Assembly: GCA_045593305.1 (NCBI GenBank)
Contig: JAZNWI010000181.1
Span: 8,831 to 72,830, forward strand
From: Clostridia bacterium
GTDB taxonomy: Bacteria > Bacillota > Clostridia > UBA1381
Direction: 5' to 3'
Length of the DNA stretch: 64,000 nucleotides
The position numbers and the translations under genes were made by a program. Positions 1 through 64,000 of this stretch are shown one piece after another; positions within the stretch are counted from its first letter, which is position 1; every line of letters starts with the position of its first letter. Under the pieces are notes generated by a model that was not told where the DNA came from, did no database searches, and saw only the letters and a program-made list of their open reading frames with translations.

Positions 1-2267
1 ACCGCGAGAAAGAGCGCCGTATGGCAATGTTTGAAGCGGCGGGAGTTAATAATATAGACAAATATCAGATGCTTTACCACGAGGGTAAGGTCAGCGAACC
101 TCTTCCTCATCTTGTTATTGTTGCTGATGAATTTGCCGAACTGAAAAAAGAAGAGCCGCAATTTATTTCGGATCTTGTTTCTGTTGCTCGTGTGGGCCGA
201 ACTCTCGGTATCCATCTTGTTTTGGCAACTCAAAAACCCTCGGGTATTGTTGATGACCAGATTTCGGGTAACTCCCGTTTCCGTCTTTGCCTTAAGGTTC
301 AGGATGCGAGCGACAGCCGTGAAATGATTGAAAGACCTGAGGCTTCAAAAATAACTCAGGCAGGCCGTTGTTATGTTAGAGTCGGTAAGGATGAGGTGCT
401 TGAGTTGTTCCAGTCCTTCTGGAGCGGAGCGCCGTATGTAGGTAATTCTGAAGGGAAAATCGAGAAGGGTAATCAGGTTTGTATTGTTGAAACAAACGGA
501 CACAGAGTTAAGCCACCAAAGAAAAACACTTCAAAGGTTAAAGCCGAGTTCGACGAGCTTGCGGCAATAAATAAATATATAACTGATTTGGCTGAAAAAC
601 AAGGTATTCCGAAGCTGCGCGGTCCGTGGCTTCCCGAGCTTGAAGAAAATATTTTGCTGGATAGTGTAATCAGCGCTGAAAAAGGTTTTGACGGCGAAAA
701 ATGGAATACCAATGATTTGCCGTGGCTTAAAGTTCCCGTAGGTTTTTATGATATGCCTGAGCTCCAGGAGCAGGGTACATTGTGTTTGGATTTTGCCTCT
801 GATGGTCATTACGGCATTTATGGTGCATCGGGTACGGGCAAAACAGTGCTTTTAAAGACACTCATTACTTCAATGTGCAAAAATTATACTCCTGATGACG
901 TTAACATTTATGTTATCGACTGCGGCGGTTGGAGTATGAATGTTATGTCCGCCTTCCCTCATGTGGGCGGAGTAGTTCTTGATGTAGAGGAAGAAAAAAT
1001 ATCAAAATTCCAAAAGCTTATTAACGAGGAATTTGACAGGCGCAGAAAATTGTTCCTGGATAATGTTGTAAGCTCTTTGACCGCATACAGAGAAACTGTC
1101 GGAAAAATGCCTGCGATTATTATCATGATCGATAATATTATGCCTATTTTCGATCTTTATCCTGATATTGAAGATTTGCTGATAAAGATTTCCCGCGATG
1201 GTGCAACATACGGTATTTACCTTGTGTTTACCGCTAATACAAATACGGGAATCCGATATAAAATTATTCAAAATATCAAGGGCGCAGTAGCTTTTGAGCT
1301 TACAGATAAGGGTGATTATTCCGGTATAGTAGGCAGAACTGAGGGTAAATTCTTGCCTAAAACCTGTGGCAGAGCATTATATAAGGGTTCGTGCCCCACA
1401 GAGTTTCAGGTAGCTTGGTACGCACAGGGCGAAAATGAAATTATAAGAGCCGCCGATGTTAAAGGCTTATCATCAAGAATGTGCGATGCGTGGACAGGTG
1501 ACTTACCGAGAGTTATTCCTGTAATGCCTGAAAAGGTTGAGTTCAATGCTATTGCCCGAGAGTATAAAGGAAGAAACGATATACCTCTTGGTATCTCTTA
1601 CGAAAGCATTGAAACGGCTTTTGCAGGTATGGAAAAGAAGTATTGCTTTATGGTGAGCGGTTCTATAGGCTCGGGTAAAAGCGCGCTGTTAAAAAATATA
1701 GCTTGTATGCTGCAAAACGAAAACAACCTTATGTATTTCTTTGACAGCGATAAAAGAACCTTTGCGGACTTTGCGTCAAGTGCAACCGGCTACGCTATCG
1801 ACAAAAATGATAGTGCTGTGAATACACTCATCCGTGAAATTGTAGGTATGCTTAACGCCAGAAAGGACGCGCAGGTTGAGGCATCTGCCGAACCCGATTT
1901 CGATCCTGTTTCGTTTATATTAAAGGAAAAGCAAATCTGTATTTTTATTGATGATATCAATGAGTTTGTTGAGTCTGTTGAAAACGAAACGCGCAACTGG
2001 ATGGATAATATTGCAAGATTGGCTGAGGATTTGGGCGTATTGGTATTTGTTGCCGGGCGACTTGGCGATGTCAGCAAATTAGCTGACTTAGAGCCGTTAA
2101 CAGCCACGATAGTGAAATATCAAAACGGTATTCTGGTTGATGGCTCTCCCGCAAATGCAGGCTTTTTTGATAATAACCTTTCTTTTGCTGAGCGAGATCA
2201 GGTTTGCGGTCAGGGTAATGCCTGGTTATTCGATAATGGTTCTTGCACTAAAATAAAAATTCAGTAA
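1..2267 (+). CDS. essC: T7SSb FtsK/SpoIIIE-family ATPase EssC, C-terminal ~755 aa (5' end lies upstream of the window)
   Basis: The reading frame is open to the window edge. P-loop domains: D1 Walker B VIVADEFAEL plus LGIHLVLATQKPSG, D2 Walker A GASGTGKT, D3 Walker A GSIGSGKS. WXG100 genes follow immediately. Confidence 0.9.
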   Translation, partial: REKERRMAMFEAAGVNNIDKYQMLYHEGKVSEPLPHLVIVADEFAELKKEEPQFISDLVSVARVGRTLGIHLVLATQKPSGIVDDQISGNSRFRLCLKVQDASDSREMIERPEASKITQAGRCYVRVGKDEVLELFQSFWSGAPYVGNSEGKIEKGNQVCIVETNGHRVKPPKKNTSKVKAEFDELAAINKYITDLAEKQGIPKLRGPWLPELEENILLDSVISAEKGFDGEKWNTNDLPWLKVPVGFYDMPELQEQGTLCLDFASDGHYGIYGASGTGKTVLLKTLITSMCKNYTPDDVNIYVIDCGGWSMNVMSAFPHVGGVVLDVEEEKISKFQKLINEEFDRRRKLFLDNVVSSLTAYRETVGKMPAIIIMIDNIMPIFDLYPDIEDLLIKISRDGATYGIYLVFTANTNTGIRYKIIQNIKGAVAFELTDKGDYSGIVGRTEGKFLPKTCGRALYKGSCPTEFQVAWYAQGENEIIRAADVKGLSSRMCDAWTGDLPRVIPVMPEKVEFNAIAREYKGRNDIPLGISYESIETAFAGMEKKYCFMVSGSIGSGKSALLKNIACMLQNENNLMYFFDSDKRTFADFASSATGYAIDKNDSAVNTLIREIVGMLNARKDAQVEASAEPDFDPVSFILKEKQICIFIDDINEFVESVENETRNWMDNIARLAEDLGVLVFVAGRLGDVSKLADLEPLTATIVKYQNGILVDGSPANAGFFDNNLSFAERDQVCGQGNAWLFDNGSCTKIKIQ

Positions 2268-2285
2268 TAACACAAGGAGTTTGTT

Positions 2286-2885
2286 ATGCCTAAAATTGAA
2301 ATTGATGTAGATAAACTTCAATTAGCTGTTCAATTATTTGATTATTCACGAAAACAGGTTGAAGAAGTTTTGTATAAGTTCAATGCTTTAAACAATGAGT
2401 TTCAAGCAGATATGCAGTTGCAAACATCATTGGAATATCCTCAGATTCAAGTTGCTTGCGAAGAGTTTTCAAAATCCTGCTTTGTTGTAAATGAAAAAAT
2501 GCAAGACTTATATTCCGTATTCCTTCAGGTCCCGGGCATTTACTCGCAGCTTGAAGAGAAGGCGAAAAATCGGGTTGAAGGTATCGTTGCAAAAGCCGAG
2601 ATTACTCAAAGAAATATGAGCGATATAACTGCCATTAATATTGAATTGGCTGTTGAAGCTGATGAAGATGTCAGCGTTTTTGCCGAAACAAGTCAGCTTG
2701 TTCAGAACAACAGTTATGAAATGGCTTTGGCAAGTACAGCCGCCGCTGTGGGAATAATTGAGGAAACTTATGCAGGGGATGAGAATCTCGGTATAAACCC
2801 ACTTGTTGAAATGCAGGTTGAAAATTCTGTGATTTCGCTGGAGGCGTCTTTGGTAGCTTCAATGGAGGAAACGGAAGATGAATAA
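2286..2885 (+). CDS. hypothetical T7SS-associated protein (helical N-terminus, very acidic C-terminus)
   Basis: AAGGAG RBS 7 nt upstream of the ATG. 199 aa. Sits directly after essC. No family recognisable by eye. Confidence 0.55.
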   Translation: MPKIEIDVDKLQLAVQLFDYSRKQVEEVLYKFNALNNEFQADMQLQTSLEYPQIQVACEEFSKSCFVVNEKMQDLYSVFLQVPGIYSQLEEKAKNRVEGIVAKAEITQRNMSDITAINIELAVEADEDVSVFAETSQLVQNNSYEMALASTAAAVGIIEETYAGDENLGINPLVEMQVENSVISLEASLVASMEETEDE

Positions 2886-3609
2886 GTGCACTATCAATGA
2901 GTTGGAAAAGATAGAGAAAAAAATATCTTATCTTAAAAATATCTGGCCTGATGTCAGAGTTAATAACATAGTAATTCTTTCTCAGTATCAGCTTTTGTGC
3001 TTGGGTGCCTTGTTGAAAAAGCCCATAGTTCCGGGAATAACACCGATTATTAATATTGATGATGTAAGCGTTAAAACGGCGTTGAAATCGCTGCAAAAAA
3101 AGCAGATGTATTTTCCGCGTTTTTCGGGTGTGGGCGAGGTTGATGAAACTGTTTCAGCTCTTATGGAGCAGCTTTGTGCGCCCGGTGAAAAATATGAAAT
3201 TATCCTCAATTACAGGGCCGGTAAGGTTATTAAATTTTTCGCTTCTTTTACTAAAGGTGCATCGGTGCTCCTTTTTAAACTGAACGAAGGTAATTATGTT
3301 CTTTGTAATTGCGAAGGTGTTTTTAAGTCCGAAAGCATATACAGCGTTGGCGAAATAAGTGCCGATGTTGTGAAACGATTGCGCGATGAGATTACCCAAT
3401 CTTTAGGCTTCTGTGAGGTTAAGGAAAAACTCGCCGCGCTTAACAACGATTCGTTGTTTGTAAACGGGATGTACGATTGCCTTTGCGGCAAGACCAATAA
3501 CGGAATGTTTTGTAAGTATTTTTTCGACGGAATGAAGTTCAGAAAGTTTGAATCCGGCTTTGTGGTTTGCGGAAATGGCTCCGGCGGGATAATAAAACTC
3601 AGAAGGTGA
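2878..3609 (+). CDS. hypothetical soluble protein in T7SS locus
   Basis: The start overlaps the preceding stop, which suggests translational coupling. 243 aa with no TM segment. No family recognised. Confidence 0.55.
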   Translation: MNKCTINELEKIEKKISYLKNIWPDVRVNNIVILSQYQLLCLGALLKKPIVPGITPIINIDDVSVKTALKSLQKKQMYFPRFSGVGEVDETVSALMEQLCAPGEKYEIILNYRAGKVIKFFASFTKGASVLLFKLNEGNYVLCNCEGVFKSESIYSVGEISADVVKRLRDEITQSLGFCEVKEKLAALNNDSLFVNGMYDCLCGKTNNGMFCKYFFDGMKFRKFESGFVVCGNGSGGIIKLRR

Positions 3610-3615
3610 TGTGGA

Positions 3616-3867
3616 ATGAGTAAAATTATAATTACATTAACTAATCAGCGGAGAGATTTCTCCTACGATTTAGAGGTGCCCACAGACGAGCCGATAGAAA
3701 AGCTTTATACAGATATTATTGAAACCTTAAGTAGCCAAAATCCGAGCTTTTTGAGCTATCAGTCTCAGATGCTTTTGTATTCATTACGTATGAAACGATA
3801 CATGCTTCCCAATGAAACTTTAGATTCTTGCGGGGTATTAAACGGCGATTACTTGTTATTAGGTTGA
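3616..3867 (+). CDS. esaB: YukD/EsaB-like ubiquitin-fold T7SS protein
   Basis: 83 aa. Pattern IITLTN..DFSYDLEVPTDEPIEKL...LPNETLDSCGVLNGDYLLL matches the YukD beta-grasp family. T7SS context. Confidence 0.75.
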   Translation: MSKIIITLTNQRRDFSYDLEVPTDEPIEKLYTDIIETLSSQNPSFLSYQSQMLLYSLRMKRYMLPNETLDSCGVLNGDYLLLG

Positions 3868-3875
3868 GGTGCATT

Positions 3876-4178
3876 ATGACAGAGGAAATTTTGTTTGCAG
3901 ATATGCTGAATCACTATTCTTTGAAAATCACCGAATTGTCGGATGTTCTTGCCGACGCGGTTTCAAAGCTTAATACATGCGTGATTCTTTCGGAAGAAGC
4001 TTGGAAAAGTCCGTCCATATTAAAATTTAATGACAAAATTCTTGATATGCGGCAACAGTTCAACAATATGAATCATTCATTGGATGAACTTACAGCTTTA
4101 TTCAATACAATAAAAAATGCGGAATTGGAAGCTCAGACAGAAAACCTTATGAATGTTGTTGAAGCTTCAAAAGACTAG
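3876..4178 (+). CDS. WXG100-like small helical protein (degenerate W-K-S motif)
   Basis: GAGGTG RBS then ATG at 3876. 100 aa. Central EEAWKSPSILKF at the hairpin position. Confidence 0.6.
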   Translation: MTEEILFADMLNHYSLKITELSDVLADAVSKLNTCVILSEEAWKSPSILKFNDKILDMRQQFNNMNHSLDELTALFNTIKNAELEAQTENLMNVVEASKD

Positions 4179-4232
4179 GTGTTAAAGAGAATGTCTCTTA
4201 GCAATATATTTTAGCTTCAGGAGGTGAAAATA

Positions 4233-4535
4233 ATGGCACTTATTCAGGTAACTCCCGATTTACTTAAAGGCAAGGCAAACGAGCTTCGTGGTTTAAAGGG
4301 ACAGCATGACGAGGCAATGAACAAGGTGAGAACTCTCATCACAAACCTTAACGAGGTTTGGAAGGGTGATGCGCAGGTAGCTTTCCTCAACAAATATGAA
4401 AGCATGCAGTCAACTTTCACAAATTTCTCACAGATGCTTGAGGATTATGCAAAGCTTATGGATACAGCAGCTCAGCAGATGGGTGAACTCGATACAGGTC
4501 TTGCAAGCAAGATGTCCGGTTTTGGTACGAAGTAA
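4233..4535 (+). CDS. esxA: WXG100 family T7SS substrate EsxA-like
   Basis: AGGAGGTG RBS then ATG at 4233. 100 aa. MALIQVTPD... N-terminus and central NEVWKGDAQVAF (W-x-G) motif. Confidence 0.85.
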   Translation: MALIQVTPDLLKGKANELRGLKGQHDEAMNKVRTLITNLNEVWKGDAQVAFLNKYESMQSTFTNFSQMLEDYAKLMDTAAQQMGELDTGLASKMSGFGTK

Positions 4536-4548
4536 AACCGAAGAGCCG

Positions 4549-4568
4549 CCTCCGATTTTTATCGGAGG
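4549..4568 (+). terminator. 8-bp hairpin just after esxA (CCTCCGAT-TTTT-ATCGGAGG), weak terminator or mRNA stabiliser
   Basis: Perfect inverted repeat 14 nt after the esxA stop. No clear U-tract follows. Confidence 0.35.
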
Positions 4569-4661
4569 TAGGCTTGCCTGTTTAATTTCGGTAAAGATTC
4601 AAATCCTTTTTTAAGCAAAAAATTCGCCTGTTTAAAAAAAGATTTGAGAAGGAGATAAATT

Positions 4662-4949
4662 ATGGAAATTGTTATAGATGTGGATGCTTTATTGCGTTGT
4701 AGCGATAGTTTGAGCAATGTTAACTATGAGCTGCAGACAAATATGAATAATATTGAGAATCTTGTTCTCGGTTTAGGCAGTGAGTGGCAAGGTCAAACAG
4801 CAAAAGCGTATGAAAATAATATTTTGATTGTGAAGAAACAATTTGAATATCTCAACAAGTATATTGAAGAATACACTCAAGTGCTTAAGACGATAGCTGC
4901 AGAATACGCAGAAACCGAAAAAAATATCACTATGAGATTGGAAGGATAA
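4662..4949 (+). CDS. WXG100 family protein
   Basis: GAAGGAG RBS. 95 aa. Central GSEWQGQTAKAY (W-x-G). Confidence 0.75.
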   Translation: MEIVIDVDALLRCSDSLSNVNYELQTNMNNIENLVLGLGSEWQGQTAKAYENNILIVKKQFEYLNKYIEEYTQVLKTIAAEYAETEKNITMRLEG

Positions 4950-4953
4950 TACA

Positions 4954-5637
4954 ATGTTCAAAAAAATTGAAAACCTTATTCCTCTTGCTGAATCCCACAT
5001 ATATTTTTTAGCTAAAGAATTAAACTTGACTCGTACAGTAGCAACGGGTATCGATTTTACAAGATTATCAAAGCAAGAGCAAAATGAGCTTCGCCAGTCA
5101 GTATATGACCATTTTAGGGAAAATAAAGTTTTAAATACGGACTTTTTCGGCAATGCAACCATACGAAAAGATTATGCGGAAATTGTTCGCATGTTTGAAA
5201 ATCCTGATTATGTTTGTTGTGTTGCCATTGTAGATTACAAGAACAAGAAGTCGGTTATGAAAAAAGTATATTTTTCAAATAATAAATGGTTTGGTCTTGA
5301 TTATAGTTCAAACGGAGCATTTGTCATTGGCGAATTAGATGATGTGAACGATGCTAAAATATTTGCATTGAAAGAAGCAAATATGATTAACGAGACCGAG
5401 CCAATATCAGAGAATGATATTGATAACACATACACTTTTGACAATATAAATGCAGTCGTGTCAAAAATTGTAATCGTCGATGAGTTTTATAAAAGAGGCG
5501 AAGAATATTTTGAAAAACAATGTTTATATACACGGTTGAAAGATGGATTATGGGCAGATCTGGATAGTGCGGATGGAGTGAAGGTACAACTTAAAAAGAA
5601 AGATATGTCGGAAATAGCGTTTTATCAGGAGGGGTAA
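4954..5637 (+). CDS. hypothetical soluble protein in T7SS locus
   Basis: GGAAGGA RBS. 227 aa. Tightly packed, 4 nt after the preceding WXG gene. No family recognised. Confidence 0.55.
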   Translation: MFKKIENLIPLAESHIYFLAKELNLTRTVATGIDFTRLSKQEQNELRQSVYDHFRENKVLNTDFFGNATIRKDYAEIVRMFENPDYVCCVAIVDYKNKKSVMKKVYFSNNKWFGLDYSSNGAFVIGELDDVNDAKIFALKEANMINETEPISENDIDNTYTFDNINAVVSKIVIVDEFYKRGEEYFEKQCLYTRLKDGLWADLDSADGVKVQLKKKDMSEIAFYQEG

Positions 5638-5640
5638 AAA

Positions 5641-5934
5641 ATGGCACAGATCAAAATTGATACAAAATATGCAAGACGCGATGTGAAGCGTATAAGAACC
5701 GCAATAGCTTACCTCGAAAATGCGTATAATGAGTACTCGCAGCTTAATAACTTTGTTAACGATACTTATAAGGGTGAAGCGGCTAACGCCTTGAGCACAT
5801 TGATTACCGCAAATCGTATGAAGAGGGTTCAAAATATGATAAGTGACCTTAGGGGGGCGCAGAACCGACTTCAAAGAGCAATAGACAGCTATGAAAGAGC
5901 CAGCGAAAATGTTAAGAAGAGTGTTGAGGGGTGA
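5641..5934 (+). CDS. small helical WXG100/Lap-like protein (Y-K-G variant)
   Basis: CAGGAGGGG RBS. 97 aa. Central DTYKGEAANAL. Confidence 0.6.
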   Translation: MAQIKIDTKYARRDVKRIRTAIAYLENAYNEYSQLNNFVNDTYKGEAANALSTLITANRMKRVQNMISDLRGAQNRLQRAIDSYERASENVKKSVEG

Positions 5935-5939
5935 GTTTT

Positions 5940-6242
5940 ATGGCCAAAAGAGTTTTAGTAAATGTAGATAAGGTAAACGAACTTGGTAACGAGGTCGAAC
6001 AGCTTTTGCAAGAAATGCAAGCTTGCTATGACAGTATATTAAAAAATAAGCAGTTAATATGTGAAAATTGGCAGAGCGATGCAGCGCTCCAATATGTAAC
6101 CAATATAGATAAACAAAACAAAAATATAAATAAGCTTAAAGATTCCATAAAAAACGATAAGGAATATACATTAAAAACCTCCGCCCAAATTCGAGAGATA
6201 GACAGAAATTTTGCGAAACAATTCGAAAATAATAAGGCTTGA
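5940..6242 (+). CDS. small helical WXG100/Lap-like protein (W-Q-S variant)
   Basis: GAGGGGTGA RBS then ATG at 5940. 100 aa. Central ENWQSDAALQY. Confidence 0.6.
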   Translation: MAKRVLVNVDKVNELGNEVEQLLQEMQACYDSILKNKQLICENWQSDAALQYVTNIDKQNKNINKLKDSIKNDKEYTLKTSAQIREIDRNFAKQFENNKA

Positions 6243-6266
6243 TTAGGGTGAAACGGAGAGATAAAT

Positions 6267-7334
6267 ATGGGAACAATTATTGAATTAAATTATTCAAACA
6301 TACTTAACTATTCTACAAAAATAAGATCTATCGACAACGATTTGGAGCAGGCCTATAAGCAACTTGCGGAATCTACCGATTGGGGTAGTTCAATTATGCA
6401 GGGAACATGGAGCTTTTCTGGGAAAAATGCAATTTTTAATGAATTGGCTCAATCTAAAAAAGAGATAAAGCGTATTATGGAGGCTGATGAGGCGCTTATT
6501 AATATTCTTAACAGCCTTGAGTCAGGTTATGAAGGCGTAAATAAAAAAACAACTACGAATGATGAGGCTATACGAAAATTTATCGAGTCTTTGTTTTGGT
6601 TGGTAAAACCCGCAATCATTGCACCTGTGATCATTGGACCTATATGGGGACAATTAATAAACGGATATTCAGATTGGGATACGGGAATACCGGGTGGGGG
6701 TGTGCCTTCTATACCCAAAATTTTCGAAATAACTGATGATTTGAAAGATAAACTGCTGGAAAAAGCGGATGACATTATTGACGGAACAGGCAAAGACTTA
6801 AAGAGTATGAGTGAATCTCTTGATGCAATAAATGATTGGATAGAAAAGAATCTTGGGGAAGACCGAAGAGATCTTATTGATACCTTGCTGGAAGAGCTGG
6901 TTAACGATAAAGATAAATACAAATCACTAAAAATTCTTCAGCAAATTTTTAGCGGAAATTTCGAAGGAGATACATTAATAGATATAGCTTCTCTTGTTGT
7001 GTCTATTATGGGAAAGTCGAATATTAAAACTAAAACGCTGTTTACCGCACTAAAAAAGATGGACAAGTGGAGCGGAATAGGCGCTGAGATGGAGGCGCAG
7101 GTCATAGAGGCATTTGAAGAGGGCGATATATTTAATGGTGTGAGATTGTTTTTGGGCTATGTGGTCGGCGGTCTTAGTGGTTGCGTGCTGGATAATGCTG
7201 CAGCTTTAGCGGATTCCTATTTGCATATTTCTGAATTGGAAACTATTTTCGAAATATTTACGGGTATTGATATTAACGGACCTGTTGACAAAGCAGTTGG
7301 CTCGTTCTTTTGGCGTCTGTTAGGTTTTAAATAA
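6267..7334 (+). CDS. candidate T7SS effector: WXG/LXG-like helical N-terminus plus hydrophobic, glycine-rich membrane-active regions
   Basis: 355 aa. N-terminal ~100 aa is helical with STDWGSS and GTWSFSGKNA. Hydrophobic stretch FWLVKPAIIAPVIIGPIWGQLI. C-terminal small-residue-rich segment LFLGYVVGGLSGCVLDNAAALA. Confidence 0.55.
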   Translation: MGTIIELNYSNILNYSTKIRSIDNDLEQAYKQLAESTDWGSSIMQGTWSFSGKNAIFNELAQSKKEIKRIMEADEALINILNSLESGYEGVNKKTTTNDEAIRKFIESLFWLVKPAIIAPVIIGPIWGQLINGYSDWDTGIPGGGVPSIPKIFEITDDLKDKLLEKADDIIDGTGKDLKSMSESLDAINDWIEKNLGEDRRDLIDTLLEELVNDKDKYKSLKILQQIFSGNFEGDTLIDIASLVVSIMGKSNIKTKTLFTALKKMDKWSGIGAEMEAQVIEAFEEGDIFNGVRLFLGYVVGGLSGCVLDNAAALADSYLHISELETIFEIFTGIDINGPVDKAVGSFFWRLLGFK

Positions 7335-7349
7335 TCGGAGGATAAATAA

Positions 7350-7685
7350 ATGCAATTATTACATATAGGCACAATTTTTACTAAAAATGAAAAGAACTTC
7401 TTGATAATTGGTTATTCCGTCATAAAAAAAGATGAAAAACTACTTCCTGCGTATAAATGCGTTCGGCTTCCGTTGGGCTTCATCAGCAAAGATAGTATAA
7501 AAACCGTTTCTATTGATGATGTTGATAATGTTATTTTCAGCGGCTATAAAAACGAGCAAGCAAACGATTATTTGGAAAAGCTCGGAAAAATATATGATGT
7601 TTTCGGAGAATACGGAGAAGAAGTAAACGATCAGTTAGATGAAGTGTTACAGGCTTTAAAGGAAGGTGGGTATATAAATGAGTAA
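7350..7685 (+). CDS. DUF4176-like protein
   Basis: 111 aa. LLHIGTIF...FLIIGY...RLPLGF...VDNVIFSGYKNE matches the DUF4176 pattern (LPLGSVV ... MI.G ... YP.G ... V.F.GY). Confidence 0.65.
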   Translation: MQLLHIGTIFTKNEKNFLIIGYSVIKKDEKLLPAYKCVRLPLGFISKDSIKTVSIDDVDNVIFSGYKNEQANDYLEKLGKIYDVFGEYGEEVNDQLDEVLQALKEGGYINE

Positions 7686-7944
7686 TTTATTACCGTTAGG
7701 CTCAATAGTAAAAAAGCAGGATAGATTGTTTATGCTCGTCGGCTATCTTCCTCAAGATAAAAAAATCCACATGTATTCCGCTGTTCCGTACCCTTTGGGT
7801 ATGCTGGAAAAGGAAGTAATATATACAATTGACGAAAATGAGTTCGAGGTCGAATTCAAGGGGTACAGCGATGATTTAACTGAACAAGCGCTGAATGGTA
7901 TTGAACTTTTAATACGGGAATTGGCTGCTCGGTTGACTAAATGA
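7678..7944 (+). CDS. DUF4176-like protein
   Basis: 88 aa. LLPLGSIVKK..LFMLVGY...AVPYPLGML...EVEFKGYSDD is a close match to the DUF4176 pattern. Overlaps the previous gene by 8 nt. Confidence 0.75.
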   Translation: MSNLLPLGSIVKKQDRLFMLVGYLPQDKKIHMYSAVPYPLGMLEKEVIYTIDENEFEVEFKGYSDDLTEQALNGIELLIRELAARLTK

Positions 7945-7987
7945 TTGATTTGTCTGTAAATTAATTTAATTGATAGGATGTATGACA

Positions 7988-8788
7988 ATGGCAAACAGTA
8001 TTAAAGTAGAAACAGATACGCTGACGAAGTTAGCGGTGCAGTACAGAAGCGATGCAGAAAATTATAAGAACTGTTGCGACAAGCTTGAGGCTAAGCTGGC
8101 GGAATACGATGATTATTGGTGGGGCGCTTTTTCAGCGAGTTTTGAGACTGAGATAAAGAACCTGAAAAAACAGAAGAAAACTGTTTACGATAATTGTATG
8201 AGCTTGGCTCAGTTTTTGGATGAAGCGGTAAAACTCTATATACAGCTTGATAGGGGCTTAATAGCTAAAGATAGCGTGGATGTCAATGATTATCCGGAAG
8301 GTGTAAGGGTTAGCCAACACATTCCTACCGATGCGGAATTACAGGAGTTATATAACAATAGTGTTTATCCCGGAATGGGAAAAAATCCGGATGGTTCCGT
8401 TAGTTGCGCTGCACTTACAAAAAGAAAGGCGCAACAGCACGGTTTTGACTATACAGGCTACGGTAACGGTAATCAAGTTTATGACAGGATTCAGTCAAAT
8501 AATAGTTTCAACGTTACTAAATATCCCGGTAGGGACTGTTTAAATAAGTTGATTGCCGCAGAGGGGGAGCCTGTAACCAATGTGGTTATCTCGTTCCCAC
8601 GCTCTCCTAAATGGGGCAATAAGTATGGTCATGTGCTTTATATCGATAAGATAGTAGATGGTAAAGTTTATTATTCAGATAATACAAGTCCGAGTACAGC
8701 CAAAGTAAAAACAATTGATGATTTCTTAAATGCTTATTATAAATCAAACGGAAGTCCGATAGGTTGCGCGCATTTAGAGAAAAAATAG
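7988..8788 (+). CDS. WXG-like N-terminal domain fused to a CHAP/NlpC-P60-type peptidoglycan amidase
   Basis: N-terminus has DDYWWGAFSASF (W-x-G). C-terminus has candidate catalytic Cys (GSVSCAALTK) and His (YGHVLYIDKIVDGKVYYSDNT). No signal peptide. Start is at 7988, or at 7982. Confidence 0.7.
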   Translation: MANSIKVETDTLTKLAVQYRSDAENYKNCCDKLEAKLAEYDDYWWGAFSASFETEIKNLKKQKKTVYDNCMSLAQFLDEAVKLYIQLDRGLIAKDSVDVNDYPEGVRVSQHIPTDAELQELYNNSVYPGMGKNPDGSVSCAALTKRKAQQHGFDYTGYGNGNQVYDRIQSNNSFNVTKYPGRDCLNKLIAAEGEPVTNVVISFPRSPKWGNKYGHVLYIDKIVDGKVYYSDNTSPSTAKVKTIDDFLNAYYKSNGSPIGCAHLEKK

Positions 8789-8801
8789 AGAAGAAAAAAT
8801 A

Positions 8802-10805
8802 ATGAATATTCAGGTGATTGGGATGTTAGATAAAGGTACGCCGGTATTCGGTAATTGGAGCGTTGATGAAAAGATCGGCTCCGGGGCTTTCGGTACCGTG
8901 TATAAAATAAAAAGAGAAGAATTCGGCAGAACATATTTTGCCGCTATGAAGGTTATTAAAATACCGCAGGATAAGTCGGAATATAAAAGACTTCGCAGCG
9001 AAGGTATGGACGATGAAAGCATATCTACATATTACGGACAGATTGCCGAAGATTTCATAAAAGAAATCGAGATGCTTTCTTCTCTTGACGGTATTACGAA
9101 CATAGTTGATTACAAGGACCATATTATAGAATCTTGTGCTGATTTAGGTTACACGATTTATATTAAAATGCAGTTGTTGACACCTTTATCAAATCAGCTT
9201 GTTAAAGAAAACGGGCAGGTTAATTTCCTGCCCTATGATGAAATACTGAATTTAGGTATCGACATTTGCTCGGCGCTTGAAACCTGCGAAAAGCATAATA
9301 TTATCCACCGCGATATTAAGGTGGATAACATTTTCGTTTCTTCAAACGGCGATTACAAATTGGGCGATTTCGGTATAGCAAAGCAGCTTGAAGCAACCCA
9401 AGGGGAGATGTCTAAAAAGGGCACATTGCTGTATATGGCTCCCGAGGTTTTCCGAGCCGAAAACTACGATAAAACTGCGGATATTTATTCGTTAGGCATT
9501 GTTCTGTATCGTCTGCTTAATAAAAACAGAGCGCCCTTTTTCCCCGAATATCCCACACCCATAAAATTTACCGATAAGGAACAAGCTAATACAAAGCGTT
9601 TAAACGGCGAAGATTTCCCCGATATCAGCGATATAAGCGGCGAGCTTATGAATGTTTTGAAAAAAGCCTGCGCATTTAACCCGAAAGACAGATATCAGAG
9701 CGCAAGCGAATTCAAAAAAGCACTTAAAGCCGTAAAAAAAGCCAAGGCTGAAACCGAAGAAGAGGAAATTACCGCTATTCCCGTGGCGCCTGCTCCGATT
9801 GTTGAAACTCCCGTTGAGGATGATTCTTTAGAAGCAACAGCAAGCGCGTTCAATGACGAAATACCACAGGTGGATTATATCCCTCAAAACGAGGTTGACG
9901 AAACGGTTGAAGAGGATGACTTAGAAGCAACAGCAAGCGCGTTCAACGATGAAATACCGCAGGTCGATTATATCCCGCAAAACGAGGTTGACGAAGTTGT
10001 TGAGGATGATGATTTAGAGGCAACGGCAAGCGCATTTAATGACGAAATACCGCAGGCTGAATATATCCCTCAAAACGAGGTTGACGAAGCTGTTACGGAG
10101 GACGATTTAGAAGCAACTCAGAGTGAGTTTGATAATCAAACACCTGAAGAAATCGCTTCCGAAGATGATGCCGTAGAGAAAAAACGTAATGGTAATCGTA
10201 TTAGTGCATGGGGATTACTTACAGTAATAGTAGTGTGTTTTGTTATTGGTACTTTAACCATGAACCAAACATCGGGTTATCAGCCTGAAGAAACAAAAAC
10301 CTCGATACAGCTGGCTGAAATAGATGGGAAAGATTGTGGAGAGGTTGAAAGCCTGCTCTATAATGCCGGGATTGACTACTATTATACAGATGTTTATTCC
10401 TCAACCTACGAATACGGCACTATTATTGGTGAAGGTCGTGACGGTTGGAGAGATAGTTCGTATGCTTACACCGGAGATACTGTAGAGCTGCTTTTCAGTT
10501 GCGGACCGGCTGACGCTGCTTGGGCATACGGTGAGCCTGATAATTACGACGGTGTAGTAACAGAAGATGGTTTGTTTTATGTGGAACTTATGGCAGAAGA
10601 TGGGTCTTTTTATAGAGATGACGCAAACCTTTATACTTGGGAGCGTTTGATGGAGGTTTATGGTTCCAATATGGTTCCGGAGCGCCAGCCAAGAGATATA
10701 ATTGATGACCCTATGATGGGGGATGTGACATTAAACGGTAAGGAGGTTTATATTGGGTACAATGTCGGCCCATACTGGCGCTATGACTACGAAATCTGGG
10801 ATTAA
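8802..10805 (+). CDS. Hanks-type Ser/Thr protein kinase, membrane-anchored, with acidic repeat linker and extracytoplasmic domain
   Basis: Kinase motifs GSGAFGTVY, AMKVIK, HRDIKVDNIF, DFGIA, MAPE. TM segment WGLLTVIVVCFVIGTL. One PASTA-like segment in the C-terminal domain. An alternative start ATG 8823 would match the paralog's N-terminus. Confidence 0.9.
   Translation: MNIQVIGMLDKGTPVFGNWSVDEKIGSGAFGTVYKIKREEFGRTYFAAMKVIKIPQDKSEYKRLRSEGMDDESISTYYGQIAEDFIKEIEMLSSLDGITNIVDYKDHIIESCADLGYTIYIKMQLLTPLSNQLVKENGQVNFLPYDEILNLGIDICSALETCEKHNIIHRDIKVDNIFVSSNGDYKLGDFGIAKQLEATQGEMSKKGTLLYMAPEVFRAENYDKTADIYSLGIVLYRLLNKNRAPFFPEYPTPIKFTDKEQANTKRLNGEDFPDISDISGELMNVLKKACAFNPKDRYQSASEFKKALKAVKKAKAETEEEEITAIPVAPAPIVETPVEDDSLEATASAFNDEIPQVDYIPQNEVDETVEEDDLEATASAFNDEIPQVDYIPQNEVDEVVEDDDLEATASAFNDEIPQAEYIPQNEVDEAVTEDDLEATQSEFDNQTPEEIASEDDAVEKKRNGNRISAWGLLTVIVVCFVIGTLTMNQTSGYQPEETKTSIQLAEIDGKDCGEVESLLYNAGIDYYYTDVYSSTYEYGTIIGEGRDGWRDSSYAYTGDTVELLFSCGPADAAWAYGEPDNYDGVVTEDGLFYVELMAEDGSFYRDDANLYTWERLMEVYGSNMVPERQPRDIIDDPMMGDVTLNGKEVYIGYNVGPYWRYDYEIWD
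9816..10151 (+). repeat. In-frame 93-bp tandem repeat, 3 full units plus 1 partial, encoding DDLEATASAFNDEIPQVDYIPQNEVDExVEE
   Basis: The LEAT codons recur at 9828, 9921, 10014 and 10107, an exact 93-nt period. Confidence 0.9.
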
Positions 10806-10826
10806 TAATTATAAAAGGGTGAAATT

Positions 10827-12551
10827 ATGTTAGATATAGGCACAAAGGTCTTTGGTGATTGGACCGTTGATGAAAAAATCGGTTCCGGTGCATTCGGAAC
10901 GGTTTACAGAATAAAAAAAGAGGATTTCGGCAATTTTTACTACGCCGCGATGAAGGTTATTCGTATCCCCCAGGATAAAGCTGACCACGACAAGCTTCGT
11001 ACCGAAGGTATGGATGACGAGAGCATTTCTTTGTATTACGGACAAATTGCTCAGGATTTCATTAAGGAAATTAAATTGCTTTCCTCTCTCGACGGAATAA
11101 CGAATATTGTTGATTACAAGGACCACAGCATCGTCCTTAATGAGGATTTCGGGTACACGATTTACATAAAAATGCAGTTGCTGACTCCTTTAAGCAAAAA
11201 GCTTATTGATGAAAATAAGCAGGTGTTATTTATGTCCGTTGACGAGGTGTTGGATTTAGGTATGGATATCTGTACCGCCCTTGAAACCTGCGAAAAGCAT
11301 AATATTATTCACCGCGATATTAAGGTGGATAACATTTTCGTTTCCTCTAACGGCGATTATAAACTTGGCGATTTCGGAATAGCAAGACAGCTTGAAGCTA
11401 CCCAGGGCGAAATGTCTAAAAAGGGTACGCTTATGTATATGGCGCCGGAAGTGTTCAGGGGAGAGAACTACAACAAAACAGCAGATATTTATTCTTTGGG
11501 TATAGTGTTGTATCGTTTGCTTAATAAAAACAGAGCCCCGTTTTTTCCCGAGTATCCTACTCCAATAAAATTTACAGATAAAGAGGATGCCAACGCTAAA
11601 CGCCTGAAAGGCGAGGCGTTCCCGGATATAAGCGGCGTAAGCGCGGAGCTTGTGGCTGTTTTAAGAAAAGCCTGCGCATTCAACCCTGAGGAAAGATATC
11701 AGACCGCAGGAGATTTCAAGAGAGCCTTGAAATCCATAAAAAAAGGTGCTGCACAATCCGTTCAGCCGCAGGCAGAAGAAAAAGCTTCTGAGCCTCAGGT
11801 TGTTGAAGACGAATATGAAGCAACAGGTAGCGCTTTTAATATGGAGATACCCGAGGTTGAAACAAAAGAAGCACCTGCTATTGAGGAATGTTTTGCAGAA
11901 GATACCGACTTAGAAGCAACAGGCAGCGCTTTTAATATGGAGATCCCTGCCTTTGAAACGAAAGCAGCACCTATTGTTGAGCCTTCTTTTGCGGAAGATA
12001 CCGATTTAGAAGCAACAGGCAGTGCTTTTAATATGGAGATCCCTGCCTTTGAAACGAAAGCAGCACCTATTGTTGAGCCTTCTTTTGCGGAAGATACGGC
12101 TTTGGATGAAACTGTTGGTGTGTTTAACAATATTCCGTTTTATGCTGAACAATCAGAAGAAGCCGAACAAAAAACCAAAAAGCAAAAAGCCGGAAAAAAA
12201 CAAAAGAAGCAAAAAGCCAAAAAAGCCGGGAAAGCCGATAAATTACAAGAGCCGATGGCGGAAATAGGCGGCGTATTAAACGAAGCGAAGGAAAAGGGCA
12301 TAACAAAAAAACTGAGCCAAAAAACAAAGGTTTTGATGATAATAAATATAATTCTTGCTGTTGTATCAGCGGTCGTAGCTTTGATATTTGGGGCTTATTA
12401 TATTTTGGCTATAATTGGCATTGCAATATCTGCCGGCAATTTAATCAGCTTACTTGTGATTCTGTTCAAATATAAAATAATACCTTTAATAAAGCGCTTA
12501 TTTAATATCATTAATTCACTTTTTGGAGCTATAAAGGGTATAAAGAAATAA
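10827..12551 (+). CDS. Hanks-type Ser/Thr protein kinase paralog with repeat linker, Lys-rich tract and C-terminal double TM
   Basis: Same kinase motifs as the upstream gene. Long runs of near-identical nucleotide sequence across the catalytic core. C-terminal hydrophobic stretch VLMIINIILAVVSAVVALIFGAYYILAIIGIAISAGNLISLLVILF. No ectodomain. Confidence 0.9.
   Translation: MLDIGTKVFGDWTVDEKIGSGAFGTVYRIKKEDFGNFYYAAMKVIRIPQDKADHDKLRTEGMDDESISLYYGQIAQDFIKEIKLLSSLDGITNIVDYKDHSIVLNEDFGYTIYIKMQLLTPLSKKLIDENKQVLFMSVDEVLDLGMDICTALETCEKHNIIHRDIKVDNIFVSSNGDYKLGDFGIARQLEATQGEMSKKGTLMYMAPEVFRGENYNKTADIYSLGIVLYRLLNKNRAPFFPEYPTPIKFTDKEDANAKRLKGEAFPDISGVSAELVAVLRKACAFNPEERYQTAGDFKRALKSIKKGAAQSVQPQAEEKASEPQVVEDEYEATGSAFNMEIPEVETKEAPAIEECFAEDTDLEATGSAFNMEIPAFETKAAPIVEPSFAEDTDLEATGSAFNMEIPAFETKAAPIVEPSFAEDTALDETVGVFNNIPFYAEQSEEAEQKTKKQKAGKKQKKQKAKKAGKADKLQEPMAEIGGVLNEAKEKGITKKLSQKTKVLMIINIILAVVSAVVALIFGAYYILAIIGIAISAGNLISLLVILFKYKIIPLIKRLFNIINSLFGAIKGIKK
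11814..12140 (+). repeat. In-frame 96-bp tandem repeat, 3 units plus 1 degenerate, encoding LEATGSAFNMEIPAFETKAAPIVEPSFAEDTD
   Basis: Unit starts at 11814, 11910, 12006 and 12102. Units 2 and 3 are almost identical at DNA level. Confidence 0.9.
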
Positions 12552-12575
12552 AAGTTTAATAAAAGGAAAATTATT

Positions 12576-13592
12576 ATGGCGAATCTTCTTATTTCAGGCT
12601 ACGCTCGCAGTAACGTAGGTAAAAAACGAAGCAACAACGAGGATAATTTTTATCTCTCGGGTGTTACTGTTGATTCTGCTAACGATATTTCAGCGGAGTA
12701 CGAGTATTCATCAAAAATAGCCACCGCTGTTTTCGACGGTATGGGTGGCGAGGCCGCCGGAGAAAAGGCATCTCAGACGGCGGCGGTTACATTCGGCGAA
12801 AAAATCGTGGAGGTTATTAGTTCCGATTTTTCCGAAAATGTAATCGGCTCGGTAATAGAAAGTGCTAACAGCGCCGTTTGTGCCGAAATGCGCAAAATCG
12901 GAAAGCGTATGGGTTGTACATTCGTATCGCTTGGCTTTTCCGACGGAAAAATATATATTTCAAATGTCGGGGACAGCCGCGCCTATCTTTTGAGAGATGG
13001 TAAACTGATTTGCCTCAGCAAGGACCATACGATTGCTCAGACTATGGTTGATGCAGGTATGGTTTCCTACGAAGAGTCTCAAAAAATAAAAGAGAAGCAC
13101 AAATTAACTCAGCATATCGGCATTTTCCCCGAAGAAATGATTATCGAGCCCTATTTCAAGACCATAGCCGCCAAAGAGAATGATGTGATTTTACTTTGTA
13201 GCGATGGGCTTACGGATATGTTGACTGATGATGAAATTAAGGATGTTTTGTTGGGGAATGCTACGGTTAAGCAAAAGGCTGACGCACTAGTGGAAGCGGC
13301 TCTTGGAAAAGGCGGTAAGGATAATGTTACGGTTGTTGTAGCTTCTGTTTCCGCCAAAAACACAGTAGCGGCAATCACCAAAGAAAAGCGCAGACCGAAA
13401 AAATGCAACAAAAAGAAGCTGGCTGTAACAGGTGCGATTTTTGGTGCAGTTGCGATTATTATCACTTTGATTTTACTGCTTTTGAGTAGTGGCGTTTTTG
13501 ATTCAAAGGATAAGGATAACGGCGGTAAAAGCACACAAACAATATTTAGTGATATCTTTACAAGTGAAAAGAAAGAAGCCCCGAAGGTTTAG
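12576..13592 (+). CDS. PP2C (PPM) family Ser/Thr phosphatase with C-terminal TM anchor
   Basis: Motifs AVFDGMGGEAAGE, NVGDSRAYLL, LLCSDGLTDML, GGKDNVTVVV. TM segment VTGAIFGAVAIIITLILLLL. Confidence 0.9.
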   Translation: MANLLISGYARSNVGKKRSNNEDNFYLSGVTVDSANDISAEYEYSSKIATAVFDGMGGEAAGEKASQTAAVTFGEKIVEVISSDFSENVIGSVIESANSAVCAEMRKIGKRMGCTFVSLGFSDGKIYISNVGDSRAYLLRDGKLICLSKDHTIAQTMVDAGMVSYEESQKIKEKHKLTQHIGIFPEEMIIEPYFKTIAAKENDVILLCSDGLTDMLTDDEIKDVLLGNATVKQKADALVEAALGKGGKDNVTVVVASVSAKNTVAAITKEKRRPKKCNKKKLAVTGAIFGAVAIIITLILLLLSSGVFDSKDKDNGGKSTQTIFSDIFTSEKKEAPKV

Positions 13593-13618
13593 GGTATAGC
13601 ATTACTGAAACTAAAAAA

Positions 13619-13668
13619 GCCTCGTCAGGATTGCGGCGTTTTCCGCTTTCCCGACGGGGCAATTTTTA
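13619..13668 (+). terminator. Rho-independent terminator after the kinase/phosphatase genes
   Basis: GCCTCGTCAGG...CCCGACGGGGC stem with an inner GCGG/CCGC stem, followed by AATTTTTA. Confidence 0.6.
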
Positions 13669-13787
13669 TGCTCTCGTATGGTAAAACCGATACTGTAAAA
13701 ACAGTGGTTTATTTATAATGAAATAAATGGTGCATTTTAATATGATGTATGTTATGATAAATAAAAAGGTCGGAGGCGTGAGCTTTT

Positions 13788-15263
13788 ATGACAACCAAGG
13801 AATATTTAAATCTGATTGATACTGTAAATGAAAACGGTAAATATAAAGCGGATTGGTCATCTCTTTCCCACCATAAGGTGCCCGAGTGGTATATGCGGGA
13901 TAAATTAGGTGTGTTTATTCATTGGGGTGTTTACAGCGTTCCTGCCTTTGGAAGCGAATGGTATTCCCGCGAAATGTATTGGGAGGGAACAAACGAGTTC
14001 AAGCACCATGTTGAAAACTATGGTAAGCAGGATGAGTTCGGGTATAAAGATTTTATTCCTATGTTCAAGGCTGAGAGGTTTGATGCTTCGGCTTGGATAT
14101 CGCTTTTTAAGAAATCCGGTATCAGATATGTTATGCCTGTTGCGGAGCATCACGATGGCTTCGCAATGTACGATACAGAGTTCAACCGATGGAATTCCAA
14201 AGAAATGGGCCCCTGCCGCGATGTTGTAGGCGAATTGAAAGCAGAGTGCGAAAAACAAGGGTTGGAGCTTTGCGCATCAACTCACCGTGCGGAGCATTAT
14301 TTCTTTATGAATGGCGGCAGAGAATATGACAGCGATGTAAATGATGAAAACTACAGAGATTTTTACGGTCCTGCTGTTTACTGCGAAGAATTTCATTCGG
14401 GCAGGCTTCACAAATATACTGCCGATACATATTCAAAAGGTGCAAGTACGCAGTGGCTTGAGGATTGGCTTGTGAGAACCTGTGAGATAATTGATAAATA
14501 TCAACCTTCAGTATTATATTTTGATTGGTGGATTCATAATCATTCCTTTAAGCCGTACCTTAAAAAGCTTGCGGCATACTACTACAACCGCGCTGAAGAA
14601 TGGGGTAAGGAGGTTACCATCAATTACAAGCACGAGGCTTTTCCGCCTACGGTTGCAACCTTCGATGTTGAGCGCGGTGCATTGTCGGGTATTTCCCCCA
14701 TTTATTGGCAGACCGATACGGCTATCGGAAAACACTCGTGGGGTTACAGGAAGGACAACAAATATAAAAGCGCCCGTCAGGTTATTTGCGACCTCGTTGA
14801 CATTGTAAGTAAAAACGGAAATCTTCTTATAAATATAGGTCCCAAGCCTGACGGAACAATAACCGATGAAGAGACTAAGGTTTTACTTGATATGGGGCGA
14901 TGGCTCGAAATAAACGGCGAAGGTATTTACGGAACAACCTTCTGGAAAACTTTTGGGGAAGGCGAGGTTAACGCAGAAGACGGTTTCTTTAAGGATAATG
15001 AAGAAAAGGCTTTTACAAATGAAGACTTCAGATTTACTTTTAAAAATGGTTATCTGTATGCTTTCCAGATGCGCCCGTCAAATACAGTCAGAATCAAAAC
15101 TCTTCGAAAACACAATCCGCACGATTATCTTATAGAGAGTATCGAACTTCTTGGTACTGATGAAAAAATTGAATTTGACAGAAATGAAGAGTATCTTGAA
15201 ATCAACCTGAAAGGCGAATTTGCAAAGAATTTGCCAATTTGCTTCAAAATAGAATTAGGCTAA
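13788..15263 (+). CDS. alpha-L-fucosidase (GH29)
   Basis: GVFIHWGVYSVPAFGSEWYSREMY signature. 491 aa. No signal peptide. Confidence 0.9.
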   Translation: MTTKEYLNLIDTVNENGKYKADWSSLSHHKVPEWYMRDKLGVFIHWGVYSVPAFGSEWYSREMYWEGTNEFKHHVENYGKQDEFGYKDFIPMFKAERFDASAWISLFKKSGIRYVMPVAEHHDGFAMYDTEFNRWNSKEMGPCRDVVGELKAECEKQGLELCASTHRAEHYFFMNGGREYDSDVNDENYRDFYGPAVYCEEFHSGRLHKYTADTYSKGASTQWLEDWLVRTCEIIDKYQPSVLYFDWWIHNHSFKPYLKKLAAYYYNRAEEWGKEVTINYKHEAFPPTVATFDVERGALSGISPIYWQTDTAIGKHSWGYRKDNKYKSARQVICDLVDIVSKNGNLLINIGPKPDGTITDEETKVLLDMGRWLEINGEGIYGTTFWKTFGEGEVNAEDGFFKDNEEKAFTNEDFRFTFKNGYLYAFQMRPSNTVRIKTLRKHNPHDYLIESIELLGTDEKIEFDRNEEYLEINLKGEFAKNLPICFKIELG

Positions 15264-15266
15264 AAA

Positions 15267-15311
15267 ACACACCCAACTGTTATGCTTTTCATAACGGTTG
15301 GGTGTGTTGTT
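15267..15311 (+). terminator. Rho-independent terminator
   Basis: 18-bp stem ACACACCCAACTGTTATG / CATAACGGTTGGGTGTGT with one G-T pair, followed by a T-rich tail. Confidence 0.75.
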
Positions 15312-15530
15312 ATCTATCTGTTTAATTGATTTTTATAAGAATAAAGGTTAAAGGTAAGGGATTTGTTTTAACGCTCATATTCAGTTGTGAATGAAAAGCT
15401 CAACGCAGAAAACAGAAACGCCATAATCATCCGGTTGTTATTATAGCTGAAGTATCCCTGCTCGTATATTCAAGTCAAAACAAATTTTCTCATAAAACAT
15501 AAGAAAATTTAGCTATAATAAGACACTTTA

Positions 15531-15570
15531 GTGCAACTTAGTGCCTCTAAAATGCAACTTGCGCTTGACC
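15531..15570 (+). promoter_or_regulatory. Direct repeats (TGCAACTT x2, 21-bp period) abutting a TTGACC -35-like hexamer; candidate LytTR operator
   Basis: GTGCAACTT at 15531-15539 and ATGCAACTT at 15552-15560. TTGACC at 15565-15570. Lies upstream of the ABC/LytTR operon. Confidence 0.45.
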
Positions 15571-15625
15571 GTATTGTAAATTGAAAATGTATTTGTTAAA
15601 GTGATGTTACAGGGAGGCGATAGAT

Positions 15626-16516
15626 ATGAAGTCTATTGAAATAAATAACCTTACTAAAAAATACGGCGATTTTACTGCAGTGGATAATATTTCTTTTTTC
15701 GCTTGCGACGGTGAGTTTGTTGGTTTTTTAGGCGTTAACGGAGCAGGCAAATCTACCACGATAAATATAATGTCAACCTTGCTTGCGCCTACTGACGGTG
15801 ATGTTAAAATCTGCGGATACGATTTATCGCAAGATACCAAGATAAGAGAAAATATAGGTGTTGTATATCAGGAAAATGTTCTTGATGATTTGTTGACAGT
15901 TAATGAAAATTTACTATGCCGAGGAGTGCTTCACGGAATTACAAAAAAACAGGCACAGGAAAAAGCACTGGAATTAAGCGAGATTTTTGGGATTGGAAAA
16001 ATACTTGATAAAAAATATAAATACCTGTCCGGTGGACAAAAAAGACGATGCGAAATAGTGGCGGCTCTTATGCATACACCGAAAATACTTTTTCTTGATG
16101 AACCGACAACAGGACTTGACCCGGCAGCTCGTATTGAAGTCTGGAATACAGTAAAGTTGATGCGTGAGAAAACGAATATGACGGTTTTTCTTACGACACA
16201 TTATATGGAAGAAGCTGCACAGGCGGATAAAATAATTATAATAGATAAGGGTAAATTAATTGCAGAAGGAAGTCCTTTTGAGCTTAAAGAAAAATATGCA
16301 TATGATTACTTGCGGATTTACACAGATGAAAACATTGAGTGTAAATTAAAAAACTTTGAATATAGAAAACAGGGTAACGAAGTGATGATAAAATTGAAAA
16401 AAACAAATGATGCTATTGAAATTATAAATGAATTAAAAGGTAGCTTCAGTGGTTTTGAAGTCGTTCAAGGAACCCTTGACGACGTGTTTATAAATGCGAC
16501 GGGAGGATTATTATGA
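15626..16516 (+). CDS. ABC transporter ATP-binding protein
   Basis: Walker A GVNGAGKST, signature LSGGQKRR, Walker B LFLDEPTTGLD. Confidence 0.9.
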   Translation: MKSIEINNLTKKYGDFTAVDNISFFACDGEFVGFLGVNGAGKSTTINIMSTLLAPTDGDVKICGYDLSQDTKIRENIGVVYQENVLDDLLTVNENLLCRGVLHGITKKQAQEKALELSEIFGIGKILDKKYKYLSGGQKRRCEIVAALMHTPKILFLDEPTTGLDPAARIEVWNTVKLMREKTNMTVFLTTHYMEEAAQADKIIIIDKGKLIAEGSPFELKEKYAYDYLRIYTDENIECKLKNFEYRKQGNEVMIKLKKTNDAIEIINELKGSFSGFEVVQGTLDDVFINATGGLL

Positions 16517-17427
16517 CACAATATACACAATTGGTTAAAAGAAATTTATTGATGTATCTTAGGGATAAGGGAACAGTTTTCTTTTCGCTGTTGTCAATGC
16601 TTGTAGTGTTGTGCCTTATGATATTTTTCCTCGGTGATATTAACATTGATATGTTAACGGATAATCTTGCCGCATTACCGAACAGAAACGCCGCAGAAGA
16701 TAAAACTAACGCTTTTTTATTGGTTTTAGCGTGGACAATCGGCGGTATAGTTCCCAGTAATGCGGTTATGGTTACGCTTTCATCTTATTCGGCTATGATA
16801 AAAGATAAGAACAGTAAACGCAGCGATGCTATTTATACATCACCGGTAAACAGGGGGATTATAGCATTATCATACATAACTTCAACTTGTTTATCTGCCA
16901 TTATAATATGTTCACTCACATTTACGATTGCCGAAATATATTTTGTGATAAAGGGAGCATCTGCTTTATCGCTATTTTCACATATTAAAGTTTTTCTGTT
17001 TATAATAGTTAGTTCTTTTTCGTATTCTGCTATAATGTATTTATTCGCTACACTAGTAAAGAGCGAAAGTGCCTGGAGTGGCTTCGGGACCGTAATAGGA
17101 GCTTTAGTCGGTTTCTTCGGCGGCACATATATGCCCATAGGTCAACTTTCACCTTTACTTCAAAATGTAGTAAAATGTACTCCTGTTATTTACAGTACGG
17201 TTATGTTCAGAAATGTAATATGTGAAGACATGATGGGTGTGTTGTTCGTGGATGTGCCTGAAGAAATTGCAAATATTTATGGTGAAACTATGGGGATAAG
17301 TATAAATTTATTTGATTGGAATATTTCACCATTGATTTGTTGTGTGTTTTTACTTGTTTCGGGTTTTGTATGCTTAGGCTTAGGAATGCTTGTTATTAAT
17401 TACAGAAGAAAGAATGGTGCGAAATGA
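16513..17427 (+). CDS. ABC-2 type transporter permease
   Basis: Start overlaps the ATPase stop. About 6 TM segments. 304 aa. Confidence 0.75.
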   Translation: MTQYTQLVKRNLLMYLRDKGTVFFSLLSMLVVLCLMIFFLGDINIDMLTDNLAALPNRNAAEDKTNAFLLVLAWTIGGIVPSNAVMVTLSSYSAMIKDKNSKRSDAIYTSPVNRGIIALSYITSTCLSAIIICSLTFTIAEIYFVIKGASALSLFSHIKVFLFIIVSSFSYSAIMYLFATLVKSESAWSGFGTVIGALVGFFGGTYMPIGQLSPLLQNVVKCTPVIYSTVMFRNVICEDMMGVLFVDVPEEIANIYGETMGISINLFDWNISPLICCVFLLVSGFVCLGLGMLVINYRRKNGAK

Positions 17428-17861
17428 AAATAACAATTGTAACACCTAAACCGAATGAAGAGGATGAAATCATAATAAAATGCAGAAATCTCGATGAAGA
17501 TTTAATGAAAATCATCTGTCGGTTAAAGGAAGAGGAAAGCAGAGTTACTGCTTATCAGGATAGAGATATAATTAAGTTGTATCCTAAAGATATTTATTAT
17601 TTTGAGTCCGTTGACAATAAGGTGTTTGCTTGTTGCGAAAAACAGGTTTATGAAGTGCGGCTGAAACTTTATGAAATTGAAGATGCTTTGTCAAACAGCG
17701 ATTTTATCAGAATATCAAAATCTGTTATTGTGAATTTATATAAAATAAAATCTGTTGCACCGATGTTTAACGGAAGATTTGAAGCAAAACTTCAGAATGA
17801 CGAAAAAATTATTATTTCAAGGCAGTATGTACCTGATTTGAAAAAAGCGTTAGGTATATAG
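17424..17861 (+). CDS. LytTR-domain DNA-binding protein (no receiver domain)
   Basis: IYYFESVDNKVFACCEKQVYEVRLKLYEIEDAL..FIRISKSVIVNLYKI is typical of the LytTR domain. 145 aa. Confidence 0.85.
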   Translation: MKITIVTPKPNEEDEIIIKCRNLDEDLMKIICRLKEEESRVTAYQDRDIIKLYPKDIYYFESVDNKVFACCEKQVYEVRLKLYEIEDALSNSDFIRISKSVIVNLYKIKSVAPMFNGRFEAKLQNDEKIIISRQYVPDLKKALGI

Positions 17862-17873
17862 GAGGTTAATGCA

Positions 17874-18296
17874 ATGAAATTTTTTACTGAATTCCTTAAA
17901 ATGTTTACATATATTACAACGGGGACAGCTATTGCTTTTGCTATATATACATTGATAGTAGGATATGAAATGGTGGCTGTTTATAGCGTAGCAGAAATTC
18001 CTTTGGTAGGGATAATTATGTCCCTTGTTACAACCGCAACTATTCAGCGTGAATATTCAACAAATAAGGGTATGGTTTTCGCCTTTGCTTGTCATTATAT
18101 TTTTGTAAGTGCTTCAATGGTAGGTTTAGGCATTCTTTTTGAATGGGTAAGACCCGTACCGAAAGAAATTGTATTAATGCTTATTTGTGTGGTTTTTGTT
18201 TATGCATTTTCAATTGCAATGTTTTTCATTTCAATGAAAAGGGAAGCCAATCAAATAAATGCTGCATTAAAAGAACGGTTGGAAAAACAGGATTAA
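17874..18296 (+). CDS. DUF3021-like 4-TM membrane protein (putative LytTR partner/inhibitor)
   Basis: AGGAGG RBS. 140 aa with four hydrophobic helices. LytTR plus small membrane protein is the conserved gene order. Confidence 0.65.
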   Translation: MKFFTEFLKMFTYITTGTAIAFAIYTLIVGYEMVAVYSVAEIPLVGIIMSLVTTATIQREYSTNKGMVFAFACHYIFVSASMVGLGILFEWVRPVPKEIVLMLICVVFVYAFSIAMFFISMKREANQINAALKERLEKQD

Positions 18297-18370
18297 ATTA
18301 TAAAAAACCGGGTTCTTGCTTAATTTCTTGGTATTTTGCAAATGTTTTGGAAAAAATATGTTTTTTTACC

Positions 18371-18409
18371 TAACAAATCAAGTTTTAAACAGACTATATA
18401 GTTGAAAGC
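18371..18409 (+). promoter_or_regulatory. Promoter-like module TAACAA-N16-ACTATATA-N2-TGAAAGC upstream of sigma gene 1
   Basis: The same module, with the same spacing, recurs upstream of the paralogous sigma gene at 20113-20151. Confidence 0.4.
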
Positions 18410-18434
18410 ATTACGTAATCGCTTGGAGGACCAT

Positions 18435-20060
18435 ATGAAAAAACAAGAACTGCTGAAATATTTTGACGATGAGTTGATGGAAAAACTATATGGTTTTTGT
18501 TATGCAAGAACCAATGATAGCTATGAAGCACAGGAATTGTGTTCGGATATCATTTTTGCTTTGGTGAAAGCCGCAAATACAGACGGTGAGATTATGGATT
18601 TATATTCGTTTGTGTGGCGGGTTGCCAAAAATGTCTATGCCGACTTTTCAAAAAGAAAAAGAAAGCATACTGATACCTTTTATGAGGGAGATTCTGAAGA
18701 AATACTTCCCTTTCTTGCAGACGAAGCACACGAGGACGATAGTGACGAACTGTTAGAGGCAGTGTATAGGAGAATAGCTTTTTTAACGAAGGCATATCGT
18801 GAAGTGATGATTATGTTCTATTTGGACGGTTTATCCACCGCAGAAATAGCAAAGCGCCAGAATATAGGCGAGAGTGCCGTTCGTCAAAGATTATTTTCAG
18901 CAAGAGAAAAAGTGAAAAATGAGGTAAATGAAATGTATGAAACAAATAACAGACCGCTTGCCCTTGATGAAATTGATTATGTTATCTGGGGCACGGGTGA
19001 TTTAAAAGGGGGAGACCCCCGTACTGTTTGCACACGTATGTTTTCGAAGCATGTTTTGTGGCTTTGCCATAAAAAAGCTATGAGTCCGGGTGAAATTGCA
19101 GAAAAATTGAATGTTCCCACAGTTTATGTTGAAGAAGAACTTGAAATTCTGACCAAAGGTGCAAATGAAGATTACGGTCTTCTTCGCAGAACCGAAAACG
19201 GCAAATATGCAATTAATTTTATTTTGTTGGATAAACTTGCCGTGAATAAGGTTCAGGATTTGTATCTTGAACAGTTACCTAAAATATGCAATATAGTTTC
19301 ACAGTTTATTGAAGAACACAAGAAAGAATATCTTGCTTTGCCGTATCTTAATAAAAAAGCGGATTTCAATTTGATTTTGTGGCAACAGATATACTTTATA
19401 ACCAAGGTGTTTTCCGAAAAGGTAGAAAAGGTTTTGTCAGAGAATTATTTTGAAAAATCTCAAAAAATCGAGCGTCCATTCAGTGTGTACGGATTTGTTG
19501 ATAATAAAAAGAATTACGGAGGCGGCTGGGATGTGGTAAATGCAGAAAATGTTTGTGGTTTTTCAAAGGTTCGTTTTGATAATATTTATATCACAAGAAT
19601 AAAACAGCATTTTGATTGCGGTCTTAATATTTCAAAAGCATCTCCTATTCAGCTTACACTCAGGGCCATTGACGGGCTTAAAATAAACGGTTTGTCGGAG
19701 AAAGAAAAAGAGCATGCGGCAAAAGCTGTTGAAAGCGGTTATCTGTATAAAGAAGATGGCGTTCTCTACACCAAAATTCTTGTATCTTCTATGGAGGATA
19801 ACGAAACACTTTTCGACATAAGCAAAAGTCTGAATACGGAAAGCTTTGAAGATGAAGCACAGATTATTGCAGAAAAGCTCGCTAAACTTATCAAGAAAAA
19901 TGTACCATTCTACTTGCTTGATGAATGGCGTTTTGTAAATCATCTTGCAAGTCTTCCCGTACTTGATTCGGTAGTAGAAGTGCTGATTGATAAAGGTGTA
20001 CTTGTACCCCCTGCAGACGGAGTGGGTGCCGAAGGCTGTTGGTTGAGTGTTGCAAAATAA
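18435..20060 (+). CDS. sigma-70 family (ECF-like) factor with ~350-aa fused C-terminal domain
   Basis: GGAGGA RBS then ATG at 18435. Region 2-like N-terminus. Region 4 HTH REVMIMFYLDGLSTAEIAKRQNIGESAVRQRLFSAREKV. Long soluble C-terminal extension. Confidence 0.8.
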   Translation: MKKQELLKYFDDELMEKLYGFCYARTNDSYEAQELCSDIIFALVKAANTDGEIMDLYSFVWRVAKNVYADFSKRKRKHTDTFYEGDSEEILPFLADEAHEDDSDELLEAVYRRIAFLTKAYREVMIMFYLDGLSTAEIAKRQNIGESAVRQRLFSAREKVKNEVNEMYETNNRPLALDEIDYVIWGTGDLKGGDPRTVCTRMFSKHVLWLCHKKAMSPGEIAEKLNVPTVYVEEELEILTKGANEDYGLLRRTENGKYAINFILLDKLAVNKVQDLYLEQLPKICNIVSQFIEEHKKEYLALPYLNKKADFNLILWQQIYFITKVFSEKVEKVLSENYFEKSQKIERPFSVYGFVDNKKNYGGGWDVVNAENVCGFSKVRFDNIYITRIKQHFDCGLNISKASPIQLTLRAIDGLKINGLSEKEKEHAAKAVESGYLYKEDGVLYTKILVSSMEDNETLFDISKSLNTESFEDEAQIIAEKLAKLIKKNVPFYLLDEWRFVNHLASLPVLDSVVEVLIDKGVLVPPADGVGAEGCWLSVAK

Positions 20061-20112
20061 TACATAGTTTCGAAATTTATTGAAAACGATAAAAATTTTT
20101 AAAAAAATTAGT

Positions 20113-20151
20113 TAACCGGGATAAGACATTTTGTACTATATATATGAAAGC
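20113..20151 (+). promoter_or_regulatory. Promoter-like module TAACCG-N16-ACTATATA-N2-TGAAAGC upstream of sigma gene 2
   Basis: Same architecture as 18371-18409. Confidence 0.4.
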
Positions 20152-20174
20152 TTTCAAAAAGGTACGGTATAAAT

Positions 20175-21743
20175 ATGAAAAAGGAAACGGCTGCAGAGTT
20201 ACTCAACGAAAATCTTAAGAATATTTTTGCTTTTTGTGTAACGAATTTGTTTGACAAACAGGATGCGGAGGATTTAACTAACGACATAATTGTTGAGGTG
20301 CTGTCCTCTGTGGACAGGCTTGAATCTGATGAGGCATTTTACGGATTCATGTGGCGCATAGCGGAGAACACATTAAAAAAATATATACACAAAAAGAATA
20401 CACGAAGCTCAAAAAACAATATAGATTTTTACGGTGTGAATTGGGGCACCCCCGAGGAACATATCGTTGAAAACGAAGAACTTATGGTTCTTCGCAGAGA
20501 GTTATCGCTTCTTTCCAAACAATATCGTGAGGTAACCGTACAGTATTATATTAACAATAAAACCGTGGCTGAAATTTCAAAAGAAATGAAAATCAGTGAA
20601 GAGATGGTTAAATATTATCTTTTTAAAACAAGAAAAATTTTGAAAGAAGGCATACAGATGCAAAGAAATTTAGGCGAAAAAAGTTATAATCCCGGTACTT
20701 TTGGTATTGATTTCTGGGGATACGGAAGTAACGCGTATGTATGGGAAACATTTGAAAGAAAACTCCCGGGAAACATTGTGCTTGCCGCATATAAAAAGCC
20801 TCGCAGATTCGAGGAGCTATCTTTAGAGTTGGGTGTAGCTGCCCCGTATCTTGAAGATGAACTTGATATTTTATTAAAGTATAACTTTATAAAGCAAACA
20901 GGTAACAAGTATCAGACAAATTTTATTATTTTTGAAAATGAATATGAAAATGAAATTCAGCAAAAAATACCGGCTGCACAAATTTGCAAGAATACTGTAA
21001 AAAGTATTTTTGAAACGGTTGATGAGATTTTACCTGAAATAAAGAAAGTTGATTTTGGGGTTCAGCTGAGTGAAGGCGAACTTCGGTGGTTTCTTGTAAA
21101 CTTTGTTTTAGTAAACGCTTTAAACGACTTTGATAAAAAGATACAAGAAGATTTTGGTGCTTATCCCCATTTGTATGATAAAGCATACGGTATCATTTTT
21201 GGTCACGATAATGACTATGGCTTTTCCTATTTCAATGGTATTTATGGTACGGCAAATACAGATAAAACCGCTCGTTATGATGGTGTTAATTACAAAATAA
21301 TAGAAAAGTGCCAGAATTATCATCCTCAAAATGTTGAAAGAACGCGAGTGATTCTTGACGCTGTATTAGGAAAAGATATCGGTCCACACCAAAAAGAAAT
21401 CATTGCTCAGCTTGTGAGCGAAGAAATGATTTTGGTTGAAGATGATGTGATGAAAGCAAATTTCCCTGTGCTTTCACGCAAAGAAAATGCTCAGATTAAA
21501 TCACTGGTACAGGAGCTTGTTGATACAGTTCAGAATTGTATGCAAGAAATCTGCGAGTATGCGGCGGATATTCTTGAAAAGCACGTGCCTGAATCCCTGA
21601 AAGACCAATGCAGATATATTTGCTTTTTAAGGCATCAGGGGGATACCATAGGCATAATTATGGAAGAACTTGTTAAAATCGGCTATCTGAAAATACCTGA
21701 AGAAAGAAAAAACCTTTGTATTTACGGTGTGAAAAAAGTATAA
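20175..21743 (+). CDS. sigma-70 family (ECF-like) factor with ~340-aa fused C-terminal domain (paralog)
   Basis: Region 4 HTH REVTVQYYINNKTVAEISKEMKISEEMVKYYLFKTRKIL. Same domain layout as the upstream gene. Confidence 0.8.
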   Translation: MKKETAAELLNENLKNIFAFCVTNLFDKQDAEDLTNDIIVEVLSSVDRLESDEAFYGFMWRIAENTLKKYIHKKNTRSSKNNIDFYGVNWGTPEEHIVENEELMVLRRELSLLSKQYREVTVQYYINNKTVAEISKEMKISEEMVKYYLFKTRKILKEGIQMQRNLGEKSYNPGTFGIDFWGYGSNAYVWETFERKLPGNIVLAAYKKPRRFEELSLELGVAAPYLEDELDILLKYNFIKQTGNKYQTNFIIFENEYENEIQQKIPAAQICKNTVKSIFETVDEILPEIKKVDFGVQLSEGELRWFLVNFVLVNALNDFDKKIQEDFGAYPHLYDKAYGIIFGHDNDYGFSYFNGIYGTANTDKTARYDGVNYKIIEKCQNYHPQNVERTRVILDAVLGKDIGPHQKEIIAQLVSEEMILVEDDVMKANFPVLSRKENAQIKSLVQELVDTVQNCMQEICEYAADILEKHVPESLKDQCRYICFLRHQGDTIGIIMEELVKIGYLKIPEERKNLCIYGVKKV

Positions 21744-21761
21744 CATTGAAGGAGAATTGGT

Positions 21762-23249
21762 ATGGAAAAAATAATCGTTGACGGAAAGCGCTTTGTTGAT
21801 GAATACGACAGACACAGGATTTTTAACGGTGTGAATTATGACGATAAAGTAGCCGAAAGAACGAGTTGGATGTATGACACCGAGTATATGGAGTTGACAG
21901 TGCGCAAATTCAGCCAATGCGGTTGGACTATCGTAAGGCTTGGTGTTCCGTGGGCGGCTATTGAACCTAAACCCAATGAGTATGATGAAGATTATATTGA
22001 TAAAATAGTAGCTTTTTTAGACCATTGCGAGAAATACGGAATATATGTTTTTGTTGATATGCATCAGGATTTATTCGGTGGTTCTGCAGATGAACGTGGC
22101 GGTGACGGAGCTCCCGAGTGGGCTTGCTTAAGAGGAACAAAAAAACCGAGAAAATCAAAACTTGTGTGGGCAACGGGTTATTTCTGGGATAAAGGCGTAC
22201 ATAATTGCTTTGATAATTTCTGGGCAGACACCAAAGTCAATGGTGTCGGCTTGCAGACATATTTTATCAATATGTGGTGCCATCTTGCCGAAAGAATCAA
22301 GGACCATCCTGCTTTACTTGGTTTTGATTTATTCAACGAGCCTTATCCCGGTAGTGATGGCGGAAAAATCTTCAGAAAACTTATTCTTAATCTTGCAAAA
22401 ACAGTAATTACAGATAAACGTTGCAATAAACCCTGGCTTATAAAACAACTTGTTACAGGTAATTCCCACAGAGTTCTTGAACCATTTGAGGACCCCGACC
22501 TTTTCCGCAAGGTTACAAAGGCGGGAGATGAACTTCAAAGAAAATTTGATGAAGAAGTATATTCAGGTTTTATAAACCGTCTTTCAAAAAGCATACGCAA
22601 GGTTACCGATAACGGAATAATAATTGTTGAAAGCTGTTATTATACAAATCTTGGTATTCCCTTCTGTATGCCTCCCGTAAATTATGATGGCAAGCAGGAA
22701 GAACAGCTTTGCTATTCACCCCATGGTTATGATTTAACGGTTGATACACCCACTTATGACTATGCAAGTAATTCCCGGGTTTGGTCAATTTTTGAAGAGA
22801 AAAAAAGAACTCAGGAAAAATGGAATAAACCTATTATTGTAGGGGAATGGGGAGGTTATTGGCAAGGTGACAGATGGCTGGACCACCTTGATTTTCTGCT
22901 TGGGAAATTTGATGAAAATCAATGGAGCCAGGCATATTATACTTTCCAATACGGTTTCTTTATGACTCAGCATAAAAAGGTTCTGAAAAGGATAGTAAGA
23001 CCTGTTCCTCAGGCAGTTTGCGGTACAATTGAAAGTTATCGCCACGACAAAGAGAATAATGTGTTTATTTTGGAGTTTACACAGGAAAAAGAATTTGATG
23101 TTCCTACAGTGATTTATGCTCATAAGGAAATCGAGAGCATAGAAACCGACGGGGAATATAAGATTATTCCTTTGGGTAAAAACGGTGAAAGCAGAATCGA
23201 AATAAAAACAGGTATAGGCAGTCATAAGGTTACAGTTAAGTTTAAATAG
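21762..23249 (+). CDS. GH5 family glycoside hydrolase (endoglycoceramidase/cellulase-like)
   Basis: IVRLGVPWAAIEP, YVFVDMHQD, GFDLFNEPYPG (acid/base NEP). No signal peptide. Confidence 0.8.
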   Translation: MEKIIVDGKRFVDEYDRHRIFNGVNYDDKVAERTSWMYDTEYMELTVRKFSQCGWTIVRLGVPWAAIEPKPNEYDEDYIDKIVAFLDHCEKYGIYVFVDMHQDLFGGSADERGGDGAPEWACLRGTKKPRKSKLVWATGYFWDKGVHNCFDNFWADTKVNGVGLQTYFINMWCHLAERIKDHPALLGFDLFNEPYPGSDGGKIFRKLILNLAKTVITDKRCNKPWLIKQLVTGNSHRVLEPFEDPDLFRKVTKAGDELQRKFDEEVYSGFINRLSKSIRKVTDNGIIIVESCYYTNLGIPFCMPPVNYDGKQEEQLCYSPHGYDLTVDTPTYDYASNSRVWSIFEEKKRTQEKWNKPIIVGEWGGYWQGDRWLDHLDFLLGKFDENQWSQAYYTFQYGFFMTQHKKVLKRIVRPVPQAVCGTIESYRHDKENNVFILEFTQEKEFDVPTVIYAHKEIESIETDGEYKIIPLGKNGESRIEIKTGIGSHKVTVKFK

Positions 23250-23604
23250 TAGGAATAGTTGTGAAAAAGGAATACAACAAACCGAAAATCAAACTCAGTT
23301 TGCTTCTTGCTGCTGTTTCTATATTAGATTGCTTTACATACGTTCTGTAGGGTAGAGGTTTATTTTATACCGCGAGTACATATTTTTCATCCGTTGAGCA
23401 TCGCTATTGAAGAATTGATGATTGTATATTTATTTGTTGCAATGCTTGTTTCGTGTTCGATAGGTTTAATATGCGCTTCTGTTGAAAAAACACGCAGACA
23501 ATCGGAAGCAAAAACTTGTATTGATAAATAAGGTGTGCTCGAAAAAGCAAAAATCAAAAGAATATACCAATAAATTGTGAGTGTATTGAAAGAAGGTTAC
23601 TCTG

Positions 23605-25485
23605 ATGAAAAAAACGTGGGCAATCATTTTATGTGCAATTCTGATGATACAAACCGCCGTGCTTCCTACATCGGCGATGGAGAATCCCCCTTTTGAAGTT
23701 TATAGATTACAAGAAAGTGAAGCGAGTGAATACGGCTACATAGATTATAAATTTGTGGATTCAAACGGCAACGAACCGGAAATTGAAGTTGTTGAGAATA
23801 CAGAAAGCGAAACACTTTACTATTCTGCATATTTTCCGTCCTCTTACGATTTGAGGGATTACGGTTATGTTACACCCGTAACAAATCAGGGCAGTTCAGG
23901 TAACTGTTGGGCGTTTTCCTGTGTGAGTTCACTTGAAAGTAACAGTGTTAAACAAGGGGTAAGCGAGTATTCTGCAACAGATTTTTCGGAAGCACATCTC
24001 GTTTGGTTTTCTAAAAACAGCTTTACAACCGATACAAATGATTTAGCCTACGGTGATGGTTTAACTGTAGAAAATCCTTATTCGGGCAGTGAATGTGGCG
24101 GTAACTGGCGGTATGTCGTTAAGGCGTTATCACGTTGGTCGGGTTTAGCAAAGGAATCTGATTATCCGTTTTACCCGTATTCGCATTCTAATATGGGGAA
24201 TTACAATGAAAACTGCCGTTATGACAAAGGTTCGGATGTTGTGATTGAGTCTGCAGAAGAACTTGCAGATACAGAAGATATAAAACAATGGATTATGGAA
24301 AACGGCGCCATAACCGCAAGTTATTACAACAATGCTACCTATTTAAACAAACAAACTTATGCGTATAATTGCAACACCTCTGTTACCTGTAACCATATGA
24401 TTTCCATTATTGGTTGGGATGACGATTATCAGGCCGATAATTTCCTTTCAACTTGTGTTCCCGCCGCTGATGGCGCGTGGCTTTGTAAAAACAGTTGGGG
24501 GGAAGATTGGGGTCTTGACGGATATTTCTGGATATCTTATGAAGATGTTACATTAGGGGAGTTTGTGGGCTTCAAAACACAAAGTGCAGATGCTTTTACA
24601 AATAACTATACCTATAACGGAAACGGATATCGAGATAATTTAACTTTTGGCACTTCACCTCAAATCGCAAATGTGTACAAAGCGAAAAACTATGAAGTTA
24701 TTTCCGATGTGGCCACATACATTATGCAACAGAATACCGATTTAACAATCAGCATATACAAAGATTTGCCTGCGGATTATACATCGCCTGTAGAAGGTAC
24801 TTTCGTAACATCATGGCAGACTAAAATAGACAATCCGGGATATCACACAATTGATGTGCCGGAAGAGGTGCTTCTGAAACCCGGAACAATTTTTTCAATT
24901 GTAATAAAGCTGGAAATAGAAACCGGCAAGCCTTCCATTGCTGTTGAGGGGGATACTGAATACGGTTTTTGCTGTAATCGTGGTGAAAGTTATTTGAATT
25001 CAGGAAGCAAATGGAATGATATGACTGCTTACAGCAGTTTTTTGGGTGTGAACAATTTGTGTATTCAAGCTCTTACTAAATCTCTGTTTGAACACGAATC
25101 AGGTGTTTATATTGATTTTAAAAATAATATATTAATTACACCAACCAACGATTTTTCGTTTTTAAATGATACGATAGATATTTTAAATGGCAGTGAATTC
25201 TCTGTTAAGGACATATATGGAAATGATATTAGTTGTTTTGCAACAGGTTCTACGATGACGGTTTGGGAAAACGATGAGCATTCCGCAGATTTTACGATGG
25301 TTGTAACAGGGGATATCAATGGAGACGGTATTTGCGATGTGCTTGATGTGAGTGAAACGGAGCTTATTGCAAACGGACATAAAAATTCTGATACACTCCA
25401 GTGCTATGCCGCAAACGGTTGTGTTTCGGATTCGGTTGATTGCAATTCGTATCAAAATGTTGTTAATGTGGCTTTGTCCGGTTGA
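23605..25485 (+). CDS. secreted papain-like (C1) cysteine peptidase with C-terminal dockerin-like module
   Basis: Signal peptide MKKTWAIILCAILMIQTAVLPTSA. QGSSGNCWAFS (Cys), CNHMISIIGWDDD (His), KNSWGEDWG. C-terminal GDINGDGICDVLDVSE Ca-binding-loop-like repeat. Confidence 0.85.
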   Translation: MKKTWAIILCAILMIQTAVLPTSAMENPPFEVYRLQESEASEYGYIDYKFVDSNGNEPEIEVVENTESETLYYSAYFPSSYDLRDYGYVTPVTNQGSSGNCWAFSCVSSLESNSVKQGVSEYSATDFSEAHLVWFSKNSFTTDTNDLAYGDGLTVENPYSGSECGGNWRYVVKALSRWSGLAKESDYPFYPYSHSNMGNYNENCRYDKGSDVVIESAEELADTEDIKQWIMENGAITASYYNNATYLNKQTYAYNCNTSVTCNHMISIIGWDDDYQADNFLSTCVPAADGAWLCKNSWGEDWGLDGYFWISYEDVTLGEFVGFKTQSADAFTNNYTYNGNGYRDNLTFGTSPQIANVYKAKNYEVISDVATYIMQQNTDLTISIYKDLPADYTSPVEGTFVTSWQTKIDNPGYHTIDVPEEVLLKPGTIFSIVIKLEIETGKPSIAVEGDTEYGFCCNRGESYLNSGSKWNDMTAYSSFLGVNNLCIQALTKSLFEHESGVYIDFKNNILITPTNDFSFLNDTIDILNGSEFSVKDIYGNDISCFATGSTMTVWENDEHSADFTMVVTGDINGDGICDVLDVSETELIANGHKNSDTLQCYAANGCVSDSVDCNSYQNVVNVALSG

Positions 25486-25497
25486 TGGAGTGTTTTT

Positions 25498-25980
25498 ATG
25501 AAACAGGAAACAAAAGAAAAAATCAAAAAGTTTTTACATGAGGCAAAATCTTTTGAAAACAGAGTAAGTTGCTTTTTTGCTATTTGTTTTGTAATTCTTG
25601 CTATTCACACAGTGCATATGAGTTTAATAATGGATGAGATAAGAAGTCTGGAACTCAATGTCCTGTCGTGGTCTGATTATGCATATTCAGCTTATAACAA
25701 TACAGAAGAAATAAAAGAACTCATTTCTCTGAATTCGGGTGAAATAACCCATTTTGAACACGAAAATTATGGTGCGTACACAATAATACGGGTTATGCCG
25801 AAAAATATAACAGATGAAACCATTGTGAGTGTTATGGCTGGAAATGAGTTTCTGAATGCGGAACGTGATGGCGAATTTTTTACGGTAGAGGTCAGCGGCG
25901 AGCCTGAATTTGTAATAGTAAAAATAGCAGATTGTGACGGAATACATACAGATAAAATTTATTTAACAAATAAAACGTAA
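25498..25980 (+). CDS. hypothetical N-terminally anchored protein
   Basis: GGAGTG RBS. 160 aa. One TM segment (CFFAICFVILAIHTV). Confidence 0.5.
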   Translation: MKQETKEKIKKFLHEAKSFENRVSCFFAICFVILAIHTVHMSLIMDEIRSLELNVLSWSDYAYSAYNNTEEIKELISLNSGEITHFEHENYGAYTIIRVMPKNITDETIVSVMAGNEFLNAERDGEFFTVEVSGEPEFVIVKIADCDGIHTDKIYLTNKT

Positions 25981-26038
25981 CAATGCTTGTATATAACAAA
26001 AGGTGTATAATAAAATTTTATATAGGGGGATTTTTGAA

Positions 26039-26338
26039 ATGTGTGAACAGGAAGATAAAGTGTTAAACAAAGATGATAACCGGAAGGAACAGGAAATTAA
26101 CAATCCTCCGGAGATAAAGTCAATCGTAAAAAGCCCAAACTACAAAAGGCAAATTCAGGGAGCTTGTCTTATTTTGTTTGGTATTTTGCTAATTACTTTA
26201 TTGAATACCTGGGAGTGGATGGAATCTATTTATTTTTTTGAATTTACCCCATGGATAAGCTTATTGTGCGGAGTGTTAGGTGTAATAGTCGCATTTTCAG
26301 ATAGTATAAAAGACTTTTTAAATCTTTTAAACGAGTAA
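26039..26338 (+). CDS. hypothetical small membrane protein (2 TM)
   Basis: AGGGGGA RBS 8 nt before ATG 26039. Two hydrophobic helices. Confidence 0.45.
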   Translation: MCEQEDKVLNKDDNRKEQEINNPPEIKSIVKSPNYKRQIQGACLILFGILLITLLNTWEWMESIYFFEFTPWISLLCGVLGVIVAFSDSIKDFLNLLNE

Positions 26339-26368
26339 TCCGAATTGCAATAATTGGAAGGTGTTTTT

Positions 26369-27220
26369 ATGGCTTTATTTTATAAATTTTATTTCTTCGT
26401 GGGAAAGCTTTTCTCTAAACGGGAAAAAGGAATAAGAAAATATAAACAAAAATTAACTGCACGTGCAGAAAAATCGGGCGTGATAAGGCAAGGTTTCACC
26501 TTAATTTTTCCCTCGTATAAAAAATATTTTTATTGCGATAAAAACACCGGAGAGGGATATTTTTTCAGATGTAAACCTATTGAAGATAAGGGTAAATATC
26601 CCATCGTTATTTATCATCACGGTGGCGGTTGGAATTGTGCGGGCAAAAATAATATGCAGTTGTTTGAGTTTTCTAAATTAATGAAAAAACTCAATAACAG
26701 AAAATGTCATCAGGTTGCCATACATCTTGATGTTACTTGTGACTATAACAGGGCAGAGCATAGCAGAGCCCTTGAGGGTTTTATTGACTATATTCAGAAT
26801 ACATATAACAATGTCGATTTTGACAGAGTTTACCTTGCGGGCACTTCGCACGGCGGTTATGCCTGCGTTTATGAGGTCTTAAGGAATCCTCAAAAATATG
26901 CGGCGGCGGTTATTTCAATGTCTTATACATTCAATGAAGAGTGGAAAGCTCAGGAGAAAATCAAAGAAAATCCATATGTACGCAATCTCGCGGATGAAGA
27001 TTATAAAACCCTTGCCGGAACGCCTTTTTATATCTCTTGTGCAAAAGATGACCATATGCATATGGTAACGAGCAACGAGCTATTGTCAAAAAATCTTAAA
27101 AAGAACAATGCAGATGTGAAAGAGAAGATGTATGAAACAGGCGGACATACAATTTATGCTGATTTCTTTAGAAACAGCGATTGGGATGAGTGGATGTTTT
27201 CTAAGACGAGGAAAGGATGA
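26369..27220 (+). CDS. alpha/beta hydrolase (esterase/peptidase-like)
   Basis: HHGGGW oxyanion-type motif and GTSHGG nucleophile elbow. GGAAGGTG RBS. Confidence 0.7.
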   Translation: MALFYKFYFFVGKLFSKREKGIRKYKQKLTARAEKSGVIRQGFTLIFPSYKKYFYCDKNTGEGYFFRCKPIEDKGKYPIVIYHHGGGWNCAGKNNMQLFEFSKLMKKLNNRKCHQVAIHLDVTCDYNRAEHSRALEGFIDYIQNTYNNVDFDRVYLAGTSHGGYACVYEVLRNPQKYAAAVISMSYTFNEEWKAQEKIKENPYVRNLADEDYKTLAGTPFYISCAKDDHMHMVTSNELLSKNLKKNNADVKEKMYETGGHTIYADFFRNSDWDEWMFSKTRKG

Positions 27221-28413
27221 ACTCTATGAAAAACCAAAAGTCAAAAAAGGTTATCGCTGTTTTAGCAGTGTTGTGCTCAGCTTTACTGATATTGGCGTTG
27301 GTTAATGAGTTTTTCGGGAATCCTGTTTCGCTTTTGCTTTCAAGAAAAGCAGTAGAAAAATATATTGAAGAAACATATCCCGACAAGAAGTTTTTTGTAG
27401 AAAAAGTAATTTACGACTTTAAAAATATGGAATATATGGCTGAAATTATATCTTCGGAAGATCCTGATATATATTTCTATATTTCTACAGATGCTCTTGG
27501 ACGCAACATTGATGATAACTACAACGTGAATTTTGACGAGGATGGAAACTACGACTACGGTTATTCGTTGACTGTTGATGAATATATTACAAAAATAAAC
27601 GATTTAATTGACCAAGGTGAACTCAAGCGAGCTTTGGCACAAATAAATTTTTTGGAAGAAAATTATTCCGGTGATGTGGGAGCAGAATCAGCGGTTACAG
27701 AGTATTATGATTCAAAGATTTCTTTCGACATATCTTTTAACTGCGGAGCGTGCGACAATGAATTTTACATAACCGATAAAAGTCTCGCATCCTCCGAAAA
27801 AACAATCCGAACCTCTTTTGGTATTATTATCGAAAATGTCCAAAACTCAAAAAGTGAAACAATAGCGGTATTTAATGCCGATTATTCTGCTGAATGGAGC
27901 GGCGGAGAAATTGGTGCGGAAATCATAGACTACCAAAAGGACAGTATTCTTTTTGAAGTTTATTATCCTCCTGTGGGGGATGCGGTGTCGTATATGTATA
28001 AGGCAGATACAAAAGAATTGATTGAATTACAGAAAGACACCACTAAACCCTGCGGAGAGTGGCATATAGTTGATGATAAACTCATTGGCGGCACACAAGC
28101 TCTTTCTGTTGATCAGAAAATAAAACTTTACGCTTATAAGTGGAATGGTGATTTGTTATACACCCTGGAAGATATCCTTTCAGGTTATACAATTTCCGAC
28201 GAATGGTTGTATTTTGCAAAAGTAACCGAAAAAGAAACACAATCTGATTATATAGTTTACAAAATGAAGCTTGACGGAACAGAAATAAGCGAATATTATT
28301 CTGTTTGTCTTCCGAATTATACTGATTTTGCTGTTCGTGATGGCGTTATTTTATGGTGGGAAAACGGAGAAGAAACAGCAATAGACTTGTTTACGCTTCA
28401 ACCTGTAAATTGA
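27217..28413 (+). CDS. hypothetical membrane-anchored protein
   Basis: N-terminal TM or signal anchor VIAVLAVLCSALLILALV. 398 aa. The C-terminal half looks beta-rich. Function unknown. Confidence 0.55.
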   Translation: MNSMKNQKSKKVIAVLAVLCSALLILALVNEFFGNPVSLLLSRKAVEKYIEETYPDKKFFVEKVIYDFKNMEYMAEIISSEDPDIYFYISTDALGRNIDDNYNVNFDEDGNYDYGYSLTVDEYITKINDLIDQGELKRALAQINFLEENYSGDVGAESAVTEYYDSKISFDISFNCGACDNEFYITDKSLASSEKTIRTSFGIIIENVQNSKSETIAVFNADYSAEWSGGEIGAEIIDYQKDSILFEVYYPPVGDAVSYMYKADTKELIELQKDTTKPCGEWHIVDDKLIGGTQALSVDQKIKLYAYKWNGDLLYTLEDILSGYTISDEWLYFAKVTEKETQSDYIVYKMKLDGTEISEYYSVCLPNYTDFAVRDGVILWWENGEETAIDLFTLQPVN

Positions 28414-28456
28414 TTACATATATACTTTAAATACGCTAAGTCAATTTTAAACGTGG

Positions 28457-29068
28457 ATGAATGGGGAAGATATTATGCCGATATTTACAATAACATTTTG
28501 CGTAATTATTTTTATAATCTACATACTTGATAATTTTATAGTAATCCCTAAAACAGAAACAGTTACACTTAAAGAGAAGCTTCTGACAGGGCATAACAAA
28601 GGCTACATAAATCACGCTTTGCATCTTTCGGAAAAGAAAATAAAAAAAGGTCAGGTCTGGCGTCTTGTTTCCTCTGCACTTCTTCACGTTGGAACGGTGC
28701 ATATAATATCAAACATAACTGCAACACTCGTTGTTGGCTATGCTGTCGAATCTCAATTGGGTACATTAAAAACAACCCTTTGCTATATCGGGTCTGCTCT
28801 CATATCGGGATTGTTTATGACATTCGTGTATAAACTCCACGAGGGCGAAGGTGCGTCAACGGGGATTTATGGTCTGATTGCGGTTTTTGTAATGCTTGCC
28901 ATAAAAAACGGAACAGTTTTCTTTTCGCCCGTGTCAACAATAGCGTTGGTAATTTTGGCTATATACACAGTTGGCGGAATGTTTATGGGCAAGGCAACAT
29001 TCTGGGAACACGTATCCGGTTTTGCAGGCGGATTGTTGATGGGATTGATTTTTGTAGTGTTAATGTAA
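28457..29068 (+). CDS. rhomboid family intramembrane serine protease
   Basis: WRLVSSALLHVGTVHIISN and GASTGIYGL (GxSxG) within a polytopic protein. Confidence 0.8.
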   Translation: MNGEDIMPIFTITFCVIIFIIYILDNFIVIPKTETVTLKEKLLTGHNKGYINHALHLSEKKIKKGQVWRLVSSALLHVGTVHIISNITATLVVGYAVESQLGTLKTTLCYIGSALISGLFMTFVYKLHEGEGASTGIYGLIAVFVMLAIKNGTVFFSPVSTIALVILAIYTVGGMFMGKATFWEHVSGFAGGLLMGLIFVVLM

Positions 29069-29161
29069 ATCTCAAAATGAATCTTGAAAACGATTGCAGT
29101 GCTATTCGTTTATGAAATTGTAGAAAATACCGATAACTCAAAAATAAACGGCATTTAATTA

Positions 29162-29203
29162 CCGCCCGAACCCTAATAAAATGAAGGGTTCGGGCGGTTT
29201 TGT
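29162..29203. terminator. Bidirectional Rho-independent terminator between convergent genes
   Basis: 13-bp perfect stem CCGCCCGAACCCT / AGGGTTCGGGCGG followed by TTTTGTGTT. Confidence 0.85.
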
Positions 29204-29225
29204 GTTGAGTAGTATATTCTGTAAA

Positions 29226-30284
29226 TCAAGGTATATCTAAACGCCATTTCTGCTGCATGATAACGGCAGGCGTTTCTTCAGTATCTCTTGCATAAAAAAC
29301 AGTCAACAGACTACCGTCATCAAGCTCAACAGTTGAAGGGTAACCTAAATCGTCTGAGTCGTAATTTTCATAAAGACTGTGTTCTTCGCTCCATGTTTCG
29401 CCGCCGTCTGTGCTGAAAATTACGCGGATTCCGTAGGGGAGTGTTCTGCGCGAAAATGCCGCAATCAATACGCCCGATGAGTGAAGCAATAAGTGTGACG
29501 GCGCGCCGCTGTTGTCGGGGATAATCTGCCGTGGTTTACTCCATGTTTTTCCGTTATCATAAGAAACGGTCTGGAAAAGTGTGAACATAGTTTCTTCGTC
29601 ATTTTCTGCTCGTAAATGGCAAATAATTTTTCCGTCGGGGAGTTGAATAGCATAAGGTTCATAAAAATTGATTTCATCAAAACCATCGGTGGAAATTTCA
29701 CCTTGAAAAGACATATTTCCGTTTTCGGGGTCGATTATATGCGCTTGCAATTGGTTGCGCACTCCTAATACCCTGCCAACCCATAAAATCGTTCCGTCAT
29801 TAAGTTGAACAGGGCCGTGGGGTGATGATATTGGGGATTTATAAATCTTCGAAAAAGACTTACCGTAATCTGTACTTATCCTGAAATTTATGCCGAGAGC
29901 AGCGCCTTCGTCGTATAGAGAAACAGAGTTGATATAGTCAAAGCATTCTTTCGTCTGTAGCATATTGTATCTCTGAAAATCAGTAGAATTATTGAAGGAT
30001 GTTACAATCAAGCCCTTTTCATCGAAAACCGTAAGCCCCACATCTCTGTCATCAAGAACTGTGTCAATAATTATTTCGGGTTTTGAATAATGCTCGCCGT
30101 TATCACCGCTGAAAGAAACAACACCTTTGCCGAATGGGCATATATGCTCTACCCGATAGCCTGAAGCACCTACTGCAATAGTTCCGTTTTGAAGCTTTGC
30201 AATGGTGGGCCAGGCAAAATAAGAATGAGGACCCTCGGGATTGCTCATTATAATTTTTGCAGGCCCCATTAATTTAATATTCAC
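29226..30284 (-). CDS. BNR/Asp-box repeat glycosidase (sialidase-like)
   Basis: Asp-box repeats SGDNGEHYS, STDYGKSFS, SYDNGKTWS, STDGGETWS. Start is uncertain: GTG 30284 lies behind AGAGGTGA, while the ORF extends to TTG 30359. Confidence 0.75.
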   Translation of the reverse strand: MNIKLMGPAKIIMSNPEGPHSYFAWPTIAKLQNGTIAVGASGYRVEHICPFGKGVVSFSGDNGEHYSKPEIIIDTVLDDRDVGLTVFDEKGLIVTSFNNSTDFQRYNMLQTKECFDYINSVSLYDEGAALGINFRISTDYGKSFSKIYKSPISSPHGPVQLNDGTILWVGRVLGVRNQLQAHIIDPENGNMSFQGEISTDGFDEINFYEPYAIQLPDGKIICHLRAENDEETMFTLFQTVSYDNGKTWSKPRQIIPDNSGAPSHLLLHSSGVLIAAFSRRTLPYGIRVIFSTDGGETWSEEHSLYENYDSDDLGYPSTVELDDGSLLTVFYARDTEETPAVIMQQKWRLDIP

Positions 30285-30390
30285 AGATATATTCACCTCT
30301 TGTTGTGTTATTGGATTGACTAAATTTATTTTATATAAAACTCTTGTTTGTGTCAACAAAGAGAGGTTTAAAACTAAAACATTAACTTTA

Positions 30391-31080
30391 TTAATCCAAT
30401 ATTCTGCCGTCGGTAGAGATGGTTACAACTCTCCAAGGAATGAATTTCCCGCTTGCTTGCAACGCTCTTTTTACAGCATTTTCAATACCGCCGCAACAAG
30501 GAACTTCCATACGAACGATGGTGACGCTTTTAATATTGTTGTTTGCAATGATTGCAGTCAGTTTATCTGTATAGTCGCCTTCATCAAGCTTCGGACATCC
30601 GATGAGAGTAATGTGATTGCGAATAAAATCGTTGTGGAAGTTGCCGTAGGCGAAAGCTGTGCAGTCAGCCGCAACCAAAAGATTTGCGCCGTCAAAGTAT
30701 GGTGCATTTACGGGAACGAGTTTAATCTGAACGGGCCATTGTGAGAGTTGGCTTGTGGCAGGTGCAGATGTTGGTACGGCACAAGCCTCTCGTTTGATAG
30801 CTTTTGAAGCCGTTCCGGGACAACCGCAGGGTAGCGGTGCCTTCTTTTGCTTAGCTGCAAGAACTGCCGCTTCATCGTATGCCGGCGCTTCTCTTTCTTC
30901 AAAGGTAATGGCATCTACGGGACACGCCGGCAGACAATCGCCGAGTCCGTCGCAGTAATTCTCGCGGGTAAGCTTTGCCTTGCCGTTTATCATTTCAATA
31001 GCACCTTCGTGACAAGCAGCGGCACAAGCACCGCAACCATTGCATTTATCTTCATCTATTTTTATTATTTTTCTTATCAT
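30391..31080 (-). CDS. 4Fe-4S dicluster ferredoxin-domain protein with Cys-rich C-terminal domain
   Basis: CNGCGACAAACHEGA and CDGLGDCLPACPVDA motifs. AGAGGTGA RBS. Confidence 0.8.
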   Translation of the reverse strand: MIRKIIKIDEDKCNGCGACAAACHEGAIEMINGKAKLTRENYCDGLGDCLPACPVDAITFEEREAPAYDEAAVLAAKQKKAPLPCGCPGTASKAIKREACAVPTSAPATSQLSQWPVQIKLVPVNAPYFDGANLLVAADCTAFAYGNFHNDFIRNHITLIGCPKLDEGDYTDKLTAIIANNNIKSVTIVRMEVPCCGGIENAVKRALQASGKFIPWRVVTISTDGRILD

Positions 31081-31169
31081 AAAAATTTCACCTCTATTGA
31101 TTTTGTGATTTCATTATAGTAGAATAATAAAAACAAGTCTGTTGTATTTACAACGAAAGAGGTGGGTTT

Positions 31170-31829
31170 TTGAAAAAATATATTCCCGTTTTGAAAAGAA
31201 CGAAAATGTTTTCGGGCGTAGGTGAAAGTGATGTTGAAGCAATGCTCAGTTGCCTTGGAGCAAGGCTTGGTGAATATAAAAAAGGGGCTTTTGTGTTAAG
31301 ACAGGGCGAGCACATTAACGATATTATGGTTTTGGTTGAAGGTGGTTTGCATATTCAAAAGGACGATTATTGGGGTAATCGCAGTATTCTGGGTAATATA
31401 GCAGTTGGCGAAATGTTTGGCGAAGCGTATGTTGCGCCTGAAAGCGGAGCTCTTCTTAATGATGTTGTGGCTGTTGAGGACAGTGCGGTGATATTCTTTG
31501 ATGTGAATCGTGTTATAACCACCTGCCCGTCGGCTTGCCGTTTTCACGCTATGGTGGTACAGAATATGTTTTTCGCAATTTCAGAGAAAAACAGAAAGCT
31601 TGTACAAAAGCTTGGTCATATGTCTAAACGCACCACAAGAGAAAAGTTGATTTCATATTTGTCCGAAGAGGCTAAAAAGCAAAATAGCTCAATATTTACC
31701 ATTCCCTTTAACCGTCAACAGCTTGCAGATTTCTTATCTGTTGACAGAAGTGCTATGTCAAACGAGCTTTGTAAAATGCGTGATGAGGGAATGTTGAAGT
31801 TTGAGAGAAATCGGTTTGAATTACAATAA
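31170..31829 (+). CDS. Crp/Fnr family transcriptional regulator
   Basis: cNMP-binding-like N-terminal domain. C-terminal HTH RQQLADFLSVDRSAMSNELCKMRDEG. TTG start behind AAGAGGTGGG. Confidence 0.85.
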   Translation: MKKYIPVLKRTKMFSGVGESDVEAMLSCLGARLGEYKKGAFVLRQGEHINDIMVLVEGGLHIQKDDYWGNRSILGNIAVGEMFGEAYVAPESGALLNDVVAVEDSAVIFFDVNRVITTCPSACRFHAMVVQNMFFAISEKNRKLVQKLGHMSKRTTREKLISYLSEEAKKQNSSIFTIPFNRQQLADFLSVDRSAMSNELCKMRDEGMLKFERNRFELQ

Positions 31830-31897
31830 CCTTTATACTGATTGATTTTTATATGACAAGATGGTATAATTACGAAAACAGCGGGTGGTGAGCAGAT

Positions 31898-32827
31898 TTG
31901 AACTTGTTACATATGAAATATGCCGTTGAGGTTGCCAAATTAGGCTCTTTAGGTAAAGCGTCTGAAACCTTGCTTATTGCAACACCGAATATAAGCCGCT
32001 CAATAAAAGAGCTTGAAACAGATTTGGGAATAACTATTTTTGAGCGTACCACTAAAGGTATGGAGCTTACTCCGGAAGGGGAGGAATTCATACATTTCGC
32101 CAAGGGAATCCTCGGTCATATTGAACATGTTGAGGATTTCTATAAAAAAGGTGCGGTTAAAAAGCAGGAGTTTTCAATATCTGTTCCTCGAGCTTGTTAT
32201 ATTTCCGAGGCGTTCGCAGAATTTTCAAAATCGCTCTCAAAAGACGCGGCGGAAATATTCTATAAGGAAACTAACTCGCAGCGCACCATTCGCAATATGG
32301 TTGAGCACGATTATAAATTAGGTATTATACGCTATGCTGAAAACTATGATAAATACTTTAAAGCTATGCTTGAAGAAAAAGGCTTTCAGTATGAATTGGT
32401 AACGGAGTTTACTTATTCACTTATAATGAGTGCAGATAACCCGTTGGCAAAAAAAGAAACAATTACCTACGATGATTTAAGTGATTATATCGAAATAGCT
32501 CATGCTGACCCCTATGTTCCTTCAATGCCGTTATCGAAGGTCGTTAAAGAGGAGCTTCCCAACAACATAGATCGCAGAATCTTTATTTTTGAAAGAGCAA
32601 GTCAGTTTGATTTATTATCTATGAACCCCGAAACATTTATGTGGGTTTCGTCTGCACCAAAAAGTCTTCTTGAACGCTATAACCTGGTTCAGAAGAAATG
32701 TGGCGATAATAAAAAGGTATATAAAGATGTTTTGATTTATAAAAATGGTTATAAGCTTTCAAAACTTGACCGCCAATTTATTACTGCCCTGTGTGAATCA
32801 AAAAGAAAACATCTTAAAATGAATTAA
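31898..32827 (+). CDS. LysR family transcriptional regulator
   Basis: N-terminal HTH MKYAVEVAKLGSLGKASETLLIATPNISRSIKELE. 309 aa. TTG start behind GGTGGTGAG. Confidence 0.85.
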   Translation: MNLLHMKYAVEVAKLGSLGKASETLLIATPNISRSIKELETDLGITIFERTTKGMELTPEGEEFIHFAKGILGHIEHVEDFYKKGAVKKQEFSISVPRACYISEAFAEFSKSLSKDAAEIFYKETNSQRTIRNMVEHDYKLGIIRYAENYDKYFKAMLEEKGFQYELVTEFTYSLIMSADNPLAKKETITYDDLSDYIEIAHADPYVPSMPLSKVVKEELPNNIDRRIFIFERASQFDLLSMNPETFMWVSSAPKSLLERYNLVQKKCGDNKKVYKDVLIYKNGYKLSKLDRQFITALCESKRKHLKMN

Positions 32828-32832
32828 TTTTT

Positions 32833-32866
32833 AACCGATTTGAGTAAAACTCAAGTCGGTTTTTTC
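32833..32866 (+). terminator. Rho-independent terminator after the LysR gene
   Basis: AACCGATTTGAG / CTCAAGTCGGTT stem followed by TTTTT. Confidence 0.85.
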
Positions 32867-32876
32867 ATATGTTTTT

Positions 32877-32900
32877 GGTGTTATCATTTTTGATAACACC
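32877..32900. promoter_or_regulatory. Perfect 10-4-10 palindrome GGTGTTATCA-TTTT-TGATAACACC
   Basis: Read directly. Lies between the LysR terminator and adhE, 117 nt upstream of the adhE ATG. Confidence 0.4.
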
Positions 32901-32937
32901 GGTTATATGTTTTAAGAATTCCATAATCCTTTTAAGG

Positions 32938-32955
32938 TTGTTAAAATAATAACAA
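32938..32955. promoter_or_regulatory. Rex-like operator TTGTTAAAATAATAACAA
   Basis: 17 of 18 positions fit the clostridial Rex consensus TTGTTAA-N4-TTAACAA. Lies 62 nt upstream of the adhE start. Confidence 0.55.
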
Positions 32956-33016
32956 AGTTAACCGAGGGCGCAGTATGCACCCGATTAAATCAGTAATAAT
33001 TATTAGGAGGATATAT

Positions 33017-35716
33017 ATGGACACCAAGTACGAAATTGTTGATTGCGTTGAAAAGCTCCAGGAAGCTATTGAACGCACAAGAGAGGCACAAAAGAAATTT
33101 GCAACCTACACTCAGGAGCAGGTAGATAAAATCTTTTTAGCTGCTGCTTCCGCCGCAAACAAAGCAAGAATTCCTCTTGCAAAAATGGCAGTTGAAGAAA
33201 CAGGTATGGGTATTGTAGAAGATAAGGTTATTAAGAATAACTATGCTTCCGAATATATCTACAATGCTTATAAGAATACAAAGACTTGCGGTGTAATTGA
33301 AGAAGACAAGGCTTTCGGTACTAAAAAAATTGCAGAGCCTATCGGTGTTATCGCTGCGGTTATTCCCACAACAAACCCCACATCAACAGCAATTTTCAAA
33401 TGTCTTATTGCTCTTAAAACAAGAAACGCTATTATAATCTCTCCTCACCCCAGAGCAAAGAACTGCACAATTGCCGCAGCAAAGCTTGTGCTTGAAGCAG
33501 CAGTAGAAGCAGGCGCTCCCGAAGGAATTATCGACTGGATTGATGTTCCTTCTCTCGAAATGACAAATACTGTAATGAAAGAAGCAGATATAATTCTCGC
33601 AACAGGCGGCCCCGGCATGGTTAAAGCGGCTTATTCAAGCGGCAAACCCGCCCTCGGCGTTGGTGCAGGTAACACTCCTGCAATTATTGATGACAGTGCA
33701 GATATTCTTCTTGCGGTTAACTCAATTATTCATTCAAAAACATTCGATAATGGTATGATTTGTGCTTCTGAGCAGTCAGTTATTGTTCTCGAAAGTGTTT
33801 ATGATGCAGTAAAAACAGAATTTGCAAGTCGCGGTTGCTATTTCCTTGATGCTGCAGAAACTGAAAAGGTAAGAAAAACAATTATCATCAACGGCGCCCT
33901 TAATGCAAAAATCGTTGGTCAGAGCGCTGCAAAGATTGCAGAGCTTTCGGGTGTAACTGTTCCCGAAGGAACAAAAATTCTTATCGGTGAAGTTGAAAGC
34001 GTTGAGCTTTCTGAAGAATTCGCTCACGAAAAGCTTTCACCCGTACTTGCAATGTATAAGGCTACCTCTTTCGAGGATGCACTTTCAAAGGCAGAACACC
34101 TTGTTGCTGACGGTGGTTACGGTCACACATCTTCTGTTTACCTTAACGAGGTTACAGAAACTGAGAAGCTTAATGAGTTTGCAGCACGTATGAAAACTTG
34201 CCGTATCCTTGTCAACACACCTTCATCACACGGTGGTATCGGCGACCTTTACAACTTCAAGCTTGCTCCGTCACTTACTCTCGGTTGCGGTTCCTGGGGC
34301 GGTAACTCAGTATCAGAAAACGTTGGTGTAAGACACCTTATAAATATTAAAACTGTTGCAGAAAGAAGGGAGAATATGCTTTGGTTCAGAGCACCCGAAA
34401 AGGTATATATTAAGAAAGGATGCTTACCGGTTGCTCTCGATGAACTCAGAAGCGTAAGAGGCGCTAAAAAAGCATTCATCGTAACAGATACCTTCCTTTA
34501 TGAAAACGGCTATACAAAGCCTATTACAGATAAGCTTGATGAAATGGGTATTGCTCATACAACATTCTTTGATGTTCAGCCTGACCCCACTCTCAAAAAT
34601 GCAAAAAGCGGTGCGGCTCAGATGGCAGCATTCAAGCCCGATACAATTATCGCTCTCGGCGGTGGTTCTGCAATGGACGCTGCTAAGATTATGTGGGTTC
34701 TTTATGAACACCCCGAAGCAGACTTTATGGATATGGCAATGCGTTTCATTGATATCCGTAAGCGTGTATATACTTTCCCCAAGATGGGCGAAAAGGCATA
34801 TTTCATTGCTGTTCCCACATCTGCAGGTACAGGCTCGGAGGTAACACCTTTCGCAGTTATCACAGACGAAACAACAGGTGTTAAATATCCTCTTGCAGAC
34901 TACGAGCTTCTTCCCAATATGGCAATTATCGATACCGATTTCCATATGTCAGCACCTAAGGGTCTTACAGCGGCTTCAGGTATAGATGCTGTAACTCACG
35001 CAGTAGAAGCATACGCAGCAATGCTTGCAACAGATTACACAGACGGCCTTGCATTACAGGCACTTAAAAATATCTTCAAATATCTTCCCCGTGCATACGA
35101 AAACGGTCAGACCGATGTTGAAGCAAGAGAAAAAATGGCTAATGCCGCAACAATGGCAGGTATGGCTTTTGCTAACGCCTTCCTCGGTATTTGTCACTCA
35201 ATGGCACATAAGCTTGGTGCTTTCCACCACCTTCCACACGGTGTAGCAAACGCACTTATGATTGAAGAAGTTCTTCGTTTCAACGCAAGCGAAGCGCCTG
35301 CAAAAATGGGTACATTCTCACAGTATGACCATCCCCATACTCTTGCACGCTATGCAGAAATTGCAGATTACCTCGGTCTCGGCGGTAATAACGACAACGA
35401 AAAGCTTGAAAACCTTATCAAAGCTATTAACGACCTTAAAGCAAGGGTTGGCATTAAAGAAACAATTAAGGACTACGGTGTTGACGAAAAAGCATTCCTT
35501 GACAATCTTGATGAAATGGTTGAACAGGCATTTGACGACCAGTGCACAGGAGCTAACCCCCGTTATCCTCTTATGAGCGAAATCAAAGAAATGTATCTCA
35601 ATGCTTACTACGGCAAGCATTTCACAGAAAAAGCAATGCCCACTGCAGCAGATGTTGCAACAGGCATGACTGCAAACGCAGTTAAAGCACCTTACACAAA
35701 GGGTAAAAAGGCATAA
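33017..35716 (+). CDS. adhE: bifunctional acetaldehyde-CoA/alcohol dehydrogenase AdhE
   Basis: AGGAGG RBS. N-terminal ALDH domain plus C-terminal Fe-ADH domain (GGGSAMDAAK, CHSMAHKLGAFHHLPHG). 899 aa. Confidence 0.95.
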   Translation: MDTKYEIVDCVEKLQEAIERTREAQKKFATYTQEQVDKIFLAAASAANKARIPLAKMAVEETGMGIVEDKVIKNNYASEYIYNAYKNTKTCGVIEEDKAFGTKKIAEPIGVIAAVIPTTNPTSTAIFKCLIALKTRNAIIISPHPRAKNCTIAAAKLVLEAAVEAGAPEGIIDWIDVPSLEMTNTVMKEADIILATGGPGMVKAAYSSGKPALGVGAGNTPAIIDDSADILLAVNSIIHSKTFDNGMICASEQSVIVLESVYDAVKTEFASRGCYFLDAAETEKVRKTIIINGALNAKIVGQSAAKIAELSGVTVPEGTKILIGEVESVELSEEFAHEKLSPVLAMYKATSFEDALSKAEHLVADGGYGHTSSVYLNEVTETEKLNEFAARMKTCRILVNTPSSHGGIGDLYNFKLAPSLTLGCGSWGGNSVSENVGVRHLINIKTVAERRENMLWFRAPEKVYIKKGCLPVALDELRSVRGAKKAFIVTDTFLYENGYTKPITDKLDEMGIAHTTFFDVQPDPTLKNAKSGAAQMAAFKPDTIIALGGGSAMDAAKIMWVLYEHPEADFMDMAMRFIDIRKRVYTFPKMGEKAYFIAVPTSAGTGSEVTPFAVITDETTGVKYPLADYELLPNMAIIDTDFHMSAPKGLTAASGIDAVTHAVEAYAAMLATDYTDGLALQALKNIFKYLPRAYENGQTDVEAREKMANAATMAGMAFANAFLGICHSMAHKLGAFHHLPHGVANALMIEEVLRFNASEAPAKMGTFSQYDHPHTLARYAEIADYLGLGGNNDNEKLENLIKAINDLKARVGIKETIKDYGVDEKAFLDNLDEMVEQAFDDQCTGANPRYPLMSEIKEMYLNAYYGKHFTEKAMPTAADVATGMTANAVKAPYTKGKKA

Positions 35717-35734
35717 GAGAAGGGAGAAATAAAA

Positions 35735-36484
35735 ATGAAACTTGATAGAGTTATTGCAGTAAGAAACGATAAGACTATTTACCGCGACGGTGACAAGTGC
35801 GTTAAGGTTTTTAACGCCGATTATTCAAAAGCAGATGTTCTTAACGAAGCTTTAAATCAGGCAAGAATCGAAGAAACAGGTCTTAATATTCCTAAAATCG
35901 TAGAAGTTACAATGGTTGAGGGCAAATGGGCTATTGTTTCTGAATACATCAAGGGTAAAACTCTCCAACAGCTTATGGAAGAGGATGTAGAGAAAAAGGA
36001 TGAATACATCAATCTTCTCGTTGATATTCAGTTGAATGTTCACTCAAAGGTTTGTCCCTTGCTCAATAAATTAAAAGATAAAATGAACCGTAAAATCAGT
36101 GCTTCTGAGCTTGATGCTACAACTCGCTATGACCTTCACACAAGACTCGAAGGTATGCCTAAGCACAACAAAGTTTGCCACGGCGACTTTAACCCCTCAA
36201 ACATTATTATTGCTGAGGACGGAACTCCCTATATTTTGGACTGGTCTCACGCAACACAGGGTAATGCTTCTGCAGATGCCGCAAGAACATACCTTCTTTT
36301 CTGGCTTAACGGTGACATCGAAGGTGCTAAAAAATATCTTGATTTGTTCTGTGAAAAGAGCAACACCGCAAAGCAGTACGTACAGAAATGGATGCCCATC
36401 GTTGCCGCTTCCCAGTCAGTTAAGGGTAACGAAAAGGAACGCGAATTCCTTCTTTCCTGGGTAAATGTTGTTGATTACGAATAA
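35735..36484 (+). CDS. protein-kinase-like phosphotransferase (APH/choline-kinase fold)
   Basis: Brenner-type motif CHGDFNPSNIII followed by ILDWSHA. 249 aa. Confidence 0.75.
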   Translation: MKLDRVIAVRNDKTIYRDGDKCVKVFNADYSKADVLNEALNQARIEETGLNIPKIVEVTMVEGKWAIVSEYIKGKTLQQLMEEDVEKKDEYINLLVDIQLNVHSKVCPLLNKLKDKMNRKISASELDATTRYDLHTRLEGMPKHNKVCHGDFNPSNIIIAEDGTPYILDWSHATQGNASADAARTYLLFWLNGDIEGAKKYLDLFCEKSNTAKQYVQKWMPIVAASQSVKGNEKEREFLLSWVNVVDYE

Positions 36485-36505
36485 GAAATAAGCGAGGGTA
36501 TAAAA

Positions 36506-36745
36506 ATGAAAATTACAGTTTGTATTGGTAGTTCTTGCCATATTAAAGGTTCACGTCAGGTTGTTGAACAGCTTCAGTATCTTATCAAGGAAAACAACTT
36601 AGGTGATAAGGTTGAGTTAGGCGGCACATTTTGTATGGGTAAATGTCAGCAGGGTGTTTGCGTAACTGTTAACGATGAGTTTTATTCAGTAACACCCGAA
36701 ACAGTAACCGAGTTTTTTGAAGAAAACGTAAAAGGAAAGATATAA
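36506..36745 (+). CDS. thioredoxin-like [2Fe-2S] ferredoxin (NuoE/HydC-like small protein)
   Basis: CIGSSCHIKGS ... FCMGKC four-Cys pattern. 79 aa. Confidence 0.7.
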   Translation: MKITVCIGSSCHIKGSRQVVEQLQYLIKENNLGDKVELGGTFCMGKCQQGVCVTVNDEFYSVTPETVTEFFEENVKGKI

Positions 36746-36747
36746 AA

Positions 36748-37008
36748 ATGATTATTCAGGTTTGTGTGGGCAGTTCTTGCCACTTGAAAGGCTCAGCAGA
36801 TATTGTTGAACTTTTACAAAAAGCCGTTGAAGATTATCATTTGGAAAAAGAGGTAACACTTGTCGGTAGCTTTTGCATCGGCAAGTGTAACCGCGTAGGG
36901 GTAACAGTTCAGGTAGATGATAACATTTATACAGGTGTTACCAGAGAAAACTTCAAGGAATTTCTTAATGATAATGTTTTATCCAATCTAAAAAGTGAAG
37001 GGATGTAA
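36748..37008 (+). CDS. thioredoxin-like [2Fe-2S] ferredoxin (paralog)
   Basis: CVGSSCHLKGS ... FCIGKC pattern. 86 aa. Confidence 0.7.
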   Translation: MIIQVCVGSSCHLKGSADIVELLQKAVEDYHLEKEVTLVGSFCIGKCNRVGVTVQVDDNIYTGVTRENFKEFLNDNVLSNLKSEGM

Positions 37009-37014
37009 CGGGAG

Positions 37015-38694
37015 ATGCCTAATTGTTTAACGCTAAAAAAGTCCAACTGCAAAAACTGTTATAAATGTATTCGCCATTGTCCCGTTAAGGCGATTCGCTT
37101 TTCGGGAAACCAGGCACATATTATAGGCAATGAGTGTATTCTTTGCGGTCAGTGCTTTGTTGTTTGCCCGCAAAATGCTAAAGAAATTGTTGATGAAACA
37201 GAAAAAGTAAAAGTATTTCTTCAGGCGAGAGAAAAGGTTATAGTAAGCCTTGCACCGTCTTTTATAGCAAATTACAACGGTGTTGGTATAAATGCTATGC
37301 GCAAAGCCTTAAAGAAGTTGGGCTTTTACGATGTTGAAGAAACTGCAATCGGTGCAACAATTGTAAAAAATGAATACGAAAGAATGCTGAAAGAGGATGA
37401 AAGAGACATTATTATCACATCCTGTTGCCATTCTGTTAATTTACTTATTCAAAAATACTTTCCTGCAGAATTAGAGTATCTTGCAGATGTTGTTTCACCT
37501 ATGCAGGCCCACTGTATGGATATTAAAAGCCGCTATCCCGATGCTAAGACCGTTTTTATTGGTCCTTGTGTTTCAAAGAAGGATGAAGCAGAGCATTATG
37601 AGGGGATTGTTGATGCTGTTCTGACATTTGAGGAGTTAACCAACTGGTTAAAAGAAGAACAAATCGAGCTTGAAGCTGAGTATGATAATGATGATTTCAG
37701 CAAGGCGCGTTTCTTCCCCACAACAGGTGGCGTTCTTAAAACAATGGCACAGGATATTCCCGGTTATACATACCTTGCTCTTGACGGTGTTGAAAACTGC
37801 ATTGCTGCGCTTAAAGATATTGAAAGCGGCAATATTCACAAGTGTTTTATTGAAATGTCTGCTTGTGTAGGTAGCTGTGTGGGCGGCCCTGTTATGGAGA
37901 AATATCACCGTACAGAGGCTGTTAAAGATTATATAACCATTACAAAATATGCAGGCAAAAAGGATTTTGAGGTTTCCCAACCTAAGTCAACTGATTTGAG
38001 AAAACAGTTTGAATATATTGAGCACAGATATCCGCAACCATCCGAGATGGAGATAAACAGCGTTCTTCGCCAGATGGGAAAATTCAAGCCCTCTCAAGAG
38101 CTTAATTGCGGTTCATGCGGTTATAATACCTGCCGCGAGAAAGCGGTGGCAATTTGTCAGGGTAAGGCTGAAATTTCAATGTGCTTGCCGTTCTTAAAAG
38201 ATAAAGCAGAAAGCTTTTCAGATACTATTGTAAACAGCTCGCCCAACGGACTTATAGTTCTCAATGAGAATTTAGAGGTTCAGCAAATCAACAAAGCTGC
38301 AAGAGAAATTATGAATATCCGTTATGCGTCGGATGTTCTCGGTGATTATGTTATCCGTATTCTTGACCCCACCATTTTTGAAAATGTGTTAAAAACAGGC
38401 AGGGGCGTAAACAACCAACGAGTTTACTTTGCGGAGTATAAGAGATATGTTGAACAGACAGTTGTTTACAACAGGGATTCACATCTTTTAATAGGAATTA
38501 TGAGAGATGTTACCGCTGAAGAAGAGCAGCGGGAGAGAAAAGAAAACATCAGCCGACAAACAATTGAGGTTGCCGATAAAGTTGTTGATAAGCAAATGCG
38601 AATCGTTCAGGAAATTGCTTCACTCTTGGGTGAAACTGCCGCAGAAACAAAAATCGCGCTTGCAAAATTAAAGGAGTCGATTTCTGATGAATGA
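37015..38694 (+). CDS. hydS: sensory-type [FeFe]-hydrogenase-like protein with C-terminal PAS domain (HydS/HfsB-like)
   Basis: Two N-terminal 4Fe-4S motifs. Variant H-cluster motifs TSCCHSV, GPCVSKKDE, EMSACVGSCVGGP. Extra CGSCGYNTC...C motif. PAS-like segment SPNGLIVLNENLEVQQINKAAREIMN. Confidence 0.85.
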   Translation: MPNCLTLKKSNCKNCYKCIRHCPVKAIRFSGNQAHIIGNECILCGQCFVVCPQNAKEIVDETEKVKVFLQAREKVIVSLAPSFIANYNGVGINAMRKALKKLGFYDVEETAIGATIVKNEYERMLKEDERDIIITSCCHSVNLLIQKYFPAELEYLADVVSPMQAHCMDIKSRYPDAKTVFIGPCVSKKDEAEHYEGIVDAVLTFEELTNWLKEEQIELEAEYDNDDFSKARFFPTTGGVLKTMAQDIPGYTYLALDGVENCIAALKDIESGNIHKCFIEMSACVGSCVGGPVMEKYHRTEAVKDYITITKYAGKKDFEVSQPKSTDLRKQFEYIEHRYPQPSEMEINSVLRQMGKFKPSQELNCGSCGYNTCREKAVAICQGKAEISMCLPFLKDKAESFSDTIVNSSPNGLIVLNENLEVQQINKAAREIMNIRYASDVLGDYVIRILDPTIFENVLKTGRGVNNQRVYFAEYKRYVEQTVVYNRDSHLLIGIMRDVTAEEEQRERKENISRQTIEVADKVVDKQMRIVQEIASLLGETAAETKIALAKLKESISDE

Positions 38695-39859
38695 TTTATG
38701 TGCAGATATCGGTTATAAAAGTATAAATCATTATGGAGAACAACTTTGCGGAGACCATATAGATATAGTTGAACCCGATGAGGATTCAACAGTTGTAGTT
38801 CTTTCTGACGGATTGGGTAGCGGTGTTAAAGCGAGCATTCTCTCGACACTTACATCAAAGATTATTTCTACGATGTTAGCCGAGGGGCTTTCCTTAGAAG
38901 AATGTGTCGAAACCATTGCCGCAACCTTGCCCGTTTGCTCCGTCAGAGGTGTGGCATACTCTACTTTTACAATTATCCATTTAAAAAACAATCAGACTGC
39001 CGAGCTTATTCAGTACGATAATCCCCATACAATAATCATCAGAAACAATAAAAATTGGGATTATCCGAAAACAGAAATGAATATAGGCGGAAAGAAAATA
39101 TTTAAGTCAGTTATTCAACTGCAGGAAGATGATATTTTCATAGCAATGAGCGACGGTTGCCCCCACGCGGGTATCGGCACGGCTTACAACTTCGGATGGA
39201 AGCGCGCAGATATTGCAAATTTTATGGAAACATTGGCGCCTGTGGGCTATACCGCAAAAAATTTATCCACTATGTTGATTGATGAGTGCGATAAGCTTTA
39301 CGGACATAAACCCGGTGACGATGCAACAGCTTGCGTCGTTAAAATCAGAAAGCGCGTGCCTATGAATATGTTGTTCGGGCCGCCTTCTAACCGTGATGAT
39401 GCAGACCGTATGATGAGCCTTTTCTTCTCGAAGGAGGGTAAGCATATTATATGCGGCGGCACAACTTCGACTATCGCTTCTAAGTTTTTAAGAAAGCCCT
39501 TAAAGCCTTCTCTTAATTTTGAGAACAGCGATGTTCCGCCTATTGCGGAAATTGAGGGTGTTGACCTTGTAACAGAGGGTGTTATCACAGTCAACAAGGT
39601 TGTAGAGTATGCTCAGGATTATCTCGGTGAAAATAAACACTATGAGCATTGGAGTTTTAAAAAGGACGGCGCTTCTCTCATAAGCCGATTGCTTTTTGAA
39701 GAGGCAACTGATATAAACTTCTATGTGGGCAGAGCTATTAACCCTGCTCATCAGAATCCTGATTTGCCTATAAACTTCAACATTAAAATGAACCTTGTTG
39801 AAGAATTGTCCAAAAGCTTGAAACAAATGGGAAAACGAATTAAAGTAAGTTACTTTTAG
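38687..39859 (+). CDS. SpoIIE/PP2C-type protein serine phosphatase
   Basis: CGDHIDIVE, VVLSDGLGSGVKAS, AMSDGCPHAG, GDDATACVV. Start overlaps the hydS stop. Confidence 0.8.
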   Translation: MNDLCADIGYKSINHYGEQLCGDHIDIVEPDEDSTVVVLSDGLGSGVKASILSTLTSKIISTMLAEGLSLEECVETIAATLPVCSVRGVAYSTFTIIHLKNNQTAELIQYDNPHTIIIRNNKNWDYPKTEMNIGGKKIFKSVIQLQEDDIFIAMSDGCPHAGIGTAYNFGWKRADIANFMETLAPVGYTAKNLSTMLIDECDKLYGHKPGDDATACVVKIRKRVPMNMLFGPPSNRDDADRMMSLFFSKEGKHIICGGTTSTIASKFLRKPLKPSLNFENSDVPPIAEIEGVDLVTEGVITVNKVVEYAQDYLGENKHYEHWSFKKDGASLISRLLFEEATDINFYVGRAINPAHQNPDLPINFNIKMNLVEELSKSLKQMGKRIKVSYF

Positions 39860-39873
39860 AGTGAGTAAAGAAT

Positions 39874-41307
39874 ATGAGTAATATAAGAAAATTTGATACA
39901 AAGGTACAATATCTTAAATATAAGGTTTTAAGGGAAGTTGCAAGAGAAGCCTGGAATGATACTCTTCTCGAAAACATTCTTGAGATACCTAAAAAAATCG
40001 TCCCCGGCAAAACCTCCACAATGCGTTGTTGTGTATATAAAGAGAGAGCAATTCTCTCTGAACGTGTGAAAATCGCGATGGGCGGTGACGCAGAAAACCC
40101 CAATGTTATCGAGGTAATCGATATTGCTTGCGATGAATGCCCGGCGGCAGGCTATGAGGTAACGGACTCCTGCCGTGGCTGTCTTGCTCACCGTTGTGAA
40201 GACGTGTGTAAACGAGGCGCCATTTCCTTCGATCACAACCACGTTGCGCATATTGATAAATCAAAATGTGTTGAGTGCGGTCAATGCGCTAAGGTTTGCC
40301 CTTATTCTGCAATTGTCAACCGCAAAAGACCTTGCCAGATTGCGTGTAAGGTAAAGGCAATATCTATAAACGAAGATAATGCCGCATCCATCGATAACGA
40401 TAAATGTACGGCTTGCGGTGCCTGTGTTTATCAATGTCCTTTCGGTGCGATTTCTGATAAATCGTACATACTTAATGTGGTTGACCTTATAAAGAAAAGC
40501 GAACAAGGCAGAAACTACAAGCTGTATGCAGTTGTCGCTCCGTCTATTTCCAGCCAGTTTTCTTATGCAAAGTTAGGTCAGGTTATAACAGGGCTTAAAA
40601 ATATGGGCTTCCATACAGTTGTTGAGGCGGCTCTTGGTGCAGATATGGTTGCAATGAGCGAAGCAAAGGAATTAACCGAAAAAGGTTTCCTTACAAGCTC
40701 TTGCTGTCCTGCATTTGTTTCTTATATTAAATCTTCATTCCCTGATTTAGTTCCTTTGATTTCACATAACCGTTCTCCCATGGTTGAAATATCAAAATAT
40801 ATAAAAGAAACAGATGAAAATGCAAAAACGATTTTCATAGGGCCATGTACTGCAAAGAAAGCCGAAGCACAGCTTGAACAAGCAAAGCCTTATGTTGATG
40901 CGGTTCTGACCTTTGAAGAGCTTCAGGCTCTTTTTGACAGCCGAGATATTGATATAACAACGCTCGATGAAGATGTTCTTGATAATGCATCATATTTCGG
41001 TAGAATCTTTGCCCGTAGCGGCGGTCTTACAGACGCAGTAACACAGGCGATAAAGGAACAGAATATTACTGATTTTGACTTTAAGCCTGTTTCTTGCGAC
41101 GGTATTGAGGAGTGCAGAATAGCTCTTCTTAAAAAGAGCAAAAACGCACTTAACGCAAACTTCATCGAAGGTATGGCGTGTACCGGCGGTTGCATAGGTG
41201 GCGCAGGTTGCCTTACTCATGGCGAGAAGAATAAAGCCGAAGTTGATAAATACGGCAGAGAAGCATTTGAAAAAACAATCAGTGATGCGATTTCTATATT
41301 AAAATAA
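39874..41307 (+). CDS. hydA: monomeric [FeFe]-hydrogenase (HydA2/HfsD-like)
   Basis: Several 4Fe-4S motifs (CVECGQCAKVCP, CTACGACVYQCP). H-cluster motifs TSSCCPAFV, GPCTAKKAE, EGMACTGGCIGG. Confidence 0.9.
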   Translation: MSNIRKFDTKVQYLKYKVLREVAREAWNDTLLENILEIPKKIVPGKTSTMRCCVYKERAILSERVKIAMGGDAENPNVIEVIDIACDECPAAGYEVTDSCRGCLAHRCEDVCKRGAISFDHNHVAHIDKSKCVECGQCAKVCPYSAIVNRKRPCQIACKVKAISINEDNAASIDNDKCTACGACVYQCPFGAISDKSYILNVVDLIKKSEQGRNYKLYAVVAPSISSQFSYAKLGQVITGLKNMGFHTVVEAALGADMVAMSEAKELTEKGFLTSSCCPAFVSYIKSSFPDLVPLISHNRSPMVEISKYIKETDENAKTIFIGPCTAKKAEAQLEQAKPYVDAVLTFEELQALFDSRDIDITTLDEDVLDNASYFGRIFARSGGLTDAVTQAIKEQNITDFDFKPVSCDGIEECRIALLKKSKNALNANFIEGMACTGGCIGGAGCLTHGEKNKAEVDKYGREAFEKTISDAISILK

Positions 41308-41341
41308 TATTTGTTTTACAATTCCCACCATTCAAATACAG

Positions 41342-41386
41342 GTACTCTCCCTCGACAGTTTAACTGTTGGGGGAGAGTATCTTTTA
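41342..41386 (+). terminator. Rho-independent terminator ending the adhE-hydA operon
   Basis: Long stem TACTCTCCCTCGACAGTT / AACTGTTGGGGGAGAGTA followed by TCTTTT. Confidence 0.8.
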
Positions 41387-41534
41387 CTTGCTTACTTGAT
41401 ATTTTCATTTAAGATATATGTTCAAATAAAACAGTTGTGTTGAAGAAGTTGTTTGTTTGTGTTATTATATATTCAGTAAATCAGTAGCGTTGCTGATAGT
41501 GAAAAAAGTACGGGTTGGAGCAGAGTTGGTGAAA

Positions 41535-42035
41535 ATGAAAAAAGTTATTGTTATAGGTTGTCCGGGCTCGGGAAAAACCACATTTGCAGAAAAACTCCAT
41601 AAACGAACAGGTTTGCCCTTGTATTATCTGGATGCAATCTGGCACAAACCCGATAAAACTCATATTCCGAGAGAGGAATTTGATGATAGAATACAGGAAA
41701 TATTTCTGACTTCCGAGTGGATAATTGATGGGAATTACAGCAGGACTATTGAAACACGACTTCAGCAATGCGACACAGTTTTCCTCTTTGATTTACCAAC
41801 GGAAATTTGTATTCAAGGAGCTACTGAGCGAATCGGTAAAGGGCGTTACGACTTGCCTTGGCTTGAAACCGAATTGGACCCTGAGTTTGAAGGTTTTATA
41901 AAAGAATTTTCGCAAAAATCTTTACCTAAAATATACGGATTGATTGAGAAATACAGGGAAGATAAACAGGTTGTAATCTTCAGGTCAAGAGAAGAAGCGG
42001 ATGAATATTTGATTGGAATATCAGATTTTATGTAA
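41535..42035 (+). CDS. P-loop NTPase, adenylate-kinase/topology-modulation-protein family
   Basis: MKKVIVIGCPGSGKTTFAEKL Walker A at the N-terminus. GGTGA RBS before ATG 41535. Confidence 0.75.
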   Translation: MKKVIVIGCPGSGKTTFAEKLHKRTGLPLYYLDAIWHKPDKTHIPREEFDDRIQEIFLTSEWIIDGNYSRTIETRLQQCDTVFLFDLPTEICIQGATERIGKGRYDLPWLETELDPEFEGFIKEFSQKSLPKIYGLIEKYREDKQVVIFRSREEADEYLIGISDFM

Positions 42036-42038
42036 TCG

Positions 42039-42491
42039 GTGAACAGAACAAGAGTCGCAATGGGTAATACGGGCATCCCCTTTGATTTGTGTATGGTTGA
42101 GGATGCGCCGAAAGTGCTTCGTAAATACCGCACCGCAATTTTTGCCGCACCTATTCCTTCGGAATACGGAAAGGCGGCGGTTGAGTTGTGCAAAAAACAG
42201 AATGTTTCATTTATTTATGCAAGTGAAAGTAAATCTTTTTTCACAACGGATGAGCTTCGTGATTTACTTGTTTCATCGGGAGTGCATTGCTATAACGATA
42301 AGAATTGTGTTGTTTATGTGGGTGGCGGATATCTTGGCATTCATAGTGTTGCGGACGGTACAATCAACATAAATTTGCCTAAGAAATACAAGATTAAATC
42401 TCTGCTCGGTGTAGCCTTACCCGAATGCGAAACAGAGAAGCTTTCGTTAATTATGAAAAAACACGATACAGCGGTTTTTGAGTTAGTATAA
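42039..42491 (+). CDS. hypothetical protein (possibly a domain-sized remnant)
   Basis: 150-aa ORF with a GTG start 3 nt after the preceding stop. No convincing RBS. No family recognised. Confidence 0.35.
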   Translation: MNRTRVAMGNTGIPFDLCMVEDAPKVLRKYRTAIFAAPIPSEYGKAAVELCKKQNVSFIYASESKSFFTTDELRDLLVSSGVHCYNDKNCVVYVGGGYLGIHSVADGTININLPKKYKIKSLLGVALPECETEKLSLIMKKHDTAVFELV

Positions 42492-42515
42492 AGAGGTTTA
42501 AATGGGTGTTTTATT

Positions 42516-43187
42516 ATGACAACAAAGTTATTTGTTCAAGCTTTGACTAAATTTTTATTAGGTTTCGTTTTAGTTTGTTTGTTAATATTCTTACCTGCAG
42601 GTACGTTTTCATTTTTTAACGGGTGGTTGTTTGTCGGTGTTTTATTCGCGCCAATGCTTCCGGCAGGAATTGTGATGATGCTGAAAAATCCCGAACTGTT
42701 AAAAAAACGACTCAATTCAAAAGAAAAGCAAAAGGAACAAAGCCTTGTGGTGAAGCTTAGCGGACTTATGTTTTTAGCAGGCTTTATTATAGCAGGCTTA
42801 GGTTTTCGTTTCGGTTGGTATGTGTTGCCCAAAGGGGTTTCATTGGGTGCCGCGGTTGTATTCCTTGTGTCATATGTTCTTTATGCTGAAGTGCTTAGAG
42901 AAAACACGTATCTTAGCCGTACTATTGAGGTGCAGGAAAATCAGAAAGTTATAGATACAGGACTATATGGTATCGTAAGACACCCTATGTACAGTGTCAC
43001 GTTGCTTTTATTTTTATCGATGCCTATTGTATTAGGTTCAATATATTCCTTTTTGGTTTTTCTTGTATATCCCTTTATAATTGCCAAAAGAATTAAAAAT
43101 GAAGAAGAATTTCTTGAAAAAGAACTGGATGGTTATCTTGAGTATAAACAAAAAGTCAAATATCGATTGATACCGTTCATTTGGTAA
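42516..43187 (+). CDS. isoprenylcysteine carboxyl / phospholipid methyltransferase family membrane protein
   Basis: Polytopic protein. GLYGIVRHPMYS motif. Confidence 0.8.
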   Translation: MTTKLFVQALTKFLLGFVLVCLLIFLPAGTFSFFNGWLFVGVLFAPMLPAGIVMMLKNPELLKKRLNSKEKQKEQSLVVKLSGLMFLAGFIIAGLGFRFGWYVLPKGVSLGAAVVFLVSYVLYAEVLRENTYLSRTIEVQENQKVIDTGLYGIVRHPMYSVTLLLFLSMPIVLGSIYSFLVFLVYPFIIAKRIKNEEEFLEKELDGYLEYKQKVKYRLIPFIW

Positions 43188-43316
43188 TATTAAAACAGTT
43201 CCGATTTAACCGAATGTCCGAAATCTTATTTACCTGGTCTAAAAAATGGATTGAAAAAACGAAATAGAACATACACATTATAATTTAAAATATGAGGACT
43301 TAAAGGTGAGATTAAA

Positions 43317-44033
43317 ATGAAATATGTAAAAGCAGAAAAATATGATAGCGATTTAATCAATCAAAAAATTATGGGACCTAACCCGTTAAAATTAGAAGAA
43401 GAGCTTATGAAAGACAATAGTATTAAAAAGGGCGCTATTGTTATGGATTTAGGTAGCGGACAAGGAATCACATCTGTGTTTTTAGCAAAAGAATATGGAT
43501 TTAAAGTTTATGCAACAGACCTTTGGAGTGACGCCGAGGAAAATCAAAAATTCTTTACCGAAATGGGATTAACAGAAGAGAAAATTGTTGCTGTAAAAGC
43601 GGATGCTACGGATTTAAAATACGAAAAGGAATTTTTCGATGCAGTTGTCAGTACAGATTCCTATAATTACTTTGGAAGAGATGCAGACTATTTAGATGAA
43701 AAGCTTTTACCTTTTGTAAAGAAAGGCGGGTATATTTATATAGTTGTTCCGGGAATGAAAAAAGACTGCCATAATAACATTCCGAAAGAACTATTATTAT
43801 CCTGGACTCCTGAACAATTAGACTATATCCACGATATAGAATATTGGAAAAACATTGTTTCAAAATCCAAGAATAGTGAGATTGTTTCCATTTGCGAAAT
43901 GGAAAGTAATGAAGAATGTTGGAACGATTGGATACAGTGTGATAATGAATATGCTATCAATGACAGAAAGGCCATTGAAGCAGGAGCATGTAAATATTTG
44001 AACTTTATTGCTATTGTTTTAGAGAAAATTTAA
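43317..44033 (+). CDS. class I SAM-dependent methyltransferase
   Basis: Motif I VMDLGSGQGITSVFLAKEYG. AAAGGTGA RBS. Confidence 0.8.
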   Translation: MKYVKAEKYDSDLINQKIMGPNPLKLEEELMKDNSIKKGAIVMDLGSGQGITSVFLAKEYGFKVYATDLWSDAEENQKFFTEMGLTEEKIVAVKADATDLKYEKEFFDAVVSTDSYNYFGRDADYLDEKLLPFVKKGGYIYIVVPGMKKDCHNNIPKELLLSWTPEQLDYIHDIEYWKNIVSKSKNSEIVSICEMESNEECWNDWIQCDNEYAINDRKAIEAGACKYLNFIAIVLEKI

Positions 44034-44054
44034 GTAATGGTAACAGGAGTCATT

Positions 44055-44435
44055 ATGGATTTTGAAAATTACAAAACCGAAGTAAAGGAAACTTGGGGCG
44101 AAACCCGGGCGTATAAGGAACATACCGAGAAAACAAAAGATTATTCAAAAGAAAAGTGGAATAACCTTGCTGACGGTATGAATGAAATCCTTGCAGAATT
44201 TGCGGTATGTATGAAAAATGGTGAAGAGCCTGATTCTACCGAAGCACAGAATCTTGTGAAAATGTTGCAAAACCATATCACTGAAAATTACTATACCTGC
44301 ACAAATCAGATTTTAACAGGGCTCGGTCAGATGTATGTTGCAGACGAACGCTTTAAAAACAACATTGACAAGCACGGCGAAGGAACTGCTGACTTTATCA
44401 GTAAGGCTATAGGAATTTATAGCGAAAAGAACTAA
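44055..44435 (+). CDS. TipAS-like antibiotic-recognition domain protein (no MerR HTH)
   Basis: WGETRAYKEH...YSKEKWN...GEEPDSTEAQ...GLGQMYVADERFKNNIDKHGEGTADF matches the TipAS domain pattern. AGGAG RBS. Confidence 0.7.
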   Translation: MDFENYKTEVKETWGETRAYKEHTEKTKDYSKEKWNNLADGMNEILAEFAVCMKNGEEPDSTEAQNLVKMLQNHITENYYTCTNQILTGLGQMYVADERFKNNIDKHGEGTADFISKAIGIYSEKN

Positions 44436-44463
44436 GTTGATTCTAATTTACGGAGATGATTTT

Positions 44464-45720
44464 ATGAAATATAATCTTGTGGTGGCCGGCGGGGGACTTT
44501 CCGGTGTTGCGGCGGCTGTCAGTGCTGCTCGTGAGGGTCTTAAGGTCTTGTTGGTTGAAAAGGCGGGTTGCCTTGGCGGTGTTATTTCAAATTGTCTCGT
44601 TTATCCCTTTATGCCGTATTGGACAAAGCCTTATTGGGATAAAAATATTAAAAGAAATTACCTTTCTCAAGGCGTTTTCAAGGAAATGAAGGAAAGGCAC
44701 GATAAATATGTTGATGATTGTAAGGACCACGAATTCAATTCCGAATATTTCAAAATCGTTCTTGATGATATAACAACCGAGGTAGGTGTTGATGTCCTTT
44801 TCCACGGTATTGTTTATGATGTTAAAACTTGTGGGCGGAAAATTACCGAGGTCGATATAACCGCCAAGGGTCAGAAAATAACGGTTGAAGCCGATTTCTT
44901 TGTAGATGCCACAGGTGACGGCGAATTGTTTTATCTTGCGGGGTGCGATTTTCAGTTGGGTCGTGAAAGCGACGGCTTGTGCCAGCCTATGACAACCTGC
45001 TTCAGAATGAGTGGTGTTGACCTTGATCTTTTTACTGAGGAAAGACCGCGTTTGCAGGAACTGTATAAAGAAAAACAAGCCAAGGGTGAAATTACAAATC
45101 CTCGGGAAAATATTTTGGTTTTCTTTGGCGTAGGGGAGGATGTTCTGCACTTCAATTCAACCCGAGTGATAAAGCTTAACCCAACAGACCCCTTTGATGT
45201 GAGCAAGGCCGAAGTTTTAGCCCGCCGTCAGATACATGAGCTTGTCAGCTTTTTGAGGGAGAATTCAAAAGCCTTTGACGAAAGCGCCCTTATTTCCATT
45301 GCCATCGACATCGGTGTTCGTGAAAGCCGTAAATTGAAGGGTGTGCATATTCTGACCGCCGATGAAATAATCAACTGCACTCGGTTTGAGGATTCCATAG
45401 CTTTAGGAAATTACGATATAGATATACATAACCCGTCAGGCACAGGCACAAGCCACAGATTTTTTGGTGACGGCGAGTTTTATACAATTCCATATCGTTC
45501 ACTTTTGCCGAAGGAGTATGATAATTTGCTTGTGGTAGGGCGTTGCCTTTCCGCAACCCACGAAGCACAGGCGTCTGTGAGAATAATGCCGATATGTTGT
45601 TGCCTTGGCGAAGCTGCAGGCACTGCGGTTGCAGTGGCTATGAAAAATAACGAAACAGCACATACGGTTGATATAAAAACCCTCCAAAGCAAACTGAAAG
45701 AAAACGGAGCTGTTTTATAA
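44464..45720 (+). CDS. FAD-dependent oxidoreductase
   Basis: N-terminal VVAGGGLSGVAAAVSAAREG dinucleotide-binding motif. 418 aa. Confidence 0.8.
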   Translation: MKYNLVVAGGGLSGVAAAVSAAREGLKVLLVEKAGCLGGVISNCLVYPFMPYWTKPYWDKNIKRNYLSQGVFKEMKERHDKYVDDCKDHEFNSEYFKIVLDDITTEVGVDVLFHGIVYDVKTCGRKITEVDITAKGQKITVEADFFVDATGDGELFYLAGCDFQLGRESDGLCQPMTTCFRMSGVDLDLFTEERPRLQELYKEKQAKGEITNPRENILVFFGVGEDVLHFNSTRVIKLNPTDPFDVSKAEVLARRQIHELVSFLRENSKAFDESALISIAIDIGVRESRKLKGVHILTADEIINCTRFEDSIALGNYDIDIHNPSGTGTSHRFFGDGEFYTIPYRSLLPKEYDNLLVVGRCLSATHEAQASVRIMPICCCLGEAAGTAVAVAMKNNETAHTVDIKTLQSKLKENGAVL

Positions 45721-45765
45721 AAGTGCTGATATAATACTTAAAATAATGCAATTATAGTAAAAAAA

Positions 45766-45793
45766 CAGACGACAGGTTTTGCCTGTCGTCTTT
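45766..45793. terminator. Bidirectional terminator between convergent genes
   Basis: AGACGACAGG / CCTGTCGTCT perfect stem, flanked by an A-run (5') and a T-run (3'). Confidence 0.8.
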
Positions 45794-45812
45794 CGTATGT
45801 AGTTATATATAT

Positions 45813-47120
45813 TTACTTTATCTCAATCTTAAAAAGTCTTGCTCCGTGAGAGTTAACCTTTGCGGAAAATTCACCGTCGGTTACTGTGTGTTCTTCGTGT
45901 TTCCACATATCCCAAACGCTGTATTCAACACCGCCCATTGAAATATTGGTAATATCAAAGTTGATTTCTCTTTCTTTATCATCTGTGTTGAAAAGTGCAA
46001 CATATTTGCAGTTTTCGCCATTAGATGTCCAGATGATTTCACCTTTGCCGTCAGTTTCTTCACGCTTGAATTGTCTTGCGCCGCTTGAATTTTTCAGCAT
46101 ATCAATAAGCTCTCTGTTCTGAAGAAGCGAAAGAGTGAATTCATCGTTTTCACGCATTTCACCGCCCATCATAAGAGGTGAACGGAAAATACCCCAAAGG
46201 GTCATCATTGTTATCTGCTCATCGTGGGTAAAGCGTGTGTAACGGTTTCTGTATTGGGGGAGTTCTTCGGTTTTCTGGATTCTGCCCAAGGGGAGCATAT
46301 CGCAATCGGGCCAGGCGCCGGGCTGAACGTATTCCTGCCAAGCGTAGCAACGCTCAAACATTGCGTGAAGCTTACTCCATTCGTCCCAAAAATCGCCTGT
46401 CATACGCCAAAGGTTAGCGTGAGCTGCGAGGTGCTCGTGCTCACTTACAGGAGCAGGGCCGGGAGAAAGACTGAGAACCATATCTCTGCCACACTTATCA
46501 ATAGCTTTTCTGAGCATTTCAATTTCTTTTCTTGCTGAATAGGGGTTATTGGGGAACATCTCGGTATTAGCGATATCATCGCACTTGATGTAATCTACAC
46601 CCCACGAGGCGTAAAGCTCAAAGATTGAATCGTAATATTCCTGAGCTCCCTTTTTGTCAGGGTAAAGACCGTACATATCCGGGTTCCAAGGACATATTGA
46701 AGTGGGGTTTGCAATATCATTGGCGGTAACACCCTCGCACTTGATTTTAGTGTGCTGATGCGCTGCCTGTCGCGGAATACCTCTCATAATGTGAATACCG
46801 AATTTAAGACCGAGTGAGTGAATGTAATCCGCAATGGGCTTGAAACCTTTTCCGTCAGCAGAAGAGGGGAAGCGTTCAACTGAAGGAATAAGGCGTGAAT
46901 ATTCATCCATACGAAGGGGAGCAAAGTAGTTGTAGGAAAAACTGTTTGCTGTGGGCTCTGACCACTGAATGTCACAAACAACATATTCCCAACCGTAATC
47001 CTTAAGGTGTTTTGCCATATAATCCGCATTGGCAAGGAGCTGTTCTTCATTTACCGCCGCACCGTAGCAGTCCCAACTGTTCCAACCCATAGGGGGCGTA
47101 AGAGCTATTTTTTTATGCAT
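45813..47120 (-). CDS. alpha-galactosidase (GH27-like)
   Basis: LTPPMGWNSWDCYG N-terminal signature. YIKCDDI. AAGAGGTAG RBS. Confidence 0.9.
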   Translation of the reverse strand: MHKKIALTPPMGWNSWDCYGAAVNEEQLLANADYMAKHLKDYGWEYVVCDIQWSEPTANSFSYNYFAPLRMDEYSRLIPSVERFPSSADGKGFKPIADYIHSLGLKFGIHIMRGIPRQAAHQHTKIKCEGVTANDIANPTSICPWNPDMYGLYPDKKGAQEYYDSIFELYASWGVDYIKCDDIANTEMFPNNPYSARKEIEMLRKAIDKCGRDMVLSLSPGPAPVSEHEHLAAHANLWRMTGDFWDEWSKLHAMFERCYAWQEYVQPGAWPDCDMLPLGRIQKTEELPQYRNRYTRFTHDEQITMMTLWGIFRSPLMMGGEMRENDEFTLSLLQNRELIDMLKNSSGARQFKREETDGKGEIIWTSNGENCKYVALFNTDDKEREINFDITNISMGGVEYSVWDMWKHEEHTVTDGEFSAKVNSHGARLFKIEIK

Positions 47121-47133
47121 TTTAATCTACCTC

Positions 47134-49203
47134 TTATTCTTCAATTTCTTTCATTATTTCATCGTATGTTACCATATTGCCGTGCTTTGCAAAATCAACC
47201 TTTTTACCGAGAATACGGATGTTATCAACTATTGGTTTATTGTTTGTGTAAATAGGTTTACCGGGAGTGATGGGGTAAATACCAAGGCAACTGAAGATGT
47301 ACCAAGCGGCAGTTGAGCCGTTGTCCTCGTCACCGGGGAAACCGTCATCTTTCCATGAGAAGCCCTCTGCACAAATCTTTTTAAGCCAGTATTCAGTTTT
47401 TTCGGGTTGACCGAGATATGTGTAGATAAACGGAATGTGGAAGCTGGGCTGATTGGAAATCGCACACTGACCCCAATCGCAAGCCGCCATTTCGGTCATT
47501 TCGTGGATTTCGTAGTTGTATCCGCCAACTCTGTAATCGGCAGGTGTGGAGAAGAATTCATCAAGCTTTTTGATAAGTCCGTCCTTACCGCCGTAAAGCT
47601 CTGCAAGACCGTCAATATCGTGCTGTACCGCAAATGTTGTTTGCCATGCGGCGGCTTCAGTGTAGTCTCCGCCCCATCTTATTGGGTCAAAGTCGGGCTT
47701 GAAGTTACCCTCGGAATCCTTAGGTCGCATAAAGCCCGTTTCTTTATCGAAAATATTGGCATAATTCTTAGCACGTTCGAGATATTTTTCTTTCTTATCC
47801 TTGTAGCCGAGAATACCTGCAACAGTTGCAAGGCAATCATCGAAGTATGCCGCATCAAGAGTAAGGTTTACGCTTTCTTTGAATTTGTCGCAAGGTACAT
47901 ATCCCAGCTCAAGGTATTCCTCGCAACCCTCTCTACCGTAGGCGGGTACTGTGGAGGATTTATTAGCGTGGTGCTCCATGCCTTCAAATGCAGTTTCGAG
48001 TAAATCCTTTGAAATCAGATTTCTTGTGGCAACATCTGCGATTACCGCATCAATTGCGGTGCTGGGCATACAGTTTTTTGCATCGCCTGCAGTCCAACGG
48101 GGAAGCCAACCGCCATCTATATAATCCTGAATATAACCCTCAATAATCTCGGGTAAAATATCCTTGGCGACAATAGCGTAGAACGGATAGTTTGTGCGGT
48201 ATGTATCCCAGAAGCCGTTATCCGTGTATCTTACACCCGGGAGAACCTTATCTGCACAGGGTGAATAGTGAATGGGATTGCCGTTTTCATCGGGCTCGTA
48301 TGCCTTGTGAGGATAAAGGAAGGTGCGATACATACAGCTGTAGAATGTTTTCATTGTATCGTCATCTGCATCTATCTCAATTTTACTGAGATATTCGTTC
48401 CAGATACGCTCATTCTCCGTTTTGAGCTCATCAAAGCTACCGTAAACAGAGTCGTGCTGAAGATTTCTCAATGCCTGATCATAGCTTATGAAAGATGTTG
48501 CAACGGTGAAAGTAACATCCTTTTTCTTCAATGCAATATGAATACCTGTGCCTTCGCCCTTGATATGTAAACTGTGCTCGGTATCGCAGGTGTCTCTGTT
48601 ACCCGTGAGAATCTTGTCTGCATCAACAGAATCTGCATCGAATTGGAAAACGTAATACCCCTTGAGAGTACCTTTATCGTGGCTTTTTTTGCCTTGGTTG
48701 CAATCAGTCCAACAATAAAGACGGTTGTTTTCTTTATCAAACTCGTATTCACAATTATATTTAACGGGTAAAACTGACAGATAACGATCAAAATCCGTCT
48801 TAAAGCTTAACCTTACACAAGCGCCGTATTCGGTGGGGGTAAGCTCAAAATCACAAAAAGGACGTTTGAGATAGCACTTAAGATAATGGGGTTGTAAAAT
48901 TGCTTTTTCGGGGTCGTAACCTGACCAGCAATCTTCAAAATCAACGTAAGGCTTCTCTATCTGAGGCATCATTGTAAATGCACTATGGTCACTAATCCAC
49001 GGACTGGGCTGACGGGTAAGGCGAATACCCTCAACAGAACGGTCCTCGGGATGATAGTACCAGCTTCCTCTTGATGTTTCGGTCTGCAAACTGAACGCCG
49101 CGAAACCGAAAGGTCTTTGAACCAAAGGCAAGGTATTACCTTGAGAAAACCTGTGCAGAGATTTTGACCCCTGCTTAATATTTACATATTTAAGATAATT
49201 CAT
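47134..49203 (-). CDS. GH92 family alpha-mannosidase
   Basis: N-terminal GNTLPLVQRPFGF and C-terminal GDEDNGSTAAWYIFSCLGIYPITPG signatures. Confidence 0.85.
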   Translation of the reverse strand: MNYLKYVNIKQGSKSLHRFSQGNTLPLVQRPFGFAAFSLQTETSRGSWYYHPEDRSVEGIRLTRQPSPWISDHSAFTMMPQIEKPYVDFEDCWSGYDPEKAILQPHYLKCYLKRPFCDFELTPTEYGACVRLSFKTDFDRYLSVLPVKYNCEYEFDKENNRLYCWTDCNQGKKSHDKGTLKGYYVFQFDADSVDADKILTGNRDTCDTEHSLHIKGEGTGIHIALKKKDVTFTVATSFISYDQALRNLQHDSVYGSFDELKTENERIWNEYLSKIEIDADDDTMKTFYSCMYRTFLYPHKAYEPDENGNPIHYSPCADKVLPGVRYTDNGFWDTYRTNYPFYAIVAKDILPEIIEGYIQDYIDGGWLPRWTAGDAKNCMPSTAIDAVIADVATRNLISKDLLETAFEGMEHHANKSSTVPAYGREGCEEYLELGYVPCDKFKESVNLTLDAAYFDDCLATVAGILGYKDKKEKYLERAKNYANIFDKETGFMRPKDSEGNFKPDFDPIRWGGDYTEAAAWQTTFAVQHDIDGLAELYGGKDGLIKKLDEFFSTPADYRVGGYNYEIHEMTEMAACDWGQCAISNQPSFHIPFIYTYLGQPEKTEYWLKKICAEGFSWKDDGFPGDEDNGSTAAWYIFSCLGIYPITPGKPIYTNNKPIVDNIRILGKKVDFAKHGNMVTYDEIMKEIEE

Positions 49204-49305
49204 AAAGCATTCCTACTTTCGACGAGTATATTGTTATGATAGCATATAGTTATAAATCTTTCAATAATGATATAAATTAAAAAACAAGTGAAGTATTTTT
49301 GATGA

Positions 49306-49337
49306 TATAAAACGAGGACAGGTGCATCCCTGTCCTC
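49306..49337 (-). terminator. Rho-independent terminator after the GNAT gene (minus strand)
   Basis: GAGGACAGG / CCTGTCCTC stem. On the minus strand it is followed by GTTTTATAT. Confidence 0.7.
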
Positions 49338-49342
49338 ACTTT

Positions 49343-49903
49343 TTAGTCCAAATGCATTTTATAGAATTTTGCCTTAAACGTTTGTGTGCCGTCAAAGGTG
49401 CTGTATTCTCCGTAATGGTCGAATGTTAAACCGCACTTTTCCATAACCTTGCCCGAAGCTGGATTATCAACTGCGTGGTTTGAAACAAAATCCTTTATTC
49501 CTTGCTGTGTATAGGCAAATTCAATCATCCGCTTTGTAGCTTCTGTGGTTAGGCCTTTGTTCCAATAATCTGAACGGATATTGTAACCAAAACCCCAAGC
49601 ACCCGGTTCTTTTTTGTCAGGACCAATGCTACAGCTACCTATTAAAAGATTGTTTTCTTTAAGCACAATTCCCCAGTGAAAATTTTTATCATTGGGGAGT
49701 ATAACATTTATCCAATGCAATACCTCATCTGTGTTTTTGTAAAGGTTATAAGGCATAAATTTATTAACTTTTTCATCACTCAACCATACGAAAGCAGCAT
49801 CTGCATCCTTTGGTGTAATAGGACGTAAAATCAGCCTTTCTGTTTCAAGTATGGGTGTGTTTTTTATGTATTTTATCTGTTTAATTTTTTGTATTATATT
49901 CAT
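49343..49903 (-). CDS. GNAT family N-acetyltransferase (RimJ/RimL-like)
   Basis: TERLILRPITPKDADAAFVW N-terminus and GNAT core. AAGAGGAAG RBS. ATGA overlap with the upstream gene. Confidence 0.85.
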   Translation of the reverse strand: MNIIQKIKQIKYIKNTPILETERLILRPITPKDADAAFVWLSDEKVNKFMPYNLYKNTDEVLHWINVILPNDKNFHWGIVLKENNLLIGSCSIGPDKKEPGAWGFGYNIRSDYWNKGLTTEATKRMIEFAYTQQGIKDFVSNHAVDNPASGKVMEKCGLTFDHYGEYSTFDGTQTFKAKFYKMHLD

Positions 49904-51021
49904 CGTTTCTTCCTCTTTTCTGTTTCTATTGCTATAAAGGGAACAGTCATTTCTTCTTCTGTAAGACCTGCGTGAACACCAACCATTTCAAAATCGCCTC
50001 GTTTATAGTCAATATTGATTTCACCAAGAGCAACTGCGAAAAAGTCACCTATAAAGTTTGCGGTTTTCGGATGCGGTGTTCCAAAACCTAAAATATTTTC
50101 AGAGAACACTTCTTCCTTTGTCATTAACCTGAAAGACTCACCGAATATTTTGTTGAATTCTGTTTTGAATTCTTCTGTTTTTCCGTCTTTAATAAACAAA
50201 CTTAAAGCTCTTGGTTCAATAGATGGTGGTATTTTTAAAAGTTCTGTTATTTGGGGATAGTCCTCTAAATATTCTGTTTTCCCATCACAAAGTCCGTGGT
50301 CAGCGGTGATAATTACAAGTGAATCCTTTAATTTACCACAAAGCTTTTCAACCTCGCTGTTAATATGCAAAATCTCTTTGTGTGCTTCAGGACTTGTTAC
50401 TCCGTGACCGTGCATTGCATGGTCAGGCTGATTCCAATAAGCATAGATATATTTCTTCTTTCTCTTTTTAGAAAGCTTGTATATCGTCTTGCAAATATCC
50501 TCAACACTTTTGACACGATATTTTGAAAAGAAGGCTACACAGTAAGCACTTTTTCTGCCCTTTACCTTTTCAATTCTTTGCATAATGTTTTTGTAAGGAA
50601 TGTATTTGTGAGCCACGTTGTATTTTGCAGCAGGCTCACCATTTCTTTGCAAGGTATTTTTGAAAACTGCAACATTTTCTCCGATTTCTTCAAAGTATAA
50701 GTCCCAGCCAAGCCATCCACATTCCAACGGAGAATATCCACTTAAAATAGATGTGGTTGCTGCAACGGTTGTTGATGGGAAAACGGAAGAAATATCGGTT
50801 ACATAATGTTTCCTTAAAAAATCATTTTCTTCGAGATGATAGTTCAAGGTTGAAGTTCCCAATCCGTCAAAAAGAATTACTATAATATTTTTGTAGTCTT
50901 TCTGGAGTAATTTATCAAATTCGGGTAAGGTTTTATGTTGGCAGTCCTTTACGCCGAAATGGTTTAAAACTGATGAAGCAATCGAAAGTATGCTTCTATC
51001 GTAGTTTGGATATTTAATCAT
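49900..51021 (-). CDS. alkaline phosphatase superfamily protein (nucleotide pyrophosphatase/phosphodiesterase-like)
   Basis: LFDGLG, FPSTTVAATTSILSG and ITADHG metal/nucleophile motifs. AAGGAG RBS before ATG 51021. Confidence 0.8.
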   Translation of the reverse strand: MIKYPNYDRSILSIASSVLNHFGVKDCQHKTLPEFDKLLQKDYKNIIVILFDGLGTSTLNYHLEENDFLRKHYVTDISSVFPSTTVAATTSILSGYSPLECGWLGWDLYFEEIGENVAVFKNTLQRNGEPAAKYNVAHKYIPYKNIMQRIEKVKGRKSAYCVAFFSKYRVKSVEDICKTIYKLSKKRKKKYIYAYWNQPDHAMHGHGVTSPEAHKEILHINSEVEKLCGKLKDSLVIITADHGLCDGKTEYLEDYPQITELLKIPPSIEPRALSLFIKDGKTEEFKTEFNKIFGESFRLMTKEEVFSENILGFGTPHPKTANFIGDFFAVALGEINIDYKRGDFEMVGVHAGLTEEEMTVPFIAIETEKRKKR

Positions 51022-51395
51022 AATTTCTACTCCTTTCAAAGTTGTATTGAGAATAAAAGTAACCGGTGTAAGCTTTGCAGTAAGCCTACACCGGTATAAT
51101 CATATCGTTAACAAATCACTTTAGTTTTGTCGAAATGAGTATAGAGGCATAGACCTGCAAGAAAGATCGTAATCGTTCTTTGCAAGCCAGGAATTCTGCA
51201 TATCTTGTTTTTTGAGAAGATATGTGTTCATAACCTTTACCTCGTTTTTATATTTTCGCACACTATAACACAAGTTTTTTGAGTTGTCAAGAAAAAGTTT
51301 TTAATTACACTTCTCTTATATCAATGGTAAGATTATGATGTTATATATGTTATGGCGTAGGTTACTGAGAATTCCAATGCGAAGGAGCTGAGTTT

Positions 51396-51503
51396 ATGAG
51401 CTTTAATTTTAAGACGGTGCTTATCCTTGCTCTTGTTTTTTATATATTTTTTGTGTTATCATACATTTGTACAGCAAAAATAAAATCTGATTTTAAATTC
51501 TAA
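51396..51503 (+). CDS. candidate small hydrophobic ORF (35 aa)
   Basis: GAAGGAG RBS 7 nt upstream of the ATG. MSFNFKTVLILALVFYIFFVLSYICTAKIKSDFKF has one TM-like helix. Ends 22 nt before the GH3 start. Confidence 0.3.
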   Translation: MSFNFKTVLILALVFYIFFVLSYICTAKIKSDFKF

Positions 51504-51524
51504 AGATTGACGGAGTGTGATTTT

Positions 51525-53600
51525 ATGACTTTTGATTTTAATACAGCAGTTAAGCTTTATAAAGAAAATCCTACAAATGAAAAGTTAAATGAAGTCGCAG
51601 AAAAGCTTCTTTCTGAAATGACTCTTAAAGAAAAAATAAAGATGATGCAGGGGCACGCTATGGGTGTAACAATAAAAAATGTTTTCACTCGTGGCAGATA
51701 TTATAACGGTGAAGCATATCCTGCAGGAGGTTGCAAAAGACTGGGGATTCCGCCCGTTCTTTTTACTGACGGACCTCGTGGTATAGTTATGGGAAAATGC
51801 ACTTGTTTCCCTGTTTCTATGCTTCGTGGTGCTACATTTGACGATGAATTGGAATATGAAATCGGCAAGGTTATGGCAAAAGAAGCCGGTGCTTTTGGTG
51901 CAAATCTATTTGCCGGTGTATGTATAAACTTACTTCGCCATCCCAAATGGGGCAGAGCACAGGAGACTTATGGTGAGGACCCGTTTTTGCTTGGCAAAAT
52001 GGGTGCCGCGCTCACAAAAGCAATGCAGGAAAACGGTATAATTGCCTGTCCTAAGCACTATGCCCTTAACAGTATTGAAGATTTGCGATTTAGCGTTGAT
52101 GCAAAGGCAGCGGAAAGAACTCTTCACGAGGTTTATTTGCCTCATTTCAAAAAATGCATTGATGTCGGTGCAATGTCTATAATGGGTGCATATAATAAGG
52201 TAAATGGCACTTATGCGTGTGAAAATAAAGAGCTTTTAACTGACATTCTTCGTGATAAATGGGGCTTTGAGGGCTTTGCTCTTTCCGACTTCGTTTATGG
52301 TATTTATGATGCGGCAAGAAGCGTTAAGGCGGGTATGGATGTGGAAATGCCATATACCTTCAGATATGCTTTCCTGAACAGTAAGCTGAAAAAAGGTGAG
52401 CTTACCGAGGCTGATATTGATTTAAGTGCAGGAAGAGTTTTAAAAGCACTTATCAAAACTTTACCTGAATATAAAGAACAACCCAAGTCCGTTATTCTCG
52501 CAAAAGAGCATACCGAGTTGTCAAGAAAAGTTGCAGGTAAAGGTACAGTTCTCCTAAAAAATGAAAACAAAACATTACCTGTTGCTAACGGCAAAAAGAT
52601 AGCCGTTATTGGCAGATATGCCGATAAAATAAATGTTGGCGACCACGGTAGCAGTAATGTTTACAGTCCTTATACAGTAACCGCTTTTCAAGGCATCAAA
52701 AACCGCTTCGGTGCAGATAATGTTGTGGTTTATAACGGTTGTGATACTGCTAAAGCTACAGAATCGGTTAAGTATTGTGACTACATAGTTGCTTGTGTAG
52801 GAAGTGATTACAAGCAAGAGGGCGAGTTCCTTGTGAATCTCGGTAACATCAAGCAAAAGCCTGTAGGTAAAGGTGGCGACAGAGTCAATTTAAGAATACC
52901 TGACGAAGATGTTGCACTGATTAAAGCTTTATCCCAAACAGGTAAAAAACTTATAGTTAATATAATGGGCGGTAGTGCCTATGTTATTAAAGAGTGGAAC
53001 GATTTGGCAGATGCAATTCTCTTCTCATTCTATAGCGGTCTTGAGGGCGGAAACGCTCTTGCAGATGTTTTAAGCGGTGATGTAAACCCCGGCGGTAAAT
53101 TGCCCTTTACAATTGCTTTCAACGACGAGGATTACCCATCATTTTTACATATTGAAGATAGTGGCAGAGGAATTAATTACGGTTACTACCACGGCTACAC
53201 CTTGTTTGACAAAAAAGGTATAGAGCCTCAATATCCTTTTGGTTACGGATGTTCATATACGGATTTTGTAATTGAAAACCCGAAGGTTTTACAAACTGAA
53301 AAAGTGATTCAGGTTTCAGCGGATGTTAAAAATATCGGTGCTGTTGATGGTGATGAGGTTCTGCAGATTTATGTTTCAAGCGAAAATGCACAAGAAGACA
53401 GACCGGTTAAGCTTCTTAAAGGCTTTAAACGAGTGACTGTAAAAGCAGGGGAGAGCGTAGGAGCAAAGGTTGTAATAGACCTTGAAGATATAAAATTCTA
53501 TAATGCAGAAGAGGGCGAATGGGAGCTTGATAGGAGCTACACAATTCTTGTGGGTACGAATAGCCGAAATGCAAAGATAGTTGGCAGAGTTGAGTTTTGA
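51525..53600 (+). CDS. GH3 family beta-glucosidase / beta-hexosidase
   Basis: LTLKEKIKMMQG, KHYALNS, GFALSDF (nucleophile Asp region). 691 aa. Confidence 0.9.
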   Translation: MTFDFNTAVKLYKENPTNEKLNEVAEKLLSEMTLKEKIKMMQGHAMGVTIKNVFTRGRYYNGEAYPAGGCKRLGIPPVLFTDGPRGIVMGKCTCFPVSMLRGATFDDELEYEIGKVMAKEAGAFGANLFAGVCINLLRHPKWGRAQETYGEDPFLLGKMGAALTKAMQENGIIACPKHYALNSIEDLRFSVDAKAAERTLHEVYLPHFKKCIDVGAMSIMGAYNKVNGTYACENKELLTDILRDKWGFEGFALSDFVYGIYDAARSVKAGMDVEMPYTFRYAFLNSKLKKGELTEADIDLSAGRVLKALIKTLPEYKEQPKSVILAKEHTELSRKVAGKGTVLLKNENKTLPVANGKKIAVIGRYADKINVGDHGSSNVYSPYTVTAFQGIKNRFGADNVVVYNGCDTAKATESVKYCDYIVACVGSDYKQEGEFLVNLGNIKQKPVGKGGDRVNLRIPDEDVALIKALSQTGKKLIVNIMGGSAYVIKEWNDLADAILFSFYSGLEGGNALADVLSGDVNPGGKLPFTIAFNDEDYPSFLHIEDSGRGINYGYYHGYTLFDKKGIEPQYPFGYGCSYTDFVIENPKVLQTEKVIQVSADVKNIGAVDGDEVLQIYVSSENAQEDRPVKLLKGFKRVTVKAGESVGAKVVIDLEDIKFYNAEEGEWELDRSYTILVGTNSRNAKIVGRVEF

Positions 53601-53730
53601 GGGAAATGATGGGAATACTTGATATTTTAAAGAAAATACCGTCCGCTAAAGAAATGAAAGGCGGATTTGGTGAAACACATGAGAATTATTATCAGTTATA
53701 TTGGTGATATGAGAAAGTTATAGCAGGAAT

Positions 53731-53769
53731 AAAGCGAGGGCGGGGATGTTTTGTCCCTGACCTCGCTTT
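53731..53769. terminator. Long imperfect hairpin, probably a bidirectional terminator at the island junction
   Basis: AAAGCGAGGGCGGGGA / TCCCTGACCTCGCTTT with 2 mismatches. T-rich on the plus side (TCTGGTGCGTTTTT) and TTTATT on the minus side. Confidence 0.6.
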
Positions 53770-53966
53770 TCTGGTGCGTTTTTATTTAAGTCGTTACAGT
53801 TACATTCTTTTGGGCGTTTTGCAGTCGAGTGACGGGTTGATGGCGTAGAAGTTTCTGCTGTCCATCTTATCCGTTGCAAGTCTGAGCCCTTCCCCAATAA
53901 TCGATTCCTGAAAAAACGACACATTAAGTCAAATTATGAAACCTTCAATCAAAAAGAGGGCAAAGA

Positions 53967-54587
53967 TTAATCTTTAATACGCTTTATATGAAATCTTCCA
54001 CGGGCACTAGGGTGGTAGCAATCAAGAACCATTGCGTTTTCAGGTAGCCAATCTTTAACTGTACCGTAGGTGCCGCCGCATATTACTATTTGGGGTGATA
54101 AAAGTTCAATTTCTTTTTTTATAAAAGGCTCATAAAGTTTTGCATAATTCGCCAATCTGCTGTGGTTGGTTGAACCATATCCTCCGCGTTTGTTAAGGTT
54201 CATATATGCACAGTTTTCAGCATCTTTATCCGTGTAGTTATTACTCGCGTCCAATTCATTTAAGGTCTTTAACACCTTTTTTATGAAATCGTAATAAACA
54301 GTCATATATTCTTTTGAGTCTTTCATTGCAAAAGTGTCTTCAAATTCGCCTATTTTTTCATTAACTGAAACATTAGATTCTCTGCATATTATCAAAATAC
54401 CATTAAATTTCATCTCTGATGAAATATAACCATCGGGACAAAAACTGTTTTTGAAGGTTTCATAATCGGGGCTCATACCGTTAATTTTGGGGAATGTTTT
54501 TTTGCAAGAATTTTCATCTTCGGCTTCTTGTGCTTTTTTCCATAATGTAAAAAGTTCCTCTAAAGTAGTAATGTTTTTAATTTCCAT
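53967..54587 (-). CDS. uracil-DNA-glycosylase-superfamily-like protein with non-canonical motifs
   Basis: AGGTGA RBS before ATG 54587. 206 aa. Order of elements: ILIICRESN (motif-A position), AYMNLNKRGG, PQIVICGGTYG, CYHPSARG (motif-B-like HPS). Confidence 0.5.
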   Translation of the reverse strand: MEIKNITTLEELFTLWKKAQEAEDENSCKKTFPKINGMSPDYETFKNSFCPDGYISSEMKFNGILIICRESNVSVNEKIGEFEDTFAMKDSKEYMTVYYDFIKKVLKTLNELDASNNYTDKDAENCAYMNLNKRGGYGSTNHSRLANYAKLYEPFIKKEIELLSPQIVICGGTYGTVKDWLPENAMVLDCYHPSARGRFHIKRIKD

Positions 54588-54653
54588 ATTATCACCTGAA
54601 AAAATTATATCATAATTATCGTAAATCTCAATAATGCGATTATTACAAAAATG

Positions 54654-54673
54654 ATGCACTCTTTTTGGTGCAT
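54654..54673. promoter_or_regulatory. Perfect 6-N8-6 inverted repeat ATGCAC-N8-GTGCAT in the divergent promoter region
   Basis: Read directly. Lies 8 nt upstream of the TTGTGT -35-like hexamer of the WYL gene. Confidence 0.45.
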
Positions 54674-54680
54674 ATAACAC

Positions 54681-54708
54681 TTGTGTTATGGTGCAGATAT
54701 GGTACAAT
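54681..54708 (+). promoter_or_regulatory. Sigma-A-like promoter of the WYL regulator gene (TTGTGT-N16-TGgTACAAT)
   Basis: Extended -10 TGGTACAAT at 54700-54708. It contains GGTACA, the reverse complement of the TGTACC motif seen at the two downstream promoters. Confidence 0.5.
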
Positions 54709-54743
54709 AGTATTGTTATCATAGCGATTTGAGGAGTGTTGTT

Positions 54744-55727
54744 ATGGCTGAACTTGAACCTAAAAAATTGGCGTTAATCCGTATTTTGCAAATTTTTGAG
54801 AAATACAGTGATTTTGACCATCCTTTAAAGCAGGAAGATATTGCGAACTATCTTGAAGATGATTACGGAATTGTTATTGAGAGAAAGGCAATCGGAAGAA
54901 ACATATCTCTTCTTAAAGAGGCGGGGTATGAAATCGAATCAACCAGAGCGGGTAGTTTCCTTGAAGCGCGGGCTTTTGAGGATTCGGAGCTTCGTATGCT
55001 TATTGATGGGGTTCTTTCAAGTACGCATATTGCACCTAAATATTCAAAGGATTTAATTGAAAGACTTTGCGGTCTGTCGAATGTTTATTTTAAATCCCAC
55101 ATTAAAAATATTTATTCCGTAAACGATTGGAACAAGACGGATAATATCGCTCTTTTCTATAATATAGATATGATAGATTTGGCTATCGAAAAGGGTGTGC
55201 AGATTGCTTTTGATTACAATAAGTTCGGTGTGGATAAAAAGCTGCATAAATCTGCTTCTCACAAGGCGAGTCCTTATCAGCTTATTCTTCATAACCAACG
55301 CTATTATTTAATGGCGCTTAACGAAAGATGGCACAATATGGGTTTTTACAGACTTGACAGAATCAGCAATATGACTCTTATTGAGGACAGACCTTTAACC
55401 AATATTCGTACTGTTGAGGGTTACGAAAACGGAATTGATTATAAGGAAATAGCGACAGGTCTTCCTTATATGTTCACAGATAAGCCTCAACCTATTGAAT
55501 TTATTTCAGATAAAAAAATTATCGACCAGATTGTTGATTGGTTCGGTAGAGATATTAAATTTACCGAGCTCAGCAAAGATAAGGTGAAGGTTGAATTAAC
55601 CGCAAGTCCCAATGCAATGGAGCACTGGGCAAAGCAGTATCTTGGCTTTGTTGAAATTACAAAACCTTTGGAGCTTCGTCAGAAGATTAAAGAAATATTG
55701 GTTGATGCTAAAAAAAGATATAAATAA
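54744..55727 (+). CDS. WYL-domain transcriptional regulator (BrxR/CapW-like architecture)
   Basis: GAGGAG RBS. N-terminal wHTH (LKQEDIANYLEDDYGIVIERKAIGRNISLLKEAG). WYL-type core RYYLMALNERWHNMGFYRLDRISNM. 327 aa. Confidence 0.85.
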   Translation: MAELEPKKLALIRILQIFEKYSDFDHPLKQEDIANYLEDDYGIVIERKAIGRNISLLKEAGYEIESTRAGSFLEARAFEDSELRMLIDGVLSSTHIAPKYSKDLIERLCGLSNVYFKSHIKNIYSVNDWNKTDNIALFYNIDMIDLAIEKGVQIAFDYNKFGVDKKLHKSASHKASPYQLILHNQRYYLMALNERWHNMGFYRLDRISNMTLIEDRPLTNIRTVEGYENGIDYKEIATGLPYMFTDKPQPIEFISDKKIIDQIVDWFGRDIKFTELSKDKVKVELTASPNAMEHWAKQYLGFVEITKPLELRQKIKEILVDAKKRYK

Positions 55728-55740
55728 ATATATTTTTTAT

Positions 55741-55773
55741 AAACCGCCACGCAGAAATGCGTGGCGGTTTTTG
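55741..55773 (+). terminator. Rho-independent terminator after the WYL gene
   Basis: Perfect 12-bp stem AAACCGCCACGC / GCGTGGCGGTTT followed by TTTTT. Confidence 0.9.
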
Positions 55774-55807
55774 TGTACCTAAAACAGTACATAAGATTTT
55801 GTATAAT
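55769..55807 (+). promoter_or_regulatory. Promoter/operator cassette: TTTTGTGTACC, inverted repeat GTGTAC-N8-GTACAT, then TATAAT
   Basis: GTGTAC at 55773 and TATAAT at 55802, a 29-nt offset. The inverted repeat covers the -35 position. Confidence 0.5.
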
Positions 55808-55839
55808 ATATTTACGATGAAAATTTGGGAGGTTTAAAG

Positions 55840-57861
55840 ATGGTTTTTTATAAGATTGAAGCAGCTATTGATGATGTTGAAAATAATGTTGATTTGAAGG
55901 ATAGGAAATCTATGAAAACATTGGCAGATGAGCTTTGTGAAAAAAGTGAATCTTTTTATCAAAAAAGTAAGCAACAGAATTTTGTTTTTGCAGTGGGAGT
56001 CAGAAATGAAAAAATTACTTTTGGAATGATTCTCAGAACCAATGGCGACATAGATAATATTTTTGCAAAATTCGAGAAAATATTACCATTTGAATTAAAG
56101 AAGGTTTTGTTTGAAGAAATTACTTTCAGAGCATTTCATTCTATGCTTAACAGTGCTGTGCGTAATGATTTTGTTTATGATAATGATGATGTTTTAGATG
56201 CATTCGGAATAAGCGGGATTGGTGATAGGTATTGCCATATCCCTTATGGTGAAGCGGTAATTGAAGATAATGTTAATTCAGAAAAAATGTTTCAGTTTGC
56301 AGATGAAAATCTGTTCAGAGAAACTCTGAGACCTGAACTTGAAAGAATATACATAAAAAACACCTGCAATGTATTTAAAGGTCATCCGGTGCATTACATA
56401 ATAAGAAGCGATGAACGGGAATTGAAAAAAGAGATATATCGCACCTTGCTTGCGGCGCTTTATGATAACGGACGAATACAGAATAAGAGATATTGTTTCG
56501 TGGACTATGATAATAAATGCCGGGTTCCCGGTCAAAGTTTTGAGGCTCTTTATAAAAGCTGCGAGGGCGGAGCAATGATAATTCGTTATGGTAATGAAAC
56601 AGATAATGATGGTGAATATGCAAGGCGTGATGAAGAGGTTATTTCAGCTTTGTGTGAAACGGCGGTGAAGTATAAAAACAAGGTTCTGACAATAATTTGC
56701 CTTCCTTGTGCCGGCACCAAAGTAAAGGAAATGTTTTTAATGAATTTCGGTGTAACTTCCTTTGTGGAAATTTTTGAGGATGTAGTCCATAAGAAACAGG
56801 CGCAGGAGTATCTCAGAAACAAGGCGAAGCAATTGAAAATAAGAAGTGACAAAAAGTTGATAGATTTATCTGACGATAATGATAAATGTTATACCGTAAC
56901 CGAACTTAATCGTATTTTTGATGAATGGCATGATAAAAAACTTCGTAACACAATTTTTCCTCAATACAAGCAAGCGCAAACAACGAAAGTTAAACTAAAT
57001 AAAGAAGAACCCAAGGGGAGTGCTTATGAAAAACTGCAAAAACTTATTGGTTTGAGTGAAGCCAAAAAGGTTATGAACCAAGCCCTTAATTTTTATAAAG
57101 CACAGAAAATATTTGAAGATAGAGGTTACTCAAAGGACCGTCCTGCTATGCATATGGTATTCACAGGCAATCCGGGAACTGCAAAAACAACTGTGGCAAG
57201 GCTTTTTGCGCAGATTATGAAAGAAAATGGACTTTTGTCAAAAGGTGATTTGTATGAAGTGGGCAGAGGAGATATCGTTGGAAAATATGTCGGCTCCACA
57301 GCACCTTTAGTACAAAAGTTATTCAGAGAAGCCAAAGGCAGTGTTTTGTTTATTGATGAGGCGTATTCTCTTGTTGATGACAGAGATGGGCTTTACGGTG
57401 ACGAAGCAATAAATACCATAGTTCAGGAGATGGAAAATAATCGTGAAGATACCGTTGTTATTTTTGCAGGGTATCCTGATAAAATGAACGGCTTTTTAGA
57501 CAAAAATCCCGGACTTCGCTCACGTATTGCTTTCCATATACCTTTTGAAGATTATAATTCAAAAGAGCTTTGCGATATCGCAAAGTTGATTGCCGCAAAT
57601 AAAGGTTTAGAGTTAACTGAAGAAGCAACAGAAAAATTAGAAACAGTTTTTGAATCTGCGATATTAAGCCCTGATTTTGGTAACGGCAGATACGCAAGAA
57701 ATATCATAGAAAAGGCTAAAATATCACAAGCCAACAGACTTGTTTCTATGGATTTAGATAAGATTGCGGATGAAGATATCACTACACTTCGTGCGGAAGA
57801 TATAGAAGAACCTTTTACAACCAAAACAGAAGAAAATATCAAAATAGGCTTTGCCATATAA
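55840..57861 (+). CDS. CbbX/SpoVK-type AAA+ ATPase with ~430-aa N-terminal region containing a P-loop-less AAA-like segment
   Basis: GGGAGG RBS. Walker A GNPGTAKT. Walker B VLFIDEAYSL. GYVGSTAPLVQKLF is typical of the CbbX/SpoVK clade. N-terminal segment KGHPVHYIIRSDE...GGAMIIRYGN. Confidence 0.85.
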   Translation: MVFYKIEAAIDDVENNVDLKDRKSMKTLADELCEKSESFYQKSKQQNFVFAVGVRNEKITFGMILRTNGDIDNIFAKFEKILPFELKKVLFEEITFRAFHSMLNSAVRNDFVYDNDDVLDAFGISGIGDRYCHIPYGEAVIEDNVNSEKMFQFADENLFRETLRPELERIYIKNTCNVFKGHPVHYIIRSDERELKKEIYRTLLAALYDNGRIQNKRYCFVDYDNKCRVPGQSFEALYKSCEGGAMIIRYGNETDNDGEYARRDEEVISALCETAVKYKNKVLTIICLPCAGTKVKEMFLMNFGVTSFVEIFEDVVHKKQAQEYLRNKAKQLKIRSDKKLIDLSDDNDKCYTVTELNRIFDEWHDKKLRNTIFPQYKQAQTTKVKLNKEEPKGSAYEKLQKLIGLSEAKKVMNQALNFYKAQKIFEDRGYSKDRPAMHMVFTGNPGTAKTTVARLFAQIMKENGLLSKGDLYEVGRGDIVGKYVGSTAPLVQKLFREAKGSVLFIDEAYSLVDDRDGLYGDEAINTIVQEMENNREDTVVIFAGYPDKMNGFLDKNPGLRSRIAFHIPFEDYNSKELCDIAKLIAANKGLELTEEATEKLETVFESAILSPDFGNGRYARNIIEKAKISQANRLVSMDLDKIADEDITTLRAEDIEEPFTTKTEENIKIGFAI

Positions 57862-57875
57862 AAAGGAGAATAGAT

Positions 57876-58634
57876 ATGGATAAATTACCAATTATGTACA
57901 ATGACTATCAAATGAATAAAATTCAAAAGTTTATAGATAAAAACTTTGGTCGGGGTAGCGGATTTCTGTATCATGAAATTTATAGCGAATATGTTCATAC
58001 AGATGTATATGTTGCTGTTAATGAAGACGGCGTAAAAAATTTGGTTACATTCGGAATGAGTGCTCGCGAAATGTGTCCGGCAGTAATTGGATTTGGAAGT
58101 ATAGAGTTTGTTATGAAGCTATCAAAAGAAATTGATGCTAAAAGCAAAGAGGCGTGTGTCGTAACAGGTGAATTACAAAGTTTAAGTAAATTTCCTTTCA
58201 GAGAAAACACTTGTTTGGGTCCCGGGCACACGATTAATGTTTCAAAACAATTTAAAGACACATTCGGTTATGATTATGTGGTTTTTTATGACTCGGGCTT
58301 AACATTCAAAATGTCAAAATCAAAAGAAGTTAAGTTTTTATTGGCTGTTCCTGTTTACAAGGAGGAAAGGGAATGGATGGTAGAAAACGACAGTTTCTTA
58401 TTTTTGGATGAATTGCTTGATGAATATGGCGAAAATGTCTTTAAGGTTGACTTTCGAAGAGATGTTTTGATACCGAATTATACAATCGACCCCGAAGAGT
58501 TAAGTCTTATGAGAGTTCTTGGAATTGATTCGGAAACATTAAGCTGTCTGAGTGACTATCTGAGTCAAATGGAAGAACAAGGTGCAGAAATAACATATGA
58601 AATGATAGCTAAATGGATTGAAGAAAATAAATAA
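57876..58634 (+). CDS. SUFU-like (suppressor-of-fused family) protein
   Basis: GFLYHEIYSEYVHTDVYV...NLVTFGMSAREM matches the bacterial SUFU pattern (HE...D.hiDV...lvT.GmS..M). 252 aa. Confidence 0.55.
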   Translation: MDKLPIMYNDYQMNKIQKFIDKNFGRGSGFLYHEIYSEYVHTDVYVAVNEDGVKNLVTFGMSAREMCPAVIGFGSIEFVMKLSKEIDAKSKEACVVTGELQSLSKFPFRENTCLGPGHTINVSKQFKDTFGYDYVVFYDSGLTFKMSKSKEVKFLLAVPVYKEEREWMVENDSFLFLDELLDEYGENVFKVDFRRDVLIPNYTIDPEELSLMRVLGIDSETLSCLSDYLSQMEEQGAEITYEMIAKWIEENK

Positions 58635-58639
58635 GAAAA

Positions 58640-58674
58640 CGAGTCTTTCGAAGTTTCGGAAGACTCGCTTTTGT
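58640..58674 (+). terminator. Rho-independent terminator after the AAA-SUFU operon
   Basis: CGAGTCTTTCGAA / TTCGGAAGACTCG stem followed by CTTTTGTG. Confidence 0.85.
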
Positions 58675-58707
58675 GTACCGAAATTGGTTCGCAAGAATTG
58701 CTATACT
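58669..58707 (+). promoter_or_regulatory. Second copy of the cassette: TTTTGTGTACC, N8, GTTCGC, then TATACT
   Basis: GTGTAC at 58673 and TATACT at 58702, the same 29-nt offset as at 55773/55802. The right half-site is degenerate. Confidence 0.45.
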
Positions 58708-58770
58708 ATCGTTGTGAATTGAGTTTGCCCCTCATTATACATTTTTATTTGCAATAAAAGGAGTTTTTTT

Positions 58771-61700
58771 ATGTCAAAGAAAAAAGATGTTAATGCTGTT
58801 GAAGTAGCGAATGAAAAACGAAAAATTCTATTTAACTTTTATGACAGTATCAAAAAAGGCGGTGCAGTTTTTTCTAATGAAGATTTTGAGATAGCAATAG
58901 AATCTTTAAAGTATGCACAATTAGACATAAGAGAGCAGGAGAAAAGAGCCAGGGAGGAGAGAGAGGCAGAGCTGCTTAAAAAGAAAATGGAAGAAGAGGA
59001 AACCAGAAGAAAAGCGGCAGAAATCAGAGCGGCACGAAGAGCTGAACGCAAACGCAGAGAACGTGCGGAGCAAATCAGCGCAATGGAATTGCCAATGGAT
59101 TTCGTTAACTCTTTTGAAGATGATGCACGCGCCAATATTCATTGCGACAGTATATCCGATGCATTATTTGTTTCTATTGATTCTTTAGGGCTTGTTGATA
59201 TTGAGTTTATTGCTTCAATTACAGGGGAAGAAATGAAAACTGTAATCGAAACATTAAAAGGTTCAATTTATCAGAATCCGCTTCATTGGGAGGAATGCTT
59301 TTATAAAGGTTGGGAAACAGCAGAAGAATATCTTTCGGGAAATCTTATGCATAAATATCAATTAGCTATGGAAGCAAATACTGAATACCCCGGTTGTTTT
59401 GATGATAATATAAAAGCTTTGTTGGAGGTTATGAACCCTGAACTTACCACAGACGAGATTTATATAACATTGGGCTCTCCCTGGGTGCCTACAGATATTA
59501 TAGATGACTTTATTATGCATTTAATAGGCTACGAAAAGTATGGAGGGGAGTACCCGAAGGAAGTAGAATCATTTATTACTAAAGAAAATGCTGTGCGCCA
59601 CGATGAAATTACAGGTATCTGGGAAATACCCAATAAAACAAGGTTCAGAAAAAGTAAGGAGCATGGTAAATACGAGGAGATAAATTATTCTACATACGGA
59701 ACCAAAAGAATGGACATGCTTTACCTTTTGGAAAATATTCTTAATATGAAAACTCTGGCAATTTTTGACACCACCGACCCTAATAGCAAAACAAGAATTC
59801 TTAATCAGAATGAAACAGTAAAAATTTTGGAAAAGCAAGATAAGATGGTTCAGGAATTTCAGAAATGGGTATGGGAAGACGAGGAACGGAAAAGAAGATT
59901 GAGCGGAGCATATCACCGTAAATACGGCAGCATTAAAAAACGTGTTTTTGACGGTTCGTTTTTAGAATTTCCTGATATGAATCCCGAAATTGAACTGCGC
60001 CCACACCAAAAAAATTCGGTGGCAAGAATTATTTTTTCTCCCAATACATTGTTAGCTCATGATGTAGGCGCAGGAAAAACTTATACAATGATCGCTGCGG
60101 GTATGGAGTTGAAAAGGCTTGGAAAATCACAAAAGAATTTATATGTAATTCCCAATAATATTTTGCCCCAATGGGTTGAAATGTTCAAAAAAATGTACCC
60201 TGACGCAAATTTACTTGTTGTCAACAATAAAAACTTCAACTCGAAAAAACGAAATGAAACCTTAAACAGAATAATGGAGGAGGATTTCGATGCAATTCTT
60301 ATGGCATACAGCTCCTTTGATTTATTATCTCTTTCTAAAAAATATTATCAGGATATGTATGAAGAACAACTGTCTTTGTTGGATAAAGCATCCACAAGCT
60401 TTGAAGGTAAGGTGGTTTCAAGAAAACGCGAGAGCGTTGTGAAAACACTTGATAAATTACAAGATAATATGGTTTCAAATGTTTGTGAAGTGGCTTTTGA
60501 TGAGTTGGGTATTAACACCCTTTTTGTTGATGAAGCGCACAACTATAAAAATGTTTCATTGGATTCGGCTATCTCAAGGGTAAGAGGTATATCGAAAAGC
60601 GGTTCAAGAAAATGCGATGCGTTGATGGATAAGGTTCATTGCGTTCAACGCCAGAATAACGGCGGCAGAGTAATTCTTGCAACGGGAACGCCCATTACAA
60701 ACTCTATCAGCGATATTTTTATTATGCAAAAATATCTGCAAGATGGCGAATTGGAATTTTTAGGAATTCAGAATTTCGATTCATGGGTTGGTATGTTCGG
60801 AAAAAAGACTACAGAATTTGAAATTGATGTTGATACAAATTCATATCATCTTGCCACCCGTTTTTCAAAATTCTATAACGTTCCCGAGCTTACTGCGATT
60901 CTTTCGTCAATAGCTGATTTTTATCATATTGACCAATCTGTCGGGATACCTGAATTTGATGGCTACACTGATTCAGTTCGTGTGGGTAGCGATGATTTCA
61001 AAGTGTTTTTGAAGGATATATCCAAAAGAGCAGATGATGTAAGAAAAAAACGCGTCAAACCTAAAGACGATAATTTGCTGAAAATTACAACCGATGGCAG
61101 AAAAGCGGCTCTTGATATGAGGCTTATTGATATGGTTTATGGTCTGGATTTCGATTCAAAGGTTTTCAGATGTGCAGAAAATATTATGGAAATATACAAT
61201 AAAACCCGTGACGAAAAACTTATACAAATGGTTTTCTGTGATACATCTACACCGAAAAATTCCTTTAATTTATATGACGAACTAAAAACTATATTGAAAG
61301 CTATGGGTATGCCCGAAAATGAAATAGCTTTTATACACGAGGCAGATACCGAGGTGAAGAAGAAACTACTTTTCAGAGATTTGAGAAATGGGATTAAATC
61401 CGTTGTTATCGGTTCAACATTTAAAATGGGTTTGGGTGTAAATGTTCAGAAAAGACTTTGCGCGTTGCATCATCTCGATGTTCCGTGGCGGCCTGCAGAT
61501 ATGGTGCAACGAGAAGGAAGAATTCTAAGACAGGGGAATAAATGCGAAGCGGTACAGATTTTCAGGTATATTACCCGTGGAAGCTTTGACGCTTATTCCT
61601 GGCAGTTGCTTGAAGCAAAACAAAAATTTATAAGTCAGATTTTGTCAGGACATGTTGTTGTTCGTGAGGGCGACGATGTTGACGAAAGTGTGTTGACTTA

Positions 61701-62391
61701 TGCAGAGGTTAAGGCATTGGCGGTAGGTAATCCTCTTATTAAAAAGCGCGTTGAAATTATAAATGAATTAGATAAATACAGAATACTTCAGCGCGATTAT
61801 ACCGAGTCCCGTTATTTGAAACAAAAGACATTAGCAGAGATTCCCGAAAAGATAGAACAACAAAAGGAACGAATCGCAAACACGCAGCTTGATATGGAGT
61901 TTTATGCAGCGCATGGAAATGATTATGAAGATATGAGTTACGAAGAACAAAAGGCTATAAGAGATGCAATATTTTCTGCGGTAAAAACTCATATTAACCA
62001 AAGCTATGAAAAGAAAATTCTGAATTATCAGGGCTTTGACGTGGTTGTTCCTGCACGTATGCAGCCAAAAGTAGTGAAAAGCAAAAATAAGGCAGAAGAT
62101 GGCTCGGCAACTGAAAAAGAGAGGATTCCTTATGTTTTTGTTAAACGAAAAGGCGTTTATTATATGGAAATTGAGAGCGTCGCGGGTATAACGAAACGTT
62201 TGAATAATTTGCTTGATAACCTTGCACAGACGAAACAAAGGCAAGAGGATGCGCTGGAAGACTTGTATTGTCAAAAGGCGGCAATTGAAGAAGAGCTTAA
62301 AACCAACACACAAAGCTATGAATTAGAAATCGAAAGCTTAAAAGCAGAGCTTGAAAAAATTGATGAAGAATTAGGAGTGGCAGCAGCATGA
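58771..62391 (+). CDS. SNF2-family helicase with charged coiled-coil N-terminus and coiled-coil C-terminus (no methyltransferase domain seen)
   Basis: Motif I DVGAGKTYT. Motif II FVDEAHNYKN. Helicase-C motif VPWRPADMVQREGRILRQGN. N-terminal WETAEEYLSGNL / GSPWVP region. 1206 aa. Confidence 0.9.
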   Translation: MSKKKDVNAVEVANEKRKILFNFYDSIKKGGAVFSNEDFEIAIESLKYAQLDIREQEKRAREEREAELLKKKMEEEETRRKAAEIRAARRAERKRRERAEQISAMELPMDFVNSFEDDARANIHCDSISDALFVSIDSLGLVDIEFIASITGEEMKTVIETLKGSIYQNPLHWEECFYKGWETAEEYLSGNLMHKYQLAMEANTEYPGCFDDNIKALLEVMNPELTTDEIYITLGSPWVPTDIIDDFIMHLIGYEKYGGEYPKEVESFITKENAVRHDEITGIWEIPNKTRFRKSKEHGKYEEINYSTYGTKRMDMLYLLENILNMKTLAIFDTTDPNSKTRILNQNETVKILEKQDKMVQEFQKWVWEDEERKRRLSGAYHRKYGSIKKRVFDGSFLEFPDMNPEIELRPHQKNSVARIIFSPNTLLAHDVGAGKTYTMIAAGMELKRLGKSQKNLYVIPNNILPQWVEMFKKMYPDANLLVVNNKNFNSKKRNETLNRIMEEDFDAILMAYSSFDLLSLSKKYYQDMYEEQLSLLDKASTSFEGKVVSRKRESVVKTLDKLQDNMVSNVCEVAFDELGINTLFVDEAHNYKNVSLDSAISRVRGISKSGSRKCDALMDKVHCVQRQNNGGRVILATGTPITNSISDIFIMQKYLQDGELEFLGIQNFDSWVGMFGKKTTEFEIDVDTNSYHLATRFSKFYNVPELTAILSSIADFYHIDQSVGIPEFDGYTDSVRVGSDDFKVFLKDISKRADDVRKKRVKPKDDNLLKITTDGRKAALDMRLIDMVYGLDFDSKVFRCAENIMEIYNKTRDEKLIQMVFCDTSTPKNSFNLYDELKTILKAMGMPENEIAFIHEADTEVKKKLLFRDLRNGIKSVVIGSTFKMGLGVNVQKRLCALHHLDVPWRPADMVQREGRILRQGNKCEAVQIFRYITRGSFDAYSWQLLEAKQKFISQILSGHVVVREGDDVDESVLTYAEVKALAVGNPLIKKRVEIINELDKYRILQRDYTESRYLKQKTLAEIPEKIEQQKERIANTQLDMEFYAAHGNDYEDMSYEEQKAIRDAIFSAVKTHINQSYEKKILNYQGFDVVVPARMQPKVVKSKNKAEDGSATEKERIPYVFVKRKGVYYMEIESVAGITKRLNNLLDNLAQTKQRQEDALEDLYCQKAAIEEELKTNTQSYELEIESLKAELEKIDEELGVAAA

Positions 62392-63497
62392 GTTCAACAA
62401 ATATAAATATGCCGGTATTATCCGTAGAAAAAACCATAAAAACATTATCGGAATCTTATTGTGAAGTTATAAAAAAAGATTTGCCTATGAAAATACTACC
62501 TTCTGTTATGCTTTGGGGACCTCCCGGTGTAGGTAAATCTCAGGCAATAAGGCAGATTGCCAAAAACATTGAGTCGCAAACAAGAAAAAGGGTTGAAGTT
62601 ACAGATGTCAGACTGCTTCTTTTTAATCCTATTGACCTTCGAGGAATACCTACTGCAAACGCAGATAAAACCTTGGCAATATGGTTGAAACCGCAAATAT
62701 TTCAGATGAGCGACAGCGAAGATGTTATCAATATACTTTTTCTTGATGAGATTTCTGCAGCACCTCAGTCGGTGCAGGCTGCGGCTTATCAGATAACTCT
62801 TGACAGAGTTGTTGGTGAGCATAAATTGCCGGATAACTGCATTGTAGTTGCTGCAGGTAACCGAGTTACAGATAAATCCGTTTCTTTTAAAATGCCTAAA
62901 GCTCTTGCAAACCGTTTGTTACATATTGAAATTGAGGGTAGCTTCGATTCCTGGCTTAATTGGGCTATGAAATCAGGTGTAAACGAAAAAGTTATCGGTT
63001 ATTTATCTTATCGGACAGACAGGCTTTTCGGTTTTGATGCGCAAAATGATGATCTTGCTTTCGCCACGCCCCGTTCATGGGAAATGGTAAGTAATTTGCT
63101 TAATAATGTTTCAGATAATGTTGTAAAAATATACCCGTTAATAGCGGGTCTTGTGGGTAATGGTGTTGCTTATGAATTCAGATCCTGGTGCAAGATGACT
63201 GATTTGCCCAAAGTGGAAGATATTTTTAACGGAAAGGAAAAAAACTTGCCTGAAACCGGCGATGCTTTGTATGCGGTAGTAGCTTCCATGGTGTCTTATG
63301 CCAGAGATTGTAAATATGATTTAGACAAAATGGGACATTCTCTCAGGTACGCTTATAATATGCCTGCTGATTATGTAGCGTTTTTATTGAAAAATTATGA
63401 AACTTTTTCAGATGATTATAAAAATACTTTATTACAGATTCCCGAATATATAAAACTTGCGGGAAAGAATGGTGTTGTTCGCAATGGCTCAGTTTGA
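62388..63497 (+). CDS. MoxR-like AAA+ ATPase (AAA_5 type)
   Basis: Walker A GPPGVGKS. Walker B ILFLDEIS. VVAAGNR. Start overlaps the SNF2 stop. Confidence 0.85.
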   Translation: MSSTNINMPVLSVEKTIKTLSESYCEVIKKDLPMKILPSVMLWGPPGVGKSQAIRQIAKNIESQTRKRVEVTDVRLLLFNPIDLRGIPTANADKTLAIWLKPQIFQMSDSEDVINILFLDEISAAPQSVQAAAYQITLDRVVGEHKLPDNCIVVAAGNRVTDKSVSFKMPKALANRLLHIEIEGSFDSWLNWAMKSGVNEKVIGYLSYRTDRLFGFDAQNDDLAFATPRSWEMVSNLLNNVSDNVVKIYPLIAGLVGNGVAYEFRSWCKMTDLPKVEDIFNGKEKNLPETGDALYAVVASMVSYARDCKYDLDKMGHSLRYAYNMPADYVAFLLKNYETFSDDYKNTLLQIPEYIKLAGKNGVVRNGSV

Positions 63498-64000
63498 TAA
63501 GCAAACCTTAGATATTGTTAAGAGATTGCAAAGCGCAAGACTCTCTCTTTTATCAAAACAACCTTTTTACGCTTTGCTTTTGATGAATATGAAATTTGCT
63601 TTAGATATAACCTGCAAAACCGCTTACACAGACGGAACAAGAATAGCATTTAACCCTGACTTTATAAATATGTTAAGCGATAGCGAATTGGAGTTTGTTT
63701 TAATGCACGAGGTTTTGCACGTTGCGTTAGGTCACCCTTTTAGATTTCAGGCTGATTATGATTTGGAAGCGTATGATTTAGCATGTGATATTGTGGTTAA
63801 TTCCAATATATTGAAAAGCTTCGGTATGGACCGCAGGAAAATCACTTTGAAAGAATACGGTGAATTAATTCATATTGCGCCGGATGGAACAGAAGGCTAT
63901 GAATATACGGTTGAGCAGGTTTATATACAGATACTTAAAAAAAGAAAAAAGGAAAAAGATAGTGATTCAGCGAATGATGAAGGTGAGCCCCAAGATGATC
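63484..64000 (+). CDS. DUF2201-type putative metallopeptidase / VWA-like protein, N-terminal part (runs off window)
   Basis: ATG 63484 overlaps the MoxR stop. KQPFYALLLMNMKF...TDGTRIAFNP...LMHEVLHVALGH (HExxH). Frame is open to position 64000. Confidence 0.8.
   Translation, partial: MAQFDKQTLDIVKRLQSARLSLLSKQPFYALLLMNMKFALDITCKTAYTDGTRIAFNPDFINMLSDSELEFVLMHEVLHVALGHPFRFQADYDLEAYDLACDIVVNSNILKSFGMDRRKITLKEYGELIHIAPDGTEGYEYTVEQVYIQILKKRKKEKDSDSANDEGEPQDD

Follow-up and report, generated by a model that had tools for sequence, protein, structure and literature searches.

A modular candidate substrate of a non-canonical type VII secretion system, with helper genes that follow its head and a DUF4176 pair that follows its cargo domain

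Results

A compact cassette of seven genes

The window, which is the whole 64,000-nucleotide stretch of clostridial DNA analyzed here, contains a cassette built around a 355-aa protein, g355 (Table 1). The seven genes of the cassette are real and closely packed, and the listed open reading frames all lie on the plus strand, at the coordinates first given for them. Gaps between the genes range from -8 to +37 nt, those genes that were checked have a Shine-Dalgarno-like sequence ahead of them, and no terminator-like site within the cassette scored above chance. For g103 the ATG is the more likely start, since its homologues align from residue 4 and a GAGGGG sequence lies upstream. No signature of a recent island was found in the base composition.

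The last gene of the cassette, g272, had been described as a CHAP fusion downstream of the DUF4176 genes, and we confirmed it as a WXG100 head joined to CHAP. It scores 36.4 bits against Pfam WXG100, with a sub-threshold match to CHAP. The CHAP half shares 58% identity with the P0008 C-terminus, and the whole protein is 77% identical to the product of the gene directly after the head-type effector in a related locus, L011.

Table 1. Genes and features of the cassette (positions in the window)
Feature	Position	Strand	Remark
g227, 227 aa, without assigned family	4954..5637	+	candidate adaptor or chaperone for the head; outside the coordinates of the sequence-only reading
g97, 97-aa helical protein, Lap-like partner 1	5641..5934	+	YxG loop replaces WxG
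g103, ~100-aa helical protein, Lap-like partner 2	5940..6242; ORF listed from GTG 5931 (103 aa)	+	WQS loop
g355, 355 aa, effector	6267..7334	+	
g355 aa 1-95, divergent WXG100-like helical hairpin	6267..6551	+	trafficking head
g355 aa 104-131, proline-rich hydrophobic segment	6576..6659	+	part of head module
g355 aa 132-171, junction/linker	6660..6779	+	joins both modules
g355 aa 172-355, predicted all-helical cargo domain	6780..7334	+	includes the non-conserved GxxxGxxxG at 7155-7181
g111, 111 aa, long small-DUF4176 paralogue	7350..7685	+	putative cargo-specific chaperone subunit
g88, 88 aa, short small-DUF4176 paralogue	7678..7944	+	putative second chaperone subunit
g272, WXG100 head + CHAP peptidoglycan hydrolase fusion	7982..8788 (alternative start 7970)	+	neighboring effector outside the module

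The head of g355 is weakly WXG100-like and carries a hydrophobic tail

Searches of Pfam and NCBIfam found no domain in the 355-aa protein. Its head (residues 1 to ~130) recurs on about 17 representative proteins, most of which end in a cell-wall hydrolase of the NlpC/P60 or CHAP type, and residues D38, S41, Q45, W48, F50, K53 and Y88 are invariant across this family. The helical part spans about 95 aa, which is the size of a WXG100 protein, against about 200 aa for an LXG domain. Compared with WXG100 heads over 90 columns, it gave an hhalign probability of 28.6% (E 6e-4) with W48 placed on the W of WxG, and the match to WXG100 (PF06013) was weak (E 0.09). The conserved turn of the head family reads S-T-D-[LFW]-G-S-S...W-x-F (STDWGSS in g355), and a Leu-x-Gly turn is missing. 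PF04740 (LXG) did not match g355 at E<=1, and for the 17 head relatives it was not among the 25 families listed of the 44 that matched at E<=0.1. The head had been assigned to a WXG/LXG type; the LXG part of this assignment fails on the missing PF04740 match and the short length, with a weak WXG100 match as the only one.

The hydrophobic helix FWLVKPAIIAPVIIGPIWGQLI (residues 110-131) is the sole segment of g355 with a Kyte-Doolittle mean above 1.4, and over residues 104-131 the mean reaches 1.86. Of the 17 head relatives, 11 have an equivalent segment, which is absent or weak in the other six; the aligned segments share a conserved Pro and a W-G-G/K motif. The sequence-only reading took this helix as evidence of membrane toxicity, a use that finds no support, as the helix is part of a trafficking head common to peptidoglycan-hydrolase effectors. 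We also rejected the helix as a binding site for the DUF4176 proteins, because there are head-bearing loci without DUF4176.

g355 joins two independently distributed modules

An exhaustive HMMER search gave 23 matches, which fall into two non-overlapping sets. Head-only matches end in NlpC/P60, CHAP, amidase-like or zincin-like C-termini, and matches to the cargo domain only are proteins under other heads. Homology to the head stops at residue ~125-135 of g355, and homology to the cargo domain begins at residue ~165-179. Thus g355 has a two-module architecture, in which a conserved trafficking N-terminus is recombined with alternative C-terminal domains, as in polymorphic toxins. The closest relative with the same head, L011 (EssC 82% identical), has at the equivalent position an effector that joins the head to another C-terminus and is directly followed by the g272 orthologue, indicating that the window and L011 differ by a swap of the cargo domain together with the DUF4176 genes. 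In L013, the effector and the DUF4176 pair form a three-gene unit away from EssC, and the upstream helical partner genes are missing.

No close relative of the whole 355-aa protein was found by word-indexed protein search or by scans of genome and metagenome contigs, and an exact-sequence look-up returned no record, so that the exact fusion of this head with this cargo domain is a singleton, present only in the window, among the collections searched. Word-indexed searches with the cargo-domain and head profiles gave nothing beyond sequences already known, and a metagenome scan with the cargo-domain alignment found nothing. A degenerate DNA pattern for YSAVPYPxG, a motif of the short DUF4176 protein, gave hits in unrelated phyla that were mostly due to chance, and one useful locus from Butyrivibrio.

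The cargo domain lacks the marks of a known toxin

Homologues of the cargo domain (residues ~172-355) form the C-termini of P0005, P0014, P0020, P0021 and a 354-aa protein of locus L010; at least three other heads are fused to it. We found no matches for it in Pfam, NCBIfam or PDB: Pfam scans over all members gave scattered chance matches only, and PDB sequence searches with g355 and with the domain profile gave nothing significant. A low-confidence AF2 model of the domain from a 5-sequence alignment contains about nine helices (pLDDT 37), and a model of g355 from its single sequence reached only pLDDT 41. Judged from its sequence, the region appears to be a cargo domain made up of helices, from a family not described before.

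The segment LFLGYVVGGLSGCVLDNAAALA (residues 294-315) holds a strict GxxxGxxxG at residues 297-305, which the sequence-only reading, together with the hydrophobic helix, took to recall membrane-depolarizing or pore-forming T7SS toxins. [quoted passage not shown] The glycine zipper seen here is unique to g355 and missing from all five relatives, where the homologous helix has a conserved acidic residue (Asp or Glu) and sub-transmembrane hydrophobicity; we rejected the zipper as a feature of the family. Neither a catalytic signature, nor a conserved glycine zipper, nor a transmembrane-grade helix was found in the cargo domain.

Upstream genes follow the head and the DUF4176 pair follows the cargo domain

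Helper genes were compared across 12 distinct loci. Six carry the cargo domain (the window, L001, L002/L016, L012, L013/14 and L010), and six carry the head without it (L003, L006, L011, L136, L137 and L138). Detectable homologues of g227, g97 and g103 occur only in head-bearing loci, which is the pattern expected of head-specific targeting partners. BLASTP homologues of g227 (30-35% identity) were found only in L011, L006 and L003, all with a g355-type head, and a gene of g227 size occupies its position in L136 and L137. No match to g227 was found in Pfam, NCBIfam or PDB, nor between the profile of the 227-aa family and PDB. Given where it occurs, g227 may be an adaptor or chaperone that serves the head.

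Homologues of g97 (58, 40 and 34% identity) share a YKGxAA turn, and in those of g103 (53, 34 and 32%) SWQSxAA is invariant. Both proteins stay below the Pfam WXG100 cut-off of 27.3 bits (g97 15.6 bits, with a likewise sub-threshold TIGR03930 match; g103 15.2 bits), and the L003 orthologue of g103 carries a precomputed Pfam WXG100 match. Neither protein is a member of Lap1 (DUF3130), Lap2 (DUF3958), Lap3 (DUF5344) or Lap4 (DUF5082); the sole Lap-family match is a fragmentary one of g97 to DUF5344 (E 0.054, residues 1-40), and g103 has none. The proposal of two Lap-like helical partners is supported by homologues that stand only beside the same head, and it does not extend to membership in the four Lap families.

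Both downstream genes encode DUF4176 proteins, as had been suspected. At a gathering score of 25 for PF13780, g111 reaches 33.6 bits and g88 39.8 bits, and the profile of the g111/g88 family matches the solved small DUF4176 structure PDB 9DCS (E 2e-7). Homologues of the two genes occur only in cargo-domain loci. Every cargo-domain effector is immediately followed by a g111 orthologue (109-115 aa) and then by a g88 orthologue (88-103 aa), so that a long and a short DUF4176 gene lie directly downstream of the domain in all six loci and in none of the six head loci that lack it, an association that rests on small numbers because cargo-domain loci number only six. The long and short proteins form two separate clades across the six loci, indicating that both have been kept since an old duplication. 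A mirror-tree comparison of cargo-domain and DUF4176 identities gave r of 0.35-0.42, which is uninformative at 25-40% identity. We thus observed a two-way co-inheritance, of g227, g97 and g103 with the head, and of the DUF4176 pair with the cargo domain.

The sequence-only reading found DUF4176 genes where it looked for an immunity gene. Their presence is to be expected and is no anomaly, since DUF4176 genes that lie downstream of an effector and correspond to its C-terminal type code for cytoplasmic chaperones (PMC12482557, PMC12478183). For each C-terminal toxin type of LXG effectors there is one matching group of DUF4176 proteins encoded downstream, which bind the effector at its middle and toxin regions and stabilize it (PMC12482557). 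A small DUF4176 protein is needed for the stability of the membrane-depolarizing toxin TelD, and the authors of that work speculate that membrane-inserting helices in toxin domains are bound by such proteins (PMC12478183). TelE owes the stability of its middle and C-terminal regions to LcpE (bioRxiv 10.64898/2026.03.12.711312).

The module contains no conserved immunity gene

The lack of an obvious immunity gene holds beyond the window, as none is adjacent to the effector in any of the six loci with the same cargo domain. Within 4 kb downstream, no gene other than the DUF4176 pair and a core kinase is conserved among these loci, and a standard immunity gene beside the effector was found in none of them. 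Between 2 and 13.6 kb of the window, the only polytopic membrane segment is the C-terminus of the second kinase, and no polytopic membrane immunity protein of the DUF443, DUF5079/5080 or TsaI type was found in the cluster. An ABC transporter and a 4-TM open reading frame at 15.6-18.3 kb were considered as immunity candidates and rejected, because they are set apart from the cluster by a glycosidase gene and have no counterpart in related loci.

Comparison with known type VII systems

The gene order had been said to mirror an LXG cassette of a T7SSb. It is a type VII effector cassette, but not an LXG one, and it belongs to a T7SS variant of the kinase/phosphatase type in an Acutalibacteraceae-like Clostridia genome, not to a canonical T7SSb. 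The cassette shares several features with LXG toxins (S. suis LXG-CT/DUF4176; S. intermedius TelA/TelB-Ltc and TelD; S. gallolyticus TelE-LcpE). Two small helical genes, here of about 100 aa each and directly upstream of g355, precede the effector; a helical N-terminal head bears a swappable C-terminus, and heads and C-termini recombine freely; DUF4176 lies beside the effector and is matched to the C-terminal type, not to the head. In contrast to LXG toxins, g355 has a WXG100-like head of about 95 aa with a hydrophobic Pro-rich segment instead of an LXG domain of about 200 aa, its partners lie outside the Lap1-4 Pfam families and include a third co-inherited gene (g227), and two DUF4176 paralogues take the place of one. 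The cargo family is also undescribed, the immunity gene is absent, and the host is a kinase/phosphatase-type T7SS in Clostridia.

A soluble paralogue pair directly after a T7SS effector, co-occurring with the toxin domain, is also found in the EsxX-ExiAB-ExiCD system of S. aureus ST398, where ExiAB stabilizes the EsxX toxin and hides its hydrophobic helix in the producer cytoplasm (PMC12744356). However, ExiAB belongs to DUF5085 (GyrI-like fold) and the pair here to DUF4176, and EsxX has a conserved glycine zipper and the polytopic membrane immunity proteins ExiCD, neither of which is conserved here. The TelD stabilizer MQE10_09270 (PDB 9DCS) is of the same family and size class as g111 and g88, is likewise encoded downstream of its toxin, and crystallizes as a dimer (PMC12478183). 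It is a single gene placed after the DUF443 membrane immunity gene TipD, whereas a TipD-like gene is absent here.

T7SSc-j variants carry membrane kinases, PPM phosphatases and FHA proteins (Garrett et al. 2024, PMC11217815). The system in the window resembles them in its FHA-bearing EssC/TsxC, YukD-like protein, WXG100 protein, membrane Ser/Thr kinases and PP2C phosphatases, and in substrates that adjoin small WXG100-related genes. The head family, the cargo family and the fixed 225/97/100/head block do not appear to be reported in that paper.

Discussion

We consider that g355 is probably a modular polymorphic substrate of a non-canonical T7SS with head-specific and cargo-specific helpers, the DUF4176 pair chaperoning the cargo. 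The toxin-like effector architecture noted by the sequence-only reading is borne out in that g355 is modular as polymorphic toxins are, with heads and C-termini that recombine. We read the cassette as a polymorphic effector of a type VII system, served by Lap-like partners and by chaperones specific to its cargo, because published DUF4176 proteins are toxin-specific cytoplasmic chaperones, and we infer complex formation, chaperoning and export of g355 from the published biology of DUF4176 and Lap proteins.

Lap proteins bundle with the effector head as a composite export signal. The head module (residues 1 to ~130), which is inherited with the three upstream genes, would be a trafficking module, and g97 and the ~100-aa hairpin protein would most likely bundle with it in the same way to form such a signal. 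Most likely, g111 and g88 would form a heterodimeric, cargo-specific cytoplasmic chaperone that binds an amphipathic or hydrophobic helix in the cargo domain, keeps the cargo stable and harmless inside the producer, and is stripped off during export. It is speculative that the cargo acts on the envelope or membrane of the target.

The missing immunity gene bears on two other explanations. In the first, which overlaps with the chaperone explanation and which we hold to be doubtful, the DUF4176 pair itself confers immunity: one of the two paralogues (probably the long one, which has an extra C-terminal helix) would have become a cytoplasmic neutralizer of the cargo, as the soluble ExiA/ExiB heterodimer sequesters the EsxX glycine zipper, and a separate immunity gene would then be unneeded. 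The pair swaps along with the cargo domain, as immunity genes do in polymorphic toxin systems; two non-redundant paralogues are kept; the six loci share no other conserved gene that accompanies the module; and a soluble paralogue heterodimer that both neutralizes and stabilizes a T7SS membrane toxin is a precedent (PMC12744356). That precedent, however, has another fold (DUF5085), and all DUF4176 proteins tested so far are chaperones of toxins that have a separate immunity protein (PMC12478183, PMC12482557). Moreover, a cytoplasmic protein is no shield against a membrane- or wall-acting toxin delivered externally by sister cells, and protection from such delivery of EsxX still requires the membrane proteins ExiCD (PMC12744356). 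A narrower version, in which the duplicated small DUF4176 genes split their roles so that one paralogue would be a chaperone and the other a cytoplasmic immunity protein for the cargo, seems quite unlikely to us. It would work if the toxicity of the cargo were limited to the cytoplasmic face or to non-kin. If true, the three-gene unit would be a complete mobile toxin-chaperone-immunity module without membrane immunity, and it would bring the first immunity protein of the DUF4176 family and a toxin domain new to T7SS.

In the second explanation, which we regard as unlikely, g355 is not an antibacterial toxin but a secreted or envelope factor harmless to kin, such as a factor against the host or distant taxa, or a helper for the secretion machine in crossing the wall. 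This would account for the lack of immunity genes at these loci, and it fits the observation that cargo-domain effectors and hydrolase-bearing head effectors of related loci are both followed by no recognizable immunity gene. A head-type gene also holds a fixed position in every locus of the same T7SS type, and dedicated wall hydrolases such as EssH are known to aid T7SS assembly (PMC13059805). On the other hand, shuffling of C-termini across heads and a mobile unit such as the three genes of L013 are features that conflict systems typically show, the only dedicated chaperones known so far serve toxic effectors, and the zincin-like variant in L138 is followed by two small open reading frames that are possible immunity genes.

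We think it very unlikely that g355 is a membrane-anchored structural or translocon component, with residues 104-131 as a transmembrane anchor, the head in the cytoplasm and the cargo domain outside. The segment is conserved with lysine-rich flanks, head-only proteins such as P0019 (155 aa) stop just past it, the gene position in the locus is fixed, and the usual C-termini are extracellular enzymes. However, the segment contains 1-3 prolines and is not retained by the whole head family, being absent or weak in 6/17 relatives, distant head-like proteins in L010 and L002 have no transmembrane-grade segment, and a cytoplasmic chaperone pair dedicated to the cargo domain would mean that this domain stays in the cytoplasm until it is exported as a substrate. 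Finally, an assembly or sequencing artefact is hardly credible: no second copy of the exact fusion was found in any collection searched, but the open reading frame is intact with a ribosome-binding site, the junction is in frame with a linker of about 40 aa, no compositional break is seen, and the flanks are syntenic with L011 on both sides.

If g355 is a chaperoned effector, the question is raised of how it is tolerated when none of the six loci encodes an immunity gene. The short WXG100-like head with its hydrophobic tail, found mostly on cell-wall hydrolases, and the rare helical cargo domain are new to domain databases. The comparative pattern alone sorts head helpers from cargo helpers; it lends independent support to the idea, put forward as speculation in the literature, that helices of toxin domains are bound by small DUF4176 proteins, and it points to what may be a conserved DUF4176 heterodimer. 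To our knowledge, type VII effector biology is known almost wholly from streptococci, staphylococci and Bacillus. Our analysis suggests that the same helper logic, with head-specific helical partners and cargo-specific DUF4176 chaperones, would operate in the kinase/phosphatase-type T7SS of uncultured gut Clostridia.

Organization of the effector gene cluster

ORF calls in the window placed a single-strand series of short genes after the gene of an EssC-type ATPase. The 83-aa protein in this series has orthologues in related loci that bear Pfam YukD. The sequence-only reading had described an effector cassette in this region, and this cassette was confirmed by tight spacing (gaps of -8 to +37 nt from the 227-aa to the 88-aa gene), by ribosome-binding sites in those block genes that were checked, and by the lack of terminator signals above chance within the block. 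Two refinements were made. The 227-aa gene was added to the unit, and the start of the 103-aa ORF, listed as a GTG at 5931 that overlaps the preceding stop codon, was reconsidered. Since its homologues align from residue 4 and GAGGGG lies upstream of ATG 5940, this ATG is most likely the start and the gene probably encodes 100 aa.

Genes of the type VII locus (positions in nt of the window) and BLASTP homologues in related loci (L numbers)
Feature	Position	Remark	Homologues
EssC-type ATPase gene	21-2267	window begins inside gene	
Proteins of 199, 243 and 83 aa		after EssC	
~100-aa protein		after 83-aa gene	
WXG100 protein	4224-4535	Pfam 48.7 bits	
WXG100 protein	4662-4949	Pfam 41.4 bits	
227-aa protein	4954-5637	same unit as 97-aa to 88-aa genes	L011, L006, L003; 31-35% identity
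97-aa protein	5641-5934		L011, L006, L003; 34-58% identity
103-aa protein	5931-6242		L011, L006, L003; 32-53% identity
355-aa effector	6267-7334		
111-aa protein	7350-7685		L001, L002, L010, L012, L013; best 31-40% identity
88-aa protein	7678-7944		L001, L002, L010, L012, L013; best 37-42% identity
WXG100+CHAP fusion	7970/7982-8788		
Two membrane Ser/Thr kinases and PP2C phosphatase		after WXG100+CHAP fusion	

A near-constant gene order was found in at least five loci (window 21-13592, L003, L006, L136 and L137): EssC, ~200 aa, (~240 aa), YukD, ~102 aa, WXG100 (99 aa), WXG100 (95 aa), ~225 aa, ~97 aa, ~100 aa, head-type effector, WXG100 fusions, kinase(s) and PP2C. None of the genes called upstream of EssC in L003 or L006 had an EsaA/EssA/EssB-type Pfam match. 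The locus shared by these five is a non-canonical T7SS variant. PMC11217815 catalogues T7SS variants that possess FHA proteins, membrane kinases and PPM phosphatases and in which small WXG100-like genes flank the substrates.

The two Ser/Thr kinase genes contain tandem repeats (9813-10117 and 11817-12097; units of 93 and 96 nt in 3.3 and 2.9 copies). These encode acidic 'DLEAT(A/G)SAF..EIP' units that link the kinase domain to the C-terminal membrane segment, and a related 'EKTVGAF' unit is present in a 344-aa membrane protein of L010 (18574-19608). As speculation, the repeats could serve as phospho-acceptor or FHA-docking sites.

The effector is composed of two modules

Searches of Pfam, NCBIfam and PDB sequences gave no match to the 355-aa effector, and a word-indexed search of 5.8 billion clusters returned nothing. 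An exhaustive HMMER search of 1.84 billion representatives recovered 23 proteins in two disjoint sets. Eighteen match only residues 1-~130 (the head), and five match only residues ~167-352, within the C-terminal cargo domain (C-domain). Judged from these alignments, the effector is a protein of two modules. The exact fusion is a singleton, with no second copy in the collections searched. Structure predictions were of low confidence (pLDDT 41 and 37), the latter predicting an all-helical C-domain.

The head-set proteins are mostly 320-370 aa long and carry their own NlpC/P60, CHAP, amidase-like or zincin-like C-termini. D38, S41, Q45, W48, F50, K53 and Y88 are invariant in the head alignment. 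Pfam searches of the effector and its head relatives do not support the LXG domain proposed earlier. Profile-profile comparison with the WXG100 heads of these loci aligned 90 columns end to end, W on W, with a probability of only 28.6%, suggesting that the head is WXG100-like at best. The hydrophobic, proline-containing segment previously read as a toxin feature sits within the head, and 11 of 17 head relatives have an equivalent.

One head-only protein (P0019; 155 aa, L003 10001-10468) stops just after this segment, and distant head-like proteins of 151-176 aa are encoded at L010 16416-16889, L002 9521-9976 and L016 2501-3031. These short proteins suggest that the head may have a function of its own. 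The distant ones lie directly upstream of WXG100-headed C-domain effectors, two neighbouring gene types that seem to be fused in the 355-aa effector. The head family and the fixed 225/97/100/head block are undescribed. Separately, the CHAP half of the window's WXG100+CHAP protein (7982-8788) is 58% identical to the C-terminus of the head-bearing protein P0008 (L006 10001-11059), indicating that one hydrolase domain moved between two kinds of head.

In the C-domain set the heads differ and are mostly of the WXG100 type. A sixth, more distant member was found in L010, a close relative of the window's genome. The C-domain has no Pfam or PDB match. A glycine zipper had been taken as a sign of a membrane toxin, and this detail was not supported: GxxxGxxxG (residues 297-305) is not conserved among the relatives, the homologous helix bears a conserved acidic residue, and no relative has a transmembrane-grade segment in its C-domain. 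This helix is the most hydrophobic C-domain part in all members (18-residue Kyte-Doolittle mean 0.84-1.59).

A pair of DUF4176 genes is inherited with the C-domain

Neighborhoods were recovered for 12 distinct loci: six with the C-domain (the window, L001, L002/L016, L012, L013/14 and L010) and six in which the head precedes other C-termini (L003-5, L006-8, L011, L136, L137 and L138). A 109-115-aa DUF4176 gene and then an 88-103-aa DUF4176 gene directly follow the effector in all six C-domain loci, the sample on which this association rests; no DUF4176 gene was found in the six head-only loci. The upstream trio (219-225, 95-100 and 99-101 aa) is kept in L003, L006, L136 and L137, and by BLASTP also in L011; L138 is too short to display the first trio gene. 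BLASTP agreed with the neighborhoods, the 227-, 97- and 103-aa proteins going with the head and the 111- and 88-aa proteins with the C-domain.

The nearest head-bearing relative, L011 from a Clostridia MAG (EssC identity 82%), has the same layout. Its head effector ends in a different C-terminus, and the very next gene is the WXG100-CHAP orthologue (77% identity), indicating that the window differs by a swap of the C-domain together with the DUF4176 pair. In L013, a 2039-aa surface-type protein precedes the effector and its pair, which lie apart from EssC. Effector and pair behave as a unit.

Both downstream proteins exceed the Pfam DUF4176 cut-off of 25 bits (111 aa, 33.6; 88 aa, 39.8), and a profile of them and their orthologues matches the small DUF4176 structure 9DCS (E 2e-7), identifying them by sequence as bona fide DUF4176 proteins. 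Long and short forms make separate clades across all six C-domain loci. This old duplication, kept intact, argues for non-redundant roles, for example as a heterodimer. The 97- and 103-aa proteins score below the WXG100 threshold and fall outside the four Lap Pfam families; their conserved turns (YKGxAA and SWQSxAA, respectively) are WxG loop variants.

In Streptococcus suis, LXG effector genes are followed by genes for DUF4176 proteins, which bind the middle and toxin regions of the effectors and are required for their stability; each DUF4176 group matches one C-terminal toxin type, against a background of recombination between heads and C-termini (PMC12482557). In S. intermedius, the large DUF4176 proteins LtcA and LtcB fold an amphipathic toxin helix that is otherwise disordered, and the membrane-depolarising TelD needs a small one to remain stable; small DUF4176 proteins, its authors speculate, attach to the helices with which toxin domains insert into membranes (PMC12478183). 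LcpE has a stabilising effect on the pore-former TelE, in its middle and C-terminal parts (bioRxiv 10.64898/2026.03.12.711312). Given these chaperones, the window's DUF4176 genes are expected companions of the cargo domain. The anomaly seen in them earlier is largely resolved by recent literature and co-inheritance. The constant pair and the absent immunity gene remain odd. All six C-domain loci have two paralogues, whereas the characterised systems in these papers have one.

Tandem DUF4176 pairs may be common in Clostridia. In Butyrivibrio sp. JL13D10 (L021 2483-4843), a 524-aa effector whose C-terminal region is long and rich in Gly/Ala is preceded by two small DUF4176 genes in tandem, and a third DUF4176 gene (5596-5889) follows another WXG100 pair.

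Immunity genes

The earlier remark that no obvious immunity gene is present was borne out, as none is conserved beside the module in any of the six C-domain loci. Within 4 kb downstream, the six modules have only the core kinase gene in common. Hydrolase effectors in the sister loci also have no obvious immunity genes. The only head locus with such candidates is L138, where two small ORFs (64 and 77 aa; 2257-2632) after the gene of the zincin-like (HExxH) effector P0023 might encode its immunity proteins.

An ABC ATPase (296 aa), a 5-TM permease (304 aa) and a 4-TM 140-aa ORF are located at 15626-18296, ~2 kb past the T7SS cluster and beyond a 491-aa gene (13788-15263) whose product we take to resemble a glycoside hydrolase. 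They were not counted as immunity candidates, since the related loci examined have no equivalent within 4 kb downstream of the DUF4176 pair.

In Staphylococcus aureus ST398, the soluble paralogue heterodimer ExiAB (DUF5085) hides the EsxX glycine zipper in the producer, and the membrane proteins ExiCD protect against the secreted toxin (PMC12744356).

Proposed role of the cassette

Modular architecture, co-inheritance pattern and family memberships are what we observed directly. We propose that the head and the 97-aa and ~100-aa hairpins would assemble into a helical export signal, possibly assisted by the 227-aa protein. Both DUF4176 proteins, long and short, would form a heterodimer clasping a hydrophobic or amphipathic cargo helix; candidates for this helix are residues ~290-320 and the conserved SFFWRLLGF tail at the C-terminus. 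The effector would thereby stay stable and inert until its chaperones are stripped off by EssC during export. Our best guess, a doubtful one that we expect to be wrong sooner than right, is that the cargo acts on the envelope or membrane, because the other enzymes carried by the head family work outside the membrane and membrane-acting toxins are the kind with which small DUF4176 proteins are associated; no sequence feature proves such a target. The original logic of a type VII effector cassette is right. The cassette is genuine and coherent, and it is not a new kind of system.

Follow-up and report, generated by a model that had tools for sequence, protein, structure and literature searches.

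Several T7SS variants that combine a kinase, a phosphatase, and an FHA domain competent to bind phosphothreonine (pThr) were described by Garrett, Higginson & Palmer 2024 (PMC11217815), who proposed their regulation by phosphorylation, with the FHA domain of the secretion ATPase as the point of control, and experiments in Schaalia have shown Esx to be under the control of a kinase/phosphatase/FHA pathway (PMC13622651). Taken as a group, T7SSd, T7SSe, and T7SSj feature an EssC-type ATPase whose FHA carries the GR, SxxH, and NG motifs, a WXG100 pair with a YukD-like protein, a membrane Ser/Thr kinase whose active site is intact (TsxD), and a PPM phosphatase (TsxF), and they lack EssA, EssB, and EsaA. 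As defined in that study, T7SSd is found only in Actinomycetota and has neither a ubiquitin-like protein nor a phosphatase; TsxI, about 1500 aa long, combines a Sec signal and Ig-like domains with a C-terminal transmembrane (TM) segment, and TsxJ (DUF6382 plus FHA) is said to occur at every T7SSe locus (PMC11217815). T7SSb of Staphylococcus and Bacillus, in contrast, has EssA, the pseudokinase EssB (YukC), and EsaA, and the FHA of its EssC shows 0% GR and 0% SxxH (Garrett Table S1, PMC11217815).

The locus analyzed here lies at the beginning of the window (the whole stretch of DNA analyzed, 64,000 nucleotides) and is a compact relative of T7SSd/e, with which it shares the components listed above and the proposed logic of control via threonine phosphorylation. 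It corroborates the idea of a T7SS-kinase-FHA connection, which is not new, and adds a further example in which some details are new: neither the repeat motif in the kinase linkers nor the PASTA-like ectodomain is mentioned in Garrett et al. 2024 (PMC11217815).

Layout and class of the locus

The features of the cluster were as follows:
1..2267, + strand: 3' part of essC/tsxC, FtsK/SpoIIIE ATPase (FtsK_SpoIIIE, E 1e-31)
2286..3609, + strand: two conserved proteins with no Pfam family and no TM segment, 199 aa (2286-2885) and 243 aa (2878-3609)
3616..3867, + strand: YukD/EsaB-type ubiquitin-like protein, TsxB (PF08817, E 5e-9)
4224..4535, + strand: EsxA-type WXG100 protein, TsxA (PF06013, E 9e-13)
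4537..4647, + strand: stem-loop pair after esxA (dG -43 kcal/mol, z -5.5)
4662..4949, + strand: second WXG100 protein, A2-like (PF06013, E 2e-10)
4954..7944, + strand: putative cargo/accessory block (ORF listing, profile and hydropathy scans)
7970..8788, + strand: putative effector with a WXG100-like N-terminus (E 6e-9) and a CHAP-like C-terminus (E 2e-4, a match under the Pfam cutoff)
8802..10805, + strand: K1, Hanks Ser/Thr kinase, likely start ATG 8823 (Pkinase, E 6e-44)
9813..10117, + strand: tandem repeat in the linker of K1 (93 nt x3.3)
10302..10499, + strand: one PASTA-like domain, opening the ectodomain of K1 (sub-threshold Pfam PASTA, AF2, Foldseek)
10827..12551, + strand: K2, paralogous Hanks kinase (Pkinase, E 9e-41)
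11817..12097, + strand: tandem repeat in the linker of K2 (96 nt x2.9)
12576..13592, + strand: PPM/PP2C phosphatase with a C-terminal TM segment (PP2C, E 3e-16)
13619..13668, + strand: intrinsic-terminator-like hairpin at the cluster end (dG -30 kcal/mol, z -4.5, U-rich tail)
13788-15263: unrelated alpha-L-fucosidase gene downstream of the hairpin

The window starts inside essC, which is thus truncated by its edge, and the 5' end of the gene with the FHA domains lies outside. The fragment is 82-83% identical to the full-length EssC (1515-1516 aa) of two related loci, L005 and L019, in both of which the FHA domain has intact GR, SxxH, and NG motifs; because the 5' end is outside the window, we infer the FHA domain of this EssC, and its likeness to that of T7SSd/e/j, from these proteins. 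The cluster order then reads essC(FHA), yukD, esxA, cargo, two kinases, and PP2C. Orthologues of the 199-aa and 243-aa proteins occupy the same position in L001, L005, and L019. The block at 4954..7944 encodes proteins of 227 aa and 355 aa, the latter with a hydrophobic segment, as well as two small helical WXG-like proteins and two members of DUF4176, and the putative effector gene (its L001 orthologue is 75% identical) is the final T7SS cargo gene ahead of the kinases.

As the initial annotation described, two Hanks kinases and then a PP2C phosphatase follow the T7SS genes: the ORFs are present at these places with Pkinase and PP2C profile matches, and they run in the same direction as the T7SS genes at short spacing (gaps of 21 nt for K1-K2 and 24 nt for K2-PP2C). 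The distance of 13 nt that it gave between the stop of the preceding gene and K1 holds for the ORF start at 8802; the likelier start, ATG 8823, is 34 nt past that stop, has an AGGTGA Shine-Dalgarno sequence 5 nt upstream, and is aligned with Met1 of K2 and of the orthologue P0002. No terminator-like site was found on the + strand at the effector-K1, K1-K2, and K2-PP2C junctions, so the last effector gene and the kinases are indeed not separated by a detectable terminator. The further claim that the first strong terminator comes only past PP2C was right for the kinase block, where the hairpin at 13619-13668 is followed by AAUUUUUAU, but not for the locus, since two strong stem-loops fill the 126-nt gap 3' of esxA. 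Hairpins equivalent to these, though different in sequence, follow esxA in L019, L001, L002, and L012; the pair is possibly an attenuator, terminator, or processing site, and transcription may be split there. The alpha-L-fucosidase gene is not kept next to the cluster in relatives.

The locus had been labeled T7SSb. An EssC-type FtsK/SpoIIIE ATPase, EsxA (WXG100), and EsaB/YukD were all matched by Pfam models, and, as in T7SSb, there are LXG/WXG-type cargo with DUF4176 accessory genes and a kinase-fold membrane protein of EssB-like topology. However, no ORF from essC to PP2C matched the YukC family (EssB), ORF scans gave no match to EsaA/YueB or EssA/YueC, and the cluster encodes no polytopic or large membrane protein. 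In addition, essC is the first cluster gene in L019, L012, and L029, preceded by housekeeping genes, the kinase fold appears catalytically intact rather than that of a pseudokinase, and the pThr-binding residues missing from EssC of T7SSb are kept in FHA2 of the clade. The T7SSb label was rejected on these grounds: EssA, EssB, and EsaA are absent, essC leads the cluster, and FHA2 of the clade carries GR/SxxH.

The PPM phosphatase, the ubiquitin-like protein, and two WXG100 proteins (A1, A2) are T7SSe components, and several points set the locus apart from the described variants: (i) two tandem kinases (three in relatives) with different C-terminal sensor parts replace the single kinase; (ii) the PP2C of the present subclade is membrane-anchored, whereas TseF of T7SSe was described as cytoplasmic; (iii) unlike T7SSd, the variant occurs in Bacillota and Coriobacteriia, with YukD and PP2C in both (the closest relatives of the window are Clostridia, and the Coriobacteriia members L029 and L030 have YukD, E 4e-8, and PP2C); and (iv) TsxI, TsxJ, and small single-TM H-/K-like ORFs were not found in the cluster or, in relatives, within 10 kb. 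For TsxI, there was no ORF of at least 800 aa in window positions 1-20000 and none of that size within 10 kb of essC in 27 of 28 clade loci (the exception is L032), with EssC, kinases, and antisense ORFs overlapping essC set aside; the same method detected the 1495-aa Ig-like protein after the kinase of L079, used as a positive control. No cluster ORF matched DUF6382 or FHA at E <= 1, as TsxJ would, and a crude hydropathy screen, applied as such proteins have no family model, found no TseH/TseK-like small single-TM ORF.

Architecture of the kinases and the phosphatase

Both K1 and K2 have the Gly-rich loop, catalytic Lys, C-helix Glu, HRDxKxxN, DFG, and APE, and the phosphatase has all PP2C metal-binding motifs (ED, DGMGG, GDSR, DG, DN); judged by these residues, all three enzymes appear competent for catalysis. 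Each is membrane-anchored, with a catalytic domain predicted to be cytoplasmic. In K1, the catalytic domain leads through an acidic repeat linker to a single TM segment (aa 467-485) and then an ectodomain of 182 aa. In K2, the catalytic domain and repeat linker are followed by a tract rich in Lys and, at the C-terminus, by two hydrophobic segments (aa 502-520 and ~534-555), and hydropathy indicated no ectodomain, in agreement with the double TM noted earlier. The anchoring proposed for PP2C was likewise borne out by a single C-terminal TM segment (aa 284-302), which precedes a 36-aa tail.

The kinases had been said to differ completely past the catalytic domain. This does not hold, since both linkers, built on tandem DNA repeats, carry the same motif, DLEAT(A/G)SAFNxEIP, in four copies each, some of them degenerate. 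The K1 copies encode DDLEAT(A/Q)S(A/E)F, with candidate phospho-acceptors T346, T377, T408, and T439 (counted from ATG 8802), and the fourth (T439, ~nt 10116-10118) is degenerate and lies just beyond the end of the repeat array. The K2 linker has (D/E)(L/Y)EATGSAF at T333, T365, and T397, and its fourth copy, at T429, is a degenerate LDETVGVF; the T333 and T429 copies lie just 5' and just 3' of the array, respectively.

The PASTA-like character suggested for the K1 ectodomain was supported by sequence and by fold. Pfam PASTA was its only match (E 7e-4, 19.9 bits, below the cutoff of 23.2), and in an AF2 model with a mean pLDDT of 60 the PASTA-like part reached 70-86. The best Foldseek matches of this confident part were PASTA domains, those of PrkC from S. 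aureus and PknB from M. tuberculosis (rmsd 2.0 A, 65 columns), with a good fit in fold over 65-70 residues. The remaining ~100 aa of the ectodomain are beta-rich and end in a conserved WRYDYEIWD; P0002, P0010, and P0017 retain the ectodomain.

With the PASTA kinases and their phosphatases (PknB/PstP, PrkC/PrpC, StkP/PhpP, IreK/IreP), the module shares a Hanks kinase, a TM segment, an extracellular PASTA fold (here as modeled), and juxtamembrane threonines as phospho-sites, which are only candidate sites here; PstP of M. tuberculosis, a PPM with a C-terminal membrane anchor, is the nearest solved structure to PP2C (E 7e-32). Differences are that the PASTA kinases have 3-5 PASTA repeats, whereas K1 has one divergent PASTA-like unit and a further domain, that the kinase domains are only distantly related (best PDB E about 1e-20), and that the K1/K2 linkers carry tandem DNA repeats. 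The genes of the PASTA kinases also stand in a conserved housekeeping operon, with the cognate PP2C beside cell-division or translation genes, whereas the module here closes a T7SS cluster and has a fucosidase gene as its next neighbor.

The K1 layout (cytoplasmic kinase fold, one TM segment, ectodomain) is also that of EssB, a likeness that Garrett et al. 2024 remarked on for TscD (PMC11217815), and no candidate membrane component other than EssC is evident in the cluster. The kinases might accordingly be mainly structural, membrane subunits that replace EssB and scaffold EssC, with phosphotransfer secondary or dispensable. We consider this improbable, since the catalytic residues are complete in both kinases, an active-looking PP2C is kept alongside, and kinase number and C-terminal domains vary so widely in relatives that interchangeable sensors fit better than a fixed structural subunit.

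Linkage to EssC FHA2 and the proposed signaling route

Related T7SS loci were surveyed for kinases and phosphatases in a set of 59 loci from species representatives, each extending 6 kb or more downstream of essC. Where GR and SxxH of FHA2 were intact, a kinase or PP2C was found downstream in 19 loci and was missing in 1; where they were not, it was found in 1 and missing in 38 (Fisher p 3e-13, a value that overstates independence because the 59 loci are phylogenetically clustered). The same correlation of FHA motifs and kinase is seen in Table S1 of Garrett et al. 2024 (PMC11217815). Within the clade, FHA2 kept GR/SxxH in 26/26 EssC proteins, and FHA1 is degenerate. L079, an independent lineage with an EssC 29% identical, has intact FHA motifs and a kinase after essC. 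Synteny was kept as well: the order from essC to the kinases and PP2C recurs in L001, L005 (EssC 82%, K1 orthologue 52% full-length), L002, and L019, the genes downstream of the PP2C block differing among them.

In gut Clostridia and some Coriobacteriia, the kinases and PP2C have been kept together with T7SS loci of this type, and their linkage to the T7SS is strong. The cluster-end context and conserved synteny match the earlier view of an accessory module dedicated to the T7SS and distinct from the housekeeping PrkC/Stp operon. The PASTA-like ectodomain, the size of the kinase family (7793 matches among 8000 candidates scored), and its occurrence in arrays without T7SS would also suit a generic envelope STK/STP pair (PrkC/Stp-like), or a free multi-kinase sensor array, that adjoins the T7SS incidentally. 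This explanation is very improbable, given that the cluster-end position is kept across families and two phyla despite different flanking genes, that kinase/PP2C presence co-varies with the FHA motifs, and that most of the nearest K1 relatives examined adjoin an FHA-bearing FtsK/EssC-type ATPase.

The core inference of the initial annotation, a T7SS-dedicated kinase/phosphatase module possibly acting via the EssC FHA, is supported by the kept synteny and by the co-occurrence in 59 loci; the mechanism itself we can only propose. Its alternative suggestion, that the module marks substrates, was not borne out: the candidate phospho-acceptor motif is confined to the linkers of the kinases, and the WXG100, LXG-like, and remaining proteins of the locus lack it. 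Among the T7SS proteins of the window, the T-x-[SGA]-x-F core was found only in K1 and K2. In the post-catalytic regions of the locus kinases, the core occurs 43 times versus 7.2 expected from shuffles. In the juxtamembrane linkers of clade kinases, an acidic-T-x-(S/G)-x-F motif is present 2-4 times; among the more distant half of the clade members, the strict form gives way to a looser acidic-T-(I/V/M)-G (e.g., in L026, L028, and L029). L004 has the same motif and kinase plus PP2C arrays without a T7SS, so the motif is a property of the kinase family and not T7SS-specific.

The motif resembles the 'ETTSVF' phospho-site of GarA/OdhI, which is bound by an FHA domain (PMC5448819, PMC8546545). 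At the level of sequence, both have an acidic residue followed by T-x-S-V/A-F (here E-A-T-A-S-A-F, with E-K-T-E-S-V-F in relatives), and in both the motif lies in a disordered acidic segment as a substrate, here a candidate one, of Hanks kinases. GarA differs in having one copy, bound in cis by its own FHA domain, whereas here the kinase itself bears 2-4 copies, which the FHA of EssC would read in trans.

We assign a probability of roughly 0.6 to the reading that the kinases and PP2C form the phospho-signaling block of a compact 'kinase-type' T7SS, in which linker pThr is read by FHA2 of EssC. K1 would sense a cell-wall-derived signal through its PASTA-like ectodomain, and K1 and K2 would phosphorylate the linker threonines in themselves or in each other. 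The resulting multivalent pThr array would bring in FHA2 of the EssC ATPase, the kinases thereby filling the place of the EssB pseudokinase of T7SSb and promoting assembly or activation of the secretion machine, and the membrane PP2C would strip the phosphates and turn secretion off. The FHA2 partner could also be a phosphoprotein other than the kinases.

Comparable logic is known from the T6SS pathway PpkA/PppA/Fha1 of Pseudomonas and Agrobacterium, which likewise places a membrane Hanks kinase with a periplasmic or extracellular sensor, an antagonistic PP2C, and an FHA reader in a secretion cluster; PppA is among the nearest solved relatives of the present PP2C (E 1e-18). The secretion machine is a different one, the FHA is a separate protein there and fused to the motor ATPase here, and the proposed phospho-acceptor here would be on the kinases' own linkers.

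A different route is suggested by IreK-dependent T7SS induction in Enterococcus (PMC11217815) and the Esr pathway in Schaalia (PMC13622651): the kinases and PP2C might serve the T7SS through expression or another phosphoprotein, with no docking on EssC and with FHA2 reading a different pThr target. The occurrence of the linker motif outside T7SS loci (L004) is in line with such indirect control, as are the hairpins after esxA, which indicate structured expression of the locus. Nevertheless, we regard it as rather unlikely, since profile scans showed that the cluster encodes no transcription factor and no separate FHA protein, the co-variation is with pThr-binding residues of the ATPase's own FHA, and the linker motif is absent from other proteins of the locus.

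Age of the kinase duplication

The catalytic domains of K1 and K2 had been called nearly identical in DNA and attributed to recent tandem duplication or homogenization by gene conversion. They are in fact 77.0% identical in nucleotides, 79.7% in amino acids, and 55.6% at third codon positions. K1 has orthologues in L001 (P0002) and L005, and K2 in L001 (L001_12033); each kinase is nearer to its own L001 orthologue (85% and 88%, respectively) than to the other (81%), and the distinct C-terminal architectures are kept in the respective orthologues. Since third-position identity is 56% and each has a separate orthologue in a relative, the duplication is old. The recent-duplication reading is contradicted for the genes as wholes, and we find it hardly credible. 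What speaks for it is the one unusually similar stretch, a ~60-nt patch round the catalytic loop (HRD-DFG), which holds a 35-nt identical run and in which 19/20 third positions are identical (uncorrected p 1e-4).

A kinase and phosphatase block behind the T7SS genes

From position 1 to 13592 of the window, every ORF was found on the + strand, with gaps that were short or replaced by overlaps. The genes are listed below in their order.

Gene layout of the T7SS cluster and its downstream flank
ends 2267, +, EssC-type FtsK/SpoIIIE ATPase (3' 2.3 kb only)
after essC, +, two unknown proteins, 199 and 243 aa
3616-3867, +, YukD/EsaB-like protein
between the YukD/EsaB-like gene and esxA, +, small helical protein
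4224-4535, +, EsxA
4662-4949, +, second WXG100 protein
after the second WXG100 gene, +, 227-aa protein
after the 227-aa protein, +, two small WXG-like proteins
after the small WXG-like pair, +, 355-aa protein with a hydrophobic segment
ahead of the putative CHAP-like effector, +, two DUF4176 proteins
7970-8788, +, putative effector, WXG100-N/CHAP-like
8802-10805, +, K1 Hanks kinase
10827-12551, +, K2 Hanks kinase
12576-13592, +, PP2C phosphatase
from 13788, downstream of PP2C, alpha-L-fucosidase gene

The intergenic distances were 13 nt ahead of K1, 21 nt ahead of K2 and 24 nt ahead of PP2C, the first of which agrees with the initial annotation if K1 begins at ATG 8802. Judged from the sequence, the true start of K1 is probably not this codon, but the second ATG at 8823, which has an AGGTGA Shine-Dalgarno motif 5 nt upstream, lines up with Met1 of both K2 and the K1 orthologue P0002, and opens a protein of 660 aa; the upstream stop is 34 nt away. 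Both kinases carry the complete catalytic set (Gly-loop, catalytic Lys, C-helix Glu, HRDxKxxN, DFG and APE), and the motifs of PP2C (ED, DGMGG, GDSR, DG and DN) are likewise kept. Hydropathy analysis indicated a single transmembrane (TM) segment in K1 (aa 467-485), two hydrophobic segments at the C-terminus of K2 and a single one in PP2C (aa 284-302). The closest solved relatives of PP2C were PstP (E 7e-32), which is membrane-anchored, and PppA (E 1e-18), a phosphatase of the T6SS. The membrane anchor of PP2C was restricted to the near subclade. One of the main rival explanations holds that the kinases are mainly structural, in an EssB-like role; the EssB-like topology of the T7SS kinase has been remarked on (PMC11217815), and this has to be weighed against the intact catalytic residues of K1 and K2.

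The sensor parts of the tandem kinases comprise a PASTA-like ectodomain, a double TM without an ectodomain and, in relatives only, a polytopic form. This third type (L001:13611-15353, L019:21486- and L004:1794-3467), with about 5 TM in its C-terminal domain, forms a separate branch of the kinase tree and has no copy in the window. K1 comes directly after the putative CHAP-like effector, and no candidate immunity gene stands between the two, while in L001 an additional 245-aa ORF occupies this position. No further T7SS-like genes were found elsewhere across the 64-kb window, which also encodes two adjoining long proteins of 552 and 522 aa (18402-21743) with N-terminal sigma-70 r2/r4 regions that look like sigma/anti-sigma fusions, and a 678-aa AAA + AAA_lid_6 ATPase (55825-57861) resembling one 3 kb downstream of the L001 PP2C.

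The hairpin at 13619-13668, proposed to be a strong terminator, proved to be real (-30 kcal/mol, z -4.5, U-rich tail). That it is the first one in the cluster was borne out only in part: the kinases follow the cargo genes without any such element in between, but a pair of strong stem-loops lies directly 3' of esxA (4537-4647; -43 kcal/mol, z -5.5). In the window and its relatives (L019:14760-14850, L001:5460-5550, L002:5154-5245, L012:13747-13813), such structures fill a gap of about 100-126 nt with z values from -5.5 to -9.4; L012 has a single stem-loop, the window and the other three relatives have two, and it is the position of these structures, not their sequence, that is kept in the four relatives. 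The cluster is therefore perhaps more than one simple transcription unit, and the post-esxA stem-loops may govern how much esxA transcript is present relative to the downstream transcripts, or mark a processing site. Since the T-run rule of our terminator scan excluded both the 13619-13668 and the post-esxA hairpins, these were folded directly. A scan for consensus promoters was uninformative (41 sites versus 42.8 expected).

Conservation of the block and the FHA state of EssC

Another of the main rivals is that the block is merely adjacent to the T7SS. We surveyed orthologous loci, as the initial annotation had suggested, using the C-terminal half of EssC as a query and one genome per species, which yielded 80 loci. 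Where EssC was at least 38% identical to that of the window, nearly all loci encoded a kinase and PP2C in the same orientation, 4-10 kb further downstream; the carriers included Bacillota (Acutalibacteraceae, Ruminococcus, Faecousia, Roseburia, Acetatifactor and other Lachnospiraceae) and Coriobacteriia (Olsenella sp. kh2p3 and Tractidigestivibacter scatoligenes). At about 50 loci with a more distant EssC, kinase and PP2C were almost never present. With the EssC fragment as query, the homologues retrieved were mainly partial EssC-type ATPases on short contigs, up to 52% identical, along with Paenibacillus-type EssC (about 35% identical) without FHA; the full-length EssC of the window was not among them. 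The related contigs have a common gene order, i.e. essC(FHA) ... yukD, esxA ... cargo, two or three kinases and PP2C, past which the genes are unrelated (thioredoxin/acetyltransferase in L001, ApbA/hydrolase in L002, fucosidase in the window). As housekeeping genes stand upstream of essC in L019, L012 and L029, the cluster begins with essC and ends with the kinase/PP2C block. In several members of the clade, i.e. loci whose EssC is related to that of the window, a PP2C immediately upstream of essC (L011:5936-6637, L013:6832-8022, L015:7157-7918, L022:7270-8031) replaces or supplements the one beside the kinases. The block at the end of the T7SS is a real and conserved feature.

In all 26 full-length EssC proteins of the clade, the first FHA-like module (aa 1-95) was degenerate, whereas the second (FHA2, aa ~100-190) kept the phosphothreonine-binding motifs GR and SxxH and mostly NG. 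Among the 59 loci where 6 kb or more of sequence followed essC, a kinase or PP2C followed in 19 and was missing in 1 when GR and SxxH of FHA2 were intact, as against 1 and 38, respectively, when they were not (Fisher p 3e-13, a value that overstates independence, because the loci are phylogenetically clustered). An independent lineage (L079, EssC 29% identical) also had intact motifs, and its essC is followed by YukD, a kinase and an Ig-like protein of 1495 aa. Synteny and FHA co-variation corroborate the proposal that the kinase/phosphatase module acts on the T7SS, perhaps via the EssC FHA domain, although this idea has already been published. A further main rival, indirect or transcriptional control, has to be weighed with this co-variation on one side and the post-esxA stem-loops on the other.

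A second kind of cluster was noticed in related genomes (L086:13313-22739, L087:1079-13156 and L085). It comprises an FHA-bearing ATPase of the FtsK type (1556 aa), followed by five small ORFs of 71-120 aa that gave no Pfam match to WXG100 or YukD, and then by K1-family kinases and a PP2C. L085 additionally encodes two extra PP2Cs and an FHA protein that stands alone. The cluster may represent a further EssC-like system linked to kinases.

Linker repeats and the K1 ectodomain

A recent tandem duplication or gene conversion of the kinases, suggested from nearly identical DNA, was rejected, as identity between the catalytic domains is 77% in DNA, 80% in protein and 56% at third codon positions, unusually high similarity being confined to some 60 nt around the catalytic loop. 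Furthermore, the L001 orthologues are 85% identical to K1 and 88% to K2, while K1 and K2 share only 81%, and the C-terminal architectures match those of the respective orthologues. Each kinase being nearer to its orthologue, the duplication is older than the split of the species, between which EssC is 82% identical.

Neither are the kinases wholly different past the catalytic domain, since their linkers are related. TRF detected repeats of 93 nt (x3.3) in K1 and 96 nt (x2.9) in K2, and each linker has four encoded copies of D-L-E-A-T-(A/G)-S-A-F-N-x-E-I-P, with motif threonines T346, T377, T408 and T439 in K1 and T333, T365, T397 and T429 in K2. Among the T7SS proteins of the window, the acidic form is confined to the kinase linkers; the bare core pattern, without the acidic residues, matched at isolated sites in EssC, in the TM segment of PP2C and in the catalytic domain of K2, and nowhere in the cargo and WXG100 proteins, which speaks against the suggestion that the module marks substrates, at least by way of this motif. 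Past the catalytic domain, the kinases of the loci had 43 occurrences of T-x-[SGA]-x-F with acidic residues ahead of it, versus 7.2 expected from shuffles, and the core was present in 20 of the 44 kinases, commonly as EKTESVF, EKTGSAF, DKTLSPF, DQTIGAF or DNTVGIF; in the distant half of the clade, just a looser acidic-T-(I/V/M)-G form is left. Because the motif also occurs in L004, an array of four kinases and PP2C with no T7SS nearby, it is a property of the kinase family. For its register, it was compared with the GarA sequence around ETTSVF. The likeness to this GarA/OdhI phospho-site (PMC5448819, PMC8546545), which is read by an FHA domain, is one of sequence alone.

The K1 ectodomain begins with a PASTA-like stretch, as had been proposed: PASTA was the sole Pfam match, though sub-threshold, and the confident part of the AF2 model fits the PASTA domains of PrkC and PknB. 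The remaining ~100 residues (window 10500-10802) form a beta-rich region kept in three K1-related proteins (P0002, P0010 and P0017) and closed by an invariant W..WRYDYEIWD; they gave no family or fold match, and model confidence was low. As a search with the ectodomain as sole query returned zero matches, its alignment comprises four sequences only and the model is weak past the PASTA-like part.

A possible phospho-switch and the T7SS subtype

To our knowledge, the kinase-bearing T7SS variants are known only from genome analysis, and little is known of how Gram-positive T7SS machines are switched on. The predicted catalytic activity, topology, gene content, conservation and co-variation with FHA motifs shown here are consistent with a scheme in which K1 would sense a cell-wall signal, the linker threonines of K1 and K2 would become phosphorylated, the multivalent phosphothreonine array would dock EssC FHA2 and so promote assembly or activation of the machine, and PP2C would reset the system. 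In its strongest form, to which we assign a probability of roughly 0.3, the active kinases would be EssB counterparts and core membrane partners of EssC. The tandem acidic-T-x-S-x-F units would then serve as a multivalent phosphothreonine platform bound by the twelve or more FHA2 domains of the EssC hexamer, with assembly gated by phosphorylation upon a PASTA-sensed cell-wall signal and reset by the membrane PP2C. If so, the EssB pseudokinase-FHA contact in T7SSb would be a fossil of a phospho-switch.

T7SSc to T7SSj were defined by Garrett, Higginson & Palmer (Microlife 2024, PMC11217815), who assigned membrane kinases (TsxD) to T7SS c, d, e and j and PPM phosphatases (TsxF) to c, e, f and j, found the FHA phosphothreonine motifs conserved only in the ATPases of d, e and j (90-100% versus 0/0/21% in T7SSb; Table S1), and proposed threonine-phosphorylation control from T6SS analogy. 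In Schaalia, control of Esx by a kinase/phosphatase/FHA pathway was shown experimentally (2026 preprint, PMC13622651). The main idea of the initial annotation is right yet already in the literature, while several of its descriptive points were wrong, including the T7SSb assignment: with EssA, EssB and EsaA absent and the FHA motifs (read in the EssC of relatives) intact, the locus falls outside T7SSb. It has A1, A2, B, C, D and F in common with T7SSe, but lacks the Ig-like TsxI and the DUF6382-FHA protein TsxJ, said to be at all T7SSe loci; the same method did pick up TsxI at the control locus L079. No obvious H or K protein was found at the compact locus. Its tandem kinases, two in the window and two or three in relatives, have differing sensor parts. 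T7SSd is actinobacterial by definition and has neither YukD nor phosphatase, whereas the Coriobacteriia members of the clade have both. On this gene content, we therefore file the locus as a compact, unnamed relative of T7SSd/e.

As the general idea is already in print, the gain is incremental. New are (i) the compact architecture, with a minimal set of EssC, YukD, EsxA, kinases and PP2C and no Ig-like or DUF6382-FHA component, (ii) an independent replication, mostly in MAGs of gut lineages, of the association between kinase presence and FHA motif state, (iii) a candidate docking site of eight candidate threonines within repeated linker motifs and (iv) the PASTA-like sensor; linker repeats and PASTA are not mentioned by Garrett et al. 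(PMC11217815). Since members of the clade are frequent in gut Clostridia and carry cargo of antibacterial type, the switch may govern interbacterial antagonism in the gut. Finally, one clade locus alone has a large ORF (1431 aa, L032:2718-7010) just upstream of essC, which might be a TsxI-like protein linking the compact form to T7SSe.

Follow-up and report, generated by a model that had tools for sequence, protein, structure and literature searches.

Short inverted repeats lie around the gene of a WYL regulator in the window (the whole 64-kb stretch of DNA analysed here), raising the question of whether they are the operators of this regulator and in which direction it would control the genes behind them. 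Judged from the window and related loci, the palindromes are very probably (probability about 0.9) operators bound by the neighbouring wHTH-WYL-WCX protein as a dimer, each forming part of a standard promoter module.

Candidate operators around the WYL gene

The features of the region are as follows.

53967..54587, minus strand: UDG-like gene, 206 aa, divergent from the WYL gene; open reading frame with an AGGTGA ribosome-binding site
54639..54644, minus strand: AATAAT, -10-like hexamer exactly 10 nt from O1, in cargo-type geometry towards the UDG-like gene
54655..54672, no strand assigned: putative operator O1, TGCACT-cttttt-GGTGCA; 22.0 bits, top match in the window
54681..54708, plus strand: predicted WYL promoter, read from the sequence; -35 TTGTGT 54681-86, 16-nt spacer, extended -10 TGgTACAAT 54700-08
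54744..55727, plus strand: WYL regulator gene, 327 aa, wHTH-WYL-WCX; Pfam WYL E 2.8e-8, PADLOC WYL E 3.5e-21
55741..55773, plus strand: intrinsic terminator of the WYL gene, 13-bp stem and T-tract; -24.2 kcal/mol, z -6.9
55774..55791, no strand assigned: putative operator O2, TGTACC-taaaac-AGTACA; 19.7 bits
55802..55807, plus strand: predicted -10 hexamer TATAAT, 10 nt past O2
55840..58634, plus strand: cargo operon 1, AAA+ gene 55840-57861 and SUFU-domain gene 57876-58634; family models
58636..58672, plus strand: intrinsic terminator of the AAA-SUFU operon; -19.4 kcal/mol, z -4.7; also found by the consensus scan
58674..58691, no strand assigned: putative operator O3, TGTACC-gaaatt-GGTTCG; 14.0 bits
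58702..58707, plus strand: predicted -10 hexamer TATACT, 10 nt past O3
58771..64000, plus strand: cargo operon 2, SNF2-type helicase, MoxR-like AAA and DUF2201-type genes; family models

The window has just two copies of the 11-mer TTTTGTGTACC, at 55769-79 and 58669-79, and GTGTAC starts at 55773 and 58673, with the respective -10 hexamers beginning 29 nt on, all as described in the earlier note. The perfect 20-bp palindrome ATGCAC-N8-GTGCAT at 54654-54673 and the GGTACA at 54701-06, within TGgTACAAT of the -10 region, are likewise present. In line with the terminators proposed there, O2 and O3 each directly adjoin the 3' side of a strong hairpin with a T-tract. A consensus terminator scan skipped the WYL-gene terminator only because its stem runs into the T-tract.

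The note had read O2 as a 6-N8-6 inverted repeat. The repeat does cover the -35 slot, but it is perfect only when read as TGTAC-N8-GTACA; by sequence comparison, the 6-N6-6 register fits the window repeats better, and TGYACC-N6-GGTRCA is their best description. The right arm of O3, previously called degenerate, is indeed weak (proximal half 1.2 bits against 12.8 bits for the distal half in the weight matrix), but keeps 4/6 bases in the 6-N6-6 register. The repeated 11-mer alone is no evidence, because 1,949 different 11-mers are present two or more times in the whole 64 kb. TGYAC-N8-GTRCA, a pattern defined after the fact, was observed twice in the window against 0.17 expected, and the 30 nt after the two 11-mers are identical in register at 19/30 positions (P about 1e-4). 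A weight matrix was built from other genomes, leaving out the window and its closest relatives. O1, O2 and O3 are its best three matches in the 64 kb, the fourth scoring 11.6 bits; first-order Markov randomised windows contain on average 0.02 matches of at least 19 bits and 0.23 of at least 13 bits. Beyond the island, the matrix scan found no family-motif site in the remaining 54 kb of the window.

The module in related loci

The survey covered ±6 kb around the WYL gene of the window and around its relatives in 80 species; since the loci were chosen for containing that gene, the association between motif and WYL gene is partly built in. It yielded 141 sites; coding sequence makes up 87% of the DNA, yet 132 of the sites lie between genes. 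At least one site is present in 63 of the 80 loci and at least three in 19, with a maximum of seven. At 98 of the 141 sites the gene-side flank has a TATAAT match of at least 5/6 after exactly 10 nt, whereas other offsets average 4. Among 75 non-redundant cargo sites, 63 keep the 10-nt distance and 38 of these 63 have a perfect TATAAT; the sequence of the spacer itself is variable. Sites lie 40-65 nt upstream of start codons. A -35 hexamer was not found in the cargo promoters, where the palindrome fills the -35 slot, nor by inspection of the O2 promoter, and TG at the extended -10 position occurs in only about 28% of cargo promoters. The WYL genes' own promoters, unlike the cargo promoters, carry -35 hexamers, and in many species the operator overlaps their -10.

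In many species this palindrome, at the same -10 distance, stands ahead of WYL genes and of AAA and SNF2 orthologues. This recurrence supports well the earlier proposal of a shared cassette linking the WYL regulator to both downstream operons, including at the orthologous loci by which the proposal was to be judged. The O2-orthologous site stands ahead of AAA genes in 18 loci. At the place equivalent to O3, before the SNF2 gene, locus L069 has a perfect site (29 bits); sites also precede SNF2 in L025, L036, L059 and L064, and in L004 the SNF2 gene is preceded by a sub-threshold TGTACC-aaaagt-GGTGCT-N10-TATAAT.

O1 is present in the divergent WYL/UDG-like region as the note had stated, but its cargo-type geometry faces the UDG-like gene and it lies upstream of the WYL promoter -35. 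Such geometry on the minus strand is shown by only 4 of the 141 sites, O1 among them. Equivalent sites are found 5' of the WYL gene in L005 and L007, with weaker versions in other close relatives (L001-L010). The UDG-like gene has a weak Pfam UDG match (E 0.008), and homologues of its protein, at 30-40%, are present in other WYL islands (L001-3, L027, L146); it is probably cargo served by O1. Inside the WYL promoter lies a decayed operator, TGGTGC-agatat-GGTACA (54689-54706), in which the right half-site is intact (11.7 bits) and the left half scores -7.0 bits. Its intact counterpart in other species is TTGATT-N-TGCACC-N6-GGTACAAT.

Across the survey, the genes behind the sites are the WYL gene itself and a changing cargo, which differs even between loci whose WYL genes are 87-92% identical. 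Cargo matches include a retron-type reverse transcriptase (1.9e-117), a GajB-like helicase (4.5e-99), GmrSD, IetA-like, AriA/PtuA-like ATPases, Cas4-like, the AAA-SUFU pair and the SNF2-MoxR-DUF2201 operon. In the window, the AAA+ protein of operon 1 is of the CbbX/SpoVK/EccA type, and no family model matched its N-terminal ~390 aa. Operon 2 consists of SNF2 (58771-62391), MoxR-like AAA (62388-63497) and, from 63484, a DUF2201_N/DUF2201-type HExxH protein whose gene is cut off by the window end (64000).

Activation or repression of the island

The module would consist, in order, of often the terminator of the preceding unit, TGYACC-N6-GGTRCA, exactly 10 nt and a near-consensus TATAAT. In the window, the module with O1 would drive the UDG-like gene, that with O2 the AAA-SUFU operon and that with O3 the SNF2-MoxR-DUF2201 operon, so that cargo units terminated independently of one another, in a variable island of defence type, would be co-regulated by one sensor. 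Given binding of a WYL dimer, ligand-triggered activation as in DriD, combined with autorepression, is slightly favoured. The cargo promoters would recruit RNA polymerase poorly alone because they have no -35; the WYL domain would bind a ligand, and the dimer on the palindrome would help the polymerase onto the -10. Single-stranded DNA from phage attack or DNA damage may, by analogy, be the ligand. The WYL gene's own -35/-10 promoter would be self-sufficient, and the operator over its -10 in many species would provide negative feedback; the window keeps only a half-site there. The poor proximal half-site of O3 and the position of O1 outside the WYL promoter core sit less well with this model.

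DriD of Caulobacter crescentus is a homodimeric wHTH-WYL-WCX activator (PMC9186387, PMC13004042). Its sites overlap the -35 position of promoters without a -35, at an identical -10 distance in all targets, and in the didA oligonucleotides an optimised -35 replaces positions 7-12 of the 20-bp DriD site (PMC13004042), which by our own reading would place the didA operator in the same register as the window cassettes. The WYL protein has the same domain order as DriD, its best structural and sequence match among solved proteins. Both systems have a palindrome of ~20 bp on the -35 place, a fixed -10 distance and no -35, and a site near the regulator's own gene, which suggests negative autoregulation. 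However, the WYL protein is only 15-18% identical to DriD in structural alignments, the half-site is TGYACC (GYAC-N8-GTRC) rather than the CGAC-N7-GTCG of DriD, and the targets are clustered, anti-phage-looking cargo within ±6 kb rather than a dispersed DNA-damage regulon.

A sequence profile search of solved structures returned only DriD (E 0.07) and PafC. Foldseek, queried with a medium-confidence model (pLDDT 74) and giving low TM-scores (0.24-0.33), placed DriD and PafBC first (1.6e-11 to 5e-10), followed by BrxR (7e-9) and CapW (2.6e-7); all 32 significant matches are wHTH-WYL-WCX regulators. DriD and PafBC thus appear to be the nearest solved relatives, by a weak margin of 2-4 orders of magnitude in E-value. 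Mycobacterial PafBC is a WYL activator that acts by sigma adaptation at promoters without a -35, with its motif a fixed short distance 5' of the -10 (PMC11804915), and the promoter-proximal half-site here (-28 to -23) may fall where the PafBC '-26' motif lies. PafBC differs in being a heterodimer with a non-palindromic motif and one HTH on DNA, whereas the present system has one gene and conserves both half-sites. DdaA of Moraxellaceae, a WYL activator of DNA-damage and CRISPR/RM genes (PMC12392091), also has a short palindrome (CGWCA-N5-TGWCG) in defence-gene promoters; defence genes can therefore be under WYL activation. However, its regulon is genome-wide and mostly of repair genes, with a different motif in a different phylum, whereas the window has no site in the 54 kb beyond the island.

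The main rival, less probable than activation but a serious contender, keeps the same sites and protein with the opposite sign. The WYL protein would occupy the palindrome in unstressed cells, blocking polymerase at -40 to -23, which is also a classic repressor position, and would leave when its WYL domain binds single-stranded DNA, derepressing both the island and the regulator gene. BrxR (E. fergusonii pEFER, Acinetobacter, V. cholerae) and CapW are defence-linked WYL repressors (PMC9122601, PMC9122589, PMC11662680, PMC13622015), and directly tested defence-linked WYL regulators are mostly repressors (PMC9122601, PMC11662680, PMC13622015). As here, these wHTH-WYL-WCX proteins stand at the head of or inside defence loci; they bind inverted repeats in or beside core promoters as dimers, and the two boxes of pEFER BrxR control two promoters in one island. 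One half-site can be enough for binding in this group, a point that matters for O3 and for the half-site in the WYL -10. Both proteins are significant Foldseek matches, the operator overlaps cargo core promoters as well as the WYL gene -10 in many species, and a near-perfect -10 could offset the missing -35, leaving the promoters self-sufficient once the repressor is gone. However, a steric block needs no strict 10-nt spacing to the -10, yet this spacing is kept across diverged spacers, and cargo promoters without a -35 and mostly without a TG extension would be weak even when free. The RWHVR motif of the repressor group (PMC11662680) is absent, the WYL protein having QRYYLMA, and neither BrxR nor CapW was among the profile-search matches up to E 10; their structural rank is also lower. 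Moreover, BrxR boxes are 11-N5-11 and lie next to or 3' of the promoter, in no constant position relative to the -10, whereas islands here carry up to seven standardised cassettes. Of the earlier reading as a dimeric WYL repressor site, the dimeric WYL site is supported by the helix variant described below; 'repressor' is not established, the layout matching DriD-activated promoters.

Probable link between the palindromes and the WYL protein

Relatives of the WYL protein have WYL and WCX domains in 21/21 cases and HTH_11 in 19/21, and the recognition helix ERKAI[S/G]RNISLL is conserved. The K52 variant of this helix goes with TGTCCC half-sites (13/22 vs 42/264, Fisher p 1.7e-5, a statistic that ignores shared ancestry). 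This co-variation argues against the improbable reading that the palindromes only share the island with the WYL gene, as sites of another protein, integron-like recombination sites or RNA/DNA hairpins. Cargo swaps between close relatives do imply that some mechanism exchanges cassettes, and the flanking positions -2 to -5 are more palindromic than expected from composition (z 3 to 4.6). In a motif-anchored metagenome scan, 20 of 91 loci (22%), many on short contigs, contain a WYL-family open reading frame, which is thus absent from the available DNA in 78%; the count is 11/33 among loci of at least 8 kb, and 32/91 have a WYL gene (tblastn) or an AAA, SNF2 or MoxR-like AAA cargo homologue. However, the palindrome arms vary independently, without compensatory changes, C-A combinations being as common as T-G; by this sequence pattern, the sites act as protein sites, not hairpins. 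The fixed -10 distance and the position before start codons are promoter rather than cassette-end geometry, and the WYL gene, by construction common to all 80 loci, has a site in its own promoter. A search of 2.9 million viral contigs gave only one WYL relative, so the islands are not typically phage-borne.

Chance resemblance among AT-rich intergenic stretches, with which ordinary 11-mer repeats and a consensus drawn up post hoc would agree, has a negligible probability and was rejected, as a matrix from other genomes selects exactly O1, O2 and O3 and other genomes contain more than 90 copies of the cassette with the same spacing.

A WYL-regulated defence island is an already known kind of system. 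In dozens of gut Clostridia the module stands ahead of anti-phage genes beside related regulators, and a single sensor is therefore likely to control the entire, fast-changing island.

Gene order and the regulator protein

The gene order around the regulator was assigned with Pfam, NCBIfam and PADLOC as follows.

51507-53600, GH3 glycosidase
53967-54587, minus strand, UDG-like gene
54744-55727, WYL regulator
55840-57861, CbbX/SpoVK-type AAA+ protein whose long N-terminal region lacks a family-model match
57876-58634, SUFU-domain protein
58771-62391, SNF2-type helicase
62388-63497, MoxR-like AAA protein
63484 to beyond the window end, HExxH protein, whose orthologues are DUF2201_N/DUF2201 proteins

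NCBIfam gave no match for the WYL, SUFU or UDG-like proteins, and a PDB sequence search gave none for the UDG-like protein. Just 5' of the GH3 gene, the minus strand (49343-51039) encodes a phosphodiesterase-like protein with a secondary PglZ-domain match (E 8e-7) and a GNAT acetyltransferase. No operator lies near these two genes in the window, and they are probably unrelated to the island. In some 11 metagenome loci retrieved through the operator motif (L082, L085, L096, L097, L121, L130, L134, L135, L156, L158 and L171), as in the window, a GH3 gene adjoins the island, with ~30% identity between loci; its neighbourhood may be a conserved insertion hotspot.

The regulator carries a WYL domain (PF13280, E 2.8e-8). 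WYL and WCX (PF25583) domains are present in 21/21 proteins (the regulator and 20 relatives) and HTH_11 in 19/21, the match in the window protein being weak (E 0.021). In the structure model (pLDDT 74, medium confidence), a winged HTH and a helical linker are followed by a beta-rich WYL domain and, at the C-terminus, an alpha/beta domain. The modelled wHTH consists of three helices and a beta-hairpin wing (residues 6-73, pLDDT 84-89), and all 32 Foldseek matches at E<=1e-3 are wHTH-WYL-WCX regulators. The predicted order of an N-terminal wHTH, a central WYL domain and then WCX is that of a class A WYL protein. RYYL and YRLDRI motifs are conserved in the WYL domain. More than 3,600 relatives were found at E<=1e-10, mostly in gut Oscillospiraceae, Acutalibacteraceae and other Clostridia.

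A probable shared operator in the window and in related loci

The earlier note proposed that one operator/promoter cassette links the WYL gene to both downstream operons, and reading of 53500-59500 together with pattern searches reproduced all of its coordinates. The 11-mer TTTTGTGTACC occurs at 55769-79 and 58669-79 with no further exact copy in the window, and in both places the first base of GTGTAC lies 29 nt 5' of a -10 hexamer (TATAAT, 55802-07; TATACT, 58702-07). The palindrome ATGCAC-N8-GTGCAT at 54654-73 is perfect, and GGTACA at 54701-06 lies within TGgTACAAT. The geometry required revision: the proposed 5-N8-5 core is retained inside a 6-N6-6 register, which replaces the 6-N8-6 unit and raises the right arm of the third window site to 4/6. 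Strong hairpin terminators stand directly 5' of both downstream sites (-24.2 kcal/mol, z -6.9; -19.4 kcal/mol, z -4.7). The WYL terminator (55741-55773) is clear, yet it was missed by the terminator scan, a tool artefact in which the stem was extended into the T-tract. The 11-mer repeat is not significant by itself, as 1,949 distinct 11-mers occur at least twice in the window. The 30 nt that follow it are identical in register at 19/30 positions (P ~1e-4).

Eighty related loci were fetched from a collection with one genome per species. Their neighbourhoods are variable, with AAA, SUFU, SNF2 and MoxR-like genes recurring at changing distances, and even regulators that are 87-92% identical differ in the gene behind them. 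In the flanking sequences, the palindrome (A)TGYACC-N6-GGTRCA(T) lies upstream of many WYL genes and again past the WYL terminator. A weight matrix was built from palindromic seeds of loci that exclude the window and its seven closest relatives. The three window sites (O1, 54655-72; O2, 55774-91; O3, 58674-91) have scores of 22.0, 19.7 and 14.0 bits and are the best three of the 64 kb, the fourth reaching 11.6 bits. First-order Markov randomisations of the window gave on average 0.02 matches at >=19 bits and 0.23 at >=13 bits. In the full set of loci, 141 sites reach at least 13 bits and 132 of these are intergenic, whereas 87% of the DNA is coding. When a first-pass matrix, which drew on the sites of the window as well, was run on mononucleotide shuffles, ~3 matches reached >=14 bits vs. 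133 observed. At least one site is present in 63 of the 80 loci, at least two in 37, at least three in 19 and at least five in 5, with up to seven per locus in the relatives. The core proposal of a shared cassette is thus well supported by the comparative evidence.

In a close relative (L004:7020-7075), the same TTTTTGTGTACC as in the window directly follows the WYL terminator and is succeeded by aaaagt-GGTGCT, 10 nt and TATAAT, with an SNF2 gene behind. This site falls just below the 13-bit threshold, which makes the counts of sites conservative. Beside the 18-bp core, positions -2 to -5 are mutually complementary at frequencies of 0.45-0.51 vs. 0.30-0.34 by composition (z 3-4.6), their sequence itself not being conserved over all sites; they may represent lineage-specific longer half-sites.

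Promoter geometry

The spacing between the operator and the -10 element is fixed. Among 75 non-redundant sites in front of cargo, i.e. genes other than the WYL gene, 63 have a match of at least 5/6 to TATAAT exactly 10 nt past the core, 38 of these being perfect, and no secondary peak occurs at 9 or 11 nt. When all sites are considered, 98/141 show the 10-nt spacing on the gene side, where control offsets average 4. The sequence of the 10-nt spacer is not conserved. With the -10 element set at -12 to -7, the operator core covers -40 to -23. The cargo cassettes have no -35 element because the corresponding slot, 17 nt 5' of the -10 element, is occupied by the last arm base and five spacer bases (C-AAATT as a rule), which do not resemble TTGACA. 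TG at the extended -10 position is present in ~28% of the cassettes. A T-run stands before about half of the cassettes, and before 28/96 it is combined with a strong hairpin; this accounts for the TTTT of the repeated 11-mer.

In the window, the cassettes at O2 and O3 are of the standard form. O1 shows this geometry on the minus strand (AATAAT, 54639-44), towards the UDG-like gene, and is one of only 4 such cases. A consensus scan showed no canonical sigma-70 promoter at O2 or O3, but such a scan is uninformative here, with 17 promoter-like matches overall vs. 19.7 expected. The same scan marked a near-perfect TTGAGA-16-TATAAT, preceded by TG, on the minus strand at 54604-54631; transcription from it would be predicted to start within the UDG-like gene's ribosome-binding site.

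The promoters of the WYL gene itself show two arrangements across the loci. In the first, an ordinary -35 element (TTGATT) is followed by an operator whose right arm serves as the -10 element (GGTACAAT), so that predicted binding there must block the polymerase. In the second, which includes the window, the operator is located a few bases 5' of the -35 element. The window promoter, TTGTGT-16-TGgTACAAT, retains the right half-site of the first arrangement (11.7 bits), with a decayed left arm (-7.0 bits).

The WYL protein as the predicted binder

The conserved 6-N6-6 palindrome beside the gene and the co-variation of recognition helix and half-site fit a homodimer predicted to bind a ~20-bp palindrome. 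The recognition helix, ERKAI[S/G]RNISLL, hardly varies, and TGTCCC half-sites are enriched at loci with the K52 variant (13/22 vs. 42/264, Fisher p 1.7e-5, shared ancestry ignored). A hairpin in RNA or DNA was rejected as a reading of the palindrome: the two arms change independently of each other, C-A and T-G combinations being equally frequent. Since compensatory covariation between the arms is absent, the element behaves as a protein site. Rfam gave no family match in the window or in three related loci.

Because the 80 loci had been selected through the WYL gene, the reverse search was also run with ATGYACC-N6-GGTRCAT-N9-TATAAT against metagenome contigs. It gave 91 matches, where a handful is the estimated chance expectation. 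A WYL-family ORF is present in 20/91 of these motif-anchored loci, including 11/33 of those of at least 8 kb, and a WYL gene (tblastn) or a homologue of the AAA, SNF2 or MoxR-like AAA cargo of the window in 32/91. The 20 loci with a WYL-family ORF include some with a distant paralogue of ~350 aa (HMM E ~1e-10), which was noted in six metagenome loci (L087, L089, L093, L112, L131 and L143). In most of them, e.g. L093 and L112, the paralogue starts ~50 nt behind a standard cassette, L087 being an exception with the ORF ~1 kb 5' of the pattern match. Given this position, the operator may also serve a second regulator family.

Cargo of the island

The genes directly behind the sites include the WYL gene (25), the AAA gene (18) and many others; a cluster of 16 proteins behind sites (93-1206 aa) contains 9 that match the SNF2 helicase of the window. 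Pfam and PADLOC identified among the cargo a retron-type reverse transcriptase (E 1.9e-117), a GajB-like helicase (4.5e-99), GmrSD, an IetA-like ATPase with an M41 domain, AriA/PtuA-like ATPases, a Cas4-like/DUF2779 nuclease, and NADAR, LRR and Sel1 proteins. Judged by predicted function, these genes make up the repertoire of a defence island. The AAA(CbbX/SpoVK-type)-SUFU pair (window 55840-58634) and the SNF2-MoxR-DUF2201 trio (58771-64000) are the cargo most often placed behind the operator. Both have weak partial PADLOC matches only, which makes them candidate uncharacterised defence systems. Two recurrent families, of 188 aa (6 loci) and 365 aa (5 loci), have no Pfam match.

A gap of ~220 nt separates a WYL-type cassette from the retron-type reverse transcriptase gene at L020:4589-4835, and also in L021, L032 and L038. 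The stretch L020 4640-4835 folds at -70.7 kcal/mol (z -6.6) and is closed by a long terminal inverted repeat, resembling retron msr/msd RNA; Rfam gave no match for it. A phage-borne island was rejected, as the viral contig collection yields only 1 WYL relative.

Activation or repression at the cargo promoters

Published WYL proteins with a link to defence, BrxR and CapW among them, act as repressors that are released by single-stranded DNA (PMC9122601, PMC11662680, PMC13622015), and WYL activators are also known, namely DriD, PafBC and DdaA (PMC9186387, PMC11804915, PMC12392091), of which DdaA controls CRISPR and RM genes (PMC12392091). The 2026 structures of DriD with the polymerase showed that DriD sites overlap the -35 position, that the regulated promoters lack a -35 element and that the distance from site to -10 is identical in all targets (PMC13004042). 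The cargo promoters share these features, with the site in the -35 slot, no -35 hexamer and a fixed distance (63/75 cargo sites, 98/141 of all sites). In the didA oligos of that study, positions 7-12 of the 20-bp DriD site are exchanged for the 'optimised -35' (PMC13004042), a register that, on our reading, equals that of the cassettes.

Activation at the cargo promoters, together with autorepression of the regulator gene, is modestly favoured on this DriD-type layout, on the ordinary -35/-10 pairs that the WYL gene's own promoters carry, unlike the cargo promoters, and on comparisons of the protein. A profile search of solved structures matched only DriD (E 0.07) and PafC, and neither BrxR nor CapW. 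Foldseek ranked DriD/PafBC (1.6e-11 to 5e-10) ahead of BrxR (7e-9) and CapW (2.6e-7), with low TM-scores (~0.3) for all and a model pLDDT of 74. The RWHVR motif of the repressor group (PMC11662680) is replaced by Q-R-Y-Y-L-M-A, invariant across the regulator's family.

Repression of the cargo promoters by the WYL protein is a strong rival. An operator overlapping the core promoter is compatible with it, and, as in the case of the repressors BrxR and CapW, the regulator is encoded beside anti-phage systems (retron reverse transcriptase, GajB-like, GmrSD, IetA-like, AriA/PtuA-like). The missing RWHVR motif speaks against it. A PafBC-like sigma adaptation, with a heterodimer and a non-palindromic -26 motif, was rejected, as there is a single WYL gene and a palindromic site with both half-sites conserved (9.0 and 8.1 bits).

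Implications for putative immune islands of gut Clostridia

How costly or toxic anti-phage systems are kept silent until needed is only partly understood. A WYL-regulated defence island is of a known kind; the present case stands out by its DriD-like promoter architecture and by a standardised cassette that recurs as many as seven times in an island of this family. To our knowledge, the characterised WYL examples involve one or two promoters each. In the window, at least three separately terminated units lie around one regulator, a predicted regulon defined by its sequence. The promoter model, an operator in the -35 slot and 10 nt to the -10 element, is precise and testable, and with this simple DNA signature, candidate defence genes of uncultured gut Clostridia can be picked out, among them recurrent cargo missing from defence databases.

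Gut Oscillospirales/Clostridia may, with a probability of roughly 0.4, carry 'plug-and-play' immune islands under one DriD-like nucleic-acid sensor, with a shared module for each defence unit. Each incoming unit would bring or acquire a terminator-operator-N10-TATAAT module without a -35 element. The sensor would then turn on the whole hypervariable arsenal, but only once its ligand arises from infection or DNA damage. Retrons, Gabija-like helicases and GmrSD would belong to this arsenal, together with several uncharacterised units such as AAA-SUFU and SNF2-MoxR-DUF2201. If so, the cassette would be a regulatory standard and a marker for new defence systems, allowing 'guilt by operator'. If the cargo promoters are activated, the DriD mode of activation, so far tied to DNA repair in Proteobacteria, would extend to immune islands of Firmicutes.
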